Virus record (IMG/VR): IMGVR_UViG_3300032268_000986
Span: 62,001 to 126,000 of that record
Direction: 5' to 3' (one strand)
Length of the DNA stretch: 64,000 nt
The position numbers were made by a program, and so were the translations under genes. Shown here in pieces: positions 1 to 64,000 of this stretch; the first letter of the stretch is position 1; the number at the start of each line of letters is the position of its first letter. The notes under the pieces are model-generated. The model saw only the letters and a list, made by a program, of their open reading frames with translations. It searched no databases and was not told the origin of the DNA.

Positions 1-526
1 GGGCACAGATATCCCTGGTGCTTATCCTGTCAACGACATTGTGGACGGTCTGCTACATGATCAAATTGTGGGTGTGGCCTCGGGTCGTGCCGAGTTTGGA
101 CCCAGGGCTCTGGGCAACAGAAGTTTGCTCGCAGACCCCAGAGGCAGCGAGATCAAGGGGAAAGTAAATGCAATCAAACGCAGACAACAATTTAGACCAT
201 TTGCGCCGGTTATTCTGGAAGAGCTGGCTGATCAGTACTTTGATATGCCTAGGGGTTTCGGTCACAGTAGGTATATGCAGTCAGTCGCTCGTTGCCGGCA
301 TCCTGACCTATTTCCTGCTGTCATTCATCATGACGGTACTAGTCGTGTACAAACTGTACCCCAGGATGGATCGGGAATTAGACAACTTTTGGAAAAGTGG
401 TATGCCTTGACCGGTTGTCCCATGTTGCTCAACACCAGTTTGAACATACGTGGCGAGCCCATGGTCAATGACCGATCAGACGCTGACAGATTTGAAATGC
501 TGTACGGTGTGCGAGTTTGCAGTTGA
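1..526 (+). CDS. Carbamoyltransferase (NodU/CmcH/TobZ family), C-terminal part; 5'-truncated by window
   Basis: Motifs GRAEFGPRALGNRSLLADPR, KRRQQFRPFAP, DGTSRVQTV, LLNTSLN. Confidence 0.93.
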   Translation, partial: GTDIPGAYPVNDIVDGLLHDQIVGVASGRAEFGPRALGNRSLLADPRGSEIKGKVNAIKRRQQFRPFAPVILEELADQYFDMPRGFGHSRYMQSVARCRHPDLFPAVIHHDGTSRVQTVPQDGSGIRQLLEKWYALTGCPMLLNTSLNIRGEPMVNDRSDADRFEMLYGVRVCS

Positions 527-527
527 A

Positions 528-1142
528 ATGTCAAGAATATACATCACTGGCGACAGTTTTTGTGCCTATCGTACAGATCCAGATCAACATTGGCCGGCTA
601 GACTAGCAAAAAATCTTGGACTAACATTAGAGGGTCGCGGCTATCCTGGTCAAGGTTGGTGGCCTTCCTGTCAGGATTTCAATTGGTACATAGGGTCAAG
701 GAAATTTTCAGAAACATCAGTGTTTGTATTTTGCCATACAGACTTAAATCGCCCAATAACCAATAATGAGTATTGCAAATTGGGTCTGACAAAAGAACAG
801 CAAGAGTTTTATTTTAGATATCTCCATGACCCTGCTGTTAACCAATGGTCCGCTAACAAATGGTATCGAGAGATTGCTACATCATTGATCAACAAAACTG
901 TGTTGCATTTGCATTTTGGTAGCAGTAATCAGAGATTGAGATCTCAACTGCCTGGCAAGCATCTAACACCAGAACTTGTGACCATGACATCATGGTTCAG
1001 CAACGGCAACACAGGACTGTTGCAGATGCATGAAGGGTACCCAAACCATTTTACTCCCAAAGTCAATGCCAAATTGGCTGACCTTATAGCTGCCAAATGG
1101 CAGCACAATGTCATTGACATTGCCAAGAGTGAGTTAGAATAA
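528..1142 (+). CDS. Hypothetical SGNH/GDSL-like protein
   Basis: N-terminal ITGDSF and C-terminal NH motif; ATG just after upstream stop. Confidence 0.55.
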   Translation: MSRIYITGDSFCAYRTDPDQHWPARLAKNLGLTLEGRGYPGQGWWPSCQDFNWYIGSRKFSETSVFVFCHTDLNRPITNNEYCKLGLTKEQQEFYFRYLHDPAVNQWSANKWYREIATSLINKTVLHLHFGSSNQRLRSQLPGKHLTPELVTMTSWFSNGNTGLLQMHEGYPNHFTPKVNAKLADLIAAKWQHNVIDIAKSELE

Positions 1143-1175
1143 TAAATATCTTTATTGCAAGGAATAAAGGTATGT

Positions 1176-2219
1176 TCAGAGGTAACTTTCTAGCCCACCG
1201 CGTCGACGAATGTCTTGTGTGCAGCATGAGATGCCACCGTCCCAGAAATAGCTGTGACGCAGTTCTGAGATGATGGGTTCAATGCCGTGTCTGCGACAGT
1301 AGTCAAACACCTGTTTGTTGTAGGCTGAGAAAATCACATGTGATTCGTCCAGCACAAGACAATTGACATCAAACACAGTTTCAGCCACAAAGCCAGTCCA
1401 GTTCTTGAGATAGGTGTTCACAAAGTCAGTGAACTCAGGTGTGGGTGTTTGTCCTTGCACGTACCATGCCCCAGGATTGTTTTCATACTTGAACTTGCCC
1501 ACTTCCATAGCAGCCCAGATTGAACTGTCCCATACCTTGCACACATCCCAGCCCGGGAAGTCGGCAGCAAGGTCCAGATTTACATCATGCTTGCTGCTCA
1601 ACAACACACCGGGTTTTAGGATAGCAAACACAGCATCGCCGTGTCCGTCTGTGATGGCTTCGTGTATGCGATATTCAGCACCCAGCACATTGTCCACGAT
1701 CCAACGTGTTTGATCCGGGCGCAAAAAATCTGAGTTGTCAAAGAACACATCACGACCCACTCGCACAATGCATGATGCCGACGCACCATTTAGGATGCAG
1801 TTCTCATCCCAGCCTGTGGCACCGTGTGGATTGATCACACTGCCCGGCTGTGCTGCTGCATACTCGGCACAGAGTGAATCAAGTTCCTGCATGGGCAACA
1901 CACGCAACAATTTATCGCCCAGTGTGATCTGCCAGTCTCTTGGTGTGAGTGGCGGCAGTGGAGCACCACTGCCGTTTATTTGTCCTTGAATGAATTGATC
2001 ACGATCGGGAAGATCTGGGCGGCGCACCCGAGCACCTGACTGCTCAATGGTGCGTTGCAGGTTGTCCAAGTCTTCGGCAGTTTCGTAAAGAATCTGTTGC
2101 AGTTGATTGCGAACTTGTGGGTTTTCAATAAAGTCAAAATAGTCCGGCGTGTAGGCCTGCCCCACAATGACTTCTTCCAGGGGTTGCCACGATGTGTAGC
2201 TGTTAACAATGTTGCTCAT
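1176..2219 (-). CDS. Amidinotransferase (glycine/inosamine-phosphate amidinotransferase, pentein family)
   Basis: N-terminal VNSYTSWQPLEEVIVG, PRD, GHGD, C-terminal DGGISCCT with catalytic Cys. Confidence 0.85.
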   Translation of the reverse strand: MSNIVNSYTSWQPLEEVIVGQAYTPDYFDFIENPQVRNQLQQILYETAEDLDNLQRTIEQSGARVRRPDLPDRDQFIQGQINGSGAPLPPLTPRDWQITLGDKLLRVLPMQELDSLCAEYAAAQPGSVINPHGATGWDENCILNGASASCIVRVGRDVFFDNSDFLRPDQTRWIVDNVLGAEYRIHEAITDGHGDAVFAILKPGVLLSSKHDVNLDLAADFPGWDVCKVWDSSIWAAMEVGKFKYENNPGAWYVQGQTPTPEFTDFVNTYLKNWTGFVAETVFDVNCLVLDESHVIFSAYNKQVFDYCRRHGIEPIISELRHSYFWDGGISCCTQDIRRRGGLESYL

Positions 2220-3378
2220 GCAGTCTCCTAATCAAGGTATTTAAACGCTCGCGCTTGCTGGCCATGAATAATTCCTGGTTGTGTGCAATGTCGCTTTGGG
2301 CTTGTATATTCAGTTCATGTAGGCAGGGCTGGGCTGCGTTGACCGCCTCAACCAGTCGTTGCCATCGCAGTGTGTGCGATGTTTCTAGATCATAACTGTT
2401 GTCTAGGATACCATCAAACACACGATACCCCAGATCACGTAGCACTTGCAAGCTGCCGGCGGCCCCGGCTATGAAAAACATCTGACCATGCTTGATGGGC
2501 TTGAATGTTTTTTCCGTGATATATGATCCGCCACTTTGATCCACATCAAACTGGCTTTCCAGCACAATGTTGCAGTAGGAGTTAAGGTGGTATTTGGGCT
2601 CCAGTTGGCTGTGATCATTGCGCTGGTCTTGGCTTAGTTCATCAATAATATAGGGCATGCCGGCCATGAAACGTTCGCGATTCCAGCGCAAGCGTGGAAT
2701 CATGTCTACTTCAATGGGGGAATCTTCTTCACCTGACGCAGGCTCGCAGTAACTCCAATAGGCATTGTCTAACAGTCCTTGAGTGTGTAAATCTGCCATG
2801 GCCGTGGCACGCCACCACCGGTGCAGTCTAACTAAAGCAGTGAACTCACGTTCACGAATGTTAGTATGCGGGCGCAGTGGCAATGCAGATTGATTGCGTT
2901 GATAATACCATAACTCAATTTCATGAAAAGTCACAAAGCCTGGCAACTGATCTGCGGCAGAATTGGCACTGACAAACACATACCATGAACTATCTCTCAA
3001 GGAATCTAAGCGGCGTTTGATGCGCTGTGGATTGTCGCCTTCGTGGTACATGAACAACACCTTTAGTTGCCCATGTTCAACAGCTGACTTCACAGCCGGG
3101 GGCAGCAGTTCAAAGTAATTGATATCAAAATCAAAAAATCCCAGGCAAATGGGATAGTAACTGTTGTCAGGATAATCAGTATCTATGGCATAGTTGTTGA
3201 TCACAACACCATGCTCGCGGCAGTACTCTTCTATGCGCAGGGGAGTGGTATAGGGCCAATGCTGGCCAAACTCACGCCAGCTCTGAGTATATGGTCGGCC
3301 TTGATGAATGGCCAAGGCCGGGTATATGCGGCCTTTGATGGTGCTGTCAACTACAAAATTAAACTCTAAATTCATCAA
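2203..3378 (-). CDS. Putative glycosyltransferase (GT10-like ITEK motif family)
   Basis: YITEKTFKPI...LRDLGYRVFD...SYD block shared with four paralogues in window. Confidence 0.55.
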   Translation of the reverse strand: MMNLEFNFVVDSTIKGRIYPALAIHQGRPYTQSWREFGQHWPYTTPLRIEEYCREHGVVINNYAIDTDYPDNSYYPICLGFFDFDINYFELLPPAVKSAVEHGQLKVLFMYHEGDNPQRIKRRLDSLRDSSWYVFVSANSAADQLPGFVTFHEIELWYYQRNQSALPLRPHTNIREREFTALVRLHRWWRATAMADLHTQGLLDNAYWSYCEPASGEEDSPIEVDMIPRLRWNRERFMAGMPYIIDELSQDQRNDHSQLEPKYHLNSYCNIVLESQFDVDQSGGSYITEKTFKPIKHGQMFFIAGAAGSLQVLRDLGYRVFDGILDNSYDLETSHTLRWQRLVEAVNAAQPCLHELNIQAQSDIAHNQELFMASKRERLNTLIRRLHEQHC

Positions 3379-4450
3379 GCATGCCCAGGAGCTCTTGCCA
3401 TAGTATCTTGGTCAGGCCACCGTTGTAGAAGTGATTGAAATTGTGTTCCACAATTTCAACGCAGGCCTGGTGTATGCGTTGACGTTCTTCAACGCCTAGA
3501 TTTTCTAGATGTTTCAACAACTGAGTGACCTTTTCCACTCGCAGTATGTCATCGGTTTCCAAGTCATAGCTCTCATCAAACACCGAGTCAAATGTGCGGA
3601 ACCCATATTCTCGCATGTAGGCCAGGCTGCCAGCAGGAGCCACCAACACAAACGGCATTTCCATGGCAATGGCCTTGAAGGTCTTTTCTGTGATGTGTGT
3701 GCGGCGTCCAAAGTACACAGTTTCAGTGGGCACGTATAGCAGGCTGTCGGCTGCTTCGTCGAAGTTTGTGAGCCAGCACGATGCCATTTGCTGAGTTTCT
3801 TCGCCGGGAAACAATTTAGGCAATGGCGCTGCCTCAAACACTTGCTCAATGTCGGGATATATGTTATTATACTTACGAGCTATCTCACTGATGTCGACAC
3901 CTTCATAGGTGCAGGTCCTAGGAGCTGATATCCAGTTGTGATCCAGCCCATGTTTGAATACATTATACAAGAACAACACACGATGATCACGCTTGCCGGC
4001 CACAATACGATTGGGACTCATAAAAGTCCGTGTGGGCTGCCGATCCCGTGCTCGAGGAATCAAGAAACTCTTGTCGTAGCCTCGAAACCAATCCTGACAG
4101 GCCCAACCATGATAAAAATAGTAATGTGGTGTCCAACCGTACACCCGACACATTTCTTCCACATGCTCGCCCTTTTCGCTAACTACTACATGACCTGGCG
4201 GTTGAACCCAAATATCATCGTTGCGGCGAATCACATCTTGAAACAACGGTTTGTGCAAGTCCATGTGAACAGGTTCTTGGTCATGCATGAATATATAATC
4301 AATTTCACGCACGTCGTCTCCGCCGTAGTTGAACAAACTTTCAGGATCACTACGTCCCGGGGGATCGCAAAAAAATACTCTAGTGCCCGGAACATGTCGT
4401 TGGATCCAGGGCCAAAATGTGTTGTTGTAAATTTCGTCAATTCTAATCAT
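3359..4450 (-). CDS. Putative glycosyltransferase (GT10-like ITEK motif family)
   Basis: HITEKTFKAI...YGFRTFD...ESYD block. Confidence 0.55.
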   Translation of the reverse strand: MIRIDEIYNNTFWPWIQRHVPGTRVFFCDPPGRSDPESLFNYGGDDVREIDYIFMHDQEPVHMDLHKPLFQDVIRRNDDIWVQPPGHVVVSEKGEHVEEMCRVYGWTPHYYFYHGWACQDWFRGYDKSFLIPRARDRQPTRTFMSPNRIVAGKRDHRVLFLYNVFKHGLDHNWISAPRTCTYEGVDISEIARKYNNIYPDIEQVFEAAPLPKLFPGEETQQMASCWLTNFDEAADSLLYVPTETVYFGRRTHITEKTFKAIAMEMPFVLVAPAGSLAYMREYGFRTFDSVFDESYDLETDDILRVEKVTQLLKHLENLGVEERQRIHQACVEIVEHNFNHFYNGGLTKILWQELLGMLDEFRV

Positions 4451-7400
4451 GTTTGATATATTTTATATTGGTAAGAAACCAAATCTATTTGCGCACGAAC
4501 AAGCTGTGGACAGTATTCAGCAGGCACAGCAACTGAGTCGCACACGTTTCTTCTGGATAGTCAACTACTTAGCGGTGCTGGATCACTGGGACTTTCTTTG
4601 GGAGCCTGCACCATGGCAAGCGCATCAACGACATGCCTGGCCTGATCAACATCAGCCTGATTCAGGAGTGTATCTGGTGCCCCGCACCTGGGACGGTCAG
4701 GAAACCAATTATCATGTTCATCCCCGGGTGTGCCATCGCACAGATCCAGAGTTCTGGCATGTACCAGACTGGATTGATCCTGCCAGCATTGACCAGACCT
4801 GGAGTCCAGATTCTGGCGCACCACCTTATATCTATGAGTTTCCCGTGGAATGGGGCTGGGACAGAGTGGGAGGTCCACAGTATTGCATGCCCGGTGCTAC
4901 CAACATCAAGTACATGGACAACTTTGTTGCTCGCACACAGCACACAGCTCTGCCCTGGTATCAACACTGTGCAGTAGAGTGGACTGATGATGTGCAGCGT
5001 TGGAGACCCAATCCTGCAGATCCTCCCTACAACTATGTGTTTGGTAACCAATGGTATTCAGCTGAAGTCATGCCCACTGTGGAGTACCGCATGCCCGGTG
5101 CAGTGAGCAAAAAGTACATGGATCTTCAAGTACGACTGCCCGAACATCATGACAATCGCTGGCACACTCTGTATGACTGTGAATGGGACTACAGCTGGGT
5201 TCCTGATCCCGGTGACCCGCCTTACATCTATGTGTGGGGCAACCAGTGGTGGAGTGCTGAAATCATGCCCACTGTGGAGTATCATGTGCCCGGCGCCACT
5301 GAACGCAAGTACATGACCTGGCCAGCCCGGCTATGCAAAGATCGCACCAACTGGCAAGTGCCCAACGGGGTTGACATCAACAGCATAGACTTTAGCTGGC
5401 AGCCTGATCCCGGTGACCCGCCTTACATATATGAGTTTGCTACTCAGTGGCAACCCACAGGCGGTGCTAGATATGTAGTACCCGGCGCCACTGAAGTCAA
5501 ATATGTGGACATACAGCATCAACGACTGAGTGATCGCACCAACTGGCAGGTGCCCAACGGGGTTGACATCAACAGCATAGACTTTTCCTGGCACCCAGAT
5601 GTCACTGAGCAACCTTATATCTATGAGTTTGCTACTCAGTGGCAGTCCAACGGTGGCGCACAATACACAGTGCCCGGTGCAACTGAACGCAAGTATGTGG
5701 ACATACAACACCGCAGGCTGGCTGATAGCACCAATTGGACTATTCCAGATTTTGTTGATGTTGACAGCATAGACTTTAGCTGGCACCCGGATGCTACAGA
5801 GCAACCCTATATCTATGAGTTTGCTACACAGTGGCAACCCACGGGTGGTGCTAGATATCATGTGCCGGGTGCGACTGAGCACAAGTATGTGGACATAGAA
5901 CATCGTAGGCTGGCTGATAGCACCAATTGGACAATCCCAGATCTAGTTGATGCCAACAGCGTGGACACATCCTGGCATCCCGGCAATACAGAACAGCCCT
6001 ATATCTATGAGTTTGCTACACAGTGGCAACCCACGGGTGGTGCTGTGTACACAGTACCAGGCGCAACAGAACGCAAGTATGTAGACATACAGCATCGTAG
6101 ACTACCTGACAAAACTGCGTGGACACTGTTGGAGGCTGTTGCTAGTTTTGATTACTCATGGCATCCGGACAACACTGAACCGCCTTACAACTATGTGTTT
6201 GGCAATCAGCACTGGCCGGCTACAGAAATGCCTACCACGGTGTACAAAATGCCAGACGCTGTGTCGGACAAGTTTGTGGATGTACTGGTTGCACGCCTGT
6301 GGGGTTGCATGGGCAACTGGGAGTTGTGTGAAGATATCGATGATGCCGCATGGGACTGGTCCTGGGTACCCAATCCCAAGGATCCACCTTACATCTATGT
6401 GTTTGGTAATCAATGGAATCCGCCTGAATTTAAAGCCAGTGTCAAATATCATGTGCCAGGTGCAACCGAAGTCAAATACATGGATCGTCGCACAACAAGA
6501 TTGCCTCAACCGCAGTTGTTTGCACACAACATTGCTGTGAGCAAGTTTGATTACTCGTGGGAACCAAATCCATTTGATCCACCGATGACGTATGTGTTTG
6601 GCAATCAATGGAACTCGGCTGTGCTAGAACCCACTGTGGTATACAATGCCGGAGGCACCGAAATCAAGTATGTGGATGACATCATTGCCACTGTGGCACA
6701 AGATGTCACTGCGTGGGAACTGCTAGACGATATTGAACAGTTTGATTACTCGTGGCGGCCCAATCCCAAGGATCCACCATATATCTATGTGTTTGGTAAT
6801 CAATGGCTGCGCCCTGAACAACGTCCTGCTCTGAAATATCATGTCGCTGGTGCAACTGAAATCAAATACATGGATCACCCACAAGCTCGCCGCAGAGGTG
6901 ATCACACAAGATTTCATCAGCACTGTGCTGTGGAGTTTGATTGGAGTTGGGAACCTGATCCAGGTGCGCCGGTCTACAACTATGTGTTTGGTAATCAGTG
7001 GCATTCGGCTGAGATCATGCCCACAGTTGAATATCGCATGCCCGGTGCCACCGAACGCAAATACATGCATGAGCCAACAGCCAAGTTACCTGAGAACCCT
7101 AACCGACCTTGGTACAATGTAGTTGAAAGCGACATGGATTATTCTTGGGTACCTGACCCAGGAGACCCTCCATACATTTATGTGTTTGGTAATCAATGGC
7201 ATGCTGCCGAAGTAATGCCCACTGTGGAGTATCGCATGCCCGGTGCCACCGAACGCAAATACATGGACTCACCAGTTGCTGAATTGTCGGCGGACATGAC
7301 ACACTGGTATGTGCCCGAACATGTTGATGTAACTGACATGGACTTTAGTTGGCAGCCTGATCCAGGCGAACCAGCCTACATCTATCAGTTTGCCACACAG

Positions 7401-8819
7401 CACCAAAAGACTGGTGGACCACAATATCGCATGCCCGGTGCCACAGAGTTCAAGTACGTGGACATAATGCGAGCCGAAGTTAAACGGGAAGCTGTGCCCA
7501 TCTTTGAAATTGATCACTTGGATGGTGCAGCCGGACAGATTCCAGACACAGTTCGACGAGTACGTTATTTTGACAACTACAGAGATACACTGATACGCTT
7601 GGCCAAGAGTCTTGTGGGAGAGTATGAGCATGTGTGGGTGTGTAGCAGCATCTGCGACTACACCAACTTTGACTTCTCATGGCATCCCGAAACATGGCAG
7701 AGCACAATGTTGCATGTGTTTGCCAGTGATGAACAAAAGTTTGGAGACACATTCTACATGCATGTTCCGACCTTTGCCAACCGTGCAGAAAAGAAACAGT
7801 TGTTGGAATGGTACAGTGTGAACTATGTACGTGGTCGATCAGTCCCTCGACGTCCTATACCAGTAATATGTCATGCACAAGACACGCATGTCAATGCAGT
7901 GATCAACAGTGATTTTGCAGGCCCTCTAGCACTGTTTACTACAGATACTGCAACAGTTGTGCCAACCGCAACGGTTGCTTTATGGAGAGCCGATACCAAG
8001 GCAATTACTCCTCTAACCAAGGGCGCAGTATCAGTGGTGGTGCCAAAGATAGCAGTACCAAGCATCTGCACACAGTTATATGATTATTCCAACATTGACA
8101 AGTCAAAGATGACTCATCCAGGCCGGCCACATGATGTTATTTTTATCAGCAACGGGGAAAGCATGGCCGATGAGAATTGGCACCATCTCAAGTCAATGTG
8201 CAGTCGAGCCAAACGCAGTGACGGGGTAACCGGCCGAGAACGAGCATACAAAGCCGCAGCCACCATGAGTGAAACTCCATGGTTTTTTGCTGTGTTTGCC
8301 AAGACAGAAGTTCTGCCCAGTTTCAAGTTTGATTTTCAAGCTGACTTGATGCAGCAGCCCAAACATTATATTTTCCACAGTCGCAATCCCTTGAATGGTC
8401 TTGAGTATGGTGCCATGAACATTAACTTGTACAACCGGCAGTTGGTGCTAGACACCAAGCCGGGAATTGACTTTACTTTAAGTGCTGCTCACGACGTGGT
8501 GCCAATCTGTGCCAGTGTCAGTCGGTTCAATACCGACCCCTGGGTTACTTGGCGCAGTGCATTTAGAGAAGTATTAAAACTCAAACAAGAAGTTGACCAA
8601 GGCGCGGATGTGGAGATTCAGTACCGACTCAAAGTTTGGACCACAGTGGCTGTTGGAGAGAATGCCGATTGGTGTTTGCGTGGGAGCGAAGATGCATTGG
8701 AATATTATGCATCAGTCCTGGGTGACTACAACAAGTTGATGTTGAGTTTTGACTGGGCCTGGTTGCAAGAATACTACTACTCTAAATACCAGACTCAGCC
8801 TTGGTTAGAATCTGCCTAG
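4449..8819 (+). CDS. 1456-aa Trp/Pro/Tyr-rich tandem-repeat protein with putative C-terminal glycosyltransferase-like domain
   Basis: About 14 clear copies of D(F/Y)SWxPxPxDPPYIYxFxxQW...PGATExKY; non-repetitive C-terminal region (DVIFISNGE...AAA...FAVFA). Confidence 0.7.
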   Translation: MFDIFYIGKKPNLFAHEQAVDSIQQAQQLSRTRFFWIVNYLAVLDHWDFLWEPAPWQAHQRHAWPDQHQPDSGVYLVPRTWDGQETNYHVHPRVCHRTDPEFWHVPDWIDPASIDQTWSPDSGAPPYIYEFPVEWGWDRVGGPQYCMPGATNIKYMDNFVARTQHTALPWYQHCAVEWTDDVQRWRPNPADPPYNYVFGNQWYSAEVMPTVEYRMPGAVSKKYMDLQVRLPEHHDNRWHTLYDCEWDYSWVPDPGDPPYIYVWGNQWWSAEIMPTVEYHVPGATERKYMTWPARLCKDRTNWQVPNGVDINSIDFSWQPDPGDPPYIYEFATQWQPTGGARYVVPGATEVKYVDIQHQRLSDRTNWQVPNGVDINSIDFSWHPDVTEQPYIYEFATQWQSNGGAQYTVPGATERKYVDIQHRRLADSTNWTIPDFVDVDSIDFSWHPDATEQPYIYEFATQWQPTGGARYHVPGATEHKYVDIEHRRLADSTNWTIPDLVDANSVDTSWHPGNTEQPYIYEFATQWQPTGGAVYTVPGATERKYVDIQHRRLPDKTAWTLLEAVASFDYSWHPDNTEPPYNYVFGNQHWPATEMPTTVYKMPDAVSDKFVDVLVARLWGCMGNWELCEDIDDAAWDWSWVPNPKDPPYIYVFGNQWNPPEFKASVKYHVPGATEVKYMDRRTTRLPQPQLFAHNIAVSKFDYSWEPNPFDPPMTYVFGNQWNSAVLEPTVVYNAGGTEIKYVDDIIATVAQDVTAWELLDDIEQFDYSWRPNPKDPPYIYVFGNQWLRPEQRPALKYHVAGATEIKYMDHPQARRRGDHTRFHQHCAVEFDWSWEPDPGAPVYNYVFGNQWHSAEIMPTVEYRMPGATERKYMHEPTAKLPENPNRPWYNVVESDMDYSWVPDPGDPPYIYVFGNQWHAAEVMPTVEYRMPGATERKYMDSPVAELSADMTHWYVPEHVDVTDMDFSWQPDPGEPAYIYQFATQHQKTGGPQYRMPGATEFKYVDIMRAEVKREAVPIFEIDHLDGAAGQIPDTVRRVRYFDNYRDTLIRLAKSLVGEYEHVWVCSSICDYTNFDFSWHPETWQSTMLHVFASDEQKFGDTFYMHVPTFANRAEKKQLLEWYSVNYVRGRSVPRRPIPVICHAQDTHVNAVINSDFAGPLALFTTDTATVVPTATVALWRADTKAITPLTKGAVSVVVPKIAVPSICTQLYDYSNIDKSKMTHPGRPHDVIFISNGESMADENWHHLKSMCSRAKRSDGVTGRERAYKAAATMSETPWFFAVFAKTEVLPSFKFDFQADLMQQPKHYIFHSRNPLNGLEYGAMNINLYNRQLVLDTKPGIDFTLSAAHDVVPICASVSRFNTDPWVTWRSAFREVLKLKQEVDQGADVEIQYRLKVWTTVAVGENADWCLRGSEDALEYYASVLGDYNKLMLSFDWAWLQEYYYSKYQTQPWLESA
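5340..6110 (+). repeat. Coding tandem repeat, 192-nt (64-aa) unit, most conserved copies
   Basis: gatcgcaccaactggca at 5340 and 5532; tatgagtttgctac recurs with the same period. Confidence 0.85.
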
Positions 8820-9767
8820 GTAAGGCTGTTTCAAGAACCAGTCTAGGTATGTTGGTATACCTTGTTCAATGTCAGTAACAGGGTTCCAGTCAGTGACTTG
8901 TTTCAACAAGTTGCTGTCCAGGGTATCTCGACTGGGGTAAAAATTGTCGTGTGGAGCCAGTATGATTTCAGCAGGTATAATAGACCTAACAATTTCAGCA
9001 GCCTCGATGATCTTTCTTCCATTGCCACGTGTGCAGTTGAATATTGAGTTTTCACATGCCTGATGTGTAGCAGCTTGAAAAAATGCTGACGCCACATCTT
9101 CGACCCAGCTGAAGTCAAGTCGGTTATCGGGACCATTGACATGAATTTTTCCAGTCTTGAGTGCATCCACAGCCATCTTGCTGATTACTCTAACCACCAT
9201 GTCTCGGATGCCGTACAATGCACTGGGTCGCAGGATCACATATTCAAGCCCATGCTCTTTGTGCCAAATCTTGCACATTTGTTCGCATTGTAGTTTGTAG
9301 CTGCCATACAGTGTTAGAGGATTACACACAGCAGTTTCATCGGGAATCTTGCCGCCAAACTCTCCGTATACCATGCTGGAACTGGCCAGCACAAACCGCC
9401 GAACCTGATGCTGAGCACACAGATCAAGTGCAATGGCAGTGGCAGTGATCATGTTGTTGGTGGCATCCACTAGATTCTTCTTGACCATTTTTGCGTTTGG
9501 ATACGTGGCCAAATCAATCACAACTTCGGGCTTGACGGAGTCAAATACTGACGCCATGAACTGTGGGTCTACCACATTTCCTTGAAAATGCTCATGAACA
9601 CCCATGTGCTCTAGTCTTTGTTCTATCACTGGCTGATATTCCCAGTCCTGATATTCACCGTAACGGTGATGGCAATCTACTGTGAACACCTGATGTCCGG
9701 CCCCACTGAGTTGACGCACAGTGTTATGGCCAATAAATCCATGGCCTCCTAAAATTAAAATCTTCAT
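8805..9767 (-). CDS. NAD-dependent epimerase/dehydratase
   Basis: GGHGFIG Rossmann motif, SSSMVYG, YGSYK (YxxxK). Confidence 0.93.
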   Translation of the reverse strand: MKILILGGHGFIGHNTVRQLSGAGHQVFTVDCHHRYGEYQDWEYQPVIEQRLEHMGVHEHFQGNVVDPQFMASVFDSVKPEVVIDLATYPNAKMVKKNLVDATNNMITATAIALDLCAQHQVRRFVLASSSMVYGEFGGKIPDETAVCNPLTLYGSYKLQCEQMCKIWHKEHGLEYVILRPSALYGIRDMVVRVISKMAVDALKTGKIHVNGPDNRLDFSWVEDVASAFFQAATHQACENSIFNCTRGNGRKIIEAAEIVRSIIPAEIILAPHDNFYPSRDTLDSNLLKQVTDWNPVTDIEQGIPTYLDWFLKQPYLGRF

Positions 9768-10807
9768 GTCAATGCCTTTGCAATAGTTTCAACTTCACTG
9801 TCGGTCAGTGTGTGTTGGTTGGGAACAGTAAATGAAATGTCTCTCAGATACTGACTGTTAGTCAAGCTGTTGTTGGATGTGTATATAGTTTCGTCAGCAA
9901 CCAACAAGTTATAATGTACTGGACAATCAATGCCACGATTTTTAAAATGTTTGACCACATGATCTCTATCTTTGGCCTGAAATACCAATTTACTAAATGT
10001 GTTTTGATCTAGACCAAAATCGTTGGCACAAGCATGCCTGCTGTGATCACGCAGGTATTGTGCTATCTGGGTTCTTCTTTGAAGCCACCGCGGCGCATAC
10101 TTTAGTCCAGTGAGCACTGCTGCAACCTCAAAGCTACTCATCATGCTGTTGAGTCCTGGTCCCATGGACATCTGACTATTTTTGAGTTTACCATGCAGTC
10201 TAAGTGTACGACATCGGTTGGCCAAGTAGTCACTGTCAGTCAACACAGCACCTCCACTGCCCCAACTACTGACAGTTTTACTTGGACTAAAACTCAAACA
10301 ACTCAACATGCCGTGTTGTGCCGAGTACTTGCCTTGTGAGATACTTTCAAGACTTTGAGCAGCATCCACAATAACCGGCACCCCCAGTTCTTGCAGTTTC
10401 TGGTGAGAAGACATGTTACCAAACAAGTCGACTGCAACCACTGCTGCCGAAGACTTTGGAATGCCGGCAGCATCTATGCAATAAGTCGAATCAACATCCA
10501 CAGCAACTACTTCATGGCCAGCACGTTTGATTGCATGTGCGCTGGCAGTAAATGTATAATTGCTCACAGCAATGTTTGAACCCCTGGGAAGCTCTATGGC
10601 CTGAATGGCAATATCCAAGGCGTCGGTGCCACAGCCTGTGGTGATACAATGTTTTCTACCAAGGTGCTGAGCCAGCTGTTGTTCCAACGTCTCGGTCAAT
10701 GGCCCGTTTTGTGCATACCCCTGAGCATGCATACTGTTGGCCAATTCAGTTATTTCGTTACCTATGCTGCTCCAAATTCGATCGTTTTGAAATAGCTTAA
10801 TTGACAT
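9764..10807 (-). CDS. DegT/DnrJ/EryC1/StrS sugar aminotransferase
   Basis: GTDAL, VDAAQS, SFSPSKTVSSWGSGG (PLP lysine). Confidence 0.92.
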   Translation of the reverse strand: MSIKLFQNDRIWSSIGNEITELANSMHAQGYAQNGPLTETLEQQLAQHLGRKHCITTGCGTDALDIAIQAIELPRGSNIAVSNYTFTASAHAIKRAGHEVVAVDVDSTYCIDAAGIPKSSAAVVAVDLFGNMSSHQKLQELGVPVIVDAAQSLESISQGKYSAQHGMLSCLSFSPSKTVSSWGSGGAVLTDSDYLANRCRTLRLHGKLKNSQMSMGPGLNSMMSSFEVAAVLTGLKYAPRWLQRRTQIAQYLRDHSRHACANDFGLDQNTFSKLVFQAKDRDHVVKHFKNRGIDCPVHYNLLVADETIYTSNNSLTNSQYLRDISFTVPNQHTLTDSEVETIAKALT

Positions 10808-11429
10808 TTTTTTGAACAATGGTAAAAGCTTCGGCAAGTTCAGATCCAGACCTCAAACCGTTGTAGTGGTTGCACAGACGAATATCGGCAACTTGTGAGG
10901 CTGACAACGCACTGGGGTAACATTCCAAAAGGCGTTGTTTGAATAGCCAAGGCTCGCCACTGATGTTATAGAACAGGTTGGCAGTGTTCTCTTTGTATCG
11001 CAAAGAATACGGATAGCTATCCATTAACCATATTTCCTTGGCCATTTTGGCCAGTACCGGATACACAAGATGGTAAGTGGCACGATGATCCTGATGACTG
11101 TCTTGTGGGTTGGGAATAATTGCAATATCGCACGGCTCAAGCAACTTGCTGATCCTGGTCATTGTGATATTATCTGCTATCAAGCAGGGTCTCAAATTTG
11201 GATGCAAATCAGTGTCAAACATTCTTAACTCAAACCCGCTTGACCGGTAACTATTTTCAAGTTCAGCCCGCACAATGGATTGAGTTCGATTGGGATTGGC
11301 CTCGCCGCTGGGCTTGACAGTGACCACTGACACGATGGAATAACCTTGATCTTGCAGACGTTTCAATGTGCCCGAACATGAAATCTCTAGGTCATCAGGG
11401 TGTGCAGATACTACCAATACTTTCTTCAT
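10797..11429 (-). CDS. PIG-L/LmbE family N-acetyl deacetylase
   Basis: AHPDD and DSHQDH zinc motifs, C-terminal AEAF. Confidence 0.9.
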   Translation of the reverse strand: MKKVLVVSAHPDDLEISCSGTLKRLQDQGYSIVSVVTVKPSGEANPNRTQSIVRAELENSYRSSGFELRMFDTDLHPNLRPCLIADNITMTRISKLLEPCDIAIIPNPQDSHQDHRATYHLVYPVLAKMAKEIWLMDSYPYSLRYKENTANLFYNISGEPWLFKQRLLECYPSALSASQVADIRLCNHYNGLRSGSELAEAFTIVQKNVN

Positions 11430-11704
11430 TTGTTACCCCATTTCATTTGATACCATACGTATACTTGTTCATCCATCACAGTGAAGTCACCGGCTCTGCT
11501 GTAATCCCAATACCGTCCGTTTTTGTATATTCCTGCATGCCCAAAACTTTTGAGCAGCCAATTCTCTGCTGCCATTCCAGGCCAGCCTTTGAATTTGTAC
11601 AACGTCATGGGCACAAACTTCTCACCGTCCCATACTTGTTTCCGCACAGGAGGCGGTAGTGTGACTTCTGCATCCGCATATTCTATTTGTTGAGTCCACC
11701 CCAT
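11426..11704 (-). CDS. Hypothetical protein
   Basis: ORF coupled to neighbours by overlapping start/stop. Confidence 0.6.
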   Translation of the reverse strand: MGWTQQIEYADAEVTLPPPVRKQVWDGEKFVPMTLYKFKGWPGMAAENWLLKSFGHAGIYKNGRYWDYSRAGDFTVMDEQVYVWYQMKWGNK

Positions 11705-12033
11705 TTGAGCCTCCAGAATGTTTCGTGTTGTTCGCTGACACGAGCCATGATACGATACACATGTCCATAACTGTAAGGGTCAACTGCACGAATCCAATAA
11801 GGTTTTTCCACAGCATGTTCCATCACAAACTTACCAGCATCGGTTTGCTGCCAGTCCCAGATTGGACTGGCTATCATCAGATCAGGATCTTCAACATCGC
11901 CCATGCGGATTTCCAGCACACATACATCGCGAAAACACACTGGTCGATCATCGATGAGTTTTACTTCTTCGGCCTGCCAGTGCGTATATTCGGCTAGTTC
12001 GTTATGTGTCATTGCCATAACATATTTTAGCAA
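11683..12033 (-). CDS. Hypothetical protein
   Basis: ORF in co-directional run; start uncertain. Confidence 0.6.
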   Translation of the reverse strand: MLKYVMAMTHNELAEYTHWQAEEVKLIDDRPVCFRDVCVLEIRMGDVEDPDLMIASPIWDWQQTDAGKFVMEHAVEKPYWIRAVDPYSYGHVYRIMARVSEQHETFWRLKWGGLNK

Positions 12034-12054
12034 ATTATTTTATCAAGGTCAAAT

Positions 12055-13029
12055 TCATTGGAGAAATCTTAGCTGATTTATTTTTTTGAGAATTGCGGCG
12101 GTGTAAAATTCATGAGTTTTTGGTCCAGGGTGCTGTTGATCATGGGCTATGTCTGGCCATGGTTGATCTTGGTCTCTTCCCCATAACTGATACAGCATGA
12201 GATAATCCACATCGGTATCTTTTATATAATTGAACAAAGTACCATCATCTAACATTGATACTAGCAGTAGTTTTGCCTTGATTTTCTTGCAGTAGTTGAT
12301 CACTTGAAACATAGACACCACGGATCTATATTTCACATCTTCGCTGATAAAATAATCAAAATCAAGTTCGTGACCGGGTGTTTGTTTTGTGTATGTCGAT
12401 GCTCTGACGTTGGATAATTTGCCGTTGTAAAAATGTGGAATTCTTGGCAAGGTAGTAACTCCCCAAACCACTAGATCATTTTCACGTATGTCTGATCTTA
12501 GAATTTGATCAGCTGCCCATACCACTGAGCTGCCGGGTGTAGTTAAAAAACTCACTGGCAAATTCAATTGATTGGACAATAGATGACCATAGCGTTGATC
12601 TAGTTCAACACCGGTGCCATGACTGAAACTACATCCTGCTATCCACAGTTGTTGATCATTGGTTTTTCTTGTGTCCACTAGCTGTAACATTTCCGGCTTG
12701 TCGTCGGGAGACTCAACAGCAAAGTTTTCAACTTGAGTATAAAAGCTGAAAACTGACAAATAGTCTTCAAGCCAGGTTTTCATAATGCTCTTGCCGTTTT
12801 TGCTGTCACTCCACTGATTGTCAGGCGGCGGCGAATACACAACACAATCAGCACTGCGCAAAACCGTGGCCAAGTGTGTTATATCACCCAGGTCTCCCAG
12901 ACTGGTATAGTATGTGCCTGGTGCTAGATCTTTGTAATTTTGCTGGGTGATTAATTGCGAGTCTGGATCAGCTGCCCGGACCTGTTGGCTCAAGTACTCA
13001 GACACATCACCGAGGTATACTGTGATCAT
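12055..13029 (-). CDS. Hypothetical protein with SGNH-like C-terminal domain
   Basis: IAGCSFSHG and DxxHPG motifs. Confidence 0.6.
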   Translation of the reverse strand: MITVYLGDVSEYLSQQVRAADPDSQLITQQNYKDLAPGTYYTSLGDLGDITHLATVLRSADCVVYSPPPDNQWSDSKNGKSIMKTWLEDYLSVFSFYTQVENFAVESPDDKPEMLQLVDTRKTNDQQLWIAGCSFSHGTGVELDQRYGHLLSNQLNLPVSFLTTPGSSVVWAADQILRSDIRENDLVVWGVTTLPRIPHFYNGKLSNVRASTYTKQTPGHELDFDYFISEDVKYRSVVSMFQVINYCKKIKAKLLLVSMLDDGTLFNYIKDTDVDYLMLYQLWGRDQDQPWPDIAHDQQHPGPKTHEFYTAAILKKINQLRFLQ

Positions 13030-13715
13030 TGGCCGGCTATTGAGGATGCCAAGGGAAAAATTGCCGTAATTGCCCGAGCACAGGCACGAGCAACCTCTTG
13101 GTGTTCTTTTTGGGTGCCATTGCTGGCTCGTAATTCAATAAAGTGAATCCATGAACGTAGAGTACCATTCATGTACATACGGCTCACAGTGAGTCCTTCG
13201 GGCAACACAGCACGAGCTTGTTCTTTGGCAATACCGTTGTCAATGGCCCACTTGTACTCTTTTTTGACAGCATACAACACACGCTTCTGAGCACGTTCCC
13301 ACTCATATGCCAAGAGCCGTTGTGCCTCGTCTGTCATGTCAAACTCTACGCTGTTCTGTCGATTCTTGGTGTCCTGGAATCGTGCCTCACGTAGCACAAA
13401 CGCTTCATCGAGTTCAGCTGTAGGATCAGCATATCGCTGGGAGAACTCTTGAAAGCTGAAACTTCTGTGACGTAGAATCTGTCGGGCGATGTCACGGGTG
13501 GTGACAATTTCGCAACAGGCGGAGACCATTTCCAGTGGGCTCCAGTGTTGGTGTCGCACCAGGTACTGTATGAGTCGTTCGCTTGTTTCAGTGTTGAATT
13601 GGTTGGCTGGATTGGACACACGGGCGCAGTACGCAATGAGTTCTTGTGCATCTGTGATGCCCATGTTTGAGAATTCTGCTGTGGGTTGGCTGTGGGATAC
13701 AAGGGTAACATTCAT
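13026..13715 (-). CDS. thyX: FAD-dependent thymidylate synthase
   Basis: HWSPLE, RQILRHRSFSFQEFSQRY signature, EQARAVLP. Confidence 0.97.
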   Translation of the reverse strand: MNVTLVSHSQPTAEFSNMGITDAQELIAYCARVSNPANQFNTETSERLIQYLVRHQHWSPLEMVSACCEIVTTRDIARQILRHRSFSFQEFSQRYADPTAELDEAFVLREARFQDTKNRQNSVEFDMTDEAQRLLAYEWERAQKRVLYAVKKEYKWAIDNGIAKEQARAVLPEGLTVSRMYMNGTLRSWIHFIELRASNGTQKEHQEVARACARAITAIFPLASSIAGQ

Positions 13716-13903
13716 TGCTGTGCTTGGTAATAGGATAGCTCAGCAGTGGGAACCCATTCTTCAATGAGTCCACCTGCTTGAGTCATTTTGAGAAACGAAT
13801 AATCAGTAAAATCAAACTCACTGGATTTTACAATGCTCACCCACTCAACATCAGGTGCGCCTGGACCACGAACCAACGCTAATTCAGTTGCAGGTGCGGT
13901 CAT
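13712..13903 (-). CDS. Hypothetical protein
   Basis: ATGA-type overlaps with both neighbours. Confidence 0.45.
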   Translation of the reverse strand: MTAPATELALVRGPGAPDVEWVSIVKSSEFDFTDYSFLKMTQAGGLIEEWVPTAELSYYQAQQ

Positions 13904-14202
13904 AACTTGCTCAAAATTTTGTCAGTTGCAGGTTGTGCAATGGCCGCGACTGCTGCCGCGTCAACTACAAATTCAAGATCCACTACTTGTTCGCCAAGGT
14001 CTCCCAGTGTACGAGTTAGGAACAATTCTAGCTCGTCTACATCCAGGCCCTGCTTGCGAAGCGAGTGCAGATTGATAGTGCGCTGTCGGCGACCCTCTAG
14101 CTTGAGAATCACCTTTTTTAGGCACTCTAGCGGGATTTCAGTTTTGTCGACATCACCGATCAAACATTCCCACTTGCTGAGGAATTCATCACTGAACTGC
14201 AT
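13900..14202 (-). CDS. Hypothetical protein
   Basis: ORF in co-directional run. Confidence 0.65.
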   Translation of the reverse strand: MQFSDEFLSKWECLIGDVDKTEIPLECLKKVILKLEGRRQRTINLHSLRKQGLDVDELELFLTRTLGDLGEQVVDLEFVVDAAAVAAIAQPATDKILSKL

Positions 14203-14935
14203 CTGCAGACACTACCTGGCTCTTGGGTGGACGACCACGACGTGGTGATTTTTCACTTGCCGGGGCAACTGTTACATTGGGTGTGTCAACAAATCCTTGT
14301 AGGTTTACCTTGGGGTACATGCGCTGTGCATCTTTTTTCATTCTAGCAGCTTCGGCAATGAGACCCTTGGCCTCAATTTCCATCTTCTTGGCCTGACTCA
14401 ACATGTTGGTGGCAATTGAACGATCGTCTAGAGCATCAGTTGAGCTGGCCTGAACCGGTGGCTCATAGTTGGATGTTTGACGTTCCTGACCACGTTTGTA
14501 TTCAGCCTCGGCCTTGCGTTTGGTATAAGGGTCCACCATGCCGGAACTGTTGTCCAGTTCTTTGAGACGGTCAATTGCGGCCTGCCCAGTTTCCATCTCT
14601 TTGAGGATACGGTTGAGCTCATCAAGTTTGACATTGCTGGAAGCATTGGGAGTTACAATCACTTGATTGGTGGGAATCTTTTTAATCATGCCTTCATGAT
14701 GCAAGGCCACCAACTGCACACGACCATCTGGCAAAAGATTACGGTGCAACGCATCGGCCAGATTTGTGGCCTGTTGTCCAATTTCACTTTCCAGAGTTTT
14801 CATGATTGAGTCATGAATATGAGTGGGCAGTGTTTCGGGATAGATCACAAGGCACATGTGGTCCTCGTTGGGTACTTCTCGGAATAGGATGGCTACTTTT
14901 CGATCGCCATGTCTACCAATGTGTTTTAATGCCAT
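14189..14935 (-). CDS. Hypothetical protein with C-terminal AT-hook-like RGRP motif
   Basis: 248-aa ORF, SD aaggag, PRRGRPPK. Confidence 0.7.
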   Translation of the reverse strand: MALKHIGRHGDRKVAILFREVPNEDHMCLVIYPETLPTHIHDSIMKTLESEIGQQATNLADALHRNLLPDGRVQLVALHHEGMIKKIPTNQVIVTPNASSNVKLDELNRILKEMETGQAAIDRLKELDNSSGMVDPYTKRKAEAEYKRGQERQTSNYEPPVQASSTDALDDRSIATNMLSQAKKMEIEAKGLIAEAARMKKDAQRMYPKVNLQGFVDTPNVTVAPASEKSPRRGRPPKSQVVSADAVQ

Positions 14936-15174
14936 TATGCATCTCCTTGGGGTTGTTCCACGGGCTCGGGGCTCTGTCCTTGTTCAGCTTGAGCTGCTTC
15001 GGCTGCGGCCTGTTGCGCCTGAATGGAATTGGTAACAAACGTGTTCAGTTTGTTGTACAGTTCGCCTATTGACTGCATCTCGTCAGCTTTGAAAGCACCG
15101 CGAGTACATGCGGTGTCAATAATTGTGCAGACTGCACCTAGGTCTTGAAGTGTGAGTGATGTGGGGTTTTCCAT
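14935..15174 (-). CDS. Hypothetical protein
   Basis: ORF preceded by TAAATA 5 nt upstream of ATG. Confidence 0.7.
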   Translation of the reverse strand: MENPTSLTLQDLGAVCTIIDTACTRGAFKADEMQSIGELYNKLNTFVTNSIQAQQAAAEAAQAEQGQSPEPVEQPQGDA

Positions 15175-15212
15175 GCAGATATTTACTGCCGGAAAACCCC
15201 ACCGTGTTTTTT

Positions 15213-15407
15213 TCAGAGCTGTTTTGTGTGTACCAGTTGCTCAAACGTGTCCCACAAACGATCAAACTTTCGCTCGTAGTATTCGGCCAGCACTTTGAAA
15301 TCTTGAGTTTGGGCACCTTGCTCTACGTACATCTGGATGTCGTTGACAACTTTCCAACACTCCATGATTTCTTGCTCAAGATCAAAACGGTCTCGGGTCT
15401 TGATCAT
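15213..15407 (-). CDS. Hypothetical protein (MIKTRDRFDLEQ...)
   Basis: Internal ATG of track ORF. Confidence 0.6.
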   Translation of the reverse strand: MIKTRDRFDLEQEIMECWKVVNDIQMYVEQGAQTQDFKVLAEYYERKFDRLWDTFEQLVHTKQL

Positions 15408-15552
15408 CTCGGTCTCTTCGACCACCGGGGGGATTACGCCATTCATTTTTTGCTTCCTTTGCTTCATGTACAATCTTCTTTGCCAGGTCCCACAGTGGAA
15501 CAGCAAACCATCCTGCTACAAGTCCATAAACAAACCATTCAATCTGGATCAT
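15382..15552 (-). CDS. Small membrane protein
   Basis: Hydrophobic N-terminus; overlaps upstream stop. Confidence 0.5.
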   Translation of the reverse strand: MIQIEWFVYGLVAGWFAVPLWDLAKKIVHEAKEAKNEWRNPPGGRRDRDDQDPRPF

Positions 15553-15770
15553 AACACTCGACCCAAGCCCAGCCAAATCAGCTGATCCAACTCAGATTGA
15601 TACTCCTGACCCAGCCTACGCTTTTCATAGATTGCTCGCAGTACTTCTGTTCCGTTACCATACTCTACAGTACCGGTGCCACGCCGTTCTAGTTCTTCAA
15701 TTAAGTCGTCAGTGTCAAAATCTTCGAGCTCGACATCTACTTCAACTTCTTTGTAGATAGTTTTGTACAT
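15549..15770 (-). CDS. Hypothetical acidic protein
   Basis: ORF directly after SPFH gene. Confidence 0.65.
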   Translation of the reverse strand: MYKTIYKEVEVDVELEDFDTDDLIEELERRGTGTVEYGNGTEVLRAIYEKRRLGQEYQSELDQLIWLGLGRVL

Positions 15771-15771
15771 T

Positions 15772-16566
15772 TTACTTGGGCATCATGAGTGCATTGAAGT
15801 TTGAAGGCACCACAATGGTCTGAACTTGGCCGTTCTTGATACCTTCCGAGATATTGAGCATGGCCTGTGCCTGCATGAATGCAATTGACGCACCCGAGTT
15901 GTTGGCCAAGGCTGCCATACGTCGGCTTTCGGCCTGGGCTGTTTGCACTTCAACTTCCTTCTGCTTGAGTTCGTTCTTGCTACGAACCAGGGCATTGGCA
16001 CTCTCCACAACTGCATCTGCTGGCACAACATTACGAATCAGGACTTGGCTGATCATGATGGTGCCGTCCAGCTTTTCTTCTGCTAAGTTACGAATAATCT
16101 CGTCCTTAATGAAGTTTTCCATGTCGCTACGAGCGTCGGCCATGTCCAAGGCTTCGTACTTGCGAGCTGCCTTATAGATGGCATTGCGAGCATTTTGCAC
16201 AATGTAGTTGTACATCACATAGGTGTCGCCTTTGAACTCAGCATGGAAGGCCCGGTTCTTGGTGCTATACAGTTCGGCCACTTGTTGCGGGTTGATGTTA
16301 TAGACCACAACTGCATCAAAATCTTTCATTGTGCTGTTGTCTTTGGCCACCGGAGTCATGTCGTTCAATTGTACGTTGACATCCTTGATGGGAAAGGTCA
16401 AGACCTCGCCAATGATGGTTTGGTTAAAGCTACCCGGCAACAGTTCACCAGGTTGAACCTGCTTGTCAAAACCCACTCGCACACCGACTTCGCCGGTTTC
16501 AATACGAGTGCAACCTGCGGCCAAAACGGCAGCAGCCAAAATAGAGAGAGTGAAAATACGCTTCAT
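15772..16566 (-). CDS. SPFH/Band 7 (prohibitin-like) lipoprotein
   Basis: Lipobox LAAGC, IETGEVGVRV start of SPFH domain, coiled-coil C-terminus. Confidence 0.88.
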   Translation of the reverse strand: MKRIFTLSILAAAVLAAGCTRIETGEVGVRVGFDKQVQPGELLPGSFNQTIIGEVLTFPIKDVNVQLNDMTPVAKDNSTMKDFDAVVVYNINPQQVAELYSTKNRAFHAEFKGDTYVMYNYIVQNARNAIYKAARKYEALDMADARSDMENFIKDEIIRNLAEEKLDGTIMISQVLIRNVVPADAVVESANALVRSKNELKQKEVEVQTAQAESRRMAALANNSGASIAFMQAQAMLNISEGIKNGQVQTIVVPSNFNALMMPK

Positions 16567-16574
16567 GTGTGCCT

Positions 16575-16751
16575 TTAAAATAAAACTACCACGGCTGTCA
16601 TTGCCATCAACGCCAGCAGTGCAACAATTATACTGTACCCTATGCTTTTTGTCAAGGCTAGTTGTTCTTTTCCTTCCATCTTTCTCCAAGCAGTAATGCC
16701 AAAGTGAATCAACGCTGCCAGGACCGCAAATGCCAACCAAAGTCTAATCAT
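16575..16751 (-). CDS. 58-aa two-TM membrane protein (not in ORF track)
   Basis: Hand translation MIRLWLAFAVLAALIHFG...ALLALMAMTAVVVLF. Confidence 0.6.
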   Translation of the reverse strand: MIRLWLAFAVLAALIHFGITAWRKMEGKEQLALTKSIGYSIIVALLALMAMTAVVVLF

Positions 16752-16969
16752 AGTTCAACTCCAAAATGTTCTCTAATCTGTTTAGCAATGATAGCACCCA
16801 TATCATCATCACGGTGGCTATTTTTTAGTGATACTTGTTCACATTTCTGCACAATCAACTCGGCGAACTTTTCTGGATTATCAATTGTATACTGTGGCCA
16901 AGTGTGTTGATTACCACCATCATAATTCCCGCCAGCCTGTGCCCAAAGTTCTCGAATTCGTTCGTTCAT
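16748..16969 (-). CDS. Hypothetical phage protein (EKFAELIV family; paralogue of 48149..48349)
   Basis: SD aaggag; shared KFAELIVxxC motif. Confidence 0.7.
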   Translation of the reverse strand: MNERIRELWAQAGGNYDGGNQHTWPQYTIDNPEKFAELIVQKCEQVSLKNSHRDDDMGAIIAKQIREHFGVEL

Positions 16970-16980
16970 TTTGGCACTCC

Positions 16981-18264
16981 TTAGTTTTTCTCTTCCTCAT
17001 AGTAGGCGTATTGACCCCAGGGCGGAACAATGGTAGTGGTGCCATGCAAGATCCATACAGTGTCTGCATAATTCTCATCGCCCCACGAACCAAACGGGTA
17101 ACCATCTGTAAACACCACAAGACGCTTGGGCTCAATTTCTTCTGCCTTCAAGTAGTTGTAGATGGCATCAAAGTCTGTACCACCACCGCCCTTGACTTCG
17201 TAGTCGCAGATTGAATCCAAGTTGTCTGAATCATACTGAGCAGGATTGTATGCCTCAGTATCAAACGTGATCACATGAATTCGGTATGCCGGGAACGAGT
17301 CCATGATGCCTTGGATCTCACCCAAGAAGTCCTTGAGCATGGTCTCGCTGATCGAGCCCGAAGCGTCCAAGGCAACTGCAATGTCAATCATGGGATCCAG
17401 TTTCATGCCAGGCATGATGGCATCTTGGTGCCAGCCTTTGCGTCCGGCTCGCATCCAAGTGTAGTCGCTCTTGATGGTGCTCTCCAACTGCATGCGAAGC
17501 AGTTCGCGCCAGTTCATCTTGGGCTCAGTGAGCTCCTCGATCAGTCGCTTGACACCGGCTGGGATATTGCCGGCACCGTCCACTGTGGCCGCAGCCGCCA
17601 GCATGGCTTCTTTGATCTCGTCCTTGATGGCCTGGCGATCAGACTCGCTTAACCGGGGACGGCCTTTGCCACTGCCGTCAACTTCTTCTCCATCTCCATC
17701 ACCGTCGGGGTCACCATTGCCGTCCAGGTGCTCGTCAATCATTTGATCCAGCAATTTGCCAATGTCAATTTTTTCGGCTTTTTCGTACAAGATATCGTAG
17801 ATCTCTTCCGAGCTCATGCCGTCATACTTGGGATCATGCAGGCAAGGCACTGTGGTGATCTTTTCACCCACCTTGTGTTTGATCAAGTCTGCGTTCACAG
17901 CAAAGTCATTGGCAATGTTAAACAGCTGAGGATCACGCTCACCACGACGTCCAAAGTGATCATAAACACAATGCAACACTTCGTGTCCAAACAAGAACTC
18001 AATCTCTTTGGGACGAAGCATCTGAATAAAGCGAGAATTGTAATAGAAATTTCTGCCATCAGTTGCGGCTGTGCCACACCATTCATCGGCATTTATCAGT
18101 TTGAGTCGAGTTGCCAAATTACCAAAGAAGCTGGCACGGAGCAACAGGCCCACACGAGCAGTGATCAGTTTTTCACGTACCTCGCGATCTATCTTGGGAT
18201 CAGTCTTGCCAATGAGATTTTTAAACTTGGCTTTGTCTTCTTTGTTAGCGGTGGTTGCAGTCAT
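16981..18264 (-). CDS. Metallopeptidase-like plus VWA domain protein (DUF2201 type)
   Basis: TAATDG, HEVLH, DASGS MIDAS, GGGGTDF, VFTDG. Confidence 0.9.
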   Translation of the reverse strand: MTATTANKEDKAKFKNLIGKTDPKIDREVREKLITARVGLLLRASFFGNLATRLKLINADEWCGTAATDGRNFYYNSRFIQMLRPKEIEFLFGHEVLHCVYDHFGRRGERDPQLFNIANDFAVNADLIKHKVGEKITTVPCLHDPKYDGMSSEEIYDILYEKAEKIDIGKLLDQMIDEHLDGNGDPDGDGDGEEVDGSGKGRPRLSESDRQAIKDEIKEAMLAAAATVDGAGNIPAGVKRLIEELTEPKMNWRELLRMQLESTIKSDYTWMRAGRKGWHQDAIMPGMKLDPMIDIAVALDASGSISETMLKDFLGEIQGIMDSFPAYRIHVITFDTEAYNPAQYDSDNLDSICDYEVKGGGGTDFDAIYNYLKAEEIEPKRLVVFTDGYPFGSWGDENYADTVWILHGTTTIVPPWGQYAYYEEEKN

Positions 18265-18311
18265 GCGAGTCCTTTGTTTGGTATGTGTATATTATAGCAG
18301 ATTGCAGTTTA

Positions 18312-18554
18312 TCAGTCAATGTCTGCAGAAACCCGGCCTTCCGCAGGGTCATATGTCAGGTAAACCTTGGTACTGTCACGGCCGCCTTGCTCATCGACCT
18401 TGTAGACCACAGTGTAGCAAAATTGTCCACCATTGGTGATGCCCAGGAACCGAGCACCTGTAAACTCCATGTCTTGAGCCTTTTTGTCCAGAGCCCGTTG
18501 CAGGGCCTGGTGTGTGAATGTTGTGAGTGTTTTGAGTTTCTCTGCTGTGATCAT
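18312..18554 (-). CDS. Hypothetical protein
   Basis: SD ggag before MITAEKL. Confidence 0.6.
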   Translation of the reverse strand: MITAEKLKTLTTFTHQALQRALDKKAQDMEFTGARFLGITNGGQFCYTVVYKVDEQGGRDSTKVYLTYDPAEGRVSADID

Positions 18555-18555
18555 A

Positions 18556-18834
18556 TCACATGCTCCAGTAAGTTTCGCTAGCCGGGTTGCAACACCAAGG
18601 TGTGTCTGCGTCAATCTCCACAGACTTGCCCGACATCAAATTCTTCACAGTGATCTTGGGAGCCTGGTAGGTGTCGCGAGCCACAATGTGCAATTGGCTT
18701 TCGTTCCAACCTGCTTTGCGGCAGAGTCGAGTGCGGGTGGCCTGTGCGGCACCCCAAGTTTTGTATGCACGGGTCTTGTTGGGACCGTCTGTAACAATTA
18801 AACCAGTACCTTTTGCAACAATCACATAACTCAT
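18556..18834 (-). CDS. Hypothetical protein
   Basis: SD aaggag and own promoter. Confidence 0.7.
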   Translation of the reverse strand: MSYVIVAKGTGLIVTDGPNKTRAYKTWGAAQATRTRLCRKAGWNESQLHIVARDTYQAPKITVKNLMSGKSVEIDADTPWCCNPASETYWSM

Positions 18835-18864
18835 TTGGGGCTCCTTTTTGCTGTCTATGTGTAT

Positions 18865-18893
18865 ATTATAGCAAAATGGCGAATTTCGGTCAA
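18865..18893 (-). promoter_or_regulatory. Sigma70-type promoter TTGACC-N17-TATAAT
   Basis: ggtcaa 18888-93 and attata 18865-70; same architecture at 21216-44, 21680-708, 21998-22026, 22916-44, 24453-81, 49183-211, 49577-605, 49980-50008. Confidence 0.85.
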
Positions 18894-18929
18894 CCAAAAA
18901 AAGTGTTGTAAAAATGTAACACTTTAGTA

Positions 18930-19214
18930 CTACAAATTCAAGTACTTTAGCTGGAACCAAGACTGTGCTGGTTCACTGTAAAAATCCAGATGAACCTGCT
19001 CTTCGTAGTACATGCTGGGACCATTGGGAGTTGGGGGTTCCGCTGGCACTAGGCCTTTGTGATAGCGATACACAAACCCCAGCTCACGTCGCATGCGTGG
19101 GCGTATGGCCATGCCCATGCCGTAGTCTCGTAGAATCTGAGCATACACATCCGACCACTCTCCAGGCCGGTGAAAAACAATCAAGTTCTTTTTTACGGTG
19201 ATACGGGGTGGCAT
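18930..19214 (-). CDS. Hypothetical protein
   Basis: ORF in co-directional run. Confidence 0.6.
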   Translation of the reverse strand: MPPRITVKKNLIVFHRPGEWSDVYAQILRDYGMGMAIRPRMRRELGFVYRYHKGLVPAEPPTPNGPSMYYEEQVHLDFYSEPAQSWFQLKYLNL

Positions 19215-19522
19215 AGTACAAACCAACTCAGTGTTTTGTCTTCGTCTATATAGATACGATAGTCGCCGTACTTGACAGCATACGCCCAGGTGGAATTGAT
19301 GTCGTCCTCTTGATAGTCCTCTTGATTGCGAATTTTGTTGCGCATCATTTGATAACGAGTCTCAACATCTTGGCTCCACCCAAATTGCTGGTTGAACCAA
19401 CGCCGGCAACGATCAAAGTCCAACACGCCAGTGCCATGACCATGGTCTTTGTTGAACTCCACAAGGTACCGGTAACCATGCCGAGTGTACCGGTTGTCCA
19501 TCTTGGTAATTTTATATTTCAT
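19193..19522 (-). CDS. Hypothetical protein
   Basis: ORF in co-directional run. Confidence 0.65.
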   Translation of the reverse strand: MKYKITKMDNRYTRHGYRYLVEFNKDHGHGTGVLDFDRCRRWFNQQFGWSQDVETRYQMMRNKIRNQEDYQEDDINSTWAYAVKYGDYRIYIDEDKTLSWFVLCHPVSP

Positions 19523-19592
19523 ATGATGTCAAGTAGAAAAGGGCTGTGTAGCACACAGCCCGTGTATTTGATCTACACAGCCCTTCCCTGAC

Positions 19593-20675
19593 TTAGGCCG
19601 AAGCCTGCAAGATGTACTTGCCAAAGCGCGAGTGGAACTCGTCAAAGTTCTTGAGCTTGGTGGGCAGGAAGGGCAAGTCGTATGTGGTCAATGCAATACG
19701 AGCACCCATCACTGTCAACTCAGTCTCAAAGTTCTTCATCATGTAGCCCAGGAAGTTGTCGGCCATTTCATGGAACTTCTTGTCTTCCACTTTGTTTTCA
19801 ACTGCACTCTTGAGCTCATAGCACATGGAGATCACCAGGCTGTACATGGCCGACACTTCTTTGACCTGCAAGTCCTTGACCTTGCCTGCCAAGATGTCTG
19901 CAGGATTGGGCATGCGGCTTGCAACCTTGCGGTGAGCCATGAACTTCACTGCCAAGCCTTCACCAATTGTGCCTGCAATCAAGTTGGTCAGGGTATCGTT
20001 GTCGCCGTCGTCATCCAACAGCTGGCTCACAAAGGTCCATGAGCGCGGTGTAGCAAACGAACGCGAGCTAGACTTGGAATCAAAGTCATACAAGTCTTGC
20101 TTGGCAAAACTCAGGTAACCCACCACGTCTTTGTGGATGCGGTTTTGCACTGCCCACTCTTGCCAAGATGCAAAGTCCACCTTCATCTCTTGGTGGATAA
20201 AGCGGTTGGCCAACGGAGTCGGCATGCGATATGTAACACCTTTGTCGCTTTCACGGTTGCCTGCGGCAACCATCACAACATTGTCGGGCAAGAAATACTT
20301 GCCAATGCGTCGATTCAAAATCAACTGATAAGCCGCACTCTGCACACTCGGAGCAGCCGAGTTCATCTCGTCCAAGAACAGCACCACAATAGGATACTGG
20401 CTGGCAGTTTCTGCATCGGGCAAGTCCACTGGAGCCGCCCAGTCCATTTTACCCGAGTCTTTGTTGTAGAAAGGAATACCACGAATGTCTGTGGGCTCCA
20501 TCTGACCCAGGCGCAGATCATACATGATGCCGCCAAGATCTCGAGTGATGCCTTCCACCAGCTCACTCTTGCCAATTCCGGGAGGACCCCACAGGAACAA
20601 AGGACGCTTGACTTGGAATGCTTTGAGCAGGGATTTTTTTGCTTGAACAGCGGTAACGGTGCGTGTATCTGACAT
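19593..20675 (-). CDS. MoxR-family AAA+ ATPase
   Basis: Walker A GPPGIGKS, Walker B LFLDEMN, AAGN, LANRF, ATPRSW. Confidence 0.92.
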   Translation of the reverse strand: MSDTRTVTAVQAKKSLLKAFQVKRPLFLWGPPGIGKSELVEGITRDLGGIMYDLRLGQMEPTDIRGIPFYNKDSGKMDWAAPVDLPDAETASQYPIVVLFLDEMNSAAPSVQSAAYQLILNRRIGKYFLPDNVVMVAAGNRESDKGVTYRMPTPLANRFIHQEMKVDFASWQEWAVQNRIHKDVVGYLSFAKQDLYDFDSKSSSRSFATPRSWTFVSQLLDDDGDNDTLTNLIAGTIGEGLAVKFMAHRKVASRMPNPADILAGKVKDLQVKEVSAMYSLVISMCYELKSAVENKVEDKKFHEMADNFLGYMMKNFETELTVMGARIALTTYDLPFLPTKLKNFDEFHSRFGKYILQASA

Positions 20676-20735
20676 GGGCTGTGCCTTTAAAAGTTTGTTG
20701 CTAAGTGTTAATTGTAGTTGAAACTGAAATATCTG

Positions 20736-20906
20736 TCAACTGTTGACAGTGTCAAAAGGACTAAACATTTCTTCGTTGGTTTCCTGCGACAGTTCTTCGT
20801 AGACCCACTCCACAGGGATCTCAAGATATCGTGCAATGGTACGGGGTTCGTATCCTTCTTCCAACATCCCTTGAATGTCCAGGCTAAGTTCGCTCATCTT
20901 GCTCAT
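20736..20906 (-). CDS. 56-aa hypothetical protein (not in ORF track)
   Basis: Hand translation MSKMSELSLDIQGMLEEG...; SD aaggag. Confidence 0.6.
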   Translation of the reverse strand: MSKMSELSLDIQGMLEEGYEPRTIARYLEIPVEWVYEELSQETNEEMFSPFDTVNS

Positions 20907-21184
20907 TATGCAGTCTCCTTGTCCATGATGTAAGTGAATAAAACAAATTTGGCGCGGTTCAGTTGCTGACGAGCATCTTCGGCTCGCATGCTGTCAACTT
21001 CACCGTATTCGGTATTGACCATTTCTTGTGCATCACTCATCATTGATGCCACAACCATTGCAGGTCCTGAAAAACGGAAACTAGGACTAGATTCCACTGC
21101 TTCACGCATCTGCGCTTCGGTGCAACCGTACATGCGGACCTCGTTGATTTCGCGAGTGGTAAGTCCTTGAAATGCTGTTCTCAT
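20906..21184 (-). CDS. Hypothetical protein
   Basis: SD aaggag, own promoter. Confidence 0.7.
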   Translation of the reverse strand: MRTAFQGLTTREINEVRMYGCTEAQMREAVESSPSFRFSGPAMVVASMMSDAQEMVNTEYGEVDSMRAEDARQQLNRAKFVLFTYIMDKETA

Positions 21185-21260
21185 TGCTGGCTCCTTTTTG
21201 TTACACTATGCCTATATTATAGCAAATTGTGAATAATTGGTCAACCGTTTTGTTCTGGCA

Positions 21261-21656
21261 TTAGTTATTAAATGTCTGTGTAAACACTCGCCCGCGATAG
21301 CTAAATGTGACTATTTCACCTTGCTGAATCTGTACAGGAATAAATCGGCACACTTGTCTTTGTTCTATTCTAGACGAATCACGACCAACCTCATTGCCAA
21401 TGGCGCCACCTATCAATGCTCCAATCACAGTGCCAGCCAATTGGTCATTTCGATTGCTGCCTAGTGTACTTCCCAACAGGCCGCCGGCCACAGCACCGAC
21501 GGTGCCTGGCCCAGAACTGCCCTCTCGTTGAAATTCCTGCATGTGGCATTGTTGTTGTTGCACAGTGACCAGTCTCGGCTGTACATTTACCACATAGACA
21601 TCTTGTGCCGCTGCCGCCAATGGAAGGGTTAGTAATATTGTCAATAACTTTTTCAT
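21261..21656 (-). CDS. Glycine-zipper 2TM (YcfJ-like) exported protein
   Basis: Signal peptide; GAVAGGLLG...GALIGGAIGN. Confidence 0.82.
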   Translation of the reverse strand: MKKLLTILLTLPLAAAAQDVYVVNVQPRLVTVQQQQCHMQEFQREGSSGPGTVGAVAGGLLGSTLGSNRNDQLAGTVIGALIGGAIGNEVGRDSSRIEQRQVCRFIPVQIQQGEIVTFSYRGRVFTQTFNN

Positions 21657-21714
21657 TAAAATCTCCTTGTTGCTGTTTAATTATAGCAAATTGGGAATTC
21701 CTGGTCAACCAAAA

Positions 21715-21966
21715 TCAATTGGCCATCAAATCAATTTGAACTTGAATGCCTTCGTGCGTGATACCCACACCTACTGGACGAGCTTCGCCGCGATTGGGAC
21801 TGACTCGGCGGATGTAAGCCAGGTGATTGATTGCCTTGCGCAGAGCATCACCATGCGAAACTGTGGCTGTTTTTGTAAACAGATCGTTTATAGTTCCGTA
21901 CATGCCAAAACCGTTGACAATGTAGCGAATTCGGGTGCTGTTGCTAAAACCGGTAACGTGTCGCAT
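21715..21966 (-). CDS. Hypothetical protein
   Basis: SD aaggag, own promoter. Confidence 0.7.
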   Translation of the reverse strand: MRHVTGFSNSTRIRYIVNGFGMYGTINDLFTKTATVSHGDALRKAINHLAYIRRVSPNRGEARPVGVGITHEGIQVQIDLMAN

Positions 21967-22036
21967 CTGGGGCTCCTTTGTTGCTGTCTATGTGTATATT
22001 ATAGCAAATTGGGCATTTCTGGTCAACCAGTAAAAA

Positions 22037-22054
22037 TGTTGTATTTTTACAACA
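22037..22054. promoter_or_regulatory. Palindromic operator-like site TGTTGTA-N4-TACAACA
   Basis: Related copies at 18904-21, 49224-41, 49647-64, each upstream of a -35 box. Confidence 0.6.
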
Positions 22055-22061
22055 TTAATAC

Positions 22062-22262
22062 TCAAGTAGTACGATAAAATTCTACTTTGTTGCGCAGGGA
22101 TTCAATCTCGTCGGCGGCCTCTTCCAAAAGATCACTGATGCGATCTCGGGCGCCCTCTTGCACACTTTTTCTGTCTTGATTTTGCCTGCGTATTTCGGCA
22201 CGTTTTCGTAGACGGAACACCAGACTTTGTTCGCTGACCGGCAGGTGTGATTCGTCGTTCAT
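22062..22262 (-). CDS. Hypothetical protein
   Basis: ORF with RLRKRAEIRRQ...DLLEEAADEIE. Confidence 0.65.
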   Translation of the reverse strand: MNDESHLPVSEQSLVFRLRKRAEIRRQNQDRKSVQEGARDRISDLLEEAADEIESLRNKVEFYRTT

Positions 22263-22383
22263 TGTTTTACCTTTTGCAGATCTACTAGGTGATATCTGCT
22301 GAAGGGATAATTTTCATTAAGCCACTCCAGCAGATCTGGTTCCCAAGGAAATTGTATGCTACCATCATGGTTGGTAATAATAA

Positions 22384-22893
22384 TCATGATTTCACACGAG
22401 TGATAACACTGGCATGCTGCCACAACACACGATCACCACGGGTCATTACTTCCAACAACAATCTCTTTTCTTCCAAGTATGTGCGAGCAAACTTTGCGTC
22501 ATGCTCAACAATGCTTCTAGTGTTAGAGATCAAATCAGCCAACTTGACGGTCTGAGCCTCAGCCGGTGCTGCCGCTGTATGAGCACGATCAATGGCCTTG
22601 CGTGTGGTACGATTGCCTTGTTCAGGCCTTGACACATCGGTCAACCATCCCACCAATTCAGCAACCTTGTCACCAAATTCAGCACGAATTACTTCGTTGG
22701 TGACACCAGTGTCTTCGACTACATCATGCAACCAGGCCGCTGCCAACATCTCGGGAGTGTGATCCACTGTTGCAACAATGCCAGCAACTTCACGAGGGTG
22801 AACGATGTAAGGCTCCATGGTGTACTTGCGCAATTGAGCCACGGCCGAATGAGCCGCAGTGGCAAATATTCTAGCACGTTCAACTATTTCCAT
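22384..22893 (-). CDS. HD-domain small alarmone hydrolase (Mesh1/SpoT-hydrolase-like)
   Basis: H..Q.RKY...PYIVHP, LHDVVEDT, VKLAD.ISN. Confidence 0.85.
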   Translation of the reverse strand: MEIVERARIFATAAHSAVAQLRKYTMEPYIVHPREVAGIVATVDHTPEMLAAAWLHDVVEDTGVTNEVIRAEFGDKVAELVGWLTDVSRPEQGNRTTRKAIDRAHTAAAPAEAQTVKLADLISNTRSIVEHDAKFARTYLEEKRLLLEVMTRGDRVLWQHASVITRVKS

Positions 22894-22940
22894 GATATCT
22901 CCTTAACAATGCTGTATTATAGCACATGAGCGAATTTCGG

Positions 22941-23402
22941 TCAAGCGTACCAGATTTCACTAAACCCTTCCTCGTGTGTGGGCATTTCAAAGTTCCATAC
23001 CATGTCCCACAGCACAGCTTCGGGGATGACTTTGCCCGGCCGAGTCTTTAGTCTACGCTGATGTTCCTCTTCGTCTGGAGTCTGAAACACCACAGCAATG
23101 TGCTCATAGTCCGGCAACATGCGGAATTTACGCCTGCGGCTAGCAAAACTAGTTGACGTTTGATCCCAGATAATATCATGCCCGTGATTGCGAGCATGTA
23201 CAACAACCTTGGACATTAGGTCCACTGCTGTGGGCATGTATTCTTCAAACACTTCTGAATAAGTTTTGCCTTGAGCTCTAGCATAGTCTTCCACAAATGA
23301 ATCTGTGCTGACCACAGTCAGTCCCAGAGCCCAGATTTGATTCTGGACCCAGGTACTCTTGCCCGATGCCGGAACTCCAATCAGTTGATAACATCTAGGC
23401 AT
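22941..23402 (-). CDS. P-loop kinase (polynucleotide-kinase-like, AAA_33)
   Basis: GVPASGKST, VVSTD, IIWDQT, RRR, PxxEEGF. Confidence 0.82.
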   Translation of the reverse strand: MPRCYQLIGVPASGKSTWVQNQIWALGLTVVSTDSFVEDYARAQGKTYSEVFEEYMPTAVDLMSKVVVHARNHGHDIIWDQTSTSFASRRRKFRMLPDYEHIAVVFQTPDEEEHQRRLKTRPGKVIPEAVLWDMVWNFEMPTHEEGFSEIWYA

Positions 23403-23411
23403 ACACTCTCC

Positions 23412-23957
23412 TCAATAGTGAGATCGAATCTCACCCTTTAATGCATCTGCAATCAATCGGTCCATGTCACTGGCCACACATCCTGTGGCATCAAATGCCA
23501 CATCTCTAGCACGATATTTTTCCAGGCCAGTTTTGTTGCCATGCACATGACCATAGAAGTGTACTGATCCACGATGCATTTGGTCCCATTCCCAGATGGG
23601 ATAGTGAAACATTATCACCAACTGACCATTGTGAACATAACGCAGATACTGATGTGTTTCACGAAAACATTCCCGGAATTTTTGATCCTTGATCAGCTTG
23701 GCATCATGATTACCTTCAATCAAAATCTTGTCACCATTGAGTCGTTGCAGTATTGACACTGCTCGTTCCGCGTTACAAAATGCAACATCACCAAGAATAA
23801 ACGTTTGATCACCAGGATGCACAATCTGATTCCATTCTTGAATCAAACATTCATTCATGTGATCTACATCTCGAAACCCAGCACGAGTCACAGGACAAAA
23901 CTTCATGATGTTGGTGTGTCCAAAATGTAGATCACTTGTGATATAGGTCTTCATCAT
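23412..23957 (-). CDS. Calcineurin-like metallophosphoesterase
   Basis: SDLHFGH, LGD, GNHD, HYP, GHVH. Confidence 0.9.
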   Translation of the reverse strand: MMKTYITSDLHFGHTNIMKFCPVTRAGFRDVDHMNECLIQEWNQIVHPGDQTFILGDVAFCNAERAVSILQRLNGDKILIEGNHDAKLIKDQKFRECFRETHQYLRYVHNGQLVIMFHYPIWEWDQMHRGSVHFYGHVHGNKTGLEKYRARDVAFDATGCVASDMDRLIADALKGEIRSHY

Positions 23958-23964
23958 TTCCTTT

Positions 23965-24432
23965 TTAATAATTGTTTTTAAATGTGCGCCAATCATCAAT
24001 GTTGGGCTTTTCTTGTTCGTCGTATGTCCAACCCAGGGCCTTCATCATGCTATGCTTGACCATCAAGTTTGGACTACGAAAACGCTTGGTATCATCAAAG
24101 CCCATCATGACACCAACCTCGGTCACTGCACCCGACCGGCAAATACCTGCCATGCAATGCACGACCACGTTCATGCGATTGTCTAGCGCATGTTTTAACA
24201 AACTAACAATCTCCTGAGCCTGTGCATCACTGATCTTGGCATCGTCGGGAAAGATGTCAGACTTTTCGGCATCAAGAAATTCAAACCGATGTGTTTCTTT
24301 GAAGTCATGGGCTGGAGTGGGCCACCAACTGGGTGCAGGATCCATGATCTGAATCAGCATGCTATTCGCACCAGCATCGTGATGGAACTTCATGGGCACA
24401 TCAGCGGCGGCTACGTTTTCAATCCAGGGCAT
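23965..24432 (-). CDS. Dual-specificity/tyrosine phosphatase-like protein
   Basis: HCMAGICRS (HCX5R). Confidence 0.85.
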   Translation of the reverse strand: MPWIENVAAADVPMKFHHDAGANSMLIQIMDPAPSWWPTPAHDFKETHRFEFLDAEKSDIFPDDAKISDAQAQEIVSLLKHALDNRMNVVVHCMAGICRSGAVTEVGVMMGFDDTKRFRSPNLMVKHSMMKALGWTYDEQEKPNIDDWRTFKNNY

Positions 24433-24477
24433 AAAATTCTCCTCAATGTTGTATTATAACACAAAGGAGATTTTTGG

Positions 24478-25266
24478 TCAAGTGTCTTTGTGATGATTAG
24501 AGTGTGTGACCAGCCATGCTCGTAACCCGTCAACTGAGTTGAGTTCACGATTCATCTGGTGCCAGTTCTCTAGTACTTTTGTTTGGCCAGTGGTGGCCCA
24601 CTCGGCTACTCCAGCAAGACCAGTTTCGTTGCCCCGACGAATGCCATAGTTGAAGTGCAAACTCTCGCGAGCAAATCCCGGCGGCACCATTCGAGTCTTG
24701 TGCAGTTTACGATAACGATTGTCGTTGATGTAACCCCAGTTTCTACGGAACGGCACAGTGTAGTATTCATTGTCGTCAACTGCCACTGGCAGCGAGTTAC
24801 CCTGCTCGTCAAACCCTTCATTCACAGTGCTGTTGATCTCTTCTTCCAGCACAAACTGTGTGCCCAATTCTGGCATGTCAACATCTGACAGATAAACCTG
24901 AACATTCATGGCCCACTCGGCAGCGTCAAAGTGCGGGTAAAAGTTAGCCCCGCTGAGATCAAGATAACCGCGGCATGTGGCCAAACTCAACCGCTCACCA
25001 GTGAGTTCTTCCAGATAAGGGATCAAGGCAGATCCAAACAGTATAGCATCCAGCCAGTGGTTGTTTTCCATCACAAGACGGTTTGGATACCGGCTGCTCC
25101 ACAGGCTTTCAGTTCTACGAAAATTGTTCTTGATTCTGGTCAACCACTCGTCGTTTAGGAAGTTTTCCAACTGCCACAGGGTGGGGCAAACTGATCGCTT
25201 GTTGTCCCAGTTGAACATGGTGTTCTCTGGATAAGTTAAATTTGGGGGATAAATGGGTTCTGACAT
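24478..25266 (-). CDS. Putative 2OG-Fe(II) oxygenase
   Basis: PHFD (HxD), QVYL, distal H and R. Confidence 0.6.
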   Translation of the reverse strand: MSEPIYPPNLTYPENTMFNWDNKRSVCPTLWQLENFLNDEWLTRIKNNFRRTESLWSSRYPNRLVMENNHWLDAILFGSALIPYLEELTGERLSLATCRGYLDLSGANFYPHFDAAEWAMNVQVYLSDVDMPELGTQFVLEEEINSTVNEGFDEQGNSLPVAVDDNEYYTVPFRRNWGYINDNRYRKLHKTRMVPPGFARESLHFNYGIRRGNETGLAGVAEWATTGQTKVLENWHQMNRELNSVDGLRAWLVTHSNHHKDT

Positions 25267-25270
25267 GTGC

Positions 25271-25522
25271 TTATTTACGATAGGTGCGACGACGTGGTGC
25301 CGGCTCTACCACTTTGGTAAGGTACTCGTTGCCAACTTTGCCTTGCTCAATTTCCAACAATGCAGTGAGAATGGGACCATGCTTGGAAGTGACTCGGGGC
25401 ATGTCTCCACGAGACAGTTCTCGAATTCGATTGCTGGCAATCAGCACCAGATTGTATCGATTGCCCACCATGGCCACTGCGTCTTCACTGGTGAGACCAA
25501 GAGTTTGAATGTTAGAGTTCAT
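25271..25522 (-). CDS. rpoZ: RNA polymerase omega subunit homologue
   Basis: EDAVAMVGNRYNLVLIASNRIREL...TALLEIEQGK aligns by eye with omega [22 protein letters not shown]...IALREIEEG. Confidence 0.85.
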   Translation of the reverse strand: MNSNIQTLGLTSEDAVAMVGNRYNLVLIASNRIRELSRGDMPRVTSKHGPILTALLEIEQGKVGNEYLTKVVEPAPRRRTYRK

Positions 25523-25608
25523 GTATGTCCTTGTGAGTTACAAAGTATTTATTATACACAACTTGTTGATTAAACACAACCTCAGTTGCCCCGTTTATAA
25601 GTACTGTC

Positions 25609-26094
25609 ATGCCCATGCTACGTTTCTATATCGAATACCATTGGGGGCGACGTCGCCCAAATTTGGAATTTTACATGAACAACCAACAGCTATCCCCGCA
25701 ACTGATCTGGTGTGATCGTGTGCTGCCTCATCAAGAAAACATCATACTTGAAACCACGTGCGAATTGGCAAAGCACAATCAATTGCAGGTGGTCATGCGG
25801 GACAAGACTGATCATGATCTAGTGTTTGAAGATTCTGGCATGATTGATCACTGGGCCAAGATACAGGAAGTTGAAATTGATGGCATTCTGGCACAGACGG
25901 CATTGTACTTTTGTTCCAACTTTCGTCATGCCATGAGCAGTGATTGGGTGGAACACATGCGTCAACAAGGGCACACAATTGAACCAGTGTATGCCGGGGG
26001 AACTGACATTAGACTCAATGGCGCATGGACCATGAATTTTAGCACCCCGGTATGGGAGTGGTATGTTAACAACTATGAACAAACTAACAGCTGA
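25609..26094 (+). CDS. Hypothetical protein
   Basis: TAAGTA 5 nt before ATG. Confidence 0.65.
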   Translation: MPMLRFYIEYHWGRRRPNLEFYMNNQQLSPQLIWCDRVLPHQENIILETTCELAKHNQLQVVMRDKTDHDLVFEDSGMIDHWAKIQEVEIDGILAQTALYFCSNFRHAMSSDWVEHMRQQGHTIEPVYAGGTDIRLNGAWTMNFSTPVWEWYVNNYEQTNS

Positions 26095-26797
26095 TTTTTT
26101 TGCCGCCGAGTTTCCTAGATATCAAGTGCCGGGCACTTATGAAAATGCCGTTGCAACTTTTTGGCAAAACACCAAGATACCCTTTGTCGAACTTGACCTT
26201 GACCTGGACATGGACTCCACATACCAATGGTGTGTCAACAACTCAGATAATTTTGATCTAGCATGGAACCAAAGAAAATGGAATCAACACAATCAACACC
26301 AGGGTTCTACATGGTTCAAACGACCACACAGTGAACACCGGTATGATTTAGAAATTCAAGGAAAACGTTTTGCCAGTAAAGTTGACTCGGCTACCAATCT
26401 CACTAGAATTGCCAGGCCCGATGGCGCAACTGATTTGCAAATTCAATTGAAAAAATTAGGAATTGAATATTCTTCTCTCAAACTGGCTAGATTGGATCCA
26501 GGTGGGTACCTTGAACCCCACAAGGACGCATTTCAAGACCCTGACTGTTTGTCTCATGTATGGATTCCCATACACAGCTCTGAGGCCGAGTTAAAAATTT
26601 ATCCCTGGGGCAAACTGCCACATCGCGTGGGATGTGTATATTTGCTGAACAATCAATCTTTTATTCACAGCATTGTCAACACATCTACTCAACCAAGATT
26701 TGTTGCCACCATGCGCTTGATTGTAGACACTGTGCCTGAAAGTATTTGGAACTTGATAAAGCATCAAGTTCAACATCAATGGTTTGACCATGGTTAA
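26075..26797 (+). CDS. Aspartyl/asparaginyl beta-hydroxylase-like 2OG-Fe(II) oxygenase
   Basis: LARLDPGGYLEPHKD, HSIVN...PR. Confidence 0.75.
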   Translation: MNKLTADFFAAEFPRYQVPGTYENAVATFWQNTKIPFVELDLDLDMDSTYQWCVNNSDNFDLAWNQRKWNQHNQHQGSTWFKRPHSEHRYDLEIQGKRFASKVDSATNLTRIARPDGATDLQIQLKKLGIEYSSLKLARLDPGGYLEPHKDAFQDPDCLSHVWIPIHSSEAELKIYPWGKLPHRVGCVYLLNNQSFIHSIVNTSTQPRFVATMRLIVDTVPESIWNLIKHQVQHQWFDHG

Positions 26798-27303
26798 CTG
26801 TTGAGAACCTTGGCCACTGAATTCATAACACTGGCGATACGTCCAATGTCACGAAGTTGTTCCACTGTGTATCCTTCTGAGTTCTTTAGTGTGTCATAGT
26901 GTGCCTTCACACAGAAATGACATTTGCCAACAATACTTGCTGCCAAACTAAATGCTTCAAAGTTGGCCTTGGTAGTTCCGCCATGTGACGCAATAGCGTT
27001 CATGCGCAACTGTGCTGGCAATCCTTTCAATGCAGGATCTTCAGCCATCTCAACATAGGGATACCAAACATTGTTCTGTGCCATAATTGAAGCGGCTGTC
27101 ATTGCAGATTCTGAATGCACTGGAGCATCTGCCAACAGCACTGCAAGTACCCGGCCGTTGCCGGTTGCAGCCAACGCGGCCACAGCACAGCCCATGGCCA
27201 CATCTGCATCCAGTGTGCTACGTAATAACACAGCATCAAGATTTAACTTGGTGTCCTTGGCATAGTCAGGCAGTGCGCCCTTGATTGATTCAATAAAACT
27301 CAT
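26794..27303 (-). CDS. ahpD: Alkylhydroperoxidase AhpD
   Basis: LPDYAKD, MAQNNVWY, CHFCVKAH. Confidence 0.92.
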   Translation of the reverse strand: MSFIESIKGALPDYAKDTKLNLDAVLLRSTLDADVAMGCAVAALAATGNGRVLAVLLADAPVHSESAMTAASIMAQNNVWYPYVEMAEDPALKGLPAQLRMNAIASHGGTTKANFEAFSLAASIVGKCHFCVKAHYDTLKNSEGYTVEQLRDIGRIASVMNSVAKVLNS

Positions 27304-27710
27304 CGGGTCTGTTCTCCTAAAATTTTATACCCGCGACCAGTGGGGTGAACACCGTCGGCACTCATATGATTCTTTGGACGTGGAAGAATGGTGTCTCCGT
27401 ATTCTTTGGCAATCTGAACAATTGCCTCATGTGGAATAGGTTTACGATCCTGCCCTGGATCAATCCAAAAAACTCGAGCTGTGGTTCCGATCTTCTCACG
27501 AACACGTTGCAACTCTGCCTTTGTCCTAACGCCTTTGTGATCATTGGCACCTAGACTAATGATGACCGTTTTTGCAGATAAATCATTTTTCAAATAGTCT
27601 TTATTCCATTGCCATGTGTTCCAGCCGCCTTTGGAATAACTTACACATTCTGGTCTAGCCTGATGTATGCCCACAGCAATGCTATCGCCTAGTATTAAAC
27701 ATTCTAACAT
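27300..27710 (-). CDS. SGNH/GDSL hydrolase
   Basis: GDSIA, LGAND, DGVHP. Confidence 0.85.
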   Translation of the reverse strand: MLECLILGDSIAVGIHQARPECVSYSKGGWNTWQWNKDYLKNDLSAKTVIISLGANDHKGVRTKAELQRVREKIGTTARVFWIDPGQDRKPIPHEAIVQIAKEYGDTILPRPKNHMSADGVHPTGRGYKILGEQTR

Positions 27711-27711
27711 T

Positions 27712-28128
27712 TTATGCTACCTCATCTTTTTTATCACTGGGGAATTTTGCACTGGTGTATCGGATAACCAGTACACTGATGGCAATAACAAATGTGGACC
27801 CGGACACCGCCAGCATTTCACTAATGTTAATAGGCTGATGACTCATGATGTCTACCATGTGTCGGGTCAATGCCGTTATTGCTATGTAAAGTAGAAACCT
27901 AACAGGCATATGGTTGGTTTTAAAATAAATTCCAACCATGGCCCCTATTTCTAAATAGATAAACATCAGCAATAGGTCGCCAACTGTGGCATGGTGTTTC
28001 TGGAACATTTCAAAAAATGTCCATCCTGCGGCCCATACTGTTGCGGCGCCTATGCCAAAAAGTGCCAATCGATGGAATATATCAACTAGTGTATTTCCAA
28101 CTCGATCAACATTTTTTGTGTCTAACAT
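27712..28128 (-). CDS. Phosphate-starvation-inducible PsiE-like membrane protein
   Basis: DLLLMFIYLEIGAMVGIYFKTNHMPVRFLLYIAITALTR. Confidence 0.85.
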   Translation of the reverse strand: MLDTKNVDRVGNTLVDIFHRLALFGIGAATVWAAGWTFFEMFQKHHATVGDLLLMFIYLEIGAMVGIYFKTNHMPVRFLLYIAITALTRHMVDIMSHQPINISEMLAVSGSTFVIAISVLVIRYTSAKFPSDKKDEVA

Positions 28129-28688
28129 TACAGTGTCTCGCCACCAACTGTGCGGTTGCATGCACAAAGTTCGCCAGTTTGCAATGCGTCAAGAACACGG
28201 AGTGTTTCTTCTGGGCTACGACCCACGTTCAAGTTGTTGACAGTGACGTGTTGGATAACGTTGTCTGGGTCAACAATGAATGTGGCACGAAGTGCGGCAC
28301 CTGCTGGAGCATAGAACACGCCCAGTTGTTCGATCAAACTTACGCCACCGCGCTCTTCACCGGGTTGGTGACGAGCAGTGTCAGCAAACTGGTGATGTGT
28401 GATCTTACGCAAGTCATCGTGGCTCTTTTGCCATGCTACCTTGCAGAACTCGTTGTCTGTTGATCCTGTGAGCAACACTGCATCACGATCCGCAAAGTCC
28501 TGTGCCAGTTTGTCATAGGCCACAATTTCTGTGGGGCAAACAAATGTGAAGTCTTTGGGGTAGTATACAATTACTTTCCACTTGCCAGGGAAGCTGGTTG
28601 CAGTGATGTCATAAAATGCATCATCAGGTTGTCCAGGCTTGACGCCTGTGATTGTGAACGGGGTCAATTTATCGCCAACTGTTTTCAT
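28128..28688 (-). CDS. ahpC: Peroxiredoxin AhpC
   Basis: YPKDFTFVCPTE, RATFIVDP, VGRSPEE, GELC. Confidence 0.95.
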   Translation of the reverse strand: MKTVGDKLTPFTITGVKPGQPDDAFYDITATSFPGKWKVIVYYPKDFTFVCPTEIVAYDKLAQDFADRDAVLLTGSTDNEFCKVAWQKSHDDLRKITHHQFADTARHQPGEERGGVSLIEQLGVFYAPAGAALRATFIVDPDNVIQHVTVNNLNVGRSPEETLRVLDALQTGELCACNRTVGGETL

Positions 28689-28789
28689 AATTTCTCCTTG
28701 TGCTTGAAAACCAATAACTCTCAGTATAAACACTGATACGCTATTATAATAGTATGTATCAATGAAGTCAAGTGAAAAATAGAATTTTT

Positions 28790-28810
28790 GCTATTGTATT
28801 TTTCAATAGC
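28790..28810. promoter_or_regulatory. LysR/OxyR-type inverted repeat upstream of the ahpC promoter
   Basis: GCTATTG-N7-CAATAGC; promoter TTGACT-N17-TATAAT at 28743-28771 (minus). Confidence 0.45.
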
Positions 28811-28815
28811 AACCA

Positions 28816-29028
28816 TTAAACTTTTTTATAGGGAGGATCAGCAGTCCACACAGCAGGCGGTGTATTTAAAATTGGGTCAGGCACAAACGACGAGTGGGCG
28901 TTATCCAACAACGGATAACTGCCCACAAATTCTTTGACACAGGTATATGACAGCGGATTTGATGCTGGGCGTGATCCAACCCGGCGCAACCGTGCCATCA
29001 TTTCCTGATCACGTACTGAAAAGTCCAT
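28816..29028 (-). CDS. Hypothetical protein
   Basis: TAAATA 4 nt before ATG. Confidence 0.5.
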   Translation of the reverse strand: MDFSVRDQEMMARLRRVGSRPASNPLSYTCVKEFVGSYPLLDNAHSSFVPDPILNTPPAVWTADPPYKKV

Positions 29029-29039
29029 GCTGTATTTAA

Positions 29040-29115
29040 TGGTCTCACTGCCAGGACTTGAACCTGGATCTACTGCTTAGGAGGCAGTGGTTCTATCCAG
29101 TTGAACTACAGCGAG
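29040..29115 (-). tRNA. tRNA-Arg(CCT)
   Basis: Cloverleaf, ACTGC-CTCCTAA-GCAGT, encoded CCA. Confidence 0.92.
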
Positions 29116-29742
29116 TCAGCGCCAAAACGTACACACTTGACCATTGTGCTCGGCACGGATATTTGTGACATGGTCGTAGATCTTGTCAAAAATTGTAGAG
29201 TATGTTTTGGTTGTAAAATGTGGAGCCACTGATGTAAACACTATACCATGTGGGCTGTGTTGGGCAAGGGCCAACATGAGATGATTTTGCATGGCCTTGC
29301 CACCGGCATAGCCAGCTGCCCAGGTGCTGTAGTCTCTTTGGTGTTCCCATGACATACCCGAGGTCATGAATACAACACTGCTGCCTGGCTTCAAGTATTG
29401 CATTGCACACAGTGAGACGGCATGTGGTATTCCGGCATGTATTCTCACAGTGTCTTGCCAGGCATGTTCTTGATAATGCTGTGTGCCGTCAAAACATCCA
29501 GGTTGGTCAGGCCAGCTGGCGGCAGTGGTATTGTACAGCACCAGATCCAAGGGTATGGCAGCGGCCACGGACTGAAATTTATCAACCACATCTTGGGTAT
29601 TGCCAAAATTGGCAGTTATGCTGTGGGGATGATCACAGTGTGATATAGTGTGAACTGTGTGCCCTTGATTTCTGGCACGGCTGCAAAAATCAGGACCAAA
29701 TTTACCGGTTGGTCCACCTCCCCCAAAAACGCAAATGTTCAT
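29116..29742 (-). CDS. Short-chain dehydrogenase-like protein
   Basis: ICVFGGG..GKFG, YAGGK (YxxxK). Confidence 0.7.
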   Translation of the reverse strand: MNICVFGGGGPTGKFGPDFCSRARNQGHTVHTISHCDHPHSITANFGNTQDVVDKFQSVAAAIPLDLVLYNTTAASWPDQPGCFDGTQHYQEHAWQDTVRIHAGIPHAVSLCAMQYLKPGSSVVFMTSGMSWEHQRDYSTWAAGYAGGKAMQNHLMLALAQHSPHGIVFTSVAPHFTTKTYSTIFDKIYDHVTNIRAEHNGQVCTFWR

Positions 29743-29747
29743 GACTG

Positions 29748-29900
29748 TTAGCTGGGAATAAGTCTGGGAAGGTAAGGAACTGCACGTGGTCCGTAGCGGG
29801 ATTGCAGTAAGAGACGAGCCTCTTGGGCTGTTTGAGCACCCACACGGTCTTTGAATTCTTTGCCATCGGGTGTGCGTATAGTGGCTTCAAAAAGTTTCAT
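29748..29900 (-). CDS. 50-aa hypothetical protein (not in ORF track)
   Basis: MKLFEATIRTPDGKEFKDRVGA...; TAAATA 5 nt before ATG. Confidence 0.6.
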   Translation of the reverse strand: MKLFEATIRTPDGKEFKDRVGAQTAQEARLLLQSRYGPRAVPYLPRLIPS

Positions 29901-29913
29901 ACCACTATTTATA

Positions 29914-29988
29914 TGGCCGGCCCTGCAGGAATCGAACCCACACCGCTTGGTTCGAAGCCAAGCATTCTATCCATTGAACTAAGGGCCG
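29914..29988 (-). tRNA. tRNA-Arg(TCG)
   Basis: CTTGG-CTTCGAA-CCAAG, CCA end. Confidence 0.92.
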
Positions 29989-30005
29989 TGTTTGATAAGT
30001 AATTT

Positions 30006-30707
30006 ATGCAAACAATTTTATATATTCTCATTGTAACACACATTACCATTGCATGTGTTACGCTATTTTTACATCGAAGTCAAGCACACCGAGGAGTTGA
30101 GTTTCATCCTGTGGTGAGTCATTTCATGCGATTCTGGCTATGGCTAACGACTGGCATGGTCACTCGCCAATGGGTTGCCGTACACCGCAAGCATCATAGA
30201 TTTACCGAACAGGATGGTGATCCGCACAGTCCACATGTGCATGGTTTTTGGCGTGTGCTGTTCACAGGTGCAGGTCTGTACCACTTGGCCAGCAAGGACT
30301 CGGCCATGGTCACACAATACGGCGCAGGAACACCCGATGACTGGGTAGAGCGCAACATATACTCCAAACACAGCAAACTAGGTATCTTGCTCATGTTGCT
30401 GATAGACATGGTATTGTTTGGTTGGTGGGGGTTGGTGGTATGGGGCATACAAATGATATGGATCCCATTCTGGGCAGCAGGAGTTATCAATGGAATTGGA
30501 CACTGGACCGGATACCGTAATGGTATTACTAAAGATCATAGTCGTAATATTAGTCCACTGGGCATTGTTATTGGTGGCGAAGAACTACACAACAATCACC
30601 ACTTGGATCCAGCAAATCCTCGTCTCAGTCGTCGCTGGTTTGAATTTGATATAGGCTGGGCGTACATACGCCTGTTGAGTGTGCTGAGACTGGCACACAC
30701 GAGATAA
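30006..30707 (+). CDS. Delta-9 fatty acid desaturase
   Basis: His boxes HRSQAH, HRKHH, GEELHNNHH; TM segments. Confidence 0.93.
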   Translation: MQTILYILIVTHITIACVTLFLHRSQAHRGVEFHPVVSHFMRFWLWLTTGMVTRQWVAVHRKHHRFTEQDGDPHSPHVHGFWRVLFTGAGLYHLASKDSAMVTQYGAGTPDDWVERNIYSKHSKLGILLMLLIDMVLFGWWGLVVWGIQMIWIPFWAAGVINGIGHWTGYRNGITKDHSRNISPLGIVIGGEELHNNHHLDPANPRLSRRWFEFDIGWAYIRLLSVLRLAHTR

Positions 30708-30708
30708 C

Positions 30709-30784
<76 letters not shown>

Positions 30785-30838
30785 ATGAAAGAAAAACCCT
30801 TGCCATGACCTCATTGAGCATCACGCAAGGGCCATGTC

Positions 30839-30912
30839 TGGAGCGGGATAGGAGAATCGAACTCCTAACTAAACCTTGGCAAGGTTTCGTTTGACCATTA
30901 AACTAATCCCGC
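30839..30912 (-). tRNA. tRNA-Gly(GCC)
   Basis: AAACC-TTGCCAA-GGTTT. Confidence 0.93.
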
Positions 30913-30929
30913 GATAACTTTATAATAAA

Positions 30930-31132
30930 AAGTGTCCGGCTACTCACACCACATGAGCCCCGGACTGAGCGGTTACTCTGTCCACTACATTTATTCTTTT
31001 GGAATGGCGTTAGTACCACACCCTAGGCAGTTTTCAGGATCTCCGAAAGGGAGACTGTAAGGTCAGGTCCTAGTGTACCCCCTGGTCTATCGTTACAGGG
31101 ACGCTATTTCGTTAACGTAGAAATAGTAAGAC
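30930..31132 (-). ncRNA. Candidate structured ncRNA
   Basis: ORF-free; hairpins CTATTTC/GAAATAG, CCCTG/CAGGG, CTAGG/CCTAG, TCTCC/GGAGA, GTCCGG/CCGGAC. Confidence 0.45.
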
Positions 31133-31138
31133 GGGATA

Positions 31139-31705
31139 TTACACCAAGCCTTGACTGGTCAACACAGCCTGGGTACTGGCACTCACAGCAATCTCAGTGC
31201 GAACATTGAGCTCTAGGATTTCGTCCTGAGTTTTCTGTTTGGCTTTCTTGAGTTGGGCCACTTCCTTTCGAAAACCATCAAGGTCTTCTTGTGCAAACAC
31301 CGAAGTGTCCACTGTGGATTCAAAGCCGTACACACGACTGGTTTCAGTGCGAGTACGCATCTTTTCCAGCTTGCCAGCAACCACAGCCGCACTCTCACGA
31401 ACCTTTTGACTCACAAGGTTGGTGTACAGCTGGATCAGTTTGTCCTGGTGCGCAACTTGCGCCAGCTTGGCGTCAATGCCGGCTGTGTGGTTGGCTGTGC
31501 TCACAGCCTGGCGAATTTCGTACAAGGCATTGTACAAGTACTTGCGAGTGTCCAGCTGACTTAGAGTCTGCACACGAACACGAGCAATTTCTGCTTCGGC
31601 GTCCTGGAATTCATTCAGGCCAACCACTGGGTTAGACTCAAGACTCTTGATGGCATCATTGATGGAGTTTTGCAAGGCATTGGCTTTACGCAGGGAAATA
31701 TTCAT
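31139..31705 (-). CDS. Coiled-coil protein, possible remote DIP1984/DUF6847-like
   Basis: IRQAVSTAN, DAKLA, C-terminal DEILELNVRTEI; similarity by eye only. Confidence 0.5.
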   Translation of the reverse strand: MNISLRKANALQNSINDAIKSLESNPVVGLNEFQDAEAEIARVRVQTLSQLDTRKYLYNALYEIRQAVSTANHTAGIDAKLAQVAHQDKLIQLYTNLVSQKVRESAAVVAGKLEKMRTRTETSRVYGFESTVDTSVFAQEDLDGFRKEVAQLKKAKQKTQDEILELNVRTEIAVSASTQAVLTSQGLV

Positions 31706-32026
31706 GGTATTCTCTTTTCAAAGTAAAAATAACGATGTTGCAAAAGGTCAAGTAACAGACTGGACAACATGCAAACATCAAGTCACAACATGCAAAGCAC
31801 AGTGACCTGTATATGTCTGGCTAGCAAATCACAAATCCGATACAGTAATTCCAGAGCACACAAGTACGATCCGGTTGTTACACCGGAGGCCATAATTGTT
31901 CATTTTAGCATGAAGCTAAAACGTTTTTGTCTGTCCTCATCTACCTTTTGCTTCACCGGTTGACACAGTGTGTCAACAAACACAATTATAGCAAAACACT
32001 AGAGGTTAGTCTAGTGTTTTGGAGAT

Positions 32027-32497
32027 CTATGCGGCTTGCAGACCTTTGAATCGGTCGGCAGCATAGCTGGCAGCAAATGCATAGGGCTTCACAAACGGAA
32101 TCACGTTGCATGTGCCTTTGATGTAGCCCACGGCCTGCGAAATCACACAGCTTGAGCCATGCATTTCGTCAGGGTTGATGTCCAGGTGAACTTCAACATC
32201 CCGACCTTCCAACACTTCGGCCAGTTTGAGATACAGTTCCGAAACCTTGTAGACTTCGGTCATGAGTCGCATGGCAGGCTTACCGGGTTTTTGATCCCAC
32301 ACCCGTTCACGCTGAACTTCGCCAAAGATTTTGCAACCATTGTTGCCGTTGATGTGAACCACAATGGCCAACACATAATCGGCCCACCACTCATTGTTGA
32401 TCTTGATACGTTCCGAGTCGCATCCAAGATAGATGCGAGTTTCGGGCGTTTGTGCCTCGATAAAAGTCTTGACTTCTTCTAGATTGAGCTTTTTCAT
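32027..32497 (-). CDS. RNase H-like YkuK (DUF458) family protein
   Basis: IYLGCDS, RLMTEV, EVHLDIN, KPYAFAASYAAD. Confidence 0.85.
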   Translation of the reverse strand: MKKLNLEEVKTFIEAQTPETRIYLGCDSERIKINNEWWADYVLAIVVHINGNNGCKIFGEVQRERVWDQKPGKPAMRLMTEVYKVSELYLKLAEVLEGRDVEVHLDINPDEMHGSSCVISQAVGYIKGTCNVIPFVKPYAFAASYAADRFKGLQAA

Positions 32498-32523
32498 AAG
32501 TGCCCTGTAATATTTAGCTATTG

Positions 32524-32605
32524 TGGTACCCCAACCCGGACTTGAACCGGGACGCCGAAGCAGTAGATTTTGAGTCTACCGTGTCTACCATTCCACCATC
32601 GGGGC
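32524..32605 (-). tRNA. tRNA-Leu(CAA)
   Basis: GTAGA-CTCAAAA-TCTAC, variable arm. Confidence 0.93.
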
Positions 32606-32621
32606 ATGGGTCCAATATAAA

Positions 32622-33203
32622 TTATATTGGAATCCAGTGATTTAATCTATCTCTGGGATCAATACGGGCAGCTGGTACAATATCAAATGCTATGGTAATG
32701 CGAGGCTCAGGCAAGTGCCATGGCCAAGTACGATGGGAATCGCCTTGATTTTCACTCAACACCAATAGATTATTTTTTCCAACCACATCAAATTCTGTTT
32801 CATCAGGCAATCGATACGTGGTGTTGCTGGGCTCGGTGTCCACACAAAAAAATCCATGCCAACCACAATGCAATGAAAGATTGTGCCTGTGCCAATCTAT
32901 GTATTCATCTGTGTGACAGTAATTTAACCAAGCCTGACAATAGTATGCAGTGTTGTCGCAATGTTCTCTAAACATTGTTTTTAGTTCTAAATACAATTGA
33001 TGAAATTCTGGATAAGGGTACATAAAAATATTGTAATTCTTAAACAGTTGAGTTACTAACGAATTGGTTATCCTTGTCGTGCCAGGATCTTGTTTCTCAG
33101 GCCATGTATCAAGCACCAGTTGCCGCATCAACTCACAACTTGATTTTAGCTGTGCAAGATCTAGCTTCAGTTCTTTTGTTAGAATATAGTTGTGATGATT
33201 CAT
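32622..33203 (-). CDS. Putative 2OG-Fe(II) oxygenase
   Basis: QAWLN, WHRH, HRT, RITIAFD; start MNHH (track start lies in a tRNA). Confidence 0.65.
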   Translation of the reverse strand: MNHHNYILTKELKLDLAQLKSSCELMRQLVLDTWPEKQDPGTTRITNSLVTQLFKNYNIFMYPYPEFHQLYLELKTMFREHCDNTAYYCQAWLNYCHTDEYIDWHRHNLSLHCGWHGFFCVDTEPSNTTYRLPDETEFDVVGKNNLLVLSENQGDSHRTWPWHLPEPRITIAFDIVPAARIDPRDRLNHWIPI

Positions 33204-33223
33204 AAAATTAAACACTCTAAAAT

Positions 33224-33300
33224 TGGTCTCTGTAGCAGGATTCGAACCTGCGACCCCTTGCACCCCATGCAAGTGCGCTACCAGGCTGCGCCACACAGAG
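33224..33300 (-). tRNA. tRNA-Pro(GGG)
   Basis: CTTGC-ATGGGGT-GCAAG. Confidence 0.93.
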
Positions 33301-33328
33301 ATTTATTTTTACATACAAAAATAAAAAA

Positions 33329-33500
33329 TGCAAACAATCCGGTTTCGCCAGGGCCTCTGCAAGTCATCGACAATAGATAACTTTTCACACCGGAAACAGA
33401 GATAGACCTCTCATCTACCCAACTGGTCCATGTTAGATTAGTCGGATTACCAGTCCAAGAGCTAACTGGGGTATTACCCCCGCACGAGTCTTTGTTTGCA
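33329..33500 (-). ncRNA. Candidate stem-closed ncRNA
   Basis: Terminal 9-bp TGCAAACAA/TTGTTTGCA; internal hairpins. Confidence 0.4.
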
Positions 33501-33504
33501 AAAA

Positions 33505-33575
33505 TGGCGGGCCTGTACAGGAATCGAACCTGCCATCCGGCGCTTTGGACACGCCACGAATCTCCAGAGTGACCC
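33505..33575 (-). tRNA. Atypical tRNA-like gene, anticodon CCA (Trp), degenerate D arm
   Basis: T arm GCAGG-TTCGATT-CCTGT, anticodon arm GGCGT-GTCCAAA-GCGCC, 5-bp acceptor, CCA. Confidence 0.55.
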
Positions 33576-33580
33576 ATGAT

Positions 33581-33654
33581 TGGTGGACCGTGGGAGAGTC
33601 GAACTCCCGATGCTGCCATGCCATGGCAGAGTTATCCCATTTAACTAACAGCCC
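33581..33654 (-). tRNA. tRNA-Ala(GGC)
   Basis: G3:U70, CTGCC-ATGGCAT-GGCAG. Confidence 0.9.
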
Positions 33655-33658
33655 GTTG

Positions 33659-33742
33659 TGGTACGAGAGACGGGACTCGAACCCGTATGCCTTGCGACGG
33701 GAGATTTTAAGTCTCCTGAGTATACCATTTCTCCACTCTCGC
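33659..33742 (-). tRNA. tRNA-Leu(TAA)
   Basis: GGAGA-CTTAAAA-TCTCC, variable arm. Confidence 0.93.
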
Positions 33743-33746
33743 ATTT

Positions 33747-33822
33747 TGGTGCGTGATGACGGAGTCGAACCGCCGGCATCCAACGAGTCAAATTGGCACT
33801 CTACCAACTGAGTTAATCACGC
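33747..33822 (-). tRNA. tRNA-Val(GAC)
   Basis: CCAAT-TTGACTC-GTTGG (unusual U37). Confidence 0.85.
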
Positions 33823-33828
33823 AAGACT

Positions 33829-33905
33829 TGGTGCCCCAGAGGAGACTCGAACTCCTAAAATTTGGTTTCTAAGACCAACACGTATACCAATTCCGTCACC
33901 GGGGC
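33829..33905 (-). tRNA. tRNA-Leu(TAG), short variable loop
   Basis: TTGGT-CTTAGAA-ACCAA. Confidence 0.88.
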
Positions 33906-33919
33906 AAATTTCAATAACA

Positions 33920-33995
33920 TGGTACCACGAGCTGGACTCGAACCAGCCACACACAGATTTTCAGTCTGCTGCTCTACCTGATGAGCTACCGCGGC
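33920..33995 (-). tRNA. tRNA-Phe(GAA)
   Basis: GCAGA-CTGAAAA-TCTGT. Confidence 0.94.
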
Positions 33996-34000
33996 AAAAA

Positions 34001-34089
34001 TGGAGGAAGGCTAGTAGAATCGAACTCTATGCGCTTTCGCACACCTTCTGTTTTCAAGACAGAGTCAGGCCCAGCCTGATTAACCTTCC
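34001..34089 (-). tRNA. tRNA-Ser(TGA), atypical fold
   Basis: TCTGT-CTTGAAA-ACAGA, long variable arm, 5-bp D stem, U73. Confidence 0.75.
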
Positions 34090-34098
34090 ATTATTCAA

Positions 34099-34266
34099 TT
34101 ACTTTTTTTCTCGACGTGTGCTTTTTTGATGCACTTGTTCTTGAGCAACTTTCACATAACTGCGAATAAATGCACCACGTCTATGGTTATCCAAAATGGT
34201 GCAAGCCAGAGTTTTAACTGGTTTGCCAATCTTTACTGCACGTGAATCATAACCTCTGCAAGTCAT
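34099..34266 (-). CDS. 55-aa basic hypothetical protein
   Basis: SD aagga, MTCRGYDSRAVK... Confidence 0.65.
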   Translation of the reverse strand: MTCRGYDSRAVKIGKPVKTLACTILDNHRRGAFIRSYVKVAQEQVHQKSTRREKK

Positions 34267-34286
34267 ATTTGTTCCTTTAAATTTTT

Positions 34287-34363
34287 TGGTCGGAGTACAA
34301 GGATTCGAACCTTGGACCCCCTGGTCCCAAACCAGGTGCGCTACCAGACTGCGCCACACTCCG
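34287..34363 (-). tRNA. tRNA-Pro(TGG)
   Basis: CCTGG-TTTGGGA-CCAGG. Confidence 0.95.
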
Positions 34364-34369
34364 AAATAC

Positions 34370-34444
34370 TGGTACCTGGACACGGTTTCGAACCGCGGAC
34401 CCTCTCGGTGTAAACGAGATGCTCTACCCCTGAGCTATCCAGGC
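34370..34444 (-). tRNA. tRNA-Val(TAC)
   Basis: TCTCG-TTTACAC-CGAGA. Confidence 0.94.
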
Positions 34445-34449
34445 AATCA

Positions 34450-34523
34450 TGGAGCGGGATGGGGGAATCGAACCCCCGACTTTAGCTTGGAAGGCTAAGG
34501 TAATACCATTTTACGAATCCCGC
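34450..34523 (-). tRNA. tRNA-Gly(TCC)
   Basis: TTAGC-CTTCCAA-GCTAA. Confidence 0.94.
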
Positions 34524-34531
34524 ATGTTTGT

Positions 34532-34560
34532 ATTATACAGCCGACAATCGCAGTTGTCAA
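34532..34560 (-). promoter_or_regulatory. Consensus sigma70 promoter TTGACA-N17-TATAAT inside tRNA array
   Basis: Perfect hexamers and 17-nt spacer; the same at 35497-35525 and 47247-47275. Confidence 0.85.
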
Positions 34561-34567
34561 CATTATC

Positions 34568-34642
34568 TGGTGGATGTAAGTAGATTCGAACTACTGACCT
34601 GCCGCGTATGAAGCGGATGCACTACCGCTGTGCTATACATCC
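34568..34642 (-). tRNA. tRNA-Met(CAT), probably elongator
   Basis: CCGC-TTCATAC-GCGG, paired 1:72. Confidence 0.85.
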
Positions 34643-34647
34643 AAAAT

Positions 34648-34722
34648 TGGGGTGTCGTATGAGAATCGAACTCATGACAGCGGAATCACAACCCGCGGTT
34701 TTGCCACTAAACTAACGTCACC
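34648..34722 (-). tRNA. tRNA-His(GTG)
   Basis: GTG anticodon, G-1:C73. Confidence 0.92.
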
Positions 34723-34842
34723 ATATAGAAACACTTTCAATATCAGTTCCTTGCTGGCACAAAGAACCTTTCGCCTCTGCCAGGAGACCGAACATTGGCC
34801 GCGCTCATTGGCGGTTACTGTCCGTCAAAAATGTTTTTATAT
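34723..34842 (-). ncRNA. Candidate kissing-loop ncRNA
   Basis: Terminal AT-rich stem; two hairpin loops CTGGCA and TGCCAG are exact complements. Confidence 0.6.
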
Positions 34843-34915
34843 GGTAGGGGCACAGAGAATCGAACTCTGATTAATAGGTTAAAAGCCTACTACTTTGCCG
34901 TTAAGTTATACCCCC
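34842..34915 (-). tRNA. tRNA-Lys(TTT)
   Basis: TAGG-CTTTTAA-CCTA. Confidence 0.92.
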
Positions 34916-34918
34916 ATA

Positions 34919-34993
34919 TGGTCCCTCCGGTGAGATTTGAACTCACACTTCTCGGATTAAGAGTCCGGTATGCTACCGTAACATCTCAGAGGG
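34919..34993 (-). tRNA. tRNA-Lys(CTT), atypical body (A8/U14)
   Basis: CGGA-CTCTTAA-TCCG, CCA end. Confidence 0.8.
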
Positions 34994-35054
34994 ATGGATC
35001 GTAAAGAATTGTCTTTCACGTGCCATCCCTGACCATACGGGGTCAAGAATGACA

Positions 35055-35075
35055 CTAACGTTTGGCACGTTTCAT
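35055..35075 (-). CDS. Mini-ORF MKRAKR with strong SD
   Basis: AAGGAGA-acgac-ATG AAA CGT GCC AAA CGT TAG. Confidence 0.55.
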   Translation of the reverse strand: MKRAKR

Positions 35076-35098
35076 GTCGTTCTCCTTGTTTAAAAAAT

Positions 35099-35175
35099 TG
35101 GTGCCGCGTGAGAGATTCGAACTCCCCGCCCCTGCGTTCGTAGCACAGTGCTCTATCCAAATGAGCTAACGCGAC
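35099..35175 (-). tRNA. tRNA-Arg(ACG)
   Basis: CTGTG-CTACGAA-CGCAG. Confidence 0.93.
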
Positions 35176-35232
35176 CTAGAAAAGAATAGCCCAGGGACCT
35201 AACTCGTCAAAGGAGAGTATGGACTATGTTTG

Positions 35233-35307
35233 TGGTGCCCCGGGGGTGAATCGAACACCCGACCTCGGATTACAAAACCGATGTTTTACCACTAGAACTA
35301 ACGGGGC
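35233..35307 (-). tRNA. tRNA-Thr(TGT)
   Basis: TGT anticodon cloverleaf. Confidence 0.92.
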
Positions 35308-35314
35308 ATGTTGT

Positions 35315-35404
35315 TGGCGGTGCGACTGAGACTCGAACTCAGAAAGCGGCTTTCACCACTCGACGGATTAGCAATCCGCTCCAATACCATTATGGGACCG
35401 CACC
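35315..35404 (-). tRNA. tRNA-Ser(GCT)
   Basis: GCGGA-TTGCTAA-TCCGT, long variable arm, G73. Confidence 0.92.
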
Positions 35405-35412
35405 TCAAAAAT

Positions 35413-35488
35413 TGGCTCCCCAGGGTGGGATCGAACCACCGACACCTTGATTAACAGTCAAGTGCAACTACCGCTGTGCTACTAGGGA
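35413..35488 (-). tRNA. tRNA-Asn(GTT)
   Basis: CTTGA-CTGTTAA-TCAAG. Confidence 0.94.
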
Positions 35489-35533
35489 ATAATACAATTA
35501 TATAGTCAACAGGTGTTGCTGTCAACTAAAACT

Positions 35534-35608
35534 TGGTGCCGCCACATGGGATCGAACCATGGACCTACGCCTTATCAAGACGGTGCTCTACCACTGAGCT
35601 ATGGAGGC
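35534..35608 (-). tRNA. tRNA-Ile(GAT)
   Basis: CGTC-TTGATAA-GGCG. Confidence 0.9.
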
Positions 35609-35616
35609 ATAAAAAC

Positions 35617-35690
35617 TGGCACGGGAACTAGGGATCGAACCTAGGACGACAGAGTCAAAGTCTGTTGTGTTACCTCTACACCATTCCCGA
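35617..35690 (-). tRNA. tRNA-Gln(TTG)
   Basis: ACAGA-CTTTGAC-TCTGT. Confidence 0.92.
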
Positions 35691-35698
35691 ACAAAACT

Positions 35699-35773
35699 TG
35701 GTGGACCGTGGGAGAATCGAACTCCCGCCCGAGCCGTGCAAAAGCCCTGTGCTACCACTATCACTAACAGCCC
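35699..35773 (-). tRNA. tRNA-Ala(TGC)
   Basis: G3:U70, TGC anticodon. Confidence 0.92.
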
Positions 35774-35781
35774 AAAAAACT

Positions 35782-35855
35782 TGGCATCCCGCCAGGGACT
35801 CGAACCCCGACCAACGGTTTTGGAGACCGACATGCTGCCATTACACCAGCGAGAC
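35782..35855 (-). tRNA. tRNA-Trp(CCA)
   Basis: CGGT-CTCCAAA-ACCG, G73. Confidence 0.92.
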
Positions 35856-35869
35856 ACGTTAAATACTAC

Positions 35870-36484
35870 ATGAAAATCAATTTTACCACTGCATCACCTG
35901 CCATCTATTATCTTGACACTGTGGAACCCCCGCAACCTTGGCCCACCTTGTTACACGAATTGCAACAGTTATTATGGCAACAGGAACCAACCATTGGCGG
36001 TCAAGATCACTTTGCTGTGAGTTGCCTGGGCGCACATACCATACCATACCATTCTGCACCGCATAAATTTCAACAACACTTTGTTGCAGACACGTTCAAA
36101 CAACAAGTGCTAGATCAGCTGTTTGACAATGAAGAATTCATGATGCAGTGGGCCAACCCTGAACGCAAACATGTCAATGACATAACTGTGTTATGTGTGA
36201 ATTGGGTTGCAACCCCGCCAAGATATCGCAATCATCCTTGGCATGTTGACAGTCGCTGTCAAATGGCACATGGCATGATCTATATCACCGAGCAAGACAA
36301 TGTTTTACACAGCACTTGGTTCGATACTGGGCGTAACGGACATTTGTTGCGCATTCCGTCGGCACCGGGGCAAGGTTGGATGGTAGTAAACACTGACCAA
36401 GCCAGACACTGTGCTATGAACGACACTGACCGCACACGTTACAGTCTCAAATTCAGTCTTGAGCTAAAAGTGAGAAAATTTTAA
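35870..36484 (+). CDS. Putative 2OG-Fe(II) oxygenase, antisense to the tRNA array
   Basis: WHVD, GMIY, distal H, R.SL. Confidence 0.65.
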   Translation: MKINFTTASPAIYYLDTVEPPQPWPTLLHELQQLLWQQEPTIGGQDHFAVSCLGAHTIPYHSAPHKFQQHFVADTFKQQVLDQLFDNEEFMMQWANPERKHVNDITVLCVNWVATPPRYRNHPWHVDSRCQMAHGMIYITEQDNVLHSTWFDTGRNGHLLRIPSAPGQGWMVVNTDQARHCAMNDTDRTRYSLKFSLELKVRKF

Positions 36485-36687
36485 CACACTCTTTGGAATG
36501 TGTGTATTAAAACAGACTGTATGCTTAGGGAATAACATTTCTGTCAAGCGACCGGCAACGGGTACGCAATCTGTTTTAATACGCTCGGATTTTTTTATGT
36601 ACAAGAACATAAGCCATCCCCGAGGCCGCCCATTTGAAGCATGTTTAGAGTGCGCTTCGGGATCTCGTTTCCCATGTACACTAAATG

Positions 36688-36720
36688 AAAAACCCTGGAG
36701 TTTTTAGTTCCAGGGTCTTT
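36688..36720 (-). terminator. Intrinsic terminator (putative attenuator)
   Basis: ACCCTGGA/TCCAGGGT stem followed by U tract. Confidence 0.75.
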
Positions 36721-36748
36721 TGAATTTTTCTTGAGTCAGTTAATCTAG

Positions 36749-36883
36749 TTAACCATCCCAACCTTCAAAGGACCCCGACACTCCTGGAATACTATTCAAG
36801 CCCGCAAAACCGCGTGACCAGACAGACGCTGTCTGGAGCATTGTGGATTTTGTCAGCAGTGAATGATTCGTTGTGTTCATCAT
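36749..36883 (-). CDS. 44-aa putative leader peptide MMNTTNHSLLTKSTMLQTASVWSRGFAGLNSIPGVSGSFEGWDG
   Basis: Starts about 7 nt after TTGACA-N17-TACAAT (36891-36919); its 3' end is complementary to the terminator 5' arm. Confidence 0.65.
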   Translation of the reverse strand: MMNTTNHSLLTKSTMLQTASVWSRGFAGLNSIPGVSGSFEGWDG

Positions 36884-36936
36884 AAGTCCTATTGTATAGT
36901 ATTTAGCAATTGTTGTCAACCACTAAAGTGTTTTAT

Positions 36937-37119
36937 TTATCCATTTGTAGTCATTGTGTATGTTTCACTCATGTGAACCATGTACGCACGACTGGTGTTT
37001 GTTTCGTTATGGCTCTTGATAAAATCTCGAGCCAAGGCCTCACTATCAAAATACACAGTGCCACCAACAGTCATGTCGGTTTCTCTTTGTTCGTTGACAA
37101 TAACAACTTTGTATTTCAT
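36937..37119 (-). CDS. Hypothetical protein
   Basis: 60-aa ORF after tRNA. Confidence 0.5.
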   Translation of the reverse strand: MKYKVVIVNEQRETDMTVGGTVYFDSEALARDFIKSHNETNTSRAYMVHMSETYTMTTNG

Positions 37120-37126
37120 AGTTAAT

Positions 37127-37202
37127 TGGTTGCGGGACTTGGATTCGAACCAAGGATGGCAAAGGCTTATGAGACCTCGCTAGTGACCAGACCTTCCCCG
37201 CG
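37127..37202 (-). tRNA. Initiator-like tRNA-fMet(CAT), atypical
   Basis: CGCGGGG...CCCGCAACCA with C1:A72 mismatch; weak D arm. Confidence 0.75.
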
Positions 37203-37227
37203 CTATTCAGTTACAGTTATTTATACA

Positions 37228-37305
37228 TGGAGTCTCGGGAGGGATTTGAACCCACGAATCAACGGATTTGCAATCCGAGCCATTGAGCCACTCTGGTACC
37301 GAGAC
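37228..37305 (-). tRNA. tRNA-Cys(GCA)
   Basis: CGGA-TTGCAAA-TCCG, U73. Confidence 0.92.
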
Positions 37306-37312
37306 ATTACCC

Positions 37313-37390
37313 TATATGTAAACACACTGTCATCACCACCATACTTCCACGTCTTACGGCAGATGTGTCTGTCCTGTGTGTTTACATATA
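37313..37390 (-). ncRNA. Candidate stem-closed small RNA
   Basis: Perfect 15-bp terminal inverted repeat TATATGTAAACACAC. Confidence 0.45.
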
Positions 37391-37401
37391 AGCATGTTGA
37401 A

Positions 37402-37623
37402 TTTGAGAGCCTACGCCGCTTTTATCGTAGATTTATTCAGGACTTACCGGCCGCCTAGCCTGACCTCGAGCACGATGGATATCACTTGGGCTTCGTCCAG
37501 CGTAGTCTCCTTTACAGACCTCCGCAGTTGCCCGCGGGTGGGAGTTGAACCCATTTGCCTTTTACTGCTTTGGTCCTTCGAAGAAACCTAGACAGCGTGA
37601 CTTCACTTGCTGACACTCTCAAA
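37402..37623 (-). ncRNA. Candidate structured ncRNA (~220 nt)
   Basis: TTTGAGAG/CTCTCAAA ends; T-loop-like TGGG-TTCAACT-CCCA; several hairpins. Confidence 0.55.
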
Positions 37624-37626
37624 ACT

Positions 37627-37702
37627 TGGCGGTCCTAGGGGGTAACGATCCCCACTCTTACGGCGTGACAAGCCGTCGTGCGTCCATGAACACTTTAGGA
37701 CC
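37627..37702 (-). tRNA. tRNA-Asp(GTC), atypical T loop
   Basis: ACGGC-TTGTCAC-GCCGT; T loop ATCGTTA. Confidence 0.85.
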
Positions 37703-37705
37703 AAT

Positions 37706-37856
37706 TTTTATAGTCAAGCACCGAGAATGCCAATTTAGGAGTCCGGTGCTTCCGTTCCAAAGCCGATGCAGTTATGTCAGGATCCGTTCCCGGCCGGTTG
37801 GACCCGAATAGTGTATGCGTCCATACACGATACCTTATCGATGCTTGACTATAAAA
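37706..37856 (-). ncRNA. Candidate stem-closed ncRNA (~150 nt)
   Basis: Perfect 15-bp terminal stem TTTTATAGTCAAGCA. Confidence 0.5.
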
Positions 37857-37860
37857 ACAA

Positions 37861-38062
37861 AAATGCTCTGCATCCCCCGGCGGTAATTGTAGTGCATCAT
37901 CTCTTGGATTTCTCCGCAATTCTCACACACCTTCCACCCGCTTCCCGACAGGGACCGTTATCGCATTGCCAGCGGCCTTTCGGTAAGAAGACTACCACCC
38001 TTGGCTATCACACCACTTCTCATCTTGCGGGTCACAATATCTGCTGATTAGGCAGAACGTTT
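37861..38062 (-). ncRNA. Candidate structured ncRNA (~200 nt)
   Basis: Terminal stem; long-range ACCCGC/GCGGGT pairing; GNRA-like loops. Confidence 0.55.
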
Positions 38063-38148
38063 TGGTGGAGACGGATGGATTCGAACCACCGCGCTTTTTA
38101 GGGGCCAGATTTACAGTCTGGTGCAATCAACCACTCTGCCACATCTCC
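38063..38148 (-). tRNA. tRNA-Tyr(GTA)
   Basis: CCAGA-CTGTAAA-TCTGG, variable arm. Confidence 0.94.
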
Positions 38149-38221
38149 AAAAAAGGTAGGATCACGGTTGCAGGACCTAGTGCTCTTGCGAGGAAGTATC
38201 CAGGCGATGTGATCCTAAAAA

Positions 38222-38297
38222 TGGTACACGATACGGGAATCGAACCCGTCTTACCAACGTGAAAGGCTGGTGTCCTAAACCGATAGACGAATCGTGC
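38222..38297 (-). tRNA. tRNA-Glu(TTC)
   Basis: CCAGC-CTTTCAC-GTTGG. Confidence 0.93.
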
Positions 38298-38300
38298 ATG

Positions 38301-38532
38301 CTATATGCAACCACATTAGGGAAGTTCTTGACACGCATCACCAACTTGCATCAAGACCTCATTACGGGCCTAGTAGTTCCGCCGCCTTCCTGGAGTTTGG
38401 TGTAGCCCTATCCCTCACGCTCGATGGTGTCTCGCGCTACTCTTAGGCCCTCCTGCTTCATGGGTATCCGGCTCGAATCAGCCTTTTGTTCACCCCTAAC
38501 GGACTAGGTAACCCTAATGTGTTTGCATATAG
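38301..38532 (-). ncRNA. Candidate stem-closed ncRNA (~230 nt)
   Basis: 20/21-bp terminal inverted repeat. Confidence 0.55.
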
Positions 38533-38572
38533 TAGCTGGGCAAACCCAGCACCATATGAAAATAACTGTAAC

Positions 38573-38584
38573 TTGTTAAAGAAC
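38573..38584 (-). promoter_or_regulatory. rrn-type boxA (Nus antitermination) site
   Basis: GTTCTTTAACAA, one mismatch to GCTCTTTAACAA, just downstream of TTGACC-N17-TATACT (38626-54). Confidence 0.65.
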
Positions 38585-38762
38585 TCTGGAACTAGTTGTG
38601 ATCAACTATTTCCTAACTAGCCACTAGTATAACATCATCTGCCATACCGGTCAACTTGTTTTGTAAAAGCCCCGCCTTGTTGCAGGGTCTTTACAAACTC
38701 AGCTGTCTTTCCCGACTTGTTTCTATTGTAACACTCTACTCAATTTTGGTCTAGCACTAAAA

Positions 38763-38790
38763 GAAAAACCCGCATCATGTGCGGGTCTTT
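38763..38790 (-). terminator. Intrinsic terminator (putative attenuator)
   Basis: ACCCGCA-CATGA-TGCGGGT then TTTTCTTTT. Confidence 0.8.
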
Positions 38791-38817
38791 GGTTGTTAGT
38801 ACTTTCTACTTAGGGTG

Positions 38818-38916
38818 TTACACCCGCTGTAACACCTGTACCGTTGACGATGGCTCGCAATCGCTCTCATAGGCTATTGCTGTCCAATAATTCAAGGTGA
38901 TTAGTTGTGTCATCAT
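38818..38916 (-). CDS. 32-aa putative leader peptide MMTQLITLNYWTAIAYESDCEPSSTVQVLQRV
   Basis: ATG about 7 nt after TAGACA-N17-TATAAT (38923-51); terminator follows. Confidence 0.62.
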   Translation of the reverse strand: MMTQLITLNYWTAIAYESDCEPSSTVQVLQRV

Positions 38917-38980
38917 AGTGTTATTATATATGCCTGTGCAATAAATGTCTATACTTTTCTGGGTCTTTTTGTCCATTTTG

Positions 38981-40057
38981 TCAGAGATCCAACAACACAT
39001 GATGCTCGCTCACGCTGCCGATGTAGTCACACCGAACTTGGCTCTGGTTGAACCAACCAGGGTGCTGGTGTTGCAATAGGTCACAGTAGGCTTCAAACTT
39101 TGCCAATGTGGTTTGACCCTGGGAACTCAGCGCACAGTTATTGATCAACAGCAGTTCCTTGCGGTCAAATTGCCAGTCATGTTGATGTGACACTGTGCCA
39201 TTGATTCTTGGAAACCCCCACTTTTTATCCAGGCAGTTTCCTGGTGTGGGGAACCCCAAGGCAGCTTTGATGTCAAGCCCCTGCACTCCCTGTTGCGCAA
39301 GATCATGTAGGCCGTATGCATACGCAAACGCTAGGTTAGGGTTGCGTTGGTCACAGAAAAAGTGAATCATGCGAGGAGTCATGAAATTCAAATTGAACCG
39401 GTTGTCCATCCAGTAAAATTTGTTGCCATCTAACACTGGCATGGCAGCACCACCAACATTGACATAATTATCTTGTTGTAGATGTGGATAACACTCAATG
39501 GCCTGCAACGGGTTAGTGGTGCATGGGCGCAGTGTTTTGTGTCGCAACCACCGATGTTCTACATCTTCCATGTACCAAGCATAGTGCTCGGGCAAGATAT
39601 CATAGTACACCACTTGAGCTCGACTGCGGTATTGTTGCAGAGTCTTGGCCAGCACGGACCTAAAGGGAAACACATCAATTTCTATATTGACATACTCATC
39701 CACAGCACCAGGGAATCTACGATACACTGCAATTTCATCAACATCTGCCCCAGTTTCTAAAAATGCCATCAGGGCAGCATGACTGTCCATGCCACCGCTG
39801 TACCACAGGCGTATGCGACTGTGATGATCACGTATGAGTTGGGCCTGATCCAAGCACAGTTGCCAAAAAGTTTTTTGCGGTCGTAATCCGGCTAGGCTGT
39901 GGGACCAAACACGAAACCCCGGTGCGGCATGCCCCAGTTCTTGAGCTTTTCTCAGCGCATCAATCTTGCTGTGTCCATGCCATGTGCTCACATGGTAATG
40001 AGGTCCTGTGTAGCCCTGCCCTGGATCAATCTTTTCTGTGACTTTTACTGGTGTCAT
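38981..40057 (-). CDS. PP-loop (adenine nucleotide alpha-hydrolase-like) protein
   Basis: RLWYSGGMDS. Confidence 0.6.
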   Translation of the reverse strand: MTPVKVTEKIDPGQGYTGPHYHVSTWHGHSKIDALRKAQELGHAAPGFRVWSHSLAGLRPQKTFWQLCLDQAQLIRDHHSRIRLWYSGGMDSHAALMAFLETGADVDEIAVYRRFPGAVDEYVNIEIDVFPFRSVLAKTLQQYRSRAQVVYYDILPEHYAWYMEDVEHRWLRHKTLRPCTTNPLQAIECYPHLQQDNYVNVGGAAMPVLDGNKFYWMDNRFNLNFMTPRMIHFFCDQRNPNLAFAYAYGLHDLAQQGVQGLDIKAALGFPTPGNCLDKKWGFPRINGTVSHQHDWQFDRKELLLINNCALSSQGQTTLAKFEAYCDLLQHQHPGWFNQSQVRCDYIGSVSEHHVLLDL

Positions 40058-41355
40058 GAGTATAGTTGAATCAATCGATTCGTTATGCCATTGAGTTGAT
40101 TTTCTAACAGCAGCACCAGCACCAAGGGCATGAAATCCACTCGACGAGCTGTAATCCAGCCCACTGCACCACTGGCTGCAAACACCAGCATGTAGTACAG
40201 AGTCTGATCGCTACGCCAGCCCTGATACATCACAGTGGCAGTCAACAGCACAATCAACACTGATACTATGGCATTGTAGTACTGTTGGAACCAGCTCAGT
40301 AATTGTTTTACCACTGACGAGCACACCCAGGCCACAACAGCACATCCGATCAGTAAACTTGCAGTTACCAGGCCCACCATGTTCCAGTCAAGATTGGTGG
40401 CACGCCACCCATGACTGGCCAAGATATCCAATATCACCAACTCACTGGGCTGTACCGCTAGGCCCAACAACACAAACGGAATCAGGCTTGAAACCTGGCT
40501 GGCATTGTTGGCAGCTTCTGCAGCCGTGAGACGAGACAGACTGTCTGTGAGATGCGGTTGTTTGCGAAATCTTGATTCCACAGAGTGTGCCAAATTGGAT
40601 GTGATGATACCGCCCACGTATGGCACAAGCCCACACACAAATCCCACTGCACTGCCGCGCAGTGCAGATAGCCAGGCAAACGATCTTTGCGTGTGACCAT
40701 TGATGTCAATGGGCATGCCCATGGGGGATTGCTGGTGCTTGATCAACAGCATGGTGGGCACTGCATACACTCCCAGTATCACCGGGGTAATTGGTATGCC
40801 TCCGGCCAAGTACACATTGCCCAGAGTCAAAAAGTCCTGACCAGTCTGCATGTTGTGTCCTACTGCGCCTATAATCCAGCCCAGTGCAATCAACCCAAGA
40901 TTTATCATGGCTCTGTTGCCGGGCCATGCAGTGACAAATGTCAGTGTGACAAACAACAACACTGCCATGACTTCGGTTCTAAACAGCATGGGCCAGGCCT
41001 GTCCTTGGTGCAAGCAAATCAACATTGCGGAGAGACTCGCTGCCATGCCAATCAAGCTGGCTCGGGCAGTGTCTTTCAATGCTTGCTGGATAGCATTGTG
41101 ACCAATAATGATATTGCGTTCACGCAAGGCAGGTGCAGATGTTACTTCACCTAGAGTGCCAAAGCACAGCGCAGCCACTGATCCTGAAAAGTCTCGAGCC
41201 GAAATCATCACAGCGTAAAATGCAATCAACACAGCCGGACTCATCATGTTCAGCATGGGATACAGTATCAACAACATAAACACCGGACCCAGACCAGGCA
41301 TGAGCCCTACCAAGATTCCAATGGCTGGTGCCAACAGCAACAACAGCAGTTCCAT
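40054..41355 (-). CDS. Tripartite tricarboxylate transporter TctA-like permease
   Basis: GILVGLMPGLG, GFVCGLVPYVG, AAEAANNA; polytopic membrane protein. Confidence 0.82.
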   Translation of the reverse strand: MELLLLLLAPAIGILVGLMPGLGPVFMLLILYPMLNMMSPAVLIAFYAVMISARDFSGSVAALCFGTLGEVTSAPALRERNIIIGHNAIQQALKDTARASLIGMAASLSAMLICLHQGQAWPMLFRTEVMAVLLFVTLTFVTAWPGNRAMINLGLIALGWIIGAVGHNMQTGQDFLTLGNVYLAGGIPITPVILGVYAVPTMLLIKHQQSPMGMPIDINGHTQRSFAWLSALRGSAVGFVCGLVPYVGGIITSNLAHSVESRFRKQPHLTDSLSRLTAAEAANNASQVSSLIPFVLLGLAVQPSELVILDILASHGWRATNLDWNMVGLVTASLLIGCAVVAWVCSSVVKQLLSWFQQYYNAIVSVLIVLLTATVMYQGWRSDQTLYYMLVFAASGAVGWITARRVDFMPLVLVLLLENQLNGITNRLIQLYS

Positions 41356-42209
41356 TATTGTGTTACTTCGCTATAACTTTTTAGCAGTTGAAGTTGACCC
41401 GCAGGTGTCAACGGAGGCATTGGGTTGAAATTTCGCTGTTGGTACTGAGCATAACTGACCAAGTTTTTTTGCACGTCTAAAATATCTTGGCGCAGCCGAT
41501 TCAGGGTAGCGGCGTCAAAATTCTTGGCCCTGAGATAGGTCACTGCTGCAAAGTCACGGTATTCAAAGTGCGGAAGAGCATCCTGCACAGCCGGGATGTT
41601 CAAGATTGAGTATGTGCTGGAGTTGTACAAACACTGTGCTTGTGATTGACTTTGCCATTTGGCCCCAATGCTACTGAACACAAAATCAACCTCGTTGGCA
41701 GCAAATGCCAGCTCGATTTCTTTGCTGTTGTTGTATTTGATCACGCGGTGGCGAGTGCCTAGATGCTGATTCAGTGCCAGGATATAGCGTTCGTCAAATG
41801 GCAACACAATGGTGCCAATGGTATAGCTGGCACCTCGACGTTCAAAGTCTTGTCTGGTAATGTTTTTTGTAGTGCAAGTGAACCTTGGCACCAGGTACAC
41901 CACGGTCAGTAATTCTGCAGCACTGGGCGGTGGCAAATACGCCGGGTCACGCTCACTTTCGGCCAAGTCGTTGCCCCATGCCAACAAAAATGGTCGGGTA
42001 GCTGAATTAAAAGTGGCCTTGCTCAGTCTAGGATTGTGAGTCACACGAATGTCAAAGGCCCAGCCGCGTGTGGCAAGTTCGGTAGTGAGCATTCTTGTCA
42101 GGGCCTGAGCATTGCCGGTCTGACTGTAAGGGATATGCACCACAATGGGATCAGCCCAGGCAGCAAAGCTGATCATGGCTGCCAGCACAAAAGAAACGAT
42201 GGATTTCAT
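41355..42209 (-). CDS. Periplasmic substrate-binding protein (TctC/Bug-like)
   Basis: Signal peptide, IPYSQTG, IKY...A.AANEVDF; adjacent to TctA. Confidence 0.6.
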   Translation of the reverse strand: MKSIVSFVLAAMISFAAWADPIVVHIPYSQTGNAQALTRMLTTELATRGWAFDIRVTHNPRLSKATFNSATRPFLLAWGNDLAESERDPAYLPPPSAAELLTVVYLVPRFTCTTKNITRQDFERRGASYTIGTIVLPFDERYILALNQHLGTRHRVIKYNNSKEIELAFAANEVDFVFSSIGAKWQSQSQAQCLYNSSTYSILNIPAVQDALPHFEYRDFAAVTYLRAKNFDAATLNRLRQDILDVQKNLVSYAQYQQRNFNPMPPLTPAGQLQLLKSYSEVTQ

Positions 42210-42446
42210 GTTATTCCTTGAGGTAGTAAATCTAGCTCTGGGAAACCCATCACGGTCGGCGTTCTGAGTGTATCACATCAGTAAAGGAGTTGCACTACTC
42301 CAGGCGTCAATTTGATCCGACGTCAGCACCTGCTGGCGTTGCTGGACTTACTTAGTGTTTGATTTTACGCTTGACCAAAAAAAATGTCAAGAAAACTGGG
42401 CCAAAAAAAACAGGGCTCTGAGCCCTGTTTTTGAACACAGTGTGAA

Positions 42447-42998
42447 TTAGAAACGCACACTGATGCCTAGGCCGTATGACCGTTCTCTAATGGTTTCCAT
42501 TGAACGTCCAACAGTGGCAGTCAGGGATACTTTGTTAGCAATTGGATATGCGTATTGTGCAAACACCACTGTTTGCTTGGTTTCTTTGGCTGCTGTGGTA
42601 AGAGCTCGAGTGTTGATCCCGGTCAGTGCGTAACCTGGACCAATCGCTGTTCCGGCATTGATGCCCACTTTACCGTAATTGTATGGGTTGCCGGCCCCAT
42701 TTCGAGTGTTGTCGTATCCAATGCCCACATAAGGAGTGATGGTTACACCGTTGGTTGAAAGATTTTTTCCAACTGTGCCTTCGAGACCATTGAGCAGACC
42801 GCCGTTGTCGTAACGAGCGGTACGTGACTGAACTCCGTATTGAACCCCGTCAATTTCTTTGCCAAATCTAACAAACTGTGCTGTGCTATTGGCCCCAGTT
42901 TTGAGATCAGTCACACGTTCAACAGTGACCGAAGCAAAGTCTGCGGCAAACACGCTGGTGGACAATGCCAACATCAGCATTACAAAAATTTTCTTCAT
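42447..42998 (-). CDS. Small outer-membrane beta-barrel protein
   Basis: Signal peptide, amphipathic strands, C-terminal YGLGISVRF. Confidence 0.75.
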   Translation of the reverse strand: MKKIFVMLMLALSTSVFAADFASVTVERVTDLKTGANSTAQFVRFGKEIDGVQYGVQSRTARYDNGGLLNGLEGTVGKNLSTNGVTITPYVGIGYDNTRNGAGNPYNYGKVGINAGTAIGPGYALTGINTRALTTAAKETKQTVVFAQYAYPIANKVSLTATVGRSMETIRERSYGLGISVRF

Positions 42999-43070
42999 TG
43001 TTTTTCCTTATAAAAGTAAGGGCTTTTGACCCTGAGCAATTATATATGCAACTGCATGTTGCAGTCAAGA

Positions 43071-43097
43071 AGAAAGGTCAGATTAACTGACCTTTCT
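43071..43097 (-). terminator. Hairpin at the end of the tmRNA coding piece
   Basis: AGAAAGGTCAG/CTGACCTTTCT. Confidence 0.6.
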
Positions 43098-43500
43098 GGT
43101 GGTTTCTGTTACGAGGTATTTCCTACCCTAAGCAGTGTTTAGGCTGCTAATGCGAACTGTGAGTCGTTTGCGTTTACTTTTTTGCTTGATTAACGGTCAT
43201 CGCCTACCGTGCTGTCCACTCTGTTACTTGTTGCCCTGTCGAAACTATGCAGGCCCATCATAAAGAAACTTCTTCAAATCTAGATGCCAAAAGCACAATA
43301 CGCAAACCGGCATCTGTTTGAATTACTACTCCATTACCCATGGTATAGACAATATCATAGTCTTTGCCAATTGTTAGTTCCTTATGCACAGCTTTAACAT
43401 CAGGTAATGATTTAAGTATCATAAACTTCCTTATGGTGGACCTGGGGGGATTCGCACCCCCGTCCAGAACACTGTTCTCATCACTTCATACAGCAATAAC
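43098..43500 (-). ncRNA. ssrA: Circularly permuted (two-piece) tmRNA, tag ANDSQFALAA
   Basis: Acceptor piece ending CAGGTCCACCA (43434) precedes 5' piece GGGCCTG...TTTCGAC (starts 43256); G3:U70; tag frame 43139-43171; outer ends approximate. Confidence 0.92.
43258..43422 (-). CDS. 54-aa ORF inside the tmRNA intervening segment
   Basis: SD AAGGA; MILKSLPDVKAVHKELTIGKDYDIVYTMGNGVVIQTDAGLRIVLLASRFEEVSL. Confidence 0.6.
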   Translation of the reverse strand: MILKSLPDVKAVHKELTIGKDYDIVYTMGNGVVIQTDAGLRIVLLASRFEEVSL

Positions 43501-43502
43501 TT

Positions 43503-43661
43503 TTAGATCTGCACCACGGTCCATTTGGTTGTAAATGGTTTGCCTTCGGCCTTGTGTTTCAGTATCTTCGCAAACTCTTTTTCACGGAGTTTGGCAATGG
43601 TTTCTGTATCGTGGTCGAAGCAAGCCTTGTACAAACGAGAAACCAATTTCTTTTGTTTCAT
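43503..43661 (-). CDS. 52-aa basic hypothetical protein
   Basis: SD aaggagg; [14 protein letters not shown]... Confidence 0.6.
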
Positions 43662-43895
43662 AGCTTACCCCTCCTTGACAATTATTTATGCAAATTATAC
43701 AGCATTGTCTGTTGGTTTGTCAACCGCCAATTTGGTCACAATGTCATACACTTGAGAGTACACGTTGGTGATTTTGTCCAGTTGTTCGTCACTGACTTGT
43801 GTTTCAAAATACACTAGATCTCGTGCTAGATTTTCTTGTAGCTGTTTGAGTTGATTTTGGTCATGCATGGCAGTATCCTGTTGGGATACTGTTAT

Positions 43896-44486
43896 TTAGT
43901 AACTGACCGATTGCCGGTCTGCCAGAGAAAATTCACCGTTTCTCACAAACGCAGTCAAGATCTGTTTGGTGCCAGCAGTGACCACTTCGCCTTGATGCAC
44001 CAAGGGATTGGCAACGTCATAATAATACACCAGAGCACTGCCACGCTTGGGCTGAATTCTTAAATTCAGCTTGGGAAAATAAGTGCAACCACCCTCAAAA
44101 TCATCATTGAGGTACATGATCATGCTGGCAATTCTTTGAGTCTGGAACCCACCAGTCAAGTCACTGTGGCAATTGAAGTAGTCGCCACTGCTGTACTTTA
44201 TCATGGGCAGTGGTTCAACATGACTCAGGGGCACCTTGAAAAAATTGGCCACTCGTTGAGCAACGGAATCAAAGTATTCATCACGGCCATATTCAATCCG
44301 GTGAGTCATGCACTGCCTGACAGGTCTAAGTTCCAACTCACCTGACCCAAGGCGAACCCGCCCGGGTACCAGGTCAAGCTCTTTGCTCAGGATCAGTTCA
44401 AGCTCGGTTGGACTCAACCAGTTATCATACTGTGCAATCCATGGCTGCTGACTGTACACCTTGGACGCCAACACATCAGGTGTCAT
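43896..44486 (-). CDS. Prolyl 4-hydroxylase-like 2OG-Fe(II) oxygenase
   Basis: HSD, MYLNDDFEGGCTYF, HQGEVV..G.K. Confidence 0.88.
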   Translation of the reverse strand: MTPDVLASKVYSQQPWIAQYDNWLSPTELELILSKELDLVPGRVRLGSGELELRPVRQCMTHRIEYGRDEYFDSVAQRVANFFKVPLSHVEPLPMIKYSSGDYFNCHSDLTGGFQTQRIASMIMYLNDDFEGGCTYFPKLNLRIQPKRGSALVYYYDVANPLVHQGEVVTAGTKQILTAFVRNGEFSLADRQSVSY

Positions 44487-45039
44487 CACTGTCAACCACC
44501 AACCAACCCAGCTGAAACAGATCCTGACGTACCTCGTCAGTGACCAGGCCCTCGCCCACATAGGCCTGGCATTCAAGATAATATTCTTTTTGGTCTTCGG
44601 TCAACTCAGCAAATTCTTGATCACTCAGCGGGCCTCCGCGTATGCCCGAACAGTACCATTCAATGTAGTCGCCCTTTTCCAGCATGTCAGCAACAATGCC
44701 TCCGGCATAGCGCCAGCTGCAACTCCAGGTCTGACTCTTTAACAGGGGCATGACCTCGTTGCGTTGAAAATCATTGTTGCACATGGCAGCATAGAGATTT
44801 TGAGCATACACATGACTGCTACGTGTCTTGGCCAAGATCCAGTCAGTGGTTCTCAAGTCCCACTCAAGGTTGTTTTTCTGCCACTCGGGATCTTGTTCCT
44901 GGGCCAGTCGGTCAAAGTCCATATCTTCAATCATTTTGATATAGTCCTGGTTGAGTTCTTGGTTGGTTTCGTCGCACCTTTCAACATACTTATCTCGTTG
45001 AAAGGTGTTACGCTCGGGGCTTCTTGAAAGTTTCAACAT
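44476..45039 (-). CDS. Hypothetical phage protein
   Basis: YAQNLYAAMCNN, WSCSWR motifs. Confidence 0.7.
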   Translation of the reverse strand: MLKLSRSPERNTFQRDKYVERCDETNQELNQDYIKMIEDMDFDRLAQEQDPEWQKNNLEWDLRTTDWILAKTRSSHVYAQNLYAAMCNNDFQRNEVMPLLKSQTWSCSWRYAGGIVADMLEKGDYIEWYCSGIRGGPLSDQEFAELTEDQKEYYLECQAYVGEGLVTDEVRQDLFQLGWLVVDSDDT

Positions 45040-45343
45040 CTTCCACAGCTTTCTTTAGAGTTTCTGCATAGTTGATGGCCTGTTGCTGAGTCATGATCAT
45101 GCTGGCTTCGTATTCAACATAGCCACGAGTCAGCAAGATCCACATGGTCTGCCAGCGATTCATACTCCACCATTTGCTTTTTTGTTGGGTGTATGTGGTC
45201 ACAGTGATGTTGTGATCCTCGGCTTCGATCCAGACATTATGATCGTGATTGCTATCCCCACACTCGCATACCACTTGATAGGCCATGGCGTCGCCCCAGT
45301 CGTTGCGTTTTAGTATGCCCTGTGCTGGCAGTTCCGGAGTCAT
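45008..45343 (-). CDS. Hypothetical protein
   Basis: Coupled ORF. Confidence 0.65.
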   Translation of the reverse strand: MTPELPAQGILKRNDWGDAMAYQVVCECGDSNHDHNVWIEAEDHNITVTTYTQQKSKWWSMNRWQTMWILLTRGYVEYEASMIMTQQQAINYAETLKKAVEDVETFKKPRA

Positions 45344-45576
45344 TGCAGTCGATCCCCACGGCCTGCACTGCGCATCAAGGCCTCTACCACAGCTTCGTCA
45401 CCACGAGCAATCAGCTGGTCGATGTCCACAGGACTACTCTGAGCCTCAAGTTCTTCAGGAGTCAGGTTGGCAAACATGTCAGTGATCTCTTTCATGAGAT
45501 CATCAAGCTCTTGTTGTGTGCCTTCAAAGTCGTCAAATGCCCCCGGGGCAAATTCAATGCGCAGTGGCTTGGTCAT
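45340..45576 (-). CDS. Hypothetical acidic protein
   Basis: SD aagga, coupled ORF. Confidence 0.65.
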   Translation of the reverse strand: MTKPLRIEFAPGAFDDFEGTQQELDDLMKEITDMFANLTPEELEAQSSPVDIDQLIARGDEAVVEALMRSAGRGDRLQ

Positions 45577-46478
45577 TGTGATTCCTTGGTTGATACGAGT
45601 GGAGAAATGTGAGACATAATTCTATTGAAAATTGGATCCAGATTTTCTTGTTCAACGACTGTACTTGATTTTATACAAACACAATTAAACTTGTCAATGT
45701 TATCTAGTTTTAGAAATTCTTCAATGGTGTAGTAGTCAGGATGCCCTTGCCACCAGCAGCTGGTGGTGTCATCATAAAGGCTTAACCGATGTTGAAATTG
45801 AAATCCAGCGTTGGGATTTTTTTGTAAACCTAGGTTGCCCAGCAGTTCATATTCGCTGAACCAAAATGGGGGAGAATTGTCGGGATTGACATCAGCAGAA
45901 AACACCTGTTCCATGGCCAGTAACCAGTTACATCCGTATGTTTGTTCCATGTGGGTTTTCAGCGCCACCCAGTCTTTCTTTAGCACAGGCATAAACTCTG
46001 TGACAAAACAATGACTGGTTTGCCGTTCCTGGCCTGTGAACTTTTTTACGTATTGATAATACCCTTGACTCTGAGTGGTGTTTTCTATCACGTAATATCT
46101 TGGGGTTGACCCATCAAAATACTGATAAGGTATTAACGAAAATGTATCGCAATCTTGAATCAACACACGATCGCTGTTGACTTGATCCAGTGCTAGTAAT
46201 TTAAAAAATTGCTGAGCTATCCATCCTGAGAATTGATAATAGTCAAACTCTGGAAGCAACTGTTGTCTCATCAGCTGCTGGTCAAAAATAACAGTCATGT
46301 TTGAAGTATCAATGCCATGATCTCGATAAATCTGTAATACATCAACGGGTTCGCGATCATGGCCCAGGCCAAAACAAACGTATGTGTGATCAGGTTGAGG
46401 GTCAAGAAAGTGATCAAACTTCAGGGTAAGTATTGAATCTGCAATTCTTGAACTTGCAACAAAAAATAATCTTATCAT
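45573..46478 (-). CDS. Putative GT-A-fold glycosyltransferase-like protein
   Basis: GWIAQQFFKL, DCD (DxD), FSEYELLGN. Confidence 0.6.
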   Translation of the reverse strand: MIRLFFVASSRIADSILTLKFDHFLDPQPDHTYVCFGLGHDREPVDVLQIYRDHGIDTSNMTVIFDQQLMRQQLLPEFDYYQFSGWIAQQFFKLLALDQVNSDRVLIQDCDTFSLIPYQYFDGSTPRYYVIENTTQSQGYYQYVKKFTGQERQTSHCFVTEFMPVLKKDWVALKTHMEQTYGCNWLLAMEQVFSADVNPDNSPPFWFSEYELLGNLGLQKNPNAGFQFQHRLSLYDDTTSCWWQGHPDYYTIEEFLKLDNIDKFNCVCIKSSTVVEQENLDPIFNRIMSHISPLVSTKESQ

Positions 46479-46500
46479 TTTGTATTTTTATGACATTGTG

Positions 46501-47076
46501 TCATGATCCTTGTGCGTCTGATCCATTATACAATGAAAAGGGATTTGTTGTCAACAGTTCTTGATTGATTTTGATGTTGTGCTGTATTCTTTCCAGCTGT
46601 TGAGTATTTAATTTTTTGTTGTGTATTTCTTGATACAGCTGATGTACAAATTCCACAGACCATAAATCACTGTAGTTTATGGTGCGATCAAATCTGCAAC
46701 GCTGATATTCAGTTTGTAAATTTTTTGTCAGCCAGTATCTACCGTAAATGGTTCGCCAAGTCAGCTCGTCATGGTCCGGACGTTTGTTGAAATTGAGCCA
46801 GGCCACGTCCCAAGATTCTTGATCAGTATTGACCCATATGCACCAGGAATACCACTGGCGCAGGCTGGCCGGGGAAACAGGTATTTTTTTATACTGAGAT
46901 GGGCCAAAACCATGAATTTTGTCACAGTGGCGGTGATGCGCCGACGGGTTAAATTCGTCATCAATTGAGTGTAGATGCCAGGTGGTTTCGAGTACATCGC
47001 CATAGAGTACGCTGCTTAGAAAATCGCCTCGAGCACCGGGCGCAAACACAAACAAGGGCACACGATTATTTTTCAT
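46501..47076 (-). CDS. Hypothetical protein
   Basis: PGARGDFL N-terminal loop. Confidence 0.6.
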   Translation of the reverse strand: MKNNRVPLFVFAPGARGDFLSSVLYGDVLETTWHLHSIDDEFNPSAHHRHCDKIHGFGPSQYKKIPVSPASLRQWYSWCIWVNTDQESWDVAWLNFNKRPDHDELTWRTIYGRYWLTKNLQTEYQRCRFDRTINYSDLWSVEFVHQLYQEIHNKKLNTQQLERIQHNIKINQELLTTNPFSLYNGSDAQGS

Positions 47077-47084
47077 GACATAAC

Positions 47085-47159
47085 TGGCCCGGCGTGAGGG
47101 AATCGAACCCCCATAATGACTTTAGAAGAATCATGTCCTATCCATTGAACGAACGCCAG
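47085..47159 (-). tRNA. tRNA-Arg(TCT)
   Basis: TGATT-CTTCTAA-AGTCA. Confidence 0.9.
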
Positions 47160-47163
47160 ATTC

Positions 47164-47238
47164 TGGTGGGCCCACTAGGAATTGAACCTAGACTCAATCG
47201 ATTATGAGTCGACTGCTTTACCATTAAGCTATAAGCCC
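47164..47238 (-). tRNA. tRNA-Ile2(CAT)
   Basis: GGGCTTA acceptor, TCGA-CTCATAA-TCGA, Ile2-like body. Confidence 0.8.
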
Positions 47239-47261
47239 AAGTGTGTATTATACTGGAAAAA

Positions 47262-47642
47262 TTATTTAGTGTCAACAGTGCCGTCGGCCAAGTGGTCCTG
47301 CTTGATTTCTCGCACGGGATGGCCCAGGATAGTGGCAATGGAGTTCTTGTAGGCTATACGCCGATTGTTGAAATCTCTAATGGCAATGGCTCTGCGGCCA
47401 ATTTCTTGCAGGCTCAGCATTTGCTCAACGCCAGATTTCAGTTGCCATTCTAGATCCCAGATGGCATGGTGGATATCGGTCATGGCCTGGATGTCGGCAT
47501 CCAGCTCGGGACTGTGTGGTAATTGTTGATATTTGTCCTCGTACCAGTCCAATTCAATTTGATTGGCTCCATTGGTACGGGCATGTTTGACTCGTGCAAT
47601 GCACAAGCGATCGATCAATTCAAGTACAGGTAAAAATTCCAT
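47262..47642 (-). CDS. Hypothetical protein
   Basis: ELIDRL...IWDLE...N.RR..K..I pattern. Confidence 0.7.
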   Translation of the reverse strand: MEFLPVLELIDRLCIARVKHARTNGANQIELDWYEDKYQQLPHSPELDADIQAMTDIHHAIWDLEWQLKSGVEQMLSLQEIGRRAIAIRDFNNRRIAYKNSIATILGHPVREIKQDHLADGTVDTK

Positions 47643-47684
47643 TGGTAACTCTTTCTTTTGTGAACTGGGTACTTATTGCCCAGA

Positions 47685-47948
47685 TCATTCCCACTGATTT
47701 TTTTCATAATCCCAGTGTCGAGTATCGTAGATCATAAAGGACAAACTATACCCCAACACGGCCAGTGCCACTGTGAGTCCGGCGTGACTTTGTTGCCGAG
47801 TAAGACTGAATTCAAATCCAATCAGTTGGTTGGTTTGCAGTAGTTCTGCTTCCCAGGCCTTGTGGCGGGCAATTGGTCCTGAACGATTCCACAAGTTCTC
47901 AAAGGGCCTACCCCAAGGATTGCTCAATCCAAAACTAATATGAATCAT
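47685..47948 (-). CDS. Hypothetical protein
   Basis: ORF ending YDTRHWDY. Confidence 0.6.
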   Translation of the reverse strand: MIHISFGLSNPWGRPFENLWNRSGPIARHKAWEAELLQTNQLIGFEFSLTRQQSHAGLTVALAVLGYSLSFMIYDTRHWDYEKNQWE

Positions 47949-47959
47949 GCCAGTTCTGG

Positions 47960-48133
47960 TCAATAGACTTCTTTTATGATGTCAAATTGATCAGCGGGCC
48001 ACTGGGCCTTGAATTCGTCAGACTTGACATATTCATTGTAGGCCTTGGCATCAAAAAACATCTTGTGGAACACAGTTTTAAACTGTCCCTTGGGGTTGAT
48101 TGTCAGGTAAATTGATTTTGCTTTTCCGGCCAT
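47960..48133 (-). CDS. 57-aa hypothetical protein (not in ORF track)
   Basis: SD aagga; MAGKAKSIYLTINPKG... Confidence 0.65.
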   Translation of the reverse strand: MAGKAKSIYLTINPKGQFKTVFHKMFFDAKAYNEYVKSDEFKAQWPADQFDIIKEVY

Positions 48134-48148
48134 GATGGTTCCTTTGTG

Positions 48149-48349
48149 TTAATCTTTGATTTCAAAATTGTCTAGCAGTTGAGCACCAATTCCCGTGCGG
48201 CCTTGATGTTCCATCAAGCCAGCGGTAAGGGCACAGTGCCGAACAATCAACTCGGCGAACTTTTTAGGATCAAAGATATCGTAAACAACACCATCACCAC
48301 CAAAATGAGCACCAGCCTCAACCAGCAGTTTATCAATTTGTTTATTCAT
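48149..48349 (-). CDS. Hypothetical phage protein (paralogue of 16748..16969)
   Basis: KKFAELIVRHC. Confidence 0.65.
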   Translation of the reverse strand: MNKQIDKLLVEAGAHFGGDGVVYDIFDPKKFAELIVRHCALTAGLMEHQGRTGIGAQLLDNFEIKD

Positions 48350-48533
48350 ACAATTCCAATTCTTCAATGCAGTATTCAAGCCTGTCACCGTATTCCTGCA
48401 AGCACCATTCTATGTGCTTTTCAGCCGCAAGCCGTGTCGTATAGGCTCGTTTCGCTTCCCAAAAATCTGGCGCCCATGATAAGGTCGTTATTTCTGGTCC
48501 CATATTAATTTCAATTACGTAGATGGTTTTCAT
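48342..48533 (-). CDS. Hypothetical protein
   Basis: Coupled ORF. Confidence 0.5.
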   Translation of the reverse strand: MKTIYVIEINMGPEITTLSWAPDFWEAKRAYTTRLAAEKHIEWCLQEYGDRLEYCIEELELYE

Positions 48534-48536
48534 TCT

Positions 48537-48767
48537 TCAATCCCAGTCTTTTTTGTTACCACTGGCTTCGTTGTCACGATAGCCGGCCATGTATTCTGCA
48601 ATTTCCTCATCACTGTGTGCAGCCATGCGATCACCATGATAACTGCCCTGGGGGTACCAGTGCGGACTGGGATCACGATGATAATAGGAATCTGCTGAGC
48701 CACGGTCATACAGTGAGCCATGGCGGTTGCGATCAAACTGTGGAAGGTGTTCAAGAGTAACAGTCAT
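48537..48767 (-). CDS. Hypothetical protein
   Basis: SD gaggag; DRGSADSYY motif. Confidence 0.65.
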   Translation of the reverse strand: MTVTLEHLPQFDRNRHGSLYDRGSADSYYHRDPSPHWYPQGSYHGDRMAAHSDEEIAEYMAGYRDNEASGNKKDWD

Positions 48768-48777
48768 TGTCGTCTCC

Positions 48778-49152
48778 TCAAGCCGCTTTGCGGAAGTAAC
48801 CATAGGGCAAGCCCTGGGTAAAACAAAAATATTCAAAGTCGCCATGGGCGCCTTCGGCGTCCATGAGCCATGCAATCACACGCTCACGATTGGTACCGGT
48901 GTGCATGAGATTCAGCACACGATCTTCGAATTCAACAACAGCACGAGCTTCGGCGGCCTTGCGAGCAACATCTTCACGCTGGATAATTTCTTCCAACTGC
49001 TTGAACTCAGCAACATAGTCAGCTTCGGTCCAAGACGAAGTGTCAATGCCACGTGGACGGATACCAAACGCATCCTTGTACATATCCCAATGGATGCAGG
49101 CATACTGCTCAAGAGTTGTCATCTGTTCCCAAGATTTAAATTCTGTAGTCAT
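48778..49152 (-). CDS. Hypothetical protein
   Basis: SD aaggag, own promoter; DMYKDAFGIRPR. Confidence 0.7.
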   Translation of the reverse strand: MTTEFKSWEQMTTLEQYACIHWDMYKDAFGIRPRGIDTSSWTEADYVAEFKQLEEIIQREDVARKAAEARAVVEFEDRVLNLMHTGTNRERVIAWLMDAEGAHGDFEYFCFTQGLPYGYFRKAA

Positions 49153-49231
49153 TTGTGGCTCCTTGTTGCTTACTATACTCATATTATAACAAATTGGCCT
49201 TTATTGGTCAACCAAGAACGCAGTGTTGCAT

Positions 49232-49570
49232 TCAAGCAACACCACGCACATCGGTGTTCAAGTTGGGCTTCATTGCACGGATCATGTCACGTTCCAAGGT
49301 GTGTGCTTGAGTCTTGCCACGCACCACAGCCAGAACACGAACTGTAAATGACTCAGTACCGCGCTCGCGCATGCACTCATACAGTGCCCAAGACTTGTCT
49401 TCGCTACGTGAGCGATACAGGTGCTTCATGCAACGAGTCATAACACTCAGCTTCACAGTCGAAGCAGTCTTGGCAGTGACTCCAATGTAGAAGTCTGCAC
49501 CCGACTCAATCTGGTAAATGATGTGAGTGCGATCTGAGCGTTTTTTGCGGGTCAGTGTTTTTGTGTTCAT
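49232..49570 (-). CDS. Stand-alone GIY-YIG-like nuclease domain protein
   Basis: IIYQI...FYIG, R..H, E..I...PNLN. Confidence 0.7.
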   Translation of the reverse strand: MNTKTLTRKKRSDRTHIIYQIESGADFYIGVTAKTASTVKLSVMTRCMKHLYRSRSEDKSWALYECMRERGTESFTVRVLAVVRGKTQAHTLERDMIRAMKPNLNTDVRGVA

Positions 49571-49685
49571 GTGTATATTATAACCGATTTCGCCATTTTG
49601 GTCAACCAAGATCAACAGAAAACCCCAGAATTTCTGGGGTTTTTGGTGTTGTATTTTTACAACACCTGGGCATTATCGGATAATA

Positions 49686-49952
49686 TTAAACAAACTCAAT
49701 ATTATCAGTGCGTAGTTGTTGTTTTGCATGTTCAATAATACGAATTTTATCATTTTCGATTGTTTCGTAAGCAATATCCCCTGAAACAAAATCGCATTTT
49801 ACTTGAGTGGGAAATGGATATACAATATCTCCTTGATCATTTTCCCGAGGAAATACATTAAACGCAATAATGATTTTGTAAGTTTCTTTATTTTTATTAT
49901 AGATAATCTTTGCTCGTGCAATGTTTGCAACACGAATATTTGATGTAGACAT
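49686..49952 (-). CDS. Hypothetical protein (AT-rich)
   Basis: SD aaggag, own promoter. Confidence 0.6.
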   Translation of the reverse strand: MSTSNIRVANIARAKIIYNKNKETYKIIIAFNVFPRENDQGDIVYPFPTQVKCDFVSGDIAYETIENDKIRIIEHAKQQLRTDNIEFV

Positions 49953-50035
49953 AGCAGGCTCCTTTGTGACTGGACTGTAATTATAACGCATCAGGGTTTT
50001 TTGGTCAACCGGATTCCCGGGCTATAAGTAACAGC

Positions 50036-51109
50036 ATGACACAAGACCTTTACCACGATATCTACACTTCCGAAGTGTTTGAAGCCAGTCAATGCATCTG
50101 GCACGAAAACAATCTCATGAATTTCTTGCACAGCATGTTGATCAAGCTGGGCTATGAACCTGTGAAAGATGGTCACAAGACCTGGCGCCGGGGCGACAAA
50201 ACAGTGGTGGTGTGCCTGGTGGACGACTATATCTCCACCACAGAAAATTATGATGTGCCAGTGGCCTATCGCTTTGATCGCAACACCACAGTGATCACTG
50301 ACAACTTTGTCACCAGTCCCACCTTGTACCGAGTATTTCAATTGCCCTCGTCATGGTTTGGTATCTACAACTATGAGCCCAAGCAAACAGACTACAATCC
50401 CACACGCAGATTCAACTTTTCAGTGAATCGCATTGACAGCAAACGACTTTTGTTGTTGCTGGAAATTGCTCTGCGCAGTGAAAAATACCCAGACCGAGAC
50501 ACCCTGGATTTCGTCAACTTCAACTGCTGGTCTTGGGAAGGTGACAATGCCACACCCGAGGGCTTGCGTGACAGCTTTGTTCGAGTGTACGAGGCCCTGG
50601 AACCGCAGTACCGAGAAGTATATCAAGAAACATTCCAGCGTCTGTTGGAAAACATGCCATTTCGCAATCATGACATGACCATGGAACAAGCACACTTGTC
50701 GGCCTATGTGAACATGGTGGCCGAAACCTACAGCTCGGACACATCCATTGCACTAAGTGAAAAAACATTTCGTGCCTTGGTGACCGCGGCACCCTGGCAA
50801 TTGTACGCCGGCAAACATGCCGTGGCATACCTGGAAAGTCTGGGGTTTGATACCTTACGTGATGTTGTGAATCACAATTATGACACCATCATTGAAAACA
50901 AGACCGCAGCCTATGGTGACAAACTGGTGGAGTGGATCTTTTCTGGTGCCGACACATTCACACGCTTGAGCAGCATGGATCGCACTGAACTGCGCCATCG
51001 TTGTTTGACCGCAGCCAGAACCAATCAAGCAGTGCTGGAAAGCATGAGTCGTCGTTGGCCCACTGAGTTTGCGGCCTGGCTGCCCGCAGTGATTGATCAC
51101 ATCCGGTAA
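50036..51109 (+). CDS. Putative glycosyltransferase (GT10-like family)
   Basis: AET...LSEKTFRAL...LGFD...NYD. Confidence 0.55.
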   Translation: MTQDLYHDIYTSEVFEASQCIWHENNLMNFLHSMLIKLGYEPVKDGHKTWRRGDKTVVVCLVDDYISTTENYDVPVAYRFDRNTTVITDNFVTSPTLYRVFQLPSSWFGIYNYEPKQTDYNPTRRFNFSVNRIDSKRLLLLLEIALRSEKYPDRDTLDFVNFNCWSWEGDNATPEGLRDSFVRVYEALEPQYREVYQETFQRLLENMPFRNHDMTMEQAHLSAYVNMVAETYSSDTSIALSEKTFRALVTAAPWQLYAGKHAVAYLESLGFDTLRDVVNHNYDTIIENKTAAYGDKLVEWIFSGADTFTRLSSMDRTELRHRCLTAARTNQAVLESMSRRWPTEFAAWLPAVIDHIR

Positions 51110-52614
51110 TGTGCGGCGTCCTGTTGATTCAAGGCGCAGTATCGCCTGAACGCCAGCAGGCTGCACTGTCTAGATTGCGCCAACGTGGTCCTGATTTTGA
51201 AGTAGTGCATCAAACAGGATCATGTTTGCTGGCGCAGTCGGTGTTGCACATCACCGGCACTAGAGATTTTTATCACCAACCTCGAGACGACGCCTTTGTG
51301 TACAACGGCGAAATTTACAACTGGCGTGATTTTGGTGACACAGCCAACGACACTGAAACTGCATGGATGGCAGCCCGGCAGGATCCGGGCATGTTTGCCA
51401 AGTTTCACGGTCCCTGGGCCTGGGCCAGAGCCACTCAAGATCATGTTTGGTATGCCACAGATCCACAGGGAGAACGCTATCTTTATCGATATCACACCCG
51501 AGACCTCACAGTGGTGGCCAGTGAAGCCGCAGTGGTGCAGGACATAGTGGCAAGTCTGCATCAGGACTGTGAGTACAACAACAAGTGCTGGACCCTGCAA
51601 GATCAAACTCCCTGGCAAGATATTCATCGCTTAGAGCCCGGCAGACTCTACTGTGATCATGAGCCACAGCAGAGCCTGGACACAGTATGGAATTGGATCA
51701 GCCCAGTTGACTGCACTGCTCAGGAAGCACAACAAGAGTTTCAGCGACTGTGGCATCAGGTCATCAGCGACATGACGCCCACGTGTGACTTTGCCATCAG
51801 TTATTCCGGCGGTGTTGACAGCAGTCTGATCTTGAGTCAGTTGCCCAATGCTGAATTGGTCACGGTCAACATGCTGGGCAAAGACCCCATTGTGGATCGA
51901 GTCACTGAATTCCTTGCCTCGGTACAACTGCAAAATCTCAATCAAATCGATGTAGACGTTGAACAATATGCAGGCGAATACCGGGCCCTGATTGAACGCA
52001 CACAGATGCCGGCACAGAGCTGGAGTTTTGTGGGCAAATGGTTGGTGGCCAAACACACACAATCTCGGGTGTTGTTCACTGGCCTGGCCGCAGACGAGTT
52101 GTTTGGCGGCTATGGCATCTATCAACAACTTGAGTATTCCACACAAGGCAGCACCAGTCCCTACAGCAGCGACGACCATGCAGGATTATGGGATCAGTGC
52201 TTGTCGGTGTACCAGGGCGATCCTAGACCGGCCACCTTGCTCATGGACTATTGGTATCAAGTAGTGGGGTGCGATGCCCCGGGTCAGGATAGAATTGCCG
52301 GTGCCTGGGGACGGGAAACACGCAACCCATTCATGCATCAATCAATCATGCGGTTTGCATTGAACCTGCCCTGGCATTTGAGAGTAAATACAACATGCAA
52401 GCCTGTGCTGATAAATGAGTTCTTGCAGCATTGGCCCAGAGAGTTGCTGTTGCCCAAACAGGGATTTGCAGGTCATGCAAATGACAGTCTGCCCTGGATG
52501 GCAGTAGATGTGGCAAACACTGGTGATCGCTATCGGGATTGGAAACAAATTGCTAAAACGACTTATTACAACTACACACAAACACCAACAGCCCTGGCGC
52601 CACTGGATAACTGA
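51109..52614 (+). CDS. Asparagine synthetase B-like glutamine amidotransferase
   Basis: N-terminal MCG, RGPD, YNGEIYN, SGGVDSS, ADELFGGY. Confidence 0.92.
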   Translation: MCGVLLIQGAVSPERQQAALSRLRQRGPDFEVVHQTGSCLLAQSVLHITGTRDFYHQPRDDAFVYNGEIYNWRDFGDTANDTETAWMAARQDPGMFAKFHGPWAWARATQDHVWYATDPQGERYLYRYHTRDLTVVASEAAVVQDIVASLHQDCEYNNKCWTLQDQTPWQDIHRLEPGRLYCDHEPQQSLDTVWNWISPVDCTAQEAQQEFQRLWHQVISDMTPTCDFAISYSGGVDSSLILSQLPNAELVTVNMLGKDPIVDRVTEFLASVQLQNLNQIDVDVEQYAGEYRALIERTQMPAQSWSFVGKWLVAKHTQSRVLFTGLAADELFGGYGIYQQLEYSTQGSTSPYSSDDHAGLWDQCLSVYQGDPRPATLLMDYWYQVVGCDAPGQDRIAGAWGRETRNPFMHQSIMRFALNLPWHLRVNTTCKPVLINEFLQHWPRELLLPKQGFAGHANDSLPWMAVDVANTGDRYRDWKQIAKTTYYNYTQTPTALAPLDN

Positions 52615-53140
52615 CGATTTTCTCACTGTAGAAGCCTTGGCCGAGTTAAAAGCCATACCAGTAAAGGCTCAACAAGCACAACCAGGACGCAGGGTTGGCA
52701 GTGAACGATTTGTGATAACTCCGGGTGTTCACAGCAAAACATTGCCCTATTTGTGCAGACTGTATGATGACTTGTGTTCAGGACCTGTGCGCCAGTTCTT
52801 TGAAGTCTGCACAGGAAAAAACTTCAGCGGACTTTACCTGCGCCTGGAAGTCATTTCCGACTGGGGCGATTTTTCGCTGACTCCACACCATGATCACTTG
52901 GAAAAGAAACTGTCAGCAATGATCTACACTGATCATCAACAGCTTTATCCGGGCACAGCACTCAGTGACGGATCTCGAGTGGAGTCTCGAGACAATCGTT
53001 GTTTCTTTTTTGTTCCGGACACTGACACTGTTCACAGCTATCCTGCCACGCACTTTGATCAGGTGCGCAGGTGCTTGATGATCAATTACTGGACCTATAA
53101 CGATCCCATTCGATTGCCTGATCAAACCATTCAGGCGTGA
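52508..53140 (+). CDS. Putative 2OG-Fe(II) oxygenase (start uncertain)
   Basis: PHHD, MIY, HSY, RRCLMINY. Confidence 0.7.
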   Translation: MWQTLVIAIGIGNKLLKRLITTTHKHQQPWRHWITDDFLTVEALAELKAIPVKAQQAQPGRRVGSERFVITPGVHSKTLPYLCRLYDDLCSGPVRQFFEVCTGKNFSGLYLRLEVISDWGDFSLTPHHDHLEKKLSAMIYTDHQQLYPGTALSDGSRVESRDNRCFFFVPDTDTVHSYPATHFDQVRRCLMINYWTYNDPIRLPDQTIQA

Positions 53141-53780
53141 TCTGTGTGCCTGGATGTTGTTGCATGTATTGCACAAACATGTCAACTGCCTGATCCTGCC
53201 CAGGGGTCACTGCTCGAGTCAACTCACTGTTGTACTCATACCAGAACAATCCGTAAGGTGCATCGGCATCAGTGAATCTAAACAAGAACTGTTGCCCTGG
53301 CACGGCACCGCACAACTGAGCAAATTGATCAAATGTCATCACTGGTTCTAGATTGGCATACAAGTGAGCACGATCTTGGCGTGTGCTCACAAACGCCGAC
53401 ACAGTGACAATTTCAGGCATGCGTTCAAGACATTTCAATCTTGAGTCTCCGGTACCAGCCTGGAAAGTACCGTCACCGCGATCTTGCAACAACCAAGGTT
53501 TCACAATGCCCTGACGTCGAATATCATGCAGCCACATGTTGAGTTTGACCAGGTTGGCTATGTCATAATGACACCGAGGCTCTGCCGCAAACCCTGCAAG
53601 CCCGTCATGGTTCAACCACTGCATGGCCCACTCACAGAGATCTGCCAGCTTTTGATTGGTCACCACATGATCTAGACCAGCAACAGGGTTATAGAACAAA
53701 CAGTGTGTGAGATTGTGTTCCACAAACGGATCAGCCTCAGTGGGCCATGTGATTTGAGTGAGAGGATTATTCCAGTACAT
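53082..53780 (-). CDS. Hypothetical protein
   Basis: TAAGTA 5 nt before second ATG; GTGDSR. Confidence 0.65.
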   Translation of the reverse strand: MYWNNPLTQITWPTEADPFVEHNLTHCLFYNPVAGLDHVVTNQKLADLCEWAMQWLNHDGLAGFAAEPRCHYDIANLVKLNMWLHDIRRQGIVKPWLLQDRGDGTFQAGTGDSRLKCLERMPEIVTVSAFVSTRQDRAHLYANLEPVMTFDQFAQLCGAVPGQQFLFRFTDADAPYGLFWYEYNSELTRAVTPGQDQAVDMFVQYMQQHPGTQITPEWFDQAIEWDRYRSSN

Positions 53781-53803
53781 GCTCATACTTAGTAAATATC
53801 AAC

Positions 53804-54778
53804 ATGGATTACAGTGTTTTGTTCAATCAGACTTTGCATGCCCTGGGCTTTGACGACTTGCATTGTGTGTACAACTGCTACGATGTCCCAGTTGATCCCA
53901 AATCGGGATGGCCGCTCAAACTGCCCGATATTGAGTTTGGGCCCAGGACCCTGTTGTTGTTGCACTTTCAAGATTTTGTCAACATCCGGGATGGACGAGT
54001 GCTGGAACTGGAACAGGTTGAAGCCCGTTACGGTGCCAATTGTGACCGTGTGGTGGTGACTTATTGGAATCATGGCCTGGACAAAATTTATTCAGGGCCT
54101 GTGCGTCTTGTGGAGTTCAGCAATCACAACTATGACATCTGCCTGGCCCTGCACCGAAGAAGTGCGGAATGGCTACCGGCCATGCAGAATTCACGTGAAC
54201 AAGCCTGGCAATGTCTCAACGGAAGAACCTGCAGACATCGACAACGTGCCTACTGGGCCTTGAGAGATCTTCCCAATGGCACAGTCACTTATGGCACTGA
54301 ACGTCCCTTGAGTCACTGGAATTATAGTTGTTATCGTGGCACTGAGAATGATGACAATTTCATTGCCTTGTCTTGGTTGTATGGTCACAATGCGGTGAAC
54401 ATTGTGACTGAGACTGAATACGACACTGCTCCGGGCATTGTGACTGAAAAAACCTTGATGGCCATTGCAGCTGGTCAGATCCCCATTGTGATTGGACATC
54501 AGGGCATTGTACAACATTGTCGCGAACTGGGGTTTGACATGTTTGATGATTTGGTGGACACCAGTTACGACACCTTGCCCAATGATGTTAGAGTAGAAGA
54601 AGCTGTACGTCGAAACCAAGATCTAATTGTGGGCAATCGAGATCTTGTTCCCTATCAAGATCGTATCCGGGCCAATCGTGATTACATGCTGAATGACTGG
54701 CCTACCCTGATGGAGTTGAGATTTATTCGCGATTGTGAACGCTTGGCTAGCGACTTATTGCCTGTACAAACCGTTTGA
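53804..54778 (+). CDS. Putative glycosyltransferase (GT10-like family)
   Basis: NIVTET...VTEKT...LGFDMFDD...SYD. Confidence 0.55.
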   Translation: MDYSVLFNQTLHALGFDDLHCVYNCYDVPVDPKSGWPLKLPDIEFGPRTLLLLHFQDFVNIRDGRVLELEQVEARYGANCDRVVVTYWNHGLDKIYSGPVRLVEFSNHNYDICLALHRRSAEWLPAMQNSREQAWQCLNGRTCRHRQRAYWALRDLPNGTVTYGTERPLSHWNYSCYRGTENDDNFIALSWLYGHNAVNIVTETEYDTAPGIVTEKTLMAIAAGQIPIVIGHQGIVQHCRELGFDMFDDLVDTSYDTLPNDVRVEEAVRRNQDLIVGNRDLVPYQDRIRANRDYMLNDWPTLMELRFIRDCERLASDLLPVQTV

Positions 54779-55112
54779 TATCACCATAGAGTGCATACAT
54801 GGTAGCTTCTCGACTGCCAAACAATGTGATGCTGGGAGTTTTTCCCATGCGCAGAAAATACGGGCAAGTAACATGTCTACTCAAAGCAATCAACTGAGCT
54901 GGACTGGCCGGTGTGTTGGCTGCTACGCTAAACACATACTTTTCAATTTTTAATTCTTCAAACACATGGTAGCCATGTTGGCTCAATCTCAATCCACCAT
55001 CATCTCTAAGGTCTTGCCACCAAAGTTCATTGGCAGCCGCCAGTGTTACTTGGTCGCGCTGAGACGCTGGTAATTGATCATAAATGCTTTGAGTCAACTT
55101 GGCACGGTTCAC
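54747..55112 (-). CDS. Hypothetical protein
   Basis: GGLRLS motif, coupled ORF. Confidence 0.65.
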   Translation of the reverse strand: MNRAKLTQSIYDQLPASQRDQVTLAAANELWWQDLRDDGGLRLSQHGYHVFEELKIEKYVFSVAANTPASPAQLIALSRHVTCPYFLRMGKTPSITLFGSREATMYALYGDIKRFVQAISR

Positions 55113-56341
55113 AGCAGTGCATCATGTATCATCTGTGTGTGATTTCGTTCCCAAAACAAGCGTTGGTTGTATTTGAGTTTTTCCTGAACAGGTGCGCTCT
55201 GTAGTATTTCCAGAGCATCGGCACGATCACAGAAAGATTTCAAGTTTTGACCAATATGCATGACCGGACCAATGCCGGCATTCATGTCATCATAACCTTC
55301 TTCAAACAGTTCAGGAAAGGTTTGATACCCACATTGTCTCAACGTATGCAGGCTACCGCGGCATCCATTGATCATGAAAGGCATACCGTACAGTATGGGC
55401 CTGTAGGTTTTTTCAGTCAAGAATGTGCAATTCCACATGGCGTGATGTGTTTCGTTGACCACTTCAATCATGCACTGTCGTTGCATTGAATCTGTGTTGA
55501 ACCACCCCACAGTGTGTGAGTTGTTGTGTCGGTCGTTACTGTTTAGGTACGTGCCACTGAGTACTTTGTTTTTTTCCAAAAACAACTTGAAGTTGGGATT
55601 ACAACTGATACCATAGTGAAAAACTGATCCTTTTTCAACATAGTGATTCCAGGGCAATTGACTAGGCTGAAAAGTGATCAACCCATCTCCTTGAACGTCC
55701 AAGTATTCAAGATACAATGCCAGCACCAGTCGATGCACACGTAGCACACCACCTAGAAACAAAAACTTGTGTTTGCGGTCTGCAAAGTCTGTACCAGGAA
55801 GTTCTTGATTGTGAAAAAACTTTTGTGCCTGTTGTTGAAACATGGCCTCGCAAAACGGATGATAGATCCATTTCACACGCCAGTCTCTGTGCTGGCTCAT
55901 TTCCAAACTATTGGTGCCCAAGAGAACTTTTACTGAATCAGATCTGGTAATACCTATTCGATTCAATCTAGTGCAGAACTGATCTTGCCACTCTTTGAGA
56001 GTACGGTCGTCAAAACTTTCGTGCGTGAACACCACCAGTAGATCCAGCATGCCTTCGTTGACTTTATCACGTACATCAACTGGTATCACAGACAATGCAG
56101 CATGATCCTGCAAATGATGTATGGTTCCGCAAAACATCAAGTACTGGCCTGGCCGCTTGATGTCCGGGGTATATTCACGAACTTCAAAATACTGGCCAGA
56201 GTCTCGGAATCCCAACAGCTGATTGATAAAAATTTCAGTGTTCCACCCATGTGGTTTGGTAGTGGGCCATAGTTTGTAAAACTCATCGGGGCTTTGCCAA
56301 GCCATGGTGGCAGGATCTTGGTGTGAATAGATTCGAATCAT
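55109..56341 (-). CDS. Putative glycosyltransferase (GT10-like family)
   Basis: VNET...FLTEKTYRPI...GYQTF...GYD. Confidence 0.55.
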   Translation of the reverse strand: MIRIYSHQDPATMAWQSPDEFYKLWPTTKPHGWNTEIFINQLLGFRDSGQYFEVREYTPDIKRPGQYLMFCGTIHHLQDHAALSVIPVDVRDKVNEGMLDLLVVFTHESFDDRTLKEWQDQFCTRLNRIGITRSDSVKVLLGTNSLEMSQHRDWRVKWIYHPFCEAMFQQQAQKFFHNQELPGTDFADRKHKFLFLGGVLRVHRLVLALYLEYLDVQGDGLITFQPSQLPWNHYVEKGSVFHYGISCNPNFKLFLEKNKVLSGTYLNSNDRHNNSHTVGWFNTDSMQRQCMIEVVNETHHAMWNCTFLTEKTYRPILYGMPFMINGCRGSLHTLRQCGYQTFPELFEEGYDDMNAGIGPVMHIGQNLKSFCDRADALEILQSAPVQEKLKYNQRLFWERNHTQMIHDALL

Positions 56342-56628
56342 GGAAAAATAGTATTGCCTTGCTGTAATAAAACCACAGTGAATTTTTCAGTTTTGAATTG
56401 GCTATTGAGCTTGCGAGCAAGATTCCTGGCATGGCCAGGATTGCTAAAACTGACTTTTTTATACTTGGGCCCTGGGTACTGCGTGAGCATGTTGGTGGTT
56501 TTTAAGTTAATGGGTTTGGAGTCGTAGAACACTGCCCACACACCTTCAGAGGCCAAGACCTGTTCAGTCTTGTAGGTCTGTTTGTTGGTGTGTTCGATTA
56601 ATATTTGCGGCTTGGGTCTACTCATCAT
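56338..56628 (-). CDS. Hypothetical phage protein
   Basis: SD aggag; MSRPKP...GPKYKKVSFSNPGHA. Confidence 0.7.
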   Translation of the reverse strand: MMSRPKPQILIEHTNKQTYKTEQVLASEGVWAVFYDSKPINLKTTNMLTQYPGPKYKKVSFSNPGHARNLARKLNSQFKTEKFTVVLLQQGNTIFP

Positions 56629-56652
56629 TAACTCCTAGTATTATTTATGTCA

Positions 56653-56874
56653 TTAACTAGGGTTTTTAAAACTACCACCATTGACCACAATGTCCAGGAT
56701 TTCTTGTGATTCTTGCTGATGTGTTGGCTGGTGTACATTTTGCAAGGCCAACAGCAATTTTGTAATGTCTGCATGCAGATCCTTGGCATCACGCAAGGTC
56801 ATCACAAAGTCACGTTGACCACGTGCTTCATGTGATTTGATGGCATCTACAAACCGATTGATGTGTAGGCTCAT
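56653..56874 (-). CDS. Hypothetical protein
   Basis: Coupled ORF ending GGSF. Confidence 0.65.
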   Translation of the reverse strand: MSLHINRFVDAIKSHEARGQRDFVMTLRDAKDLHADITKLLLALQNVHQPTHQQESQEILDIVVNGGSFKNPS

Positions 56875-57569
56875 TCTTTTCTTTCGCCAAACAACTGCAA
56901 CAGATTCAAAAACAAGTTGATAAAGTCCATGTACAATGTCAATGCGCCGCGTACTTCTGCAGCCGCACTGGTCTCTACCGAGAGTTCTTCACGAATCTTT
57001 TGTGTGTCATAGGCAGTGAGTCCCAGAAAGATTATGATGGCCAGGGCTGAAATCACCATCTGCATCACAGTTGAGCCAATAAAGATGTTCACGATGCTGG
57101 CAATCACAATGGCAATCAAGCCCACAAACAAGAACTTGCCCAGGCTGTCTAAACTCTGTTTGGTAAAGTAGCCATAGCCACTCATCACACCAAACAGGAT
57201 GGCAGCACCCATGAACGCACTCACAATTGATCCCATGTTGAACACAGCAAAGATCATTGAAAAGCTCAAGCCCATCAGCGCGGCAAATCCCCACAGGCAT
57301 AACTCTGCCACACGTTTGCTGGGATTATTGCCCAGCACATAACTGACACCAAAAATGGCGGCCAAGGGTGCAAAGATCACGATCCACTTTAGTACACCGG
57401 TAAAAAAGAACTGCAATAGTTCGGGTGTGGTGCCCACAAAGTAGCTGATCATCATTGATATGATGACAGCAAAACTCATGTGTCCGTACACACGACCCAT
57501 GGCCGAGTTGATTTCGCTTGCGCTGCGATAGTTTATCACGCTACCGTCTGTATAATTTGCACCAAACAT
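56871..57569 (-). CDS. Bax inhibitor-1/YccA family membrane protein
   Basis: About 7 TM; AYDTQKI, ALTLYMDFINLF. Confidence 0.93.
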   Translation of the reverse strand: MFGANYTDGSVINYRSASEINSAMGRVYGHMSFAVIISMMISYFVGTTPELLQFFFTGVLKWIVIFAPLAAIFGVSYVLGNNPSKRVAELCLWGFAALMGLSFSMIFAVFNMGSIVSAFMGAAILFGVMSGYGYFTKQSLDSLGKFLFVGLIAIVIASIVNIFIGSTVMQMVISALAIIIFLGLTAYDTQKIREELSVETSAAAEVRGALTLYMDFINLFLNLLQLFGERKE

Positions 57570-57572
57570 GAT

Positions 57573-57932
57573 TTACCCCTTAGTTAAAAATGTATTTAAT
57601 ACCGGCGCGGTCCAGCCCAGGGGCTTGAGAACTTTGCCATCTTCACGTTTGCGTACCTTGCCTGTTTCTGGATCAATCTTGGCAAAGTTGGTACGCATGA
57701 CTTCTTTCCATGCACCTTCGGCATCGGCACCCATGCTGTGGATGGCACCAATTGTGACCACCAAGATATCAATCAAGGCATCAAGATCACCTTCCATGGT
57801 GGTGCTCTCTTCAAGCTCTTTGACTTCCTCTTGTATTAGGTTGTAGTAAAGACGATACTGGTCAATGTTTTCAACGTCTGTGGTTTGATCACAGGCCTTC
57901 ATGAATTTTTCTTGATCTCTAAACGGATTCAT
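57573..57932 (-). CDS. MazG-like NTP pyrophosphohydrolase
   Basis: LIQEEVKEL, DALID, V.RTN.AK, REDGKVLKP. Confidence 0.85.
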   Translation of the reverse strand: MNPFRDQEKFMKACDQTTDVENIDQYRLYYNLIQEEVKELEESTTMEGDLDALIDILVVTIGAIHSMGADAEGAWKEVMRTNFAKIDPETGKVRKREDGKVLKPLGWTAPVLNTFLTKG

Positions 57933-58353
57933 AAATTTCCTCTTCTAAATAGCGTTTTAATTCTTTATCAGTGGGTTCTACACTGTAGTTCTGCTTGAAA
58001 AATATTTCATAGCTATCACTACCGTATTTGCCAATGCCATGTAACTTGGTGGCATCATCCAAGTTCCATTCCAGGAAGTCTTGGGTCATACGGCACAGTC
58101 TTTCGTAACGTCGATTGACCATGCCTAGACTCCGTATCACATTCTTGACCTCTTGTTCCTTTTGATGTATCCAGAACGTGGATGGAGTTGGCCAGCGATC
58201 CATGAATATAGGGAATACTGTTTTAACTGGTTTACGTCCGGTTTGGTTCAGCATGATCACGGCCACCATGTGTTGCCAGGCCGCTACCCGACCTTCGAGG
58301 CCTGCAGGCAACTGCTGTTGTACCATGAGATCATCGCGCAATGGATTTGTCAC
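57919..58353 (-). CDS. HhH-GPD DNA glycosylase (MBD4-like)
   Basis: IMLNQT, LHGIGKYGSDSYEIF, PTDKEL. Confidence 0.85.
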   Translation of the reverse strand: MTNPLRDDLMVQQQLPAGLEGRVAAWQHMVAVIMLNQTGRKPVKTVFPIFMDRWPTPSTFWIHQKEQEVKNVIRSLGMVNRRYERLCRMTQDFLEWNLDDATKLHGIGKYGSDSYEIFFKQNYSVEPTDKELKRYLEEEIYESV

Positions 58354-58783
58354 GAGCTTCTCCTTCGGTATGAAATGGGCCCTGGTACGGGTAACGTTGA
58401 AGTGAAATCAACTTGGGGTTTTGAACTGCTTTCCAGTTCTTGTGTTGTTTGACTATATACCAGCCTGCGGCATACCAGGACTTGGACTTGGAGTCACGAG
58501 TAAACAACGGCAAACGATGCTTGACGTCCCATAGTGGGTTGTAAACACGACCTGATACTTGGTAACCGTGTACATGATTGACTGATTGTTTGACAGGCCG
58601 GTTGGCTTTTTCAAATTCAATATTGGCCGCTCGCCCGGCCATTTTGATGGTCTTGTATCTAACCACTTGGTCTTGAATACGAACTACTACCCCATCGTCT
58701 TCGGCTTCAACTTGTCCAATCTTGCGATCGTCTTTTTTGAGAATCCAAAATCTGTTAGCTACCACTGGTAGTGCTTGAATCAT
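58331..58783 (-). CDS. Hypothetical phage protein
   Basis: LPLFT..SKS.YAAGWY...YQGPF. Confidence 0.7.
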   Translation of the reverse strand: MIQALPVVANRFWILKKDDRKIGQVEAEDDGVVVRIQDQVVRYKTIKMAGRAANIEFEKANRPVKQSVNHVHGYQVSGRVYNPLWDVKHRLPLFTRDSKSKSWYAAGWYIVKQHKNWKAVQNPKLISLQRYPYQGPFHTEGEARDKSIAR

Positions 58784-59813
58784 CTAATACTCCTTGATAT
58801 GTTTTGTTGAGCCAGTGTCCAATGGTGTCGGCATGGTCACTGAGTTTGATTAAATCGTATCGGCCACAGAACTTCATGAAGTGTGCGCCCACCATGCCGA
58901 TGTCACGATGGCTGATTTGTTCACGTATTACTGAATCCACTGTGCGTTTGATGTCATCGGGCTGTGCAGTGAGATCAATCAACACACAATTGCGTTCATA
59001 ATCTTCCAAGACCTTGTGTTCAGTCTGGTTATGGTCCAGCCAACGCTGAAGCATGAGATTGTTCCAGGCATATCCTTTTCTGTCACGATCTTCAAACGCT
59101 TCTGTGAGTCCCACTTGATTTTTTGTGCCCTTGACTCGCACACCTGGATAGGCCGAGAACACATTGTCACCGGGATCGCCGCGCATGCATTTCATGAACA
59201 GCACCCATTTCTGATAGTTGGCAGGAGTTTCAAAATCTGCATTGGCCTTGCCTACCTTGATCTTGCTGTTGCTTTCAATAGAGAATGCCAACTTGCGACC
59301 TTTGTCGTCAAACACGCCATCGGGTGTAAACAAGTGGTCATTGATGCCATTGAATAATTGCACATTGGGCGCAACCAGTTGCACGAAATCAGAGTCACTG
59401 CTGACAATAACATGTTCATCTTGGGGGTGCAGGGCAATCCATCGAGCAATCAAATCATCAGCTTCGGCGGTGGCACAACGGAGCACACTGCAATTTGTTT
59501 TGGTGGACAAATATTTAGTCAGCTCATCATAGGTCTCCCAAAACAGTTTGTCCTCTTCTGCTTCGGTTTCGCTCATGGTTTGTCGCGCCACTGTGCGATT
59601 TTTCTTGTAGGGCTCATAGTGATCTTTGCGCCAGCTGCGCCCCTCTAGACAGAAAACCACGTGATCTGCACCAAATTTTCTAGCAACTTTGTTGGCGCTC
59701 ATCATGGTCAGATGTATAGCAAAGCCCAATTTGGTCCATGTGTCACTGGCTCTGTGTGCCTGATGACGAGCACGGAAAAACATGTTACTAGTGTCAATCA
59801 GTAGATAGCGCAT
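58755..59813 (-). CDS. Phage RNase H / 5'-3' flap exonuclease
   Basis: LID, YKKNR, EADD, SSDSDFVQL, GDPGDNV. Confidence 0.9.
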   Translation of the reverse strand: MRYLLIDTSNMFFRARHQAHRASDTWTKLGFAIHLTMMSANKVARKFGADHVVFCLEGRSWRKDHYEPYKKNRTVARQTMSETEAEEDKLFWETYDELTKYLSTKTNCSVLRCATAEADDLIARWIALHPQDEHVIVSSDSDFVQLVAPNVQLFNGINDHLFTPDGVFDDKGRKLAFSIESNSKIKVGKANADFETPANYQKWVLFMKCMRGDPGDNVFSAYPGVRVKGTKNQVGLTEAFEDRDRKGYAWNNLMLQRWLDHNQTEHKVLEDYERNCVLIDLTAQPDDIKRTVDSVIREQISHRDIGMVGAHFMKFCGRYDLIKLSDHADTIGHWLNKTYQGVLDDSSTTSGS

Positions 59814-60513
59814 TGTAGGTTACCAAGTTGTGTTTGTTGATGTATTGTAACAGATACTTGGACCAAAAGCAATGGCCTTTGGCATCAAAATGGTACCATT
59901 TTGTAGGCACATGCCCGTTTTGTTGTAAAATTGCATTGTAAGAACTAGATTGGGCATATGGGTCTAGGTAACTAGCACCCCAATCGTGGCGATTTTGGAT
60001 ATCACTAAAGGTGCTGTGACCGCTGTAGAACAAGTGGGGTATATTTAGGTTTTGTAATTCACAATGCAATTCCCAAATTTTTTCATGACATTCTTGAGTT
60101 TTGATTTCCCAATCTACGTCAATCACAAACTGTCGGTATTGCTGTTGCAGTTCTGCAGGTACCCAGTCCACGCCCGATGCATTGACCTGATACCAAGTTC
60201 CGCGGTGCAACCACTCTTCTCTTTCCCATGTGGTCCACTGTATGGCCATGAACACATTGTTTAGTTGATCGGGATTGTTGGCAATCCATTGTCTAGTGGT
60301 TCTGATGATACGATCGTTGCTGCTGGCCGATTCTGCATCACACCACAGTGTCATGCCAAGATCTTTGGACAACTGTGTACACCAACTGGCTGCTAGGTTC
60401 AGAGGATGCGGACTGCGGTCTATGCCAAGTTTCCCGTCATCCACAGCAAAGCAATCGGGCACCACTGCTTCAGCAGCCGCTGTGTGGCTGCAACCGTTGG
60501 CGTATAGTATCAT
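59794..60513 (-). CDS. Hypothetical SGNH-like protein
   Basis: ILYANGCSH, SNDRIIRTT, C-terminal H...H..W. Confidence 0.6.
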   Translation of the reverse strand: MILYANGCSHTAAAEAVVPDCFAVDDGKLGIDRSPHPLNLAASWCTQLSKDLGMTLWCDAESASSNDRIIRTTRQWIANNPDQLNNVFMAIQWTTWEREEWLHRGTWYQVNASGVDWVPAELQQQYRQFVIDVDWEIKTQECHEKIWELHCELQNLNIPHLFYSGHSTFSDIQNRHDWGASYLDPYAQSSSYNAILQQNGHVPTKWYHFDAKGHCFWSKYLLQYINKHNLVTYNALSTD

Positions 60514-61232
60514 GATTTTAAATTGTTTTCAATATATGGCTTCAATTCCCGAGCCCAGGCCAGATGTGCATCTTTTCCATAATGACCATCTTTGTCCGGT
60601 AAAAACCCACGAGATCGGCACCAAAGACAGAATTGATCAGTGCTGTCGTGTAGACCGTATGGTTGATAGTAACTGTGACCCCAGTCATACTCTTCAAATC
60701 TTCCGTCCAAGCTGAACATTTGTGCAGTGTTGAAAAACAAATGTTTGACTGAATGTGCATTTAGCCACTCATGAAATTTGATCAAGGTAGCATGATGTTG
60801 TTTCTGAATGTGATAGTAACCGGTTGAACTAACACTCCAATCAATCACCCATTGACGATATTTTTCTTGCATGGCATACGGTAATTTTTCGTAGCCACTG
60901 GAGTTTATGGGCCACCAGTGTCCATGATTGTCTGCCCATTCTTCTCGTTCAAAGCTGGGCATGCCAATTAGCACAAACACCTTTCCTTGAGTTTGATAAA
61001 CAAACTGCTTGGTAGTTCTAATTGCTCGAGCAATGCTGCCACCTGATCTAGCCTGGCACACCAGGTCCATGCCCATGTCACGTGCCAGGACTGCGCCGTA
61101 ACTGTGTGGTAGATTGTCTGGATGCGGTGCTTCGTCTATGTGATGGAACTGGTTATCATTTGTAGTCATGCCGGCTGTGCTGCCTGTGCCATGCCCTAGA
61201 CTGTGACTATCACCATTTACATACAATATCAT
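60510..61232 (-). CDS. Hypothetical SGNH-like protein (tandem paralogue)
   Basis: ILYVNGDSH, DGHYGKDAHLAW. Confidence 0.6.
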   Translation of the reverse strand: MILYVNGDSHSLGHGTGSTAGMTTNDNQFHHIDEAPHPDNLPHSYGAVLARDMGMDLVCQARSGGSIARAIRTTKQFVYQTQGKVFVLIGMPSFEREEWADNHGHWWPINSSGYEKLPYAMQEKYRQWVIDWSVSSTGYYHIQKQHHATLIKFHEWLNAHSVKHLFFNTAQMFSLDGRFEEYDWGHSYYQPYGLHDSTDQFCLWCRSRGFLPDKDGHYGKDAHLAWARELKPYIENNLKS

Positions 61233-61705
61233 CGTTGTAACAATACTTTTTCTGTTTCAGCAGCTACAACACGTTTGCGTAGGCTTGAACTGGAGAACGA
61301 GTGATCTCTGCCGTTGAATATAATCTCAATACCGCGATCATAACATTCGTCGCGTCCTGAAAAATCTTTGTTTTCATACTCTACTCCCAGTACCCGAACA
61401 TCTAATGGAAGGATCAGGAGAAGGTCACGTAGATCTTGTTCGGTTTGATACACCACAACCTCGTCTACATAACGGCATGCGGCCAACTGTATCTGTCGCT
61501 CAACAATGCTTTGTACCGGTCGGTTCTTGGTGCCAGGACGATCAATTGTGGGATCAGTTTGCAATCCACATATCAAGTAGTCGCAGTGATTTTTTGCTTC
61601 ACTCAGCATGGCAATGTGGCCTGCATGCAGCATGTCAAATGTGGAGAAAGTGATACCAATCTTTTTACCATCAGCTTTGAGTTGTTTGACATGGTTGAAT
61701 ATCAT
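61229..61705 (-). CDS. Glycerol-3-phosphate cytidylyltransferase-like nucleotidyltransferase
   Basis: FDMLHAGH (HxGH), ER, RDHSFSSSSLR. Confidence 0.88.
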   Translation of the reverse strand: MIFNHVKQLKADGKKIGITFSTFDMLHAGHIAMLSEAKNHCDYLICGLQTDPTIDRPGTKNRPVQSIVERQIQLAACRYVDEVVVYQTEQDLRDLLLILPLDVRVLGVEYENKDFSGRDECYDRGIEIIFNGRDHSFSSSSLRKRVVAAETEKVLLQR

Positions 61706-62130
61706 GATACTTCGCTCCTGCCATCTCCTATATCTCGAGTGCTTACATATATGCCAGATTGACGCATGGCCTGTTCTTGTTCCCAGGTTTCCATCACTAC
61801 GTGTCTGCACACATTTTGGAACCACCGATCCACAATGTCTGAATCAGTGTCTGTGGGCTTCATCATGTAACCGGACTTGACCAGGCGAGCAACAAACAAT
61901 TCATTCCAGTCTAACTCAAAAGCACCCTGATGTAAATTTTCGGGATCCACATCAATTCTCAGTACCTGCACCCAAGGGTCTCCACGTTCGGTGGCCAATT
62001 GTTTTTCAGTCTTGACTGGATCTCGGGGCTTCTTGACAGGAGGTGCCGGCTGCGCATCAGGTTGGGGAGCAGCAGGTGCAGGGTTTACGTTGGCATTCTT
62101 ACCAAACCATCCCTTGATTGATTCAAACAT
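61702..62130 (-). CDS. Hypothetical phage protein
   Basis: GAFELDWN...VDRWF. Confidence 0.7.
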   Translation of the reverse strand: MFESIKGWFGKNANVNPAPAAPQPDAQPAPPVKKPRDPVKTEKQLATERGDPWVQVLRIDVDPENLHQGAFELDWNELFVARLVKSGYMMKPTDTDSDIVDRWFQNVCRHVVMETWEQEQAMRQSGIYVSTRDIGDGRSEVS

Positions 62131-63018
62131 TTATTTTCCCCATCCATTGCCCCAGAGATCCACATGCAATCTTGGGCTGTAGTTGTAGCCACGCTCCAGG
62201 GCCCAGTTAGCCACATTCACACGATTCTTCTCATAAGGCACAGCTACGCCGCCCTGGGGCATGACAAAAACTTTACCTTTGAATCCTGCCTCACGATACT
62301 CAGACACAGCCTGATCAACTTCTTCAAAGTGTGCCGCACTGTCAACAACAAACTTGAGATACACTGTGCCAACCCACTCATAGTCCACGACAATCTTGGG
62401 TCGGATGGCGTCTGCCCATGATTCGCCACTGGCACTCAACTTTGGACTCACACTGAATGTGAGTGCTGCCGGTGTTCTTTTTTGCGCCAAGGAGTTGTGT
62501 TTGCTGTTCAAGGTCCAGTTCAACAAGTATTGTCTAAACGCAGGTTGTAGTTCCTGAGTGCCATTGGTTTCAAATGTTAAATTTTGCAAATTCAACATGT
62601 CAGGATGTGACAGCAATTCTTCATACGCACGTTGCCAACCCAGCAACGGCTCACCACCCGTGATCACAAGATGTACATCGTTACCATTGCGTTGTAACCA
62701 TGTATGATTGGGAGTAAGCGCCAACATGCGCTCTACTACTTCACCAGTATTATAATTGGGACTTAGATGTTTGTAAGCCGGATGCCATGATGCATAGCTG
62801 TCACATCCGGTTTCTACCAGGGGTAGATCTTCAAACCGATTATACATGTGAACAACTTCGGCCACTTCATCTGCACCAGTGGATCGTTCTCCAGGTTTGC
62901 ATCCAAACCCTGCACAGGTAAAGTTACATCCAAATGTTCTCAAAAACACACTGGGCACGCCAACAAATCGGCCTTCGCCCTGTGCAGAATAAAATAGTTC
63001 GCTGATTTTTAATTTCAT
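62131..63018 (-). CDS. queE: 7-carboxy-7-deazaguanine synthase (radical SAM)
   Basis: ELFYSAQGEG, VFLRTFGCNFTC...CDS, ITGGEP, ETNG, SVSPK, RLH. Confidence 0.88.
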   Translation of the reverse strand: MKLKISELFYSAQGEGRFVGVPSVFLRTFGCNFTCAGFGCKPGERSTGADEVAEVVHMYNRFEDLPLVETGCDSYASWHPAYKHLSPNYNTGEVVERMLALTPNHTWLQRNGNDVHLVITGGEPLLGWQRAYEELLSHPDMLNLQNLTFETNGTQELQPAFRQYLLNWTLNSKHNSLAQKRTPAALTFSVSPKLSASGESWADAIRPKIVVDYEWVGTVYLKFVVDSAAHFEEVDQAVSEYREAGFKGKVFVMPQGGVAVPYEKNRVNVANWALERGYNYSPRLHVDLWGNGWGK

Positions 63019-63043
63019 ACTGTATTGTACAATAAATTTAATG

Positions 63044-64000
63044 TCAAGTCAATGCCGCAGTTTGCCCACGACGTGCAAAAGTGTCAGTACTGCCCACACG
63101 CTCAATTGATGCTTTGCCAAAGTTACGTCGTCGAGCAAAATAAAACAGCTCTAGGAATCGCGGAAAACTCATGGTTTTTTCTTCGGGAAAGTCCAAGTGA
63201 TAGGTCACTGTTGCTTTTTCAAGTTTGGCATCAGTGGTGATGTATTCCCAAATGTTGTAGTCAAGTTTGAGCTGTTGCGGATAAGACGATATGGAATCAT
63301 ACGCCACTAGATATCTGCGTTGGAATCGCATGACATCGGCCAACAAGTCTTGTGGTAGATCGTAGCGTTGCATGAACTGTTCCAGTCTTTCAAATATGTT
63401 GTCATACTGATGATGCACATGCATGTTCAAGATTGAACGATGAATCAAGTTCCAGCCATGTATCTCAATGCCGCCAATGTCGGGGTGGCGTATTTGGCCT
63501 TGAGTCATCCAGTTTTTGTAATACTGTCTTACTTCTTGCATCTCTTGCACGAACCATGAGTCCTGTTGCAAGAACTCAAACAGATCATCATAGAACTTGC
63601 TGTAATCCACGCCCTGATACTTGTAGACCAGTCGGCTCAGCAGTGTGCTCACACCATTGATATGGAATGTGTTGATGTACCATGAAAACACTTCGGCATC
63701 CAGCATGATTTCGTCGGGCAGATCCTTGGTGGCAGTGATGATGTCAATGCCTTCTTCAATGTGTTCGTTTGAATAACTGCCTGAGAAGTAGTCAGTCACT
63801 CGTGCTGACTTGATCTGAAACAGTTTTTTCTGCAACAGATTCATTTCTGCGTTTTCCAGCAGTTGTGCTTGGAACACAGTGAGGCCAGTGTGATTGCCCA
63901 TGCGGAACAAGCGCCAGAAGTTGTCTTTCCATGTGGTAAGACTTTCGCCGGGCAATCCCAGAATCAGTTCGGTATAAGTGGGAATGTTGCGCTGTTCACA
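63044..64000 (-). CDS. Radical SAM protein, C-terminal part (probably B12-binding class); truncated by window
   Basis: Frame open to window edge; TELILGLPGES motif. Confidence 0.6.
   Translation of the reverse strand, partial: CEQRNIPTYTELILGLPGESLTTWKDNFWRLFRMGNHTGLTVFQAQLLENAEMNLLQKKLFQIKSARVTDYFSGSYSNEHIEEGIDIITATKDLPDEIMLDAEVFSWYINTFHINGVSTLLSRLVYKYQGVDYSKFYDDLFEFLQQDSWFVQEMQEVRQYYKNWMTQGQIRHPDIGGIEIHGWNLIHRSILNMHVHHQYDNIFERLEQFMQRYDLPQDLLADVMRFQRRYLVAYDSISSYPQQLKLDYNIWEYITTDAKLEKATVTYHLDFPEEKTMSFPRFLELFYFARRRNFGKASIERVGSTDTFARRGQTAALT

Follow-up and report, generated by a model that had tools for sequence, protein, structure and literature searches.

Leader-peptide transcription attenuators control amino-acid biosynthesis operons of enterobacteria, such as trp, his, phe, leu, thr and ilv, and several are represented in Rfam (Trp_leader, His_leader, Thr_leader and others). 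In these systems, a short promoter-proximal ORF precedes an intrinsic terminator located ahead of the regulated genes, and a mutually exclusive antiterminator uses the 5' arm of the terminator. The leader stop codon is placed so that a terminating ribosome favours the terminator, whereas a stalled ribosome favours read-through. T-box riboswitches also sense tRNA charging and act through an antiterminator/terminator choice, but they bind the uncharged tRNA directly through a specifier codon and the T-box bulge. They need no translation, are specific for one tRNA and control synthetase or amino-acid genes. RNA elements at the head of long untranslated transcription units are also known from processive antitermination of the rrn/lambda type (boxB-boxA-boxC; put RNA of HK022), in which polymerase runs through terminators. 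In phage T4, tRNA genes are transcribed as a cluster together with extra structured RNAs of unknown function (species 1 and 2). Current ideas on the large tRNA sets of phages include codon-usage compensation, replacement of degraded host tRNAs and escape from tRNA-cleaving defences, whereas little is known about how these genes are regulated.

Here we analyzed a 64,000-nt stretch of the IMG/VR virus record IMGVR_UViG_3300032268_000986 (hereafter the window), in which a small ORF and a switchable transcription stop signal are found in front of phage tRNA genes. The amino acids of the encoded peptide match the tRNAs that follow. In full-text literature searches, no description of a leader peptide or attenuator for phage tRNA arrays was found.

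Anatomy of the unit

To verify the first-pass annotation, which had described a 44-aa leader sampling the 16 amino acids of a downstream tRNA block and trp/his-type attenuation logic acting as a general sensor of tRNA supply, we re-examined positions 36919-36688 of the minus strand. Every factual statement of the annotation was confirmed. A sigma-70-type promoter (36919-36891) consists of TTGACA (36919-36914), N17 and TACAAT (36896-36891), with 11 of 12 matches. ATGATG starts 7 nt after the -10 box, which places +1 at or next to the A of the ATG, so the mRNA looks leaderless. The ORF at 36883-36749 encodes MMNTTNHSLLTKSTMLQTASVWSRGFAGLNSIPGVSGSFEGWDG, 44 aa followed by a stop codon. Residues 1-33 hold exactly M, N, T, H, S, L, K, Q, A, V, W, R, G, F, I and P, whereas E is at position 40, D is at position 43, and Y and C are absent. 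Codons 1 to about 31 form the putative sensing part.

The minus-strand tRNAs from 35855 to 29040 cover exactly those 16 amino acids. This array comprises 27 tRNAs, counting a tRNA-Ser(UGA) at 34089-34005 that was read by eye. Glu, Tyr, Asp and Cys lie in the upstream block at 38297-37228, followed by a tRNA-Met at 37202-37127. To estimate the probability of a chance match, we sampled 400,000 random 33-residue stretches of the proteins of this phage. Of these, 0.28% lacked D/E/Y/C and 1.1% contained all 16 other amino acids, and none did both, indicating that the match is far beyond chance.

The annotation had not noticed that the tRNA block is not directly downstream. A conserved structured spacer of about 200 nt (36687-36485, minus strand) and a convergent plus-strand gene of 615 nt encoding 204 aa (35870-36484) lie between the unit and tRNA-Trp. 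The array also carries internal 12/12 consensus promoters at 35525 and 34560, and hence only part of the array may depend on read-through.

The antiterminator 5' strand GUCGGGGUCCUUUGAAG (36779-36763, codons 35-41) contains GGGUCCUUUGAA (36775-36764), which pairs 11 of 12 with UUCAAAAGACCC, overlapping the 5' arm of the terminator. The 3' strand AUUCAAAAGACCCUGGA (36725-36709) consists of a variable flank plus the terminator 5' arm. In the predicted fold, a small hairpin in the antiterminator loop (36753-36738, GUUAAC-UAGA-UUAAC region) contains the stop codon UAA (36751-36749). The predicted intrinsic terminator (36716-36688) is formed by ACCCUGGA, a 9-nt loop, UCCAGGGU and a U-run. It has an 8-bp G+C-rich stem and a U5-6 run, and it is unique in the window. 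An 8-bp mid-ORF hairpin (36836-36818), CCAGACAG-CGU-CUGUCUGG, was part of the minimum-free-energy (MFE) fold, and its 3' arm contains the conserved Trp codon. The CCAGG/CCUGG pairing was kept in 89% of cells in 23 relatives, and the alternative pairing of CCUGG with the I-P-G codons in 91%. The hairpin is conserved and, as the annotation had proposed, a candidate pause hairpin.

Related units in phage contigs

Megablast and blastn searches of the region against 50,697 phage records found no relative among cultured phages, and no sequence similarity to the T4 tRNA cluster was detected. In contrast, fifty related units were found in uncultured phage contigs. The first set consisted of 45 distinct units from viral contigs, all with the same order of parts, and five further units came from a later scan. 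Loci carrying these units are designated by L numbers. The promoter, with the ATG 6-10 nt after the -10 box, occurred in 41 of 45 units. In the remaining four (L007, L008, L011 and L025), the leaderless start was replaced by a 47-49 nt UTR carrying a Shine-Dalgarno sequence.

To examine whether the ORF is under coding constraint, we analyzed the alignment of the first set. All 45 units keep an ORF of 32-49 codons, and 67 of 68 gap runs in its conserved part are multiples of three, while gaps after the antiterminator have arbitrary lengths. The pN/pS ratio was about 0.42. These results suggest that the ORF is translated. A non-coding small RNA or riboswitch-like element acting without translation, for example by binding a tRNA or a metabolite directly, would be consistent with the strongly conserved RNA pairings and with the structured spacer. 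However, this reading is very unlikely, because the ORF is preserved in every unit found (50 in all), its indels keep the reading frame, four units have Shine-Dalgarno variants and the stop codon has a fixed place.

We further compared the region with known RNA and protein families. Rfam searches gave nothing at the gathering level. At permissive thresholds, only sub-threshold hits driven by the terminator were obtained, to the Thr, His and Trp leaders and to assorted sRNAs. The best scores for Trp_leader (RF00513), His_leader (RF00514) and Thr_leader (RF00506) were 15.5-20.9 bits against gathering thresholds of 41-55, and membership in these families was rejected. No T-box hit was found over 36500-37130 even at E up to 10. 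A box C/D-like reading of AUGAUGA...CUGA was supported only by a DdR1 snoRNA model at 14.6 bits against a gathering score of 70. Pfam and PHROGs returned nothing for the leader peptide, the 60-aa ORF at 36937-37119 or the 204-aa gene. An Asn-synthase-like gene 15 kb away raised the possibility of a lasso-peptide or RiPP precursor, but no fitting core motif was seen by eye. The hairpin occurs in contigs binned as Haliscomenobacter and Flavobacteriales MAGs, which was judged unreliable for host inference.

Antiterminator and terminator

Consensus folding of the leader alignment with RNAalifold recovered only the terminator and one helix, because MAFFT puts the antiterminator out of register. Per-sequence duplex analysis was therefore used. 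The antiterminator duplex had a mean z of -3.25 against dinucleotide shuffles, with 42 of 45 units below -1.64. Cognate strands paired better than non-cognate strands (-19.5 vs -16.2 kcal/mol, permutation p<1e-4), and each of 33 distinct flanks was matched by its own 5' strand. The GGGUC core was conserved although its reading frame differs between loci. These results indicate that the antiterminator is conserved and covaries with the variable flank of the terminator.

The stop codon lies in or just after the antiterminator 5' strand. It ends 12-41 nt after the start of this strand and 22-33 nt before the terminator hairpin in all 45 units. When a ribosome footprint was placed on the stop codon, the terminator was the MFE fold in 41 of 45 units, whereas free RNA had the terminator as its MFE fold in only 19 of 45. 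In the window, free RNA folded into the antiterminator. With a ribosome stalled at codons 3 to about 30, the results were mixed, and the terminator was still the MFE fold at 40% of positions on average. The switch therefore rests on kinetics that were not modelled. In classical attenuators, an upstream segment (1:2 hairpin) pauses the polymerase and blocks the antiterminator when the leader is not translated. Here, the mid-ORF hairpin does not pair with the antiterminator 5' strand and no other segment doing so was found, so untranslated RNA is predicted to read through.

The hairpin is perfectly conserved, loop included. However, the same stem ends a structural gene in related contigs, suggesting that it is a working, generic terminator of this phage group, and its own conservation says little. 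One alternative is that the ORF is an independent small gene encoding a functional micro-protein, ended by an ordinary, somewhat leaky terminator, with the array transcribed by constitutive read-through or from phage-specific promoters in the spacer that a sigma-70 scan cannot see. The pN/pS value and the peptide motif AWS[RH]..[FY]..NSIPG, which is conserved more than a pure sampling leader would need, are in line with this view. It does not explain the covarying helix between the 3' end of the ORF and the terminator arm, conservation of the GGGUC core across reading frames, the fixed distance from stop codon to hairpin, the strict position ahead of tRNA arrays or the co-variation of leader composition with the array, and the peptide has no family match in Pfam or PHROGs. 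We consider this alternative unlikely.

Another alternative is that, in this window, the hairpin serves mainly as a bidirectional terminator of the convergent 204-aa gene and the unit is a decoupled relic. The A-tract upstream of the terminator makes it bidirectional, and the hairpin scored as a terminator on both strands, with 11 pairs on the plus strand followed by CTTTTGAATTTTT. The 204-aa gene converges on it, and a 38%-identical homologue sits at the same place in L002. Most relatives, however, have no convergent gene yet keep the same hairpin and switch, and all parts of the unit and of the spacer are intact in the window. No alternative promoter for tRNA-Trp/Ala/Gln/Ile was found in scans covering sigma-70-type sites. 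This possibility is therefore remote.

Relation of the leader to the tRNA array

In the first set, every locus with at least about 480 nt of downstream sequence had a same-strand tRNA array (39 of 39), starting 177-1627 nt after the hairpin, and no locus had an opposite-strand tRNA. Of the 29 spacers short enough to be scanned in full, 26 had no promoter-like site of the sigma-70 type.

To examine whether the amino-acid set of the leader tracks the array, we compared the two in 25 loci with at least 3 kb of downstream sequence. Fisher tests of leader against array gave p=1e-4 for Tyr, p=0.012 for Cys, p=0.003 for Glu and p=0.04 for Asp. Of the array amino-acid types, 91.5% occurred in the sensing region, whereas shuffled pairings gave 86% (p<1e-4) and random phage-protein windows gave 73%. 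Leaders held 18.2 distinct amino acids per 40 residues, against 16.5±0.2 for random windows, and 9 of 45 leaders held all 20 amino acids, against 1.1% of random 42-mers. There were no tandem runs of one regulatory codon such as those of biosynthetic leaders. Cys and Tyr appeared in or vanished from leader and array together in several lineages. On a tree of the spacer RNA, Cys was absent from both leader and array in three separate places, namely L002, the window and the L047 clade. L075, whose leader is most like that of the window, has GYDH where the window has GFAG, and its array carries the Tyr and Asp tRNAs. In loci fetched afterwards, the leader covered 15 of 15 array types in L140, 3 of 3 in L146, 11 of 11 in L150, 10 of 10 in L136 and 9 of 10 in L143.

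There were exceptions to the match. L047, L027 and L050 have Tyr at position 6 or 7, but their tRNA-Tyr is in the upstream block, and L075 lacks Cys in the leader although its array has tRNA-Cys. The arrays behind the shorter leaders resembling that of the sister unit (see below) cover only part of the leader. In addition, synonymous codon choice showed no match to the array anticodons beyond the amino-acid level. Given the amino acid, 390 of 681 leader codons were decodable by the array tRNAs, against 389.5 expected from the codon usage of the phage (z=0.07).

Taken together, the comparative evidence supports the interpretation of the first-pass annotation. In the absence of expression or termination data, and with all relatives uncultured, we consider that the unit is probably a ribosome-mediated transcription attenuator at the head of a phage tRNA operon. 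In this model, the RNA begins at or next to the AUG, and a 70S ribosome loads on the nascent leaderless RNA and translates the leader. The end of the ORF (GGGGUCCUUUGAAG) can pair with the flank and the first bases of the terminator 5' arm, and this antiterminator is transcribed before the terminator 3' arm. A ribosome running unhindered to the stop codon would cover or unfold the antiterminator, so that the ACCCUGGA/UCCAGGGU hairpin forms and transcription stops at about 36688. A ribosome stalled anywhere in roughly codons 1-31 would allow the antiterminator to form, and RNA polymerase would read on into the structured spacer and the array. Because the sensing part contains at least one codon for nearly every amino acid whose tRNA is in the array, and few or none for the others, a shortage of any matching charged tRNA may turn array transcription up and ample supply may turn it down. 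The unit would thus work as a homeostat for tRNA supply. Compared with the enterobacterial attenuators, the presumed regulated genes are tRNAs instead of biosynthetic enzymes, the leader samples up to all 20 amino acids once or a few times, the mRNA looks leaderless, and the owner is a phage.

A translation-coupled attenuator could instead report general translation capacity, such as ribosome availability, initiation on leaderless RNA or overall elongation rate, with the diverse leader composition being incidental or serving another purpose. The architecture evidence does not depend on what is sensed, no synonymous-codon match was found, and the leaderless start could make initiation itself the regulated step. 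This reading is nevertheless unlikely, because the amino-acid set of the leader changes together with the tRNA set of the array in several lineages and between two units of one genome, and leaders are richer in amino-acid types than phage proteins.

It is also possible, although tentative, that phages carry a programmable sensor in which the amino-acid set of a leaderless pangram peptide is edited in step with gains and losses of tRNA genes in the operon it gates. Depletion of any one of up to 20 charged tRNA species, through host shut-off, a codon-usage mismatch or host anticodon nucleases, would then switch on transcription of the phage's own replacement tRNAs. This would be the first attenuator known to control tRNA genes and the first leader built as an OR gate over many amino acids, with the structured spacer RNA being part of the same leader. 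A leader-peptide attenuator matched to the tRNA set would show that phages regulate tRNA production by feedback from translation itself, and would extend classical attenuation to non-coding target genes.

Spacer RNA and sister unit

The spacer (36687-36485) is a conserved structured RNA with five predicted helices. Of 37 consensus pairs, 27 showed compensatory changes, and no Rfam match was found. In relatives, the spacer runs directly into the first tRNA. Its position after the terminator resembles that of rrn/lambda-type antitermination leaders, but no match to boxA (GYUCUUUAACAA) was found within 36485-36919, where the spacer reads CACUCUAAAC, and there is no evidence of Nus factor or polymerase binding. 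Such a function would add to the attenuator and not replace it. The only exact boxA in the window (GTTCTTTAACAA) lies at 38573-38584, ahead of the upstream tRNA block. The permuted tmRNA at 43048-43526 is complete, and a tmRNA-piece reading of the unit was dropped.

A sister unit ("Attenuator 1") was located at 38951-38764 on the minus strand. It consists of a promoter, a leaderless 32-codon ORF MMTQLITLNYWTAIAYESDCEPSSTVQVLQRV (38916-38818) and a terminator (38790-38764), and stands ahead of the tRNA block Glu, Tyr, Asp, Cys, Met. In 8 genomes, a second unit with an A-Y-E-x-D(-C) leader heads the Glu/Tyr/Asp(/Cys) block, and it covers the whole block in 7 of 8.

Structure of the unit and its tRNA context

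The window is part of IMGVR_UViG_3300032268_000986, a 342,865-bp uncultured viral contig. It carries 33 tRNA genes called by ARAGORN and a permuted tmRNA, all on the minus strand. The unit lies on that strand between an upstream tRNA block (Glu, Tyr, Asp, Cys, and Met, 38297-37127) and a long downstream block that starts with tRNA-Trp at 35855. A further tRNA with a long variable arm and anticodon UGA (Ser) was read by eye at 34089-34005 (minus strand); it was missed by ARAGORN, and Rfam called it tRNA-Sec at 48 bits against a threshold of 47. The tRNA-Met directly upstream of the unit (37127-37202, minus strand) has an unusual anticodon position in the ARAGORN call and, by eye, a C1:A72 mismatch, and may therefore be an initiator tRNA. 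A tRNA-Met sits directly upstream of the unit in many relatives, and in the related loci L002, L005, L008, and L011 (L numbers denote loci recovered by our searches) it shares the unusual anticodon position. A 60-aa ORF lies between this tRNA-Met and the promoter of the unit (36937-37119, minus strand); it has no family match and is absent in L002, where the tRNA abuts the promoter.

We examined the features proposed in the first-pass annotation. The promoter TTGACA-N17-TACAAT occupies 36919-36891, with 11 of 12 matches to the consensus, and ATGATG begins 7 nt after the -10 box, so the transcript should start at or beside the AUG. The ORF at 36883-36749 has 44 codons. Its first 33 residues use exactly the 16 amino acids served by the downstream block and none of Asp, Glu, Tyr, or Cys, whose tRNAs are in the upstream block; Glu40 and Asp43 are the only such residues, and both lie in the tail. 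GGGUCCUUUGAA pairs 11 of 12 with UUCAAAAGACCC, and the 8-bp mid-ORF hairpin is real. To estimate how often such a composition arises by chance, random 33-residue stretches were drawn from the proteins of this phage. These lacked D/E/Y/C in 0.28% of draws and contained all 16 other amino acids in 1.1%, whereas none of 400,000 draws did both.

Related units in viral contigs

No cultured phage matched. An exact search for the 27-nt hairpin in viral contigs returned 20 loci, a search with a free loop returned 120 or more, and a third scan added more. After duplicates were removed, 45 distinct units of the same build were analyzed, and five further units served as a replication set. Every unit has a consensus-like promoter, an ORF of 32-49 codons (21-22 in one extra family), and a stop codon ending 22-33 nt before the hairpin. 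The start codon lies 6-10 nt after the -10 box, but in four units it follows a 47-49 nt UTR with AAGGA or AGGA placed 7-9 nt upstream. An ATAAATA motif recurs about 30-60 nt upstream of the -35 box in L014, L005, L010, and other loci, and also between -35 and -10, often as the loop of a hairpin (for example GTTGTATAAATACAAC). It resembles the T4 late-promoter motif TATAAATA.

Many other hits carried the same stem, ACCCTGGA/TCCAGGGT, with different loops (L026, L033, L038, and many others). In these, the stem ends a structural gene (...NFAPV*) and is followed by GCCGTAAATA; it looks like a shared terminator part across this phage group. The stem itself is therefore a generic terminator of the group, which supports its function as a terminator but means that the conservation of the hairpin is not special. 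The exact hairpin also occurs on genome contigs (L128-L130) binned as Haliscomenobacter sp. and as an uncultured Flavobacteriales MAG, which are probably mis-binned phage contigs.

Coding signature of the leader ORF

To examine whether the ORF is coding, we aligned 23 window-like units. In the conserved part of the ORF, 67 of 68 gap runs have lengths of 3 or 6, whereas gap lengths after the antiterminator are arbitrary. Single-difference codon pairs gave a pN/pS of 0.42. The existence of both leaderless and Shine-Dalgarno-led versions argues for translation. The tail of the ORF behaves differently: the GGGUC core is conserved as nucleotides while its reading frame differs, encoding Gly-Ser in the window and Arg-Val-Arg in L002. 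That stretch is therefore constrained as RNA.

Antiterminator and terminator pairing

For each unit, we computed the best duplex between the 3' part of the ORF and the 12-nt flank plus 5' arm of the terminator. This duplex was more stable than in dinucleotide shuffles in 42 of 45 units, with a mean z of -3.25. The flank differs among units, with 33 versions, and the 5' strand follows it, as in GGGTCCGAGTAGA with TCTACTAGGACCC and GGGTCTTAGATAAGAT with ATTTTATCTAAGACCC. Cognate pairs were more stable than non-cognate pairs (-19.5 vs -16.2 kcal/mol, permutation p<1e-4).

In the window, the free RNA and the nascent RNA before the 3' arm of the terminator both fold into the antiterminator, while a ribosome footprint on the stop codon gives the terminator. 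Across the family, the terminator is the MFE fold in 41 of 45 units with a ribosome on the stop codon and in 19 of 45 for free RNA. The result was mixed for ribosomes stalled at codons 3 to about 30, where the terminator remains the MFE fold at 40% of positions on average, so the decision must be kinetic. Segments CCAGG and CCUGG (the latter holding the invariant Trp codon) and the I-P-G codons UUCCAGG can form two further exclusive helices, which are kept in about 90% of cells but show little covariation. We found no segment that blocks the antiterminator when translation is absent, and in this the unit departs from the trp design.

Downstream tRNA arrays and spacer RNA

In the first set of 45 units, all 39 loci with at least about 480 nt of downstream sequence have a same-strand tRNA array beginning 177-1627 nt after the hairpin, and no tRNA lies on the other strand. 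Of the 29 spacers short enough to be scanned in full, 26 have no sigma-70-type promoter. In those loci the first tRNAs of the array can only be reached through the terminator, unless the phage uses promoters of another type, which a scan limited to sigma-70-type sites does not see. Arrays also contain internal consensus promoters; in the window, perfect 12/12 sigma-70 consensus promoters sit in short gaps inside the array at 35497-35525 and 34532-34560 (minus strand), and similar internal promoters occur in most related arrays. The share of the array that depends on read-through is therefore uncertain.

The spacer between the terminator and the first tRNA is a conserved structured RNA of about 200 nt. 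In an alignment of 17 sequences, 37 consensus pairs forming five helices were predicted, and 27 of them show compensatory double changes. It has a hairpin with loop AACGAG, then CACUCUAAAC, a GGGCGG-led helix pair, a 15-bp long-range stem, and a final hairpin, and it has no Rfam match. In the window this spacer is complete (36687-36485, minus strand). A convergent 204-aa gene (35870-36484, plus strand) then sits where the first tRNA should begin. This gene has no family match; by eye it has an HxD...H-like motif, and a 38%-identical homologue sits at the same place in L002, next to a 270-aa ORF. Just after the terminator in L006, L019, L012, L017, L037, L046, L058, and others, small ORFs of 15-70 aa with a Shine-Dalgarno sequence (for example MTTEEYWQWIHNNVQ and MTDYTKLNDRI...) lie between the terminator and the spacer RNA, and would be expressed only on read-through.

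Leader composition and array content

To understand whether the leader reflects the array, we compared their amino-acid sets. In the window-like units with complete arrays, residues without a downstream tRNA occur almost only in the tail: E40 and D43 in the window, D33 in L006, E40 in L007, E38 and Y42 in L011, and E39 and Y43 in L052. The sensing part was defined as the codons that leave the antiterminator free when in the A site. For 25 loci with at least 3 kb downstream, presence in the sensing part and presence in the array were associated for Tyr (12/3/0/10, p=1e-4), Cys (15/1/4/5, p=0.012), Glu (p=0.003), and Asp (p=0.04), although these tests are not fully corrected for shared ancestry. 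Of the array amino-acid types, 91.5% occur in the sensing part, compared to 86% for shuffled leader-array pairings (p<1e-4) and 73% for random windows of phage proteins. Leaders are unusually diverse, with 18.2 distinct amino acids per 40 residues against 16.5±0.2 for random windows. Nine of 45 hold all 20 amino acids, against 1.1% of random 42-mers, and one 42-residue leader (L043/L096) is a perfect pangram whose array covers all 20 amino acids.

On a tree of the spacer RNA, Cys is missing from both leader and array in three separate places, namely L002, the window, and the L047 clade. Cys also occupies different leader positions (6, 14-15, 26) in different lineages. L075, the leader most like that of the window, reads WSRGYDH where the window reads WSRGFAG, and its array holds the Tyr and Asp tRNAs. 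Exceptions exist: L047, L027, and L050 have Tyr at position 6 or 7 with their tRNA-Tyr upstream, and L075 lacks Cys in the leader although its array has tRNA-Cys. Given the amino acid, the synonymous codons of the leader are no more often decodable by the tRNAs of the array than expected from the codon usage of the phage (390 observed vs 389.5 expected of 681). With large arrays this test has little power, but it adds no support.

Units fetched after the tests were set up behaved alike. The leader contains 15 of 15 array amino-acid types in L140, 3 of 3 (Glu, Tyr, and Asp) in L146, and 11 of 11 in L150, where Cys is in both leader and array. In the short-leader family, the leader contains 10 of 10 types in L136 (22 codons) and 9 of 10 in L143 (21 codons), and neither the leader nor the array has Lys, His, Gln, Phe, Trp, Tyr, or Cys.

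A second unit in the same genome

The window has exactly two units of this build, and the second gives a control within the same genome. It lies at 38951-38764 (minus strand) and has a leaderless 32-codon ORF, MMTQLITLNYWTAIAYESDCEPSSTVQVLQRV, and a different terminator, ACCCGCA...UGCGGGU. It stands ahead of the Glu, Tyr, Asp, Cys, Met block. Seven other genomes have the same pair of units, and their upstream leaders carry an A-Y-E-x-D(-C) or similar cluster. They contain every amino-acid type of their block in 7 of 8 cases. In the window, this unit is followed (38300-38700, minus strand) by a second terminator-like hairpin (about 38690-38663), a further promoter (38654-38626), a hairpin, an exact rrn-type boxA GTTCTTTAACAA (38584-38573), and about 260 nt of G+C-rich sequence that looks like structured RNA, has no Rfam match, and ends at tRNA-Glu. 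Its link to the block is therefore less direct.

Comparison with known attenuators

The unit would work like the leader-peptide attenuators of the trp, his, phe, leu, and thr operons, with which it shares a short ORF, a terminator, a covarying antiterminator, and the placement of the stop codon. It differs from them in that its target is tRNA genes, its leader appears designed for diversity in place of a codon run, its start looks leaderless, and no anti-antiterminator was found. It does not belong to any Rfam leader family. In logic it may also resemble the ribosome-stalling attenuators of resistance genes, and it is not a T-box. Full-text searches found no description of such a unit for phage tRNA arrays, which is absence of evidence within the literature searched. 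The feature is real, conserved, and very likely regulatory. In the absence of transcript, footprint, or termination data, we consider it likely that it is a ribosome-mediated attenuator gating read-through into the tRNA operon. The full model, in which the supply of the charged tRNAs matching the array is what is sensed, is held with only moderate confidence.

The permuted tmRNA of the window (43048-43526, minus strand) is of the two-piece type and carries the tag ANDSQFALAA. Related contigs (among L021, L140, and L150) carry tmRNAs with the tags ANDDVYAMAA and ANDELFALAA.

Follow-up and report, generated by a model that had tools for sequence, protein, structure and literature searches.

Six conserved families of structured non-coding RNA interleaved with tRNA genes in the tRNA island of a freshwater jumbo phage

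We analysed a window of 64,000 nucleotides (positions 62,001 to 126,000 of the virus record IMGVR_UViG_3300032268_000986) from the 343-kb genome of a freshwater jumbo phage; all positions given below are those of the window. Its tRNA island contains a train of five tRNA genes on the minus strand, namely tRNA-Met(CAU) (37127-37202), tRNA-Cys(GCA) (37228-37305), tRNA-Asp(GUC) (37627-37702), tRNA-Tyr(GUA) (38063-38148) and tRNA-Glu(UUC) (38222-38297), and six structured non-coding RNAs, E1 to E6, occupy the gaps among them. Over 37313-38532 the minus-strand order is E6, tRNA-Glu, E5, tRNA-Tyr, E4, E3, tRNA-Asp, E2, E1, tRNA-Cys. A terminal stem of 9-23 bp closes five of these spacer elements, all but E4, which is multi-domain instead. 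E2 and E4 begin one base past the CCA of the upstream tRNA, with zero spacer, and both zero-spacer junctions, CCA|E2 and CCA|E4, were found again in relatives. The 3′ ends of E6, E3, E1 and E5 lie only 2-8 nt from the following tRNA. As for the other 26 tRNAs of the island, most are 3-10 nt apart, without any E-type element.

E6 (38301-38532, minus strand) is a 232-nt RNA whose branched core, closed by a stem of 21-23 bp, is highly conserved. Homologues were found in 12 IMG/VR contigs by a 20-mer search and in 17 of 150 related loci by blastn, and their alignment gave 73 pairs with RNAalifold, 19 of which showed compensatory changes. In relatives, the closing stem is built by unrelated complementary sequences. 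Directly 5′ of E6, the sequence shows a leader hairpin (GCUGGG-UUUG-CCCAGC; 38535-38550, minus strand), and relatives also carry a hairpin at this position of the alignment. E1 (37313-37390, minus strand) is a 78-nt RNA closed as a hairpin by a stem of 15-17 bp; its 45-nt core is conserved (..GCCGUAAGACGUGGAAGUAUGGUGGUGAUGACAG..). Homologues of E1 were identified in locus L017 and in no fewer than 9 metagenome contigs, their closing stems of 13-20 bp covarying; the 16-mer metagenome scan returned mostly chance matches, and blastn filtering left only about 10 true homologues among 120 loci. E1 and E6 have in common a near-identical terminal repeat, CTATATGYAAMCACA, present at 4 sites of the window for 0.66 expected by chance, and the stem sequences of the two elements match in the phage genome studied. 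The position of E1 in this phage differs from its place in relatives. Incidentally, we noticed by eye an 8-nt complementarity between E5 (AUACUUCC) and E1 (GGAAGUAU), which we judged too short for interpretation.

E3 (37705-37857, minus strand) is a 153-nt RNA with a 21-23-bp closing stem around a core reading GGUAUCGU.., ..AUAACUGC.., ..CCUAAAU... A pattern search retrieved homologues from 20 contigs, and 47 of the 150 related loci carry one. Its inner pairs number 21, with 14 compensatory. The closing stem, 13-25 bp long, was present in 13 of 13 homologues and is built by at least five unrelated sequences. E5 (38157-38217, minus strand) is the smallest element, a 61-nt RNA with a variable 9-bp closing stem, invariant internal loops and P2 (AUCGCCUGGAUACUUCC ... 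CACUAGGUCCUGCAACC), and a variable hairpin whose loop is often of the GNRA type. It was found in 48 contigs by pattern search and in 67 of the 150 loci, and 11 of its 17 pairs are compensatory.

E4 (37863-38062, minus strand) is a multi-domain RNA of about 200 nt that has no terminal closing repeat. Its architecture combines three small hairpins on the 5′ side with a core of about 45 invariant nt (GGGUGGUAGUCUU..ACCnAAAGGCCGCUGGCAAUGCGA) and a long 3′ stem whose tip varies; the 3′ end, ..GCAGAGCAU, is conserved. Homologues came from 67 contigs in a 19-mer search and from 98 of the 150 related loci. The alignment supports 49 pairs, 26 of them compensatory, with 97.1% paired; the covariation score was 0.422 as compared with 0.163 in shuffles, none of 500 of which reached it, and slid controls stayed at or below 0.09. 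In the single-sequence fold (z = -0.42) the two ends of E4 pair with each other, but this is contradicted by 37 homologues, in which the 5′ end folds into a local hairpin of its own. Many of the covarying pairs switch among G-C, G-U and A-U, a pattern that works only on the tRNA-sense RNA.

E2 (37402-37623, minus strand) is a 222-nt RNA in which a 9-bp closing stem and a helix, P2, surround five hairpins. One hairpin is an anticodon-arm mimic with a 5-bp stem and the 7-nt loop CUUCGAA, another is T-arm-like (UGGG-UUCAACU-CCCA) and another carries a GNRA loop. Two alternative forms of the 3′ domain occur. We found E2 in 25 contigs with a 21-mer search and in 35 of the 150 related loci. Covariation analysis gave 44 pairs, of which 9 compensatory, with 98.7% paired and a score of 0.197 against 0.109 in shuffles (0/500). 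The CUUCGAA loop is identical to the anticodon loop of the phage's own tRNA-Arg(UCG), and 19 of 20 E2 copies keep it while its stem covaries. The case for tRNA-Arg mimicry is based on this one hairpin and a 4-bp T-arm only, and we hold it with little confidence. The UUCGAA of the loop is also palindromic, and dimerisation remains a possible alternative to mimicry. A genome-wide scan of 185,579 species recovered E2 in only 3 MAG contigs, which are themselves phage-like tRNA arrays. As these were the sole matches, E2 is not cellular.

A first-pass annotation, made without database searches, had described the spacers as ORF-free elements bounded by inverted repeats. The second part of this description held for five of the six. 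The 15 bp claimed for 37313-390 were found at 37313-27/37376-90 (15 nt, 100% complementary; 17 bp as RNA), the repeat bounding 37402-623 is a 9-bp stem (37402-10/37615-23), the 9 bp of 38157-217 pair 38157-65 with 38209-17 (9 nt, 100%), and the 20/21 bp of 38301-532 correspond to 38301-21/38512-32 (21 nt, 95%). For 37706-856 the repeat proved longer than the 15 bp proposed, extending over 37705-27/37835-57 (23 nt, 91%). The claim failed for 37861-38062, that is, E4, where the homologues show the local 5′ hairpin described above. The absence of ORFs held in substance. The ORF listing shows ORFs of 44-110 aa throughout the region, which are attributed to chance, and internal gaps among homologues were mostly of lengths that are not multiples of three (134 of 144 in E2, 237 of 276 in E4 and 21 of 22 in E6). 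We used this indel phase as the coding test, a stop-free-stretch test being uninformative at such short lengths. Substitutions in the elements compensate pairs and do not follow codon periodicity. Folding z-scores against shuffles were -4.95 for E3, -3.78 for E5, -3.13 for E1, -2.67 for E6, -1.03 for E2 and -0.42 for E4. Because the last two values are weak, single-sequence folding alone is insufficient to validate E2 or E4; the comparative data do so.

Members of the six families turn up in the tRNA islands of dozens of uncultivated phages, most of them from freshwater, E2 to E6 each being present in 17 to 98 of the 150 related loci. All 353 element matches in these loci lie on the tRNA strand (353/353). 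A conserved order emerges, ...E0 [E6] Glu/Asp E5 Tyr E4 E3 Asp E2 Cys Met..., and the elements prefer the company of Asp, Glu, Tyr and Cys tRNAs; in different phages the modules adjoin different tRNAs, or have no tRNA on one side. Each of E2 to E6 is single-copy in the 343-kb genome. It should be kept in mind that homologues were gathered by exact core motifs, which inflates the apparent invariance of the cores but not the covariation of the flanking helices. Collectively, the data show families that many uncultivated phages have conserved, that evolve by compensatory changes and lie always on the tRNA strand, and that are absent from Rfam.

Upstream of the train, an intrinsic terminator (38764-38790, minus strand; 11-bp stem, then a T run) marks the end of the preceding protein gene at 38981-40057. 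It forms the first part of a cassette, E0 (38607-38795), and its covarying stem is kept in 15 relatives. E0 was found in 25 or more loci and we considered it as a seventh RNA, but rejected it, the alignment showing a terminator followed by tandem promoters. The first of these, P1 (38725-38753, minus strand), is of the sigma-70 type (TAGACC-17-TACAAT, with an extended -10 TG), and its -35 and -10 hexamers are conserved alignment columns. The second, P2 (38626-38654, minus strand), reads TTGACC-17-TATACT with TG and matches at 10 of 12 positions; the 15 relatives keep TTGAC and TGTTATACT almost unchanged. The RNA operon is likely to have P2 as its main promoter, with transcription predicted to start near 38619. 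No minus-strand terminator was found between 38760 and 37100. The first one downstream on the tRNA strand (36692-36716, minus strand; stem ACCCUGGA..UCCAGGGU then UUUUUCAUUU, the covarying stem being conserved) probably ends the transcription unit.

We then looked at RNA abundance in lake metatranscriptome contigs. In run X17, E2-like sequences reached depths of 25,000-59,000 (maximum 59,448) and E4-like sequences 2,000-4,600 (maximum 4,597), whereas adjacent tRNAs gave 12-60 and the protein genes on either flank 0. E2- and E4-like RNAs were 100- to 1000-fold above adjacent tRNAs and elements. DNA run X5 covers the flanking protein-coding DNA at about 15x; together with the zero RNA depth on the flanks, this rules out DNA carry-over as the source. 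RNA depth was low on E1, E3 and E6 (0-145), and these may therefore be unstable or merely cis-acting. RNA-library contigs bridged the Asp|E3, E3|E4 and E4|Tyr junctions. The RNA data are Logan contigs, which give neither ends nor strand nor true level, and the depths sum related phages. At this contig level, E2- and E4-like RNAs do reach very high levels in lake metatranscriptomes.

The reading that we favour, with a probability of roughly 0.78, is that of one polycistronic tRNA/ncRNA operon releasing stable RNAs, it being understood that the RNA ends, the processing and the function are inferred. The first-pass annotation had proposed such an operon, with tRNA processing liberating several small RNAs. 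The operon was consistent with every test run, and release as discrete RNAs is supported by the E2/E4 RNA excess, together with the absence of any depth on the protein genes at the flanks, the ends and enzymes remaining inferred. In this view, a Rak2-like freshwater jumbo phage would carry, on the minus strand from 38654 to about 36690, a single RNA operon that is early and strongly promoted and in which six independent structured RNAs, each its own conserved family, alternate with tRNAs. The host tRNA-maturation machinery would cut the primary transcript. RNase P, acting at the 5′ end of the downstream tRNA, would set the 3′ side of E6, E5, E3 and E1 and leave tails of 2-8 nt. The 5′ side of E5, E4 and E2 would be set as the upstream tRNA, with its encoded CCA, is matured at its 3′ end, first by an RNase E-type cut within the A/U-rich junction and then by exonucleases. 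RNase III may also act on E1, E3 and E6 through their stems of 17-23 bp. Closing stems would let each module fold apart from its neighbours and would block 3′-to-5′ exonucleases, yielding discrete stable RNAs. Genes for RNase III and a CCA-adding enzyme were not found in the phage genome, and Ro/TROVE (PF05731; control genomes positive) and RtcB are also absent from it, so processing would rely on the enzymes of an unknown host. The island does encode an RNase H-like protein (32027-32497). As to their role, the RNAs might act in trans by binding host or phage factors during infection, and E2 might mimic the anticodon arm of tRNA-Arg(UCG) together with a T-arm and so titrate a tRNA-binding protein; both proposals are inferences of low certainty.

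An alternative that we regard as unlikely is that the elements act purely in cis, either as processing sites (RNase III or RNase E entry) or as insulators of tRNA folding, and are then discarded. The long perfect stems (17-23 bp) of E1, E3 and E6 do resemble the RNase III sites flanking rRNAs, little RNA depth was seen on these three elements, and the preferred association with Asp, Glu, Tyr and Cys tRNAs would fit as well. However, the cores exceed what a cleavage site needs, as illustrated by the 45-nt invariant block of E4 and the five-hairpin junction of E2, and E2 and E4 exceed by 100- to 1000-fold the tRNAs that they would supposedly serve. Moreover, the modules sit beside different tRNAs, or lack one on one side, across phages, and most of the other 26 island tRNAs, 3-10 nt apart, do without such an element. 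It could also be argued that these are MITE-like mobile DNA elements inserted between tRNA genes, whose repeats act at the DNA level. Terminal inverted repeats at the bounds, the one repeat sequence common to E1 and E6, the shuffled order of elements among phages and the different placement of E1 in relatives would speak for it. Yet the elements (E2 to E6 examined) are present in a single copy in the 343-kb genome and no target-site duplications were seen. The stems stay paired via strand-specific G-U intermediates while internal helices covary too, all 353 matches are on the tRNA strand, and RNA levels are high. We thus consider this possibility very unlikely.

Two further readings invoke known RNAs, and there is very little to recommend either. 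E2, and perhaps other elements, might be tRNA genes that are aberrant or have decayed, or else tRNAs carrying large insertions, given the T-arm-like hairpin, the perfect tRNA-Arg(UCG) anticodon loop and the weak scores of E2 against tRNA-Sec (13 bits) and a Tymovirus tRNA-like element (11 bits). But E2 lacks a CCA, a D-arm and an acceptor stem next to its T-arm, and purifying selection maintains its whole 222-nt design, including hairpins foreign to tRNAs, in 35 or more loci. ARAGORN, in default mode or relaxed with introns, detected no tRNA in E2, E3, E4 or E6, and the Rfam tRNA model matches no element. Alternatively, the elements could be divergent pieces of GOLLD or ROOL, large phage RNAs in which tRNAs may lie within the variable half. 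In favour of this, they share one genomic niche, tRNAs can be embedded in GOLLD linkers (PMC12286853), and GOLLD itself occurs in the islands of 18 of the 150 related freshwater phage loci (202 bits in L017 and 199 bits in L035, which served as a positive control). Against this, the window contains no match to GOLLD (RF02032, at least 150 bits), nor any GOLLD or ROOL match even at E up to 5-10, and the L017 GOLLD compared by blastn with the 343-kb genome gave chance matches only. In GOLLD-bearing relatives, the E elements are elsewhere in the island, in variable order.

Returning to the operon reading, a bolder and rather improbable version of it is possible, in which the tRNA island would be an RNA-based counter-defence or host-takeover island and the six RNAs trans-acting decoys or scaffolds. 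The super-abundant E2, through its mimicry of tRNA-Arg(UCG) anticodon arm and T-arm, would then titrate a host tRNA-targeting nuclease or a tRNA-modifying or -charging enzyme or, alternatively, self-assemble via its palindromic UUCGAA loop, as GOLLD and ROOL do. If this were true, the remaining families would add further functional RNA classes, as yet undescribed, to those of freshwater phages. It is now recognised that the tRNA islands of phages are counter-defence loci, and they also harbour GOLLD and ROOL; our data reveal that the same islands, in widespread freshwater phages, hold at least six additional structured RNA families. Their size of 60-230 nt makes biochemistry and structure work far easier than with GOLLD or ROOL, and E2 offers a concrete, testable hypothesis of tRNA mimicry. 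The families would also be new entries for RNA databases and markers for a large clade of uncultivated phages.

The first-pass annotation had suggested checking Rfam, including phage motifs such as manA, and would have been weakened had the elements proved unconserved. They are conserved, as reported above. The Rfam check was negative: with Rfam 15 (4227 families, among them manA, wcaG, GOLLD, ROOL, Y RNA-like, 6S, RNase P, SRP, self-cleaving ribozymes and riboswitches) at the gathering threshold, the window yielded only tRNAs and tmRNA, and relaxed searches of each element (E up to 5-10) returned noise only (tRNA-Sec at 13 bits, Tymo_tRNA-like at 11, sR18 at 15 and generic miRNA hairpins). 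The elements therefore match no Rfam family; the supplement of a 10,006-csRNA catalogue (PMC10690425) was outside this comparison. A blastn search of 37100-38700 against 50,697 deposited GenBank phage genomes gave tRNA-Tyr matches only, the elements being absent at that sensitivity, and no locus was found to be related via the flanking 358-aa protein.

Several known systems nevertheless bear comparison. GOLLD and ROOL are phage- or prophage-encoded RNAs of unknown function, "often near tRNA islands" (PMC12286853). The E elements are like them in tRNA-island location, extensive covariation-backed structure and lack of coding capacity. They differ in being 60-230 nt long instead of about 580-800 nt, and in being separate modules that are mostly individually stem-closed (E4 is not). 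GOLLD and ROOL self-assemble, a property for which the palindromic E2 loop is the sole hint among the E elements. YrlA has a closing stem formed from its 5′ and 3′ ends and a tRNA-like module with a T-arm, two features shared with E2, but E2 is about twice as long, carries the anticodon-arm mimic and has no Rfam match. A Y-RNA identity was rejected on the ground that the phage has no Ro/TROVE or RtcB gene, although a host-encoded Rsr is not excluded. Ribosomal RNA operons are polycistronic units of stable RNAs in which long stems of 5′ and 3′ sequences enclose each RNA, with tRNAs between them. The proposed E operon is like them in layout, but its enclosed RNAs have no SSU, LSU or 5S matches. 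Phage T4 encodes rnaC and rnaD (species 1 and species 2), stable RNAs of 139 and 119 nt on the tRNA strand directly after tRNA-Arg, to which, to our knowledge, no function has been assigned. Searching the T4 tRNA region by nhmmer with the E2 to E6 alignments (E up to 1) gave no rnaC or rnaD match. The T-arm of rnaC is accompanied by an acceptor-like closing stem, whereas that of E2 is internal and accompanied by the anticodon-arm mimic. The E elements are similar to rnaC and rnaD in lying on the tRNA strand within the cluster, with 0-8 nt junctions, a shared promoter and no internal terminator; but where T4 has two RNAs appended after its tRNAs, the phage studied here has six families interleaved with them.

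Six spacer elements of the tRNA island, E1 to E6, are conserved, structured and non-coding, lie on the tRNA strand and share one conserved promoter, and two of them, E2 and E4, are massively accumulated as RNA. All are on the minus strand. E6 (38532-38301) comes first in the train and is followed by tRNA-Glu; E5 (38217-38157) sits between tRNA-Glu and tRNA-Tyr, E4 (38062-37863) between tRNA-Tyr and E3, E3 (37857-37705) between E4 and tRNA-Asp, E2 (37623-37402) between tRNA-Asp and E1, and E1 (37390-37313) precedes tRNA-Cys and tRNA-Met. The inverted repeats listed by the first-pass annotation exist: the terminal repeats are 15 nt and perfect in E1 (17 bp as RNA), 23 nt in E3 (91%), 9 nt and perfect in E5, and 21 nt in E6 (95%), and the closing stem of E2 is 9 bp. 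Its view that the listed elements are bounded by inverted repeats failed for E4 only, whose ends are unpaired in the comparative structure. Single-sequence folds beat shuffles for E3, E5, E1 and E6 (z -4.95 to -2.67), and those of E2 and E4 were no better than shuffles. E2 and E4 each start with the base right after the CCA encoded by the preceding tRNA gene, and gaps of 2-8 nt separate E6, E3, E1 and E5 from the next tRNA.

Comparative evidence for structure was obtained for all elements. E4 (37 non-redundant copies) has 49 pairs, and double changes that compensate each other occur in 26 of them; paired cells made up 97.1%, versus 83.1% in shuffles, and the covariation score of 0.422, versus 0.163 in shuffles, was reached by 0 of 500 shuffles. 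When partners were slid by 1-3 columns as a control, covariation was at most 0.09. It has three small hairpins on the 5' side, a block of about 45 nt that does not vary and, on the 3' side, a long stem with a tip of variable length. E2 (20 copies) has 44 pairs, 98.7% paired, with a covariation of 0.197 versus 0.109 in shuffles (0/500 reach it). Five hairpins are enclosed by its closing stem together with a second helix. One hairpin, a 5-bp stem with the 7-nt loop CUUCGAA, sits on another covarying 5-bp helix; one, UGGG-UUCAACU-CCCA, matches the T-loop consensus; one is GNRA-capped; and there are two others. The CUUCGAA loop is identical to the one that carries the anticodon in the phage's own tRNA-Arg(UCG) and is retained in 19 of the 20 copies, while its stem alternates between GGU/ACC and GUA/UAC; within it, UUCGAA is self-complementary. 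The 3' third of E2 occurs in two unrelated versions.

In E5, 11 of 17 pairs were compensatory, the internal loops being invariant and the closing stem freely variable. Compensatory changes were also seen in 19 of 73 pairs in E6, whose 23-bp closing stem was swapped for unrelated complementary sequences in three lineages, and in 14 of the 21 inner pairs of E3. A closing stem of 13-25 bp was found in all 13 E3 homologues tested, with at least five unrelated sequences. E1 has a 45-nt conserved core and covarying stems of 13-20 bp. In relatives, E1 immediately follows F1, a conserved element downstream of tRNA-Met; here, just a remnant of the E1 stem lies beside F1 (36560-36575), the core (37313-37390) is found between E2 and tRNA-Cys, and its stem duplicates that of E6. 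This displacement and copying suggest recombinational shuffling of modules. We also spotted by eye an 8-nt complementarity, too short for interpretation, between an invariant E5 segment, AUACUUCC (38157-38217), and a conserved E1 segment, GGAAGUAU (37313-37390).

Exact motifs were found by IMG/VR scan in 67 contigs for E4, 48 for E5, 25 for E2, 20 for E3, 12 for E6 and 2 for E1; a metagenome scan added at least nine true homologues of E1. By blastn against 150 fetched related loci, E4 was matched in 98, E5 in 67, E3 in 47, E2 in 35 and E6 in 17, and 353 of 353 element matches were co-oriented with the local tRNAs. Most alignment-internal gaps were not multiples of three. On contigs of 5-350 kb, a recurring order was met, arg, leu, E0 (the conserved block upstream of E6), [E6], glu/asp, E5, (glu), tyr, E4, E3, asp, E2, cys, met, F2, F1, ala, trp; it is imperfect, some contigs lacking a module or having one relocated. 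At the sensitivity of blastn, none of E1-E6 was found in the 50,697 phage genomes from GenBank. A pattern scan for E2 across 185,579 species, one genome each, returned three contigs only, phage-like arrays of 20-21 tRNAs binned into MAGs of Haliscomenobacter, Crocinitomicaceae and Kapaibacterium.

Transcription signals flank the train. The E0 block (38607-38795), conserved in at least 25 loci, was rejected as an RNA gene, its conserved columns being a terminator hairpin (minus, 38790-38764), a first -35/-10 pair, T(A/T)GACC-17-TG(n)TAYAAT (minus, 38753-38725), a hairpin between the two promoters, and a second pair, TTGACC-17-TGTTATACT (minus, 38654-38626). Both promoters are of sigma-70 type and in tandem. 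A possible operator is the short palindrome ACTAGnnnCTAGT, which overlaps both the second -10 element and the start site. After this block, no minus-strand terminator was found before 36716-36692, which is conserved and has a covarying stem. The element F2 (about 36723-36884) is preceded by a strong promoter of its own (36919-36891, 11/12 matches) and, with this intrinsic terminator, resembles a stand-alone sRNA gene. F1 (36572-36690) forms two hairpins, and 12 of their 20 pairs show compensatory changes. Together (36572-36928) they are conserved in 13-30 loci.

Abundance was assessed by mapping Logan contigs, from three metatranscriptomes and a single metagenome, onto 36900-38900; from such contigs neither RNA ends nor strand can be read, and the level only roughly. 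In X17, a lake-water RNA run, summed depth was 25,073-59,448 over E2 (37436-37636), 2,086-4,597 over E4 (37905-38038), 12-62 over the tRNAs, E3 and E5, and 0 over E1, E6 and flanking protein-coding DNA. A second RNA run, X15, gave the same profile (E2 681-889, E4 67-215). The DNA run X5 covered the whole region at about 5-130x, which excludes both DNA carry-over and a mapping artefact as the source of the RNA peaks. Identity of the RNA contigs to the window was about 85-100%, so they derive from this phage and its relatives; some span the Asp/E3, E3/E4 and E4/Tyr junctions.

The source record is 342,865 bp (CheckV completeness estimate 99%), and many freshwater and lake metagenome studies contributed the DNA runs that contain the window. 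One structural protein shares about 30% identity with proteins of Rak2-like jumbo myoviruses (about 345-380 kb). All 33 ARAGORN tRNAs of the window and a permuted tmRNA are on the minus strand, and E1-E6 lie in the largest tRNA island, at its promoter-proximal end. The two-piece tmRNA (43139-43495; tag ANDSQFALAA) has likewise permuted, beta-type counterparts in relatives, and could be a clue to host lineage. An Rfam "tRNA-Sec" match at 34005-34089 (48 bits, cut-off 47), missed by ARAGORN, is a type-II tRNA; its anticodon loop is CUUGAAA, its variable arm is long, and it is most likely tRNA-Ser(UGA). Inside the island, a 156-aa protein (32027-32497, minus) with Pfam PF04308 (RNase H-like, DUF458/YkuK) is present in 24 related loci, the six best-listed copies being 80-87% identical; it is a candidate island-specific nuclease. 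The spacer between tRNA-Arg(ACG) and tRNA-Lys(CUU) (34994-35098), conserved in 24 loci, carries AAGGAG, a mini-ORF of 6-7 codons (MKR(S)GKR / MKRGKL) and then a conserved hairpin, and may be a leader peptide or translated regulator. Auxiliary-metabolic-type genes surround the island (27712-30707, 40054-41355, 43896-44576): PsiE, AhpC/peroxiredoxin, fatty-acid desaturase, a TctA-family transporter and 2OG-Fe(II) oxygenase.

Overall, the finding of the first-pass annotation, a dense train of ncRNA candidates interleaved with tRNAs, was real and well read. Its suggestion that tRNA processing liberates the small RNAs stands as an inference: we infer that RNase P would free the downstream side of each element and tRNA 3'-end maturation the upstream side; long stems might be cut by RNase III, and closing stems would act as folding insulators and exonuclease blocks. 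The phage encodes no RNase III, CCA-adding enzyme, Ro or RtcB. The function of the six RNAs is unknown; the best concrete lead, an inference, is that E2 mimics the tRNA-Arg anticodon arm and T-arm and, if so, would serve to decoy or titrate some factor that binds tRNA. Alternatively, E2 might associate with itself via the palindromic loop. As to what the elements are, each of four rival readings conflicts with one or more direct tests: purely cis-acting processing signals, MITEs, decayed tRNAs and fragments of GOLLD. E2-E6 are present in one copy each in the genome. No Rfam family was matched by any of E1-E6 at the gathering threshold, nor in element-sized searches with E up to 5-10. GOLLD is absent from this phage's genome and has no overlap with the elements.

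The reading of E1-E6 as island-encoded small RNAs finds parallels in known systems. GOLLD and ROOL are phage RNAs "often near tRNA islands", of unknown function (PMC12286853). GOLLD is a genuine neighbour, found in homologous tRNA islands of 18 of the 150 related loci (the close relatives L167 and L157 among them) and scoring 199-202 bits in L017 (1864-2326, with an embedded tRNA) and L035 (11181-11645). T4 rnaC and rnaD occupy a comparable place, following tRNA-Arg, and a T-arm is present in rnaC; their similarity to E2-E6 was undetectable. The full-text literature searched did not describe the E1-E6 RNAs; some of their motifs may already be among the 10,006 candidate structured RNAs catalogued from IMG/VR in 2023 (PMC10690425). 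E1-E6 are new RNA families of a known kind, the phage tRNA-island RNAs, alongside T4 species 1 and 2, GOLLD and ROOL.

Follow-up and report, generated by a model that had tools for sequence, protein, structure and literature searches.

Background

Ribosome-mediated transcription attenuators are described from amino acid operons, with the trpL, hisL, leuL and pheL leaders and the multivalent thrL and ilvGMEDA leaders as examples. A promoter-proximal short ORF holds codons for the sensed amino acids and is followed by an intrinsic terminator, while an alternative pairing takes the 5' arm of the terminator and is hidden by a ribosome that reaches the ORF end. The regulated genes are biosynthetic genes. 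In mycobacteria, leaderless polycysteine short ORFs form a Cys 'ribulon' (bioRxiv 10.1101/834739): translation slowed at a run of Cys codons controls downstream genes of Cys metabolism, in that the stalled ribosome blocks RNA structures that otherwise hide the downstream ribosome-binding site. T-box riboswitches also adjust the read-through of a terminator to the state of a particular tRNA pool, but they bind the uncharged tRNA directly, have no ORF and control aminoacyl-tRNA synthetase and amino acid genes. In Sinorhizobium meliloti, the released attenuator RNA rnTrpL is reported to act in trans (PMC6614838). Large phages often carry many tRNA genes, but their regulation is largely unknown. 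Full-text searches revealed no report of a leader-peptide attenuation of tRNA genes, neither in phages nor in cells, and a Phe-rich leader at the E. coli tRNA-Phe gene pheV was not present in the MG1655 sequence.

We analysed a stretch of 64,000 nucleotides, positions 62,001 to 126,000 of the IMG/VR record IMGVR_UViG_3300032268_000986, referred to as the window. The window is part of a 342,865-bp virus record estimated 99% complete, a jumbo phage. It carries 33 tRNA genes and a permuted tmRNA, all on the minus strand. A preliminary description had proposed an attenuator with a YESDCE codon cluster ahead of tRNA genes for Glu, Tyr, Asp and Cys, of the same design as a second unit nearby. As in the classical leaders, a short ORF with putative sensor codons is followed by an intrinsic terminator and an alternative pairing. 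In contrast to these leaders, the downstream genes are tRNA genes, the mRNA is leaderless, the codons occur once or twice and not in runs, promoters follow the terminator, and without translation the predicted default is read-through rather than super-attenuation. In contrast to the mycobacterial short ORFs, the codons are mixed and the output structure is a transcription terminator. No T-box match was found in Rfam even at E values up to 5. Among the Rfam leader families, Trp_leader (RF00513) scored 20.9 bits at 38760-38843 against a cut-off of 41, and the matches to Thr_leader (RF00506) and His_leader (RF00514), also below their cut-offs, fell on the second unit.

Results and discussion

All elements of the preliminary description were confirmed on the minus strand (Table 1). 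A cluster of Y, E, D and C within six residues occurs in 0.5% of the 32-residue open stretches of this genome, the strict form with five of six residues in the set in 0.08%. The ORF is probably translated. In a genome-wide scan, 31 of 124 sigma-70-like promoters had an ATG 4-9 nt after the -10, and at least 17 of these open ORFs of 50-642 codons, thus the leaderless start is the design of many long genes in this phage. Longer ORFs of 60 or 52 amino acids starting upstream were rejected, because the upstream part behaves as a promoter, with conserved hexamers and a variable spacer, and the ATG at 39000 is absent in relatives.

Table 1. Features of the leader region and the tRNA cluster in the window. 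L008 and L026 are related metagenome or phage contigs.
Feature	Position	Strand	Sequence or composition	Observation in relatives
Promoter P1	38951-38923	minus	TAGACA (38951-38946), 17-nt spacer, TATAAT (38928-38923); 11 of 12 matches	Hexamers kept (TTGACT, TTGACA; TATAAT, TATACT), spacer varies
Leaderless leader ORF	38916-38818	minus	ATGATG begins at 38916, 6 nt after the -10; 32 codons plus TAA; peptide MMTQLITLNYWTAIAYESDCEPSSTVQVLQRV	25-35 codons in all 26 variants
Proposed regulatory codons 16-21	38871-38854	minus	TAT GAG AGC GAT TGC GAG (Y E S D C E)	Core Y-E-x-D conserved in the family
Predicted small hairpin H1	38880-38857	minus	GCAAT / ATTGC, enclosing the Y-E-S codons	One compensatory G-C to A-T change in L008
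Hairpin H2	38836-38814	minus	GGTGTTACA (38836-38828), loop GCGGG, TGTAACACC (38822-38814); 9 bp, stop codon in the 3' arm	Different stem in L026 (ACTGC / GCAGT), loop still carries GGCGGGT
Antiterminator box	38827-38822	minus	GCGGGT, in and next to the loop of H2, complementary to ACCCGC in the 5' arm of T1	
Intrinsic terminator T1	38790-38759	minus	AAAG-ACCCGCA, loop CATGA, TGCGGGT, then TTTTCTTTT; 7-bp GC-rich stem plus U tract	Compensatory stem changes: GC to UA in 4 sequences, CG to GC in 3
Promoter P2	38753-38725	minus	TAGACC, 17-nt spacer, TACAAT	Hexamers invariant, spacer varies
Second hairpin (T2-like)	38697-38660	minus	TTTGTAAAG...CTTTTACAAA, around CCCTGC / GCGGGG	T-A to C-G compensatory change in L008
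Promoter P3	38654-38626	minus	TTGACC, 17-nt spacer, TATACT	Hexamers invariant, spacer varies
Stem-bounded structured RNA element	38530-38301	minus	Ends 3 nt before the 5' end of tRNA-Glu; positions 38312-38524 appear as a closed circle in RNA assemblies	Insert inside the conserved stem varies
tRNA-Glu(TTC)	38297-38222	minus		
tRNA-Tyr(GTA)	38148-38063	minus		
tRNA-Asp(GTC)	37702-37627	minus		
tRNA-Cys(GCA)	37305-37228	minus		
tRNA-Met(CAT)	37202-37127	minus		
Second unit, promoter	36919-36891			Unit conserved in contigs L010 and L011
Second unit, ORF			44 codons	
Second unit, terminator	36716-36692			

Nucleotide and tblastn searches of cultured-phage records yielded only tRNA matches. Exact leader patterns found nothing in IMG/VR, the neighbouring 358-aa protein as a pattern query also found nothing, and a scan of bacterial genomes for the structured RNA element was empty. 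Relatives were obtained from the contigs of protein database matches to the 358-aa protein (L002-L009), from one metagenome scan and from patterns of the RNA element, the T2/P3 region and T1. Thirty-nine loci carried 26 distinct leader sequences, and three more loci with two further leader types were seen by eye. All are phage or metagenome contigs. Each has a consensus-like promoter, an ATG 5-7 nt after the -10, a short ORF and T1. tRNA-Glu is the first tRNA in all but two of the loci where tRNAs were recovered (L078 starts with Asp, L097 with two Leu). Glu and Asp are present in all but one short locus, and Tyr in most. The unit is far better conserved than its neighbours: in L008 the flanking protein is 49% identical, but 353 nt of the leader region are 87.5% identical. 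The L008 ORF keeps 32 codons and YESDCE with synonymous changes, and the change from TAA to TGA preserves both the stop codon and the hairpin pair. One lineage (L017 type), however, has the same T1, P2, P3 and tRNA module behind an ordinary 296-aa porin-like gene, without a leader.

Of the Y, E, D and C codons named in the preliminary description, Y, E and D are conserved in the homologous leaders. The N-terminal half and the C-terminus of the peptide drift, whereas a core (A)-Y-E-x-D remains. Several lineages permute the core but keep the composition (YESDCE in the window, YERDC, CEREYD, AYLEED, AYREED, SEREDD, ERGED). Y, E and D make up 44% of the residues in the cluster window and 3% outside of it. 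Tyr is encoded by TAT in 30 of 31 cases, Asp by GAT in 27 of 28 and Glu by GAG in 42 of 49, while long ORFs of this genome use 54% TAT, 52% GAT and only 26% GAG. These are the wobble codons of the tRNA-Tyr(GTA), tRNA-Asp(GTC) and tRNA-Glu(TTC) of the phage, and slowly read codons may be expected in a sensor. The middle codon varies freely (AGC, CGT, CGC, CAC, CAT), so the block is not simply a frozen nucleotide sequence. Yet TAT, GAG and GAT are so uniform that conservation by descent cannot be fully separated from codon selection, and the counts are not independent trials, since the family members are related. The Ser codon (AGC) of the window is just this variable middle codon. The Cys position is variable (C, G, R, Y or W), shows no codon bias and does not track tRNA-Cys, which is often not in the cluster. 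Contig L019 lacks a Tyr codon but has tRNA-Tyr, and L045 has a Tyr codon with no tRNA-Tyr among the next three tRNAs.

In the predicted structures the end of the ORF always pairs with the 5' side of T1, at -13 to -24 kcal/mol and in three sequence solutions. Most leaders ('GLC type') end in GGGTCTTTG, which pairs with CAAAGACCC, the A-tract plus the first bases of the terminator arm. A second short helix holds the stop codon and differs in sequence between types (UGUA:UACA, GAUGU:GCAUC, AAGU:ACUU). The type of the window and L026 present GCGGGU in a hairpin loop, and contigs L041 and L058 use GCGGG plus GATATTTG:CAAATATC. RNAalifold on 19 GLC-type leaders gave the antiterminator as consensus when the 3' arm of T1 was left out, and T1, with compensatory pairs, when it was included. 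The antiterminator core is invariant, thus it has no covariation of its own.

Each leader was folded with 28 nt masked for a ribosome at each codon (assumed footprint -12 to +15 nt), with trpL of E. coli MG1655 as positive control. Before the 3' arm of the terminator is made, the 5' arm of the trpL terminator was paired upstream with a probability of 0.74 with the ribosome at the Trp codons and 0.02 at the stop codon. The leader of the window gave 0.78 at the cluster and 0.04 at the stop codon (0.72-0.86 with the P-site at codons 14-25, 0.01-0.05 at codons 27-32). This contrast was reached by 0.75% of 400 dinucleotide shuffles (p = 0.0075) and was the highest among the 12 natural ORF-terminator pairs of the genome whose stop codon lies at least 16 nt before the terminator arm. 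With the whole terminator present, the terminator wins in both trpL and the window. The decision would therefore be kinetic, as is presumably the case for trp. The family average was 0.72 and 0.37 before the 3' arm is made, and 0.42 and 0.01 with the full terminator. In GLC-type leaders the antiterminator competes even at equilibrium, with 0.2-0.84 at the cluster and 0.00-0.06 at the stop codon. In 18 of 19 GLC-type leaders, the first A-site codon at which the ribosome begins to mask the antiterminator is the D codon or the next one. The conserved block thus ends exactly where a waiting ribosome would start to interfere, the geometry expected of regulatory codons, though this depends on the assumed footprint. 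The subtype of the window is the weakest version. Its antiterminator has only 6 bp in a 5-nt hairpin loop and loses to the terminator at equilibrium (0.00), and the cluster lies 6-11 codons before the masking boundary. A ribosome stalled at codons 16-21 does not reach H2, hence kinetic control, an opening of H2 or an H-type pseudoknot would be needed.

We interpret the region, on sequence and folding evidence alone, as a leader-peptide attenuator at the head of a phage tRNA cluster. The transcript would start from P1 at or next to the AUG, and a ribosome would translate the 32 codons while the RNA polymerase moves on. With smooth decoding, the ribosome would reach the last codons and the stop codon, open H2 and cover GCGGGU, T1 would fold, and the transcript would end as a roughly 150-nt RNA. 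If the ribosome is held at the TAT, GAG or GAT codons, perhaps also TGC, because the matching charged tRNAs are scarce, the box would stay free and pair with ACCCGC, so T1 could not form and the polymerase would run on into the tRNA genes. A promoter lies directly after T1 in every relative examined, therefore the attenuator can only add to the basal transcription of the tRNAs. No RNA run was listed for the leader, and it had zero depth in four metatranscriptomes. This is not informative, since the mRNAs of the phage were also undetected there. The codon-specific mechanism is regarded as slightly more likely than not, while it is likely that translation of the mini-ORF governs the read-through of T1 in some way.

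The second unit does not share this logic, in contrast to the preliminary description. Its antiterminator is not hidden by a ribosome at the stop codon, and a convergent 204-aa gene lies between it and tRNA-Trp. Ahead of other tRNA sub-clusters no further leader units were found.

Among the alternatives, a general translation-coupled switch without codon specificity survives best, but is considered unlikely. The mini-ORF would only report whether ribosomes keep pace with the polymerase, and any loss of translation capacity would free the antiterminator, the Y/E/D codons being inherited sequence rather than sensors. In every variant the antiterminator is free with no ribosome or with a ribosome anywhere upstream, and masked only near the ORF end. 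In the subtype of the window the position does not single out codons 16-21. However, this explains neither why Y, E and D are the conserved residues and match the tRNA types that recur downstream, nor the use of wobble codons, nor the end of the block at the masking boundary in the GLC-type leaders. Slightly more doubtful is an independent small gene for a 32-aa peptide, with T1 as its terminator insulating it from P2 and P3. Small leaderless ORFs are common in this phage, a promoter always follows T1, T1 ends an ordinary gene in the L017 type, and a motif AYExD...GLC is conserved. But much of the peptide is poorly conserved, the motif is permuted in several lineages, 'GLC' is encoded by the box that pairs with T1, and the codon choice is constrained beyond amino acid identity. 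A peptide function predicts neither the pairing of the ORF end with the terminator nor the stop codon inside it, and there were no Pfam hits, for either small ORF, and no homologues in cultured-phage records. A stand-alone small regulatory RNA of about 150 nt, possibly dual-function and acting in trans by the single-stranded linker between H2 and T1, has in its favour the own promoter, the strong terminator, a fold with z = -4.0, a 47-nt invariant block of linker plus T1 among the near relatives and the precedent of rnTrpL, but is very unlikely as the linker is not conserved in the wider family and a non-coding RNA does not need the conserved ORF, start codon at +1 and stop codon placement, although this reading does not exclude the attenuator.

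Conclusions

The attenuator interpretation is supported for Tyr, Glu and Asp, but not for Cys or Ser. Known is the attenuation logic of the amino acid operons; new would be its application to tRNA genes. About 28 natural variants with three antiterminator solutions form the family. It is about as likely as not that phage tRNA genes are under homeostatic feedback through a leaderless, multivalent leader peptide, conserved across a clade of freshwater jumbo phages, whose sensor codons UAU, GAG and GAU are read by the very tRNAs encoded downstream. This would be the first ribosome-mediated attenuator known to control tRNA genes. If the element works as proposed, leader-peptide attenuation closes a direct loop from tRNA supply to tRNA synthesis, such sensing can run on leaderless mRNAs and mixed single codons, and phages monitor specific decoding capacities of the infected cell. 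It could let the phage sense the depletion of particular tRNAs during infection, for example through host shut-off or tRNA-cleaving defences.

RNA elements between the tRNA genes

The spacers between the tRNA genes were found as abundant RNA in four freshwater, river and estuary metatranscriptomes, reaching depths of up to 273, 600 and 1790, while the flanking phage genes had none. For the inner part of the spacer ahead of tRNA-Glu, two runs yielded contigs whose ends overlap by exactly 30 nt (k-1) and join the 3' end back to the 5' end through 4-6 other nucleotides. This corresponds to a closed cycle of about 214-218 nt, meaning a circular RNA or tandem copies. The element is located inside a conserved stem, TATATGYAAACAC / GTGTTTNCATATAG, that ends 3 nt before the 5' end of tRNA-Glu, and the size of the insert varies from about 40 to 300 nt among relatives. 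No Rfam match was obtained for this element; it is present in 6 other IMG/VR jumbo-phage contigs and in no bacterial genome scanned.

Rfam calls a tRNA-Sec just above its cut-off (48 bits against 47) at a place where ARAGORN calls nothing in the window, whereas at what appears to be the corresponding place in the related contig L011 ARAGORN calls tRNA-Ser(TGA). The permuted (two-piece) tmRNA gene encodes the tag peptide ANDSQFALAA, while relatives carry ANDEKFLMAA.

Positions of the additional features (window coordinates unless a contig is named)
Feature	Position	Strand	Remark
Spacer element ahead of tRNA-Glu	38301-38530	minus	abundant RNA
Inner part of this element	38312-38524		closed cycle in two runs
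Spacer between tRNA genes	37858-38051		abundant RNA
Spacer between tRNA genes	37470-37566		abundant RNA
Attenuator 2	36692-36919	minus	promoter TTGACA, 17-nt spacer, TACAAT; ATGATG; 44-codon ORF; bidirectional terminator
Gene following attenuator 2	35870-36484	plus	convergent, 204 aa
Genes upstream of the leader	38981-41355	minus	TctA-family transporter subunit (433 aa) and 358-aa protein
Porin-like ORF	L017 6839-7729		296 aa; homologous loci L018, L020-L022
tRNA-Sec (Rfam)	34005-34089	minus	
tmRNA	43048-43526	minus	permuted, two-piece
Promoter of tRNA-Gly (34523)	34532-34560		TTGACA, 17-nt spacer, TATAAT
Promoter of tRNA-Asn (35488)	35497-35525		TTGACA, 17-nt spacer, TATAAT
Promoter of tRNA-Met (47238)	47247-47275		TTGACA, 17-nt spacer, TATAAT

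Variation of the leader units and their surroundings

The first 39 residues encoded by the second unit, attenuator 2 of the preliminary description, contain no Y, E, D or C. This is the complement of unit 1, the leader ahead of tRNA-Glu, and matches the amino acids served by the large tRNA array beyond attenuator 2. Its antiterminator, GGGGTCCTTTGAA, resembles the box of the GLC-type leaders, the most frequent type in the family of unit 1, however it is not masked by a ribosome at the stop codon. Within the family of unit 1, variable residues next to the Y-E-x-D core sometimes match the extra tRNAs of the same cluster. The lineages are related and these amino acids are common, thus the following matches are only a lead: YEL-AYESDC types are followed by Glu, Tyr, Asp and Leu, the YEI type in contig L037 by a cluster that includes Ile, AAVAYEHD by a cluster that includes Ala, and AYLEED by Leu, Leu, Glu, Tyr and Asp.

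In one lineage, represented by contig L017 and homologous loci, the leader ahead of the terminator T1 is replaced by a porin-like ORF with a signal-peptide-like N-terminus and a C-terminal ...GGLVVQF. The last codons of this ORF contain GGCGGGT, which is complementary to the terminator arm ACCCGCC of that lineage. Of the genes upstream of the leader in the window, the TctA-family transporter subunit was identified by Pfam (E = 5.5e-45), while the 358-aa protein had no Pfam match, but contains an SGGMDS motif. A relative, contig L009, has a TctC gene at the corresponding place.

Transcription starts of tRNA and protein genes

Throughout the phage genome, perfect promoters are located so close to some tRNA genes, for example those of Gly, Asn and Met, that transcription should start at or within 1-2 nt of the mature 5' end. 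Likewise, many protein genes start with an ATG at +1. Both mRNAs and tRNAs appear to be leaderless in this phage.

Follow-up and report, generated by a model that had tools for sequence, protein, structure and literature searches.

Permuted (two-piece) tmRNA genes are known from Alphaproteobacteria, Betaproteobacteria and cyanobacteria (Keiler et al. 2000 and Sharkady & Williams 2004, as cited in PMC9004378; database paper PMC11915505). In these genes an acceptor piece with an encoded CCA comes first, then an intervening segment (IVS), then the coding piece. The IVS is removed by tRNA-processing enzymes and the pieces are not religated. The 2025 tmRNA database, covering 11,946 permuted sequences and 79 phage sequences, reports one tRNA-Ala gene and one repetitive element within IVSs, and no protein genes (PMC11915505). 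Neither a paper on phage two-piece tmRNAs (PMC9004378) nor one on the distribution of tmRNA and SmpB (PMC4131195) mentions an open reading frame in the IVS, and further full-text searches found no prior description of one.

Protein genes nested within excised segments of other stable RNAs have been described. Intervening sequences in the 23S rRNA of Coxiella and Leptospira carry an ORF (S23p) within a stem-closed segment that is excised without religation, leaving the mature RNA in pieces (PMC4990558). That is one ORF family at a fixed rRNA helix, and the ORF in Coxiella is thought not to be made in vivo. Homing endonuclease genes occur in group I introns in the T-loops of tmRNAs (PMC11915505), where the protein gene is also removed at the RNA level, but by splicing and at a different position.

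I describe here a phage permuted tmRNA gene whose IVS, lying between CCA and G1 (the first nucleotide of the coding piece), is filled by a 54-codon protein gene. In related phages about 20 unrelated ORF families are found at the same spot, most often with a Shine-Dalgarno (SD) site at a fixed distance. There is no intron and no splicing, and what is new relative to the systems above is the presence of protein genes in tmRNA IVSs, the diversity of the cargo, and the reuse of the processing stem as translation signals.

A permuted tmRNA gene with an open reading frame in its IVS

The sequence analyzed (the window) is 64,000 nucleotides, positions 62,001 to 126,000 of IMG/VR record IMGVR_UViG_3300032268_000986, a virus genome of 342,865 bp judged 99% complete by CheckV. 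It carries 33 tRNA genes that cover most amino acids and are interspersed with small ORFs. One further tRNA-like sequence is called tRNA-Sec by Rfam (48 bits, gathering score 47) but is not called by ARAGORN. It has a 9-bp acceptor stem and a 6-bp D stem, but its anticodon loop reads CU-UGA-AA, so that the anticodon is UGA (serine codon UCA), not UCA. It may be an unusual, allo-tRNA-like tRNA-Ser. A search of the tmRNA locus by blastn against cultured-phage records found no match.

Within the tRNA region, ARAGORN calls a permuted tmRNA with the tag ANDSQFALAA, and the Rfam model tmRNA_permuted (RF04321) scores 135.9 bits over its full length (1-213) against a gathering score of 47. The acceptor is of the tRNA-Ala type: GGGCCUG pairs with CAGGUCC, including G3:U70, followed by the discriminator A and CCA. 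The tag reading frame begins with an Ala resume codon and ends in ALAA and a stop. In the Rfam search of the window, clan competition kept RF01849 at 58.8 bits. The genome has no SmpB gene, so the tmRNA must use the host's.

The positions of these elements are given in Table 1. The original prediction, that the 177-nt IVS is almost entirely a 54-codon ORF preceded by AAGGA and stopping one base before G1, is correct in all its coordinates and features. The SD lies 5 nt before the AUG. An ORF this long from a start in the first 30 nt appears in 2% of shuffles of this IVS. ORFs on the plus strand that overlap the IVS are mechanical only.

Table 1. Positions of features in the window and in contigs carrying related genes (contigs are numbered with L; positions without a contig name refer to the window)
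Feature	Position	Strand	Remarks
tRNA gene cluster	29040-47238	-	33 tRNA genes
tRNA-Sec call by Rfam	34005-34089	-	anticodon UGA
183-aa protein gene	42447-42998	-	directly downstream of the tmRNA
Permuted tmRNA, ARAGORN	43048..43526	-	tag ANDSQFALAA
Permuted tmRNA, RF04321	43139..43495	-	135.9 bits
tmRNA coding piece	43071..43256	-	G1 is 43256
3' hairpin with U-rich tail	43071..43097	-	looks like an intrinsic terminator
Tag reading frame	43139..43171	-	ANDSQFALAA*
Intervening segment (IVS)	43257..43433	-	177 nt, presumably absent from mature tmRNA
Cargo gene	43258..43422	-	54 codons plus UGA
UGA stop codon	43260..43258	-	leaves only U43257 before G1
3' strand of terminal stem	43260..43271	-	IVS positions -4 to -15; overlaps the last codons and the stop codon
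5' strand of terminal stem	43423..43434	-	A76 plus IVS positions +1 to +11
SD AAGGA	43432..43428	-	within the 5' strand of the stem
tmRNA acceptor piece	43434..43495	-	T-arm, CAGGUCC, discriminator A; CCA ends at 43434
52-aa ORF	43503..43661	-	ends 8 nt before the acceptor piece; probably co-transcribed
Promoter-like site	43694..43723	-	TTGACA-18-TATAAT, 12 of 12; pattern match only
57-aa free-standing gene	43695..43868	-	helical protein
2OG-Fe(II) oxygenase gene	43896-44576	-	Pfam E = 4e-11; just upstream of the tmRNA operon
Bax1-I-like gene	about 56871-57530
IVS cargo of L037	L037:2268-2726	-	152-aa HNH homing endonuclease; ends ..VSL on the conserved UGA before G1
Tandem cargo of L117	L117:110-340	-	36-aa peptide as in L069 and 35-aa peptide as in L055
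Cargo ORFs reading across G1	L014:3559-3684, L031:7953-8051, L024:5262-5363		membrane peptides
Free-standing family members near tRNA genes	L249:675-987, L251:2501-3306		tRNA-Asn; two tRNA-Ser genes and a NADAR gene

A conserved stem closes the IVS

The ends of the IVS pair, as predicted originally, but the pairing is longer than the 9 bp first supposed: A76 and the first 11 nucleotides of the IVS pair with positions -4 to -15, giving 12 bp that include G:U pairs. C75:G-3 and A73:U-1 also pair, so the acceptor stem continues into a helix of about 22 bp with one mismatch, which RNAfold predicts.

To see whether this stem is particular to the window, I extracted the IVS from 114 permuted tmRNA loci: the window, contigs L001 and L002 (see below), and the usable loci among the 120 that share the T-arm pattern in IMG/VR. 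IVS length in this sample runs from 20 to 531 nt. In the 90 unique IVSs the register +k : -(k+4) is 94% paired for k = 1-10, while registers shifted by one or two positions are only 49-61% paired. Several pair types occur at most positions; at k = 5, for example, there are CG 27, GC 26, UA 12, UG 8, AU 7, and GU 6. The stem is therefore a conserved feature of the precursor in this whole tmRNA clade, whether or not an ORF is present. It is ancestral and was not built to regulate the ORF; rather, the SD was carved out of the stem. In ORF-less IVSs the 5' strand reads AAGnA, while in ORF-bearing ones it reads AAGGA, with the partner strand changed to match.

It might be supposed that the conservation of the IVS reflects an RNA structure or processing element and that the open frame is coincidental. 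The ends of the IVS are indeed under clear RNA-level constraint, and the folding z-score of the precursor is modest (-2.15). However, the interior of the IVS is entirely different in relatives with the same tmRNA, and the pattern of substitutions described in the next section contradicts this idea, which I consider very improbable.

The ORF is a protein-coding gene

A word-indexed search of 5.8 billion proteins found three other clusters. Two of these, P0002 (89% identity) and P0003 (73-74%), lie in contigs L001 and L002, respectively, both inside the IVS of closely related permuted tmRNAs, with tags ANDEQFALAA and ANDEQYALAA. L002 scores 123 bits and L001 scores 81 bits with the beta-proteobacterial type model RF01850 (gathering score 84). 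The third, P0004 (60-64%), lies in four contigs, L003-L006, that have no tmRNA by ARAGORN (L003-L006) or by Rfam at E < 0.1 (L003, L005, and L006). There the gene is free-standing with its own SD, ahead of Bax1-I, WYL, and OmpA-domain genes. A Bax1-I-like gene in the window is 48-60% identical (tblastx segments) to the gene that follows the free-standing homologue in L003.

Among the three IVS-resident copies, dN/dS is 0.28, 0.21, and 0.29, with an excess of differences at third codon positions (13/5/20 by codon position for the window against L002; Fisher p = 7e-5). Against the free-standing copy synonymous sites are saturated, while the protein stays 60-64% identical. The homologues and the pattern of substitution by codon position settle that the ORF is coding.

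An exhaustive profile search found 52 representative clusters at E < 1e-3 (9 at E < 1e-10), nearly all of 50-62 aa, with the consensus MxLxSLPDxK..LTxGKxY..GNGxVI..ILxSRF. All those whose contexts were fetched (L248, L249, L250, L251/L252, and L288-L290) are free-standing, with no tmRNA. Some lie next to tRNA genes, which hints at an association with tRNA regions. L288 is 78% identical to the IVS ORF of L002, closer than is the window's own copy. A protein-pattern scan of viral contigs found nothing beyond the window's own record, and a metagenome scan with the same alignment gave 4 loci, all free-standing. The family is accessory: the genome has this one copy, and two other large phage genomes that were examined have none.

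AlphaFold2, run on the family alignment, predicts a small beta-barrel with a mean pLDDT of 90. Confidence drops in the last block of residues, which holds the final four, EVSL. These four and the stop are dictated by the stem and by the UGAU motif before G1, and the four residues are missing from P0003 and P0004. The predicted barrel may be SH3-like, but Foldseek hits to SH3 domains reach only E = 0.3-0.9 and TM about 0.5, and the better matches (TM 0.7-0.76) are to unnamed proteins of about 60 aa. Pfam, PHROGs, and PDB sequences give nothing, and the ESM Atlas places the protein among phage hypothetical proteins of about 55 aa; these searches give no function, only a small and perhaps SH3-like phage protein. 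The protein has no match to the S23p family. Nor does it resemble a type I toxin with fold-back inhibition: the 5'-3' pairing over the SD is present, but the product is predicted to be a soluble beta protein and not a short hydrophobic membrane peptide.

An alternative view is that the ORF is a silent passenger, recently recombined into a spacer where it is not translated because the SD is locked in the stem, and that it will decay. In favor of this idea, the SD is predicted to be paired in both the precursor and the excised IVS, so translation could be very weak, the family is accessory, and the Coxiella ORF offers a precedent (PMC4990558). But it is difficult to reconcile with three IVS-resident copies that have diverged to 73-89% protein identity under purifying selection with no disruption of frame, all keeping the SD and start codon, nor with the near absence, in the clade as a whole, of SD-like sequences except where an ORF follows. 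I regard it as unlikely, although there is no expression evidence for this ORF: lake metatranscriptome contigs lie at high depth on the mature parts (43104-43271 and 43420-43503) with nothing in the interior (43273-43398), but these come from relatives with other IVSs (one joint carries a 39-nt IVS of the type found in locus L034), and contigs cannot prove absence. Summed word depths reach the thousands on the mature pieces of this tmRNA clade, the coding piece running about ten times deeper than the acceptor piece, and phage-type two-piece tmRNAs seem abundant in lake RNA.

Unrelated genes occupy the same site in related phages

The case is not isolated. An SD-like motif in the first 12 nt occurs in 1 of 40 unique IVSs shorter than 84 nt and in 28 of 50 IVSs of 84 nt or more. 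Of those 28, 25 have an ORF from a start within the first 30 nt after CCA (about 11 nt in most) that fills 75-97% of the IVS, compared to 2 of the 22 long IVSs without the motif (p = 8e-9). The loci are related to each other, so these are not independent events. The cargo peptides fall into 20 clusters with no BLASTP similarity between them. They include hydrophobic peptides of 23-45 aa, a 52-aa helical protein, proteins of 50, 56, 61, 101, 123, and 151 aa, an 86-87-aa protein matching Pfam CxxCxxCC (29.4 bits against a gathering score of 23), and, in the 531-nt IVS of L037, an HNH homing endonuclease (PHROG 655, E = 2.6e-15). Other cargo pairs are also under purifying selection, with dN/dS of 0.06 for L017/L043 and 0.08 for L069/L117.

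Some cargoes, including the window's, end on the UGA of the conserved UGAU before G1, and several of these share the ending ..VSL. Others stop earlier. A few (L014, L031, L024, and L057) run past G1 and stop only inside the mature coding piece. L117 holds two cassettes in tandem, the second preceded by its own copy of the stem-5' motif (TAAGGAG..ATG), as if cassettes were joined at that motif.

The genes that flank the tmRNA allow these IVSs to be compared in a common context. Downstream in the window is a gene for a 183-aa protein whose N-terminus looks like a signal peptide and whose C-terminus ends ..VRF, reminiscent of an outer-membrane beta-barrel as judged by eye. It has no Pfam hit but is conserved directly downstream of the tmRNA in at least 12 related loci (40-47% identity). 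The upstream gene encodes a 187-aa protein. Both recur next to the tmRNA in many loci, whose IVSs are short and ORF-less (L108, L065, L028, L107, L105, L077, L094, L102) or hold different cargo (L029, L057, L069, L019, L101, L052, L117, L122, L043). The mature tmRNA flanks are almost identical to the window's around unrelated cargo: 98%/98% for L043, 94%/96% for L048 and L114, and 94%/100% for the ORF-less L028.

The window's 57-aa free-standing gene is homologous (51% identity) to the IVS cargo of L029, L054, and L064, and its homologue sits upstream of the tmRNA in L027/L072, L069/L118, and L114/L124. The 123-aa cargo of L114 has a free-standing homologue elsewhere in the window's genome. 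A 70%-identical homologue of the 52-aa ORF directly upstream of the tmRNA lies in the same position in L040.

As a bacterial comparison, the T-arm pattern was a poor control, since it returned almost only standard one-piece tmRNAs from bacterial genomes. A search with RF01850 of 151 Burkholderiales genomes gave only three permuted genes, with IVSs of 25, 43, and 30 nt. A short ORF-less IVS is therefore the likely ancestral state, with ORFs inserted later.

Both parts of the original interpretation that can be tested by comparison, that the ORF is a cargo gene and that the IVS is a permissive insertion site, thus hold. Might the contents of the IVS instead be a self-mobile element, such as a homing-endonuclease cassette or an intron-like element, of which the 54-codon ORF is part? 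The HNH gene in L037 and the tandem cassettes in L117 lend some support, but the window's ORF has no HNH, LAGLIDADG, or GIY-YIG hit, Rfam found no intron family in the window, and the IVS holds nothing beyond the ORF and the stem. This seems improbable for the window.

A model for expression and exchange of the cargo

I propose, with fair confidence, that the ORF is a genuine accessory gene of the phage, encoding a protein of about 50 residues with a predicted small beta-barrel fold, that has been captured into the loop of the conserved stem closing the IVS. The remainder of the model is inferred. One transcript, from the promoter-like site to the terminator-like hairpin (both consensus matches only), would carry the 52-aa ORF, the acceptor piece, the cargo ORF, and the coding piece. 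In a thermodynamic model the SD is unpaired with a probability of 0.01 in the full precursor and 0.06 in the excised IVS, but about 0.5 in nascent RNA that lacks the 3' strand of the stem, about 165 nt downstream. The simplest reading is that ribosomes load mainly during the interval before the stem closes, after which initiation stops, RNase P cuts at G1, and 3' processing trims at CCA, releasing the two tmRNA pieces and discarding the IVS. Cargoes whose stop lies beyond G1 can terminate only on uncut precursor, which fits translation before processing. The coupling of translation to tmRNA maturation suggested by the original prediction is plausible but remains an inference. Cargo may be exchanged between co-infecting phages by recombination in the highly conserved mature tmRNA flanks, helped in some lineages by a resident homing endonuclease.

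One might argue that it is the act of translating the IVS that matters and not the product. A ribosome running through the last codons would melt the 3' strand of the stem and the acceptor extension, timing or gating RNase P and 3' processing, so that the ORF would act like a leader peptide in regulating tmRNA maturation. Unrelated ORFs do share one geometry, with the SD in the stem, the start about 11 nt after CCA, and the stop in or near the UGAU before G1, many are only 23-41 codons, and some run past G1. Against this, the window's ORF and several others show purifying selection at the protein level, there are (predicted) folded domains and free-standing homologues that cannot serve such a role, and many syntenic relatives manage without any ORF. 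I think this explanation unlikely.

A more speculative extension, which I offer only tentatively, is that phage two-piece tmRNA genes are a dedicated gene-cassette platform, in which the processing stem supplies the ribosome-binding site and, through the UGAU before G1, the stop codon, and in which translation is gated by folding and cleavage of the tmRNA precursor. RNase P cleavage would leave the stop codon one base from the 3' end, or remove it altogether in cargoes that read past G1. The cargo message could then become a non-stop substrate of the very tmRNA it is born with, which would tie the amount of cargo protein to trans-translation activity.

Implications

The IVSs of tmRNA genes have been treated as short, disposable spacers. 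Here they hold translatable genes, in one window and in about twenty unrelated families across related freshwater phages. One transcript would serve both as the precursor of a stable RNA and as an mRNA, with its ribosome-binding site and stop codon made from the RNA-processing stem. The locus offers a compact natural system for studying competition between translation and RNA maturation. The finding also flags a class of small phage proteins, many of them membrane peptides, that annotation pipelines will either miss or mark as conflicting with the tmRNA call. Finally, it suggests that conserved RNA genes can serve as portable recombination arms for the exchange of accessory genes.
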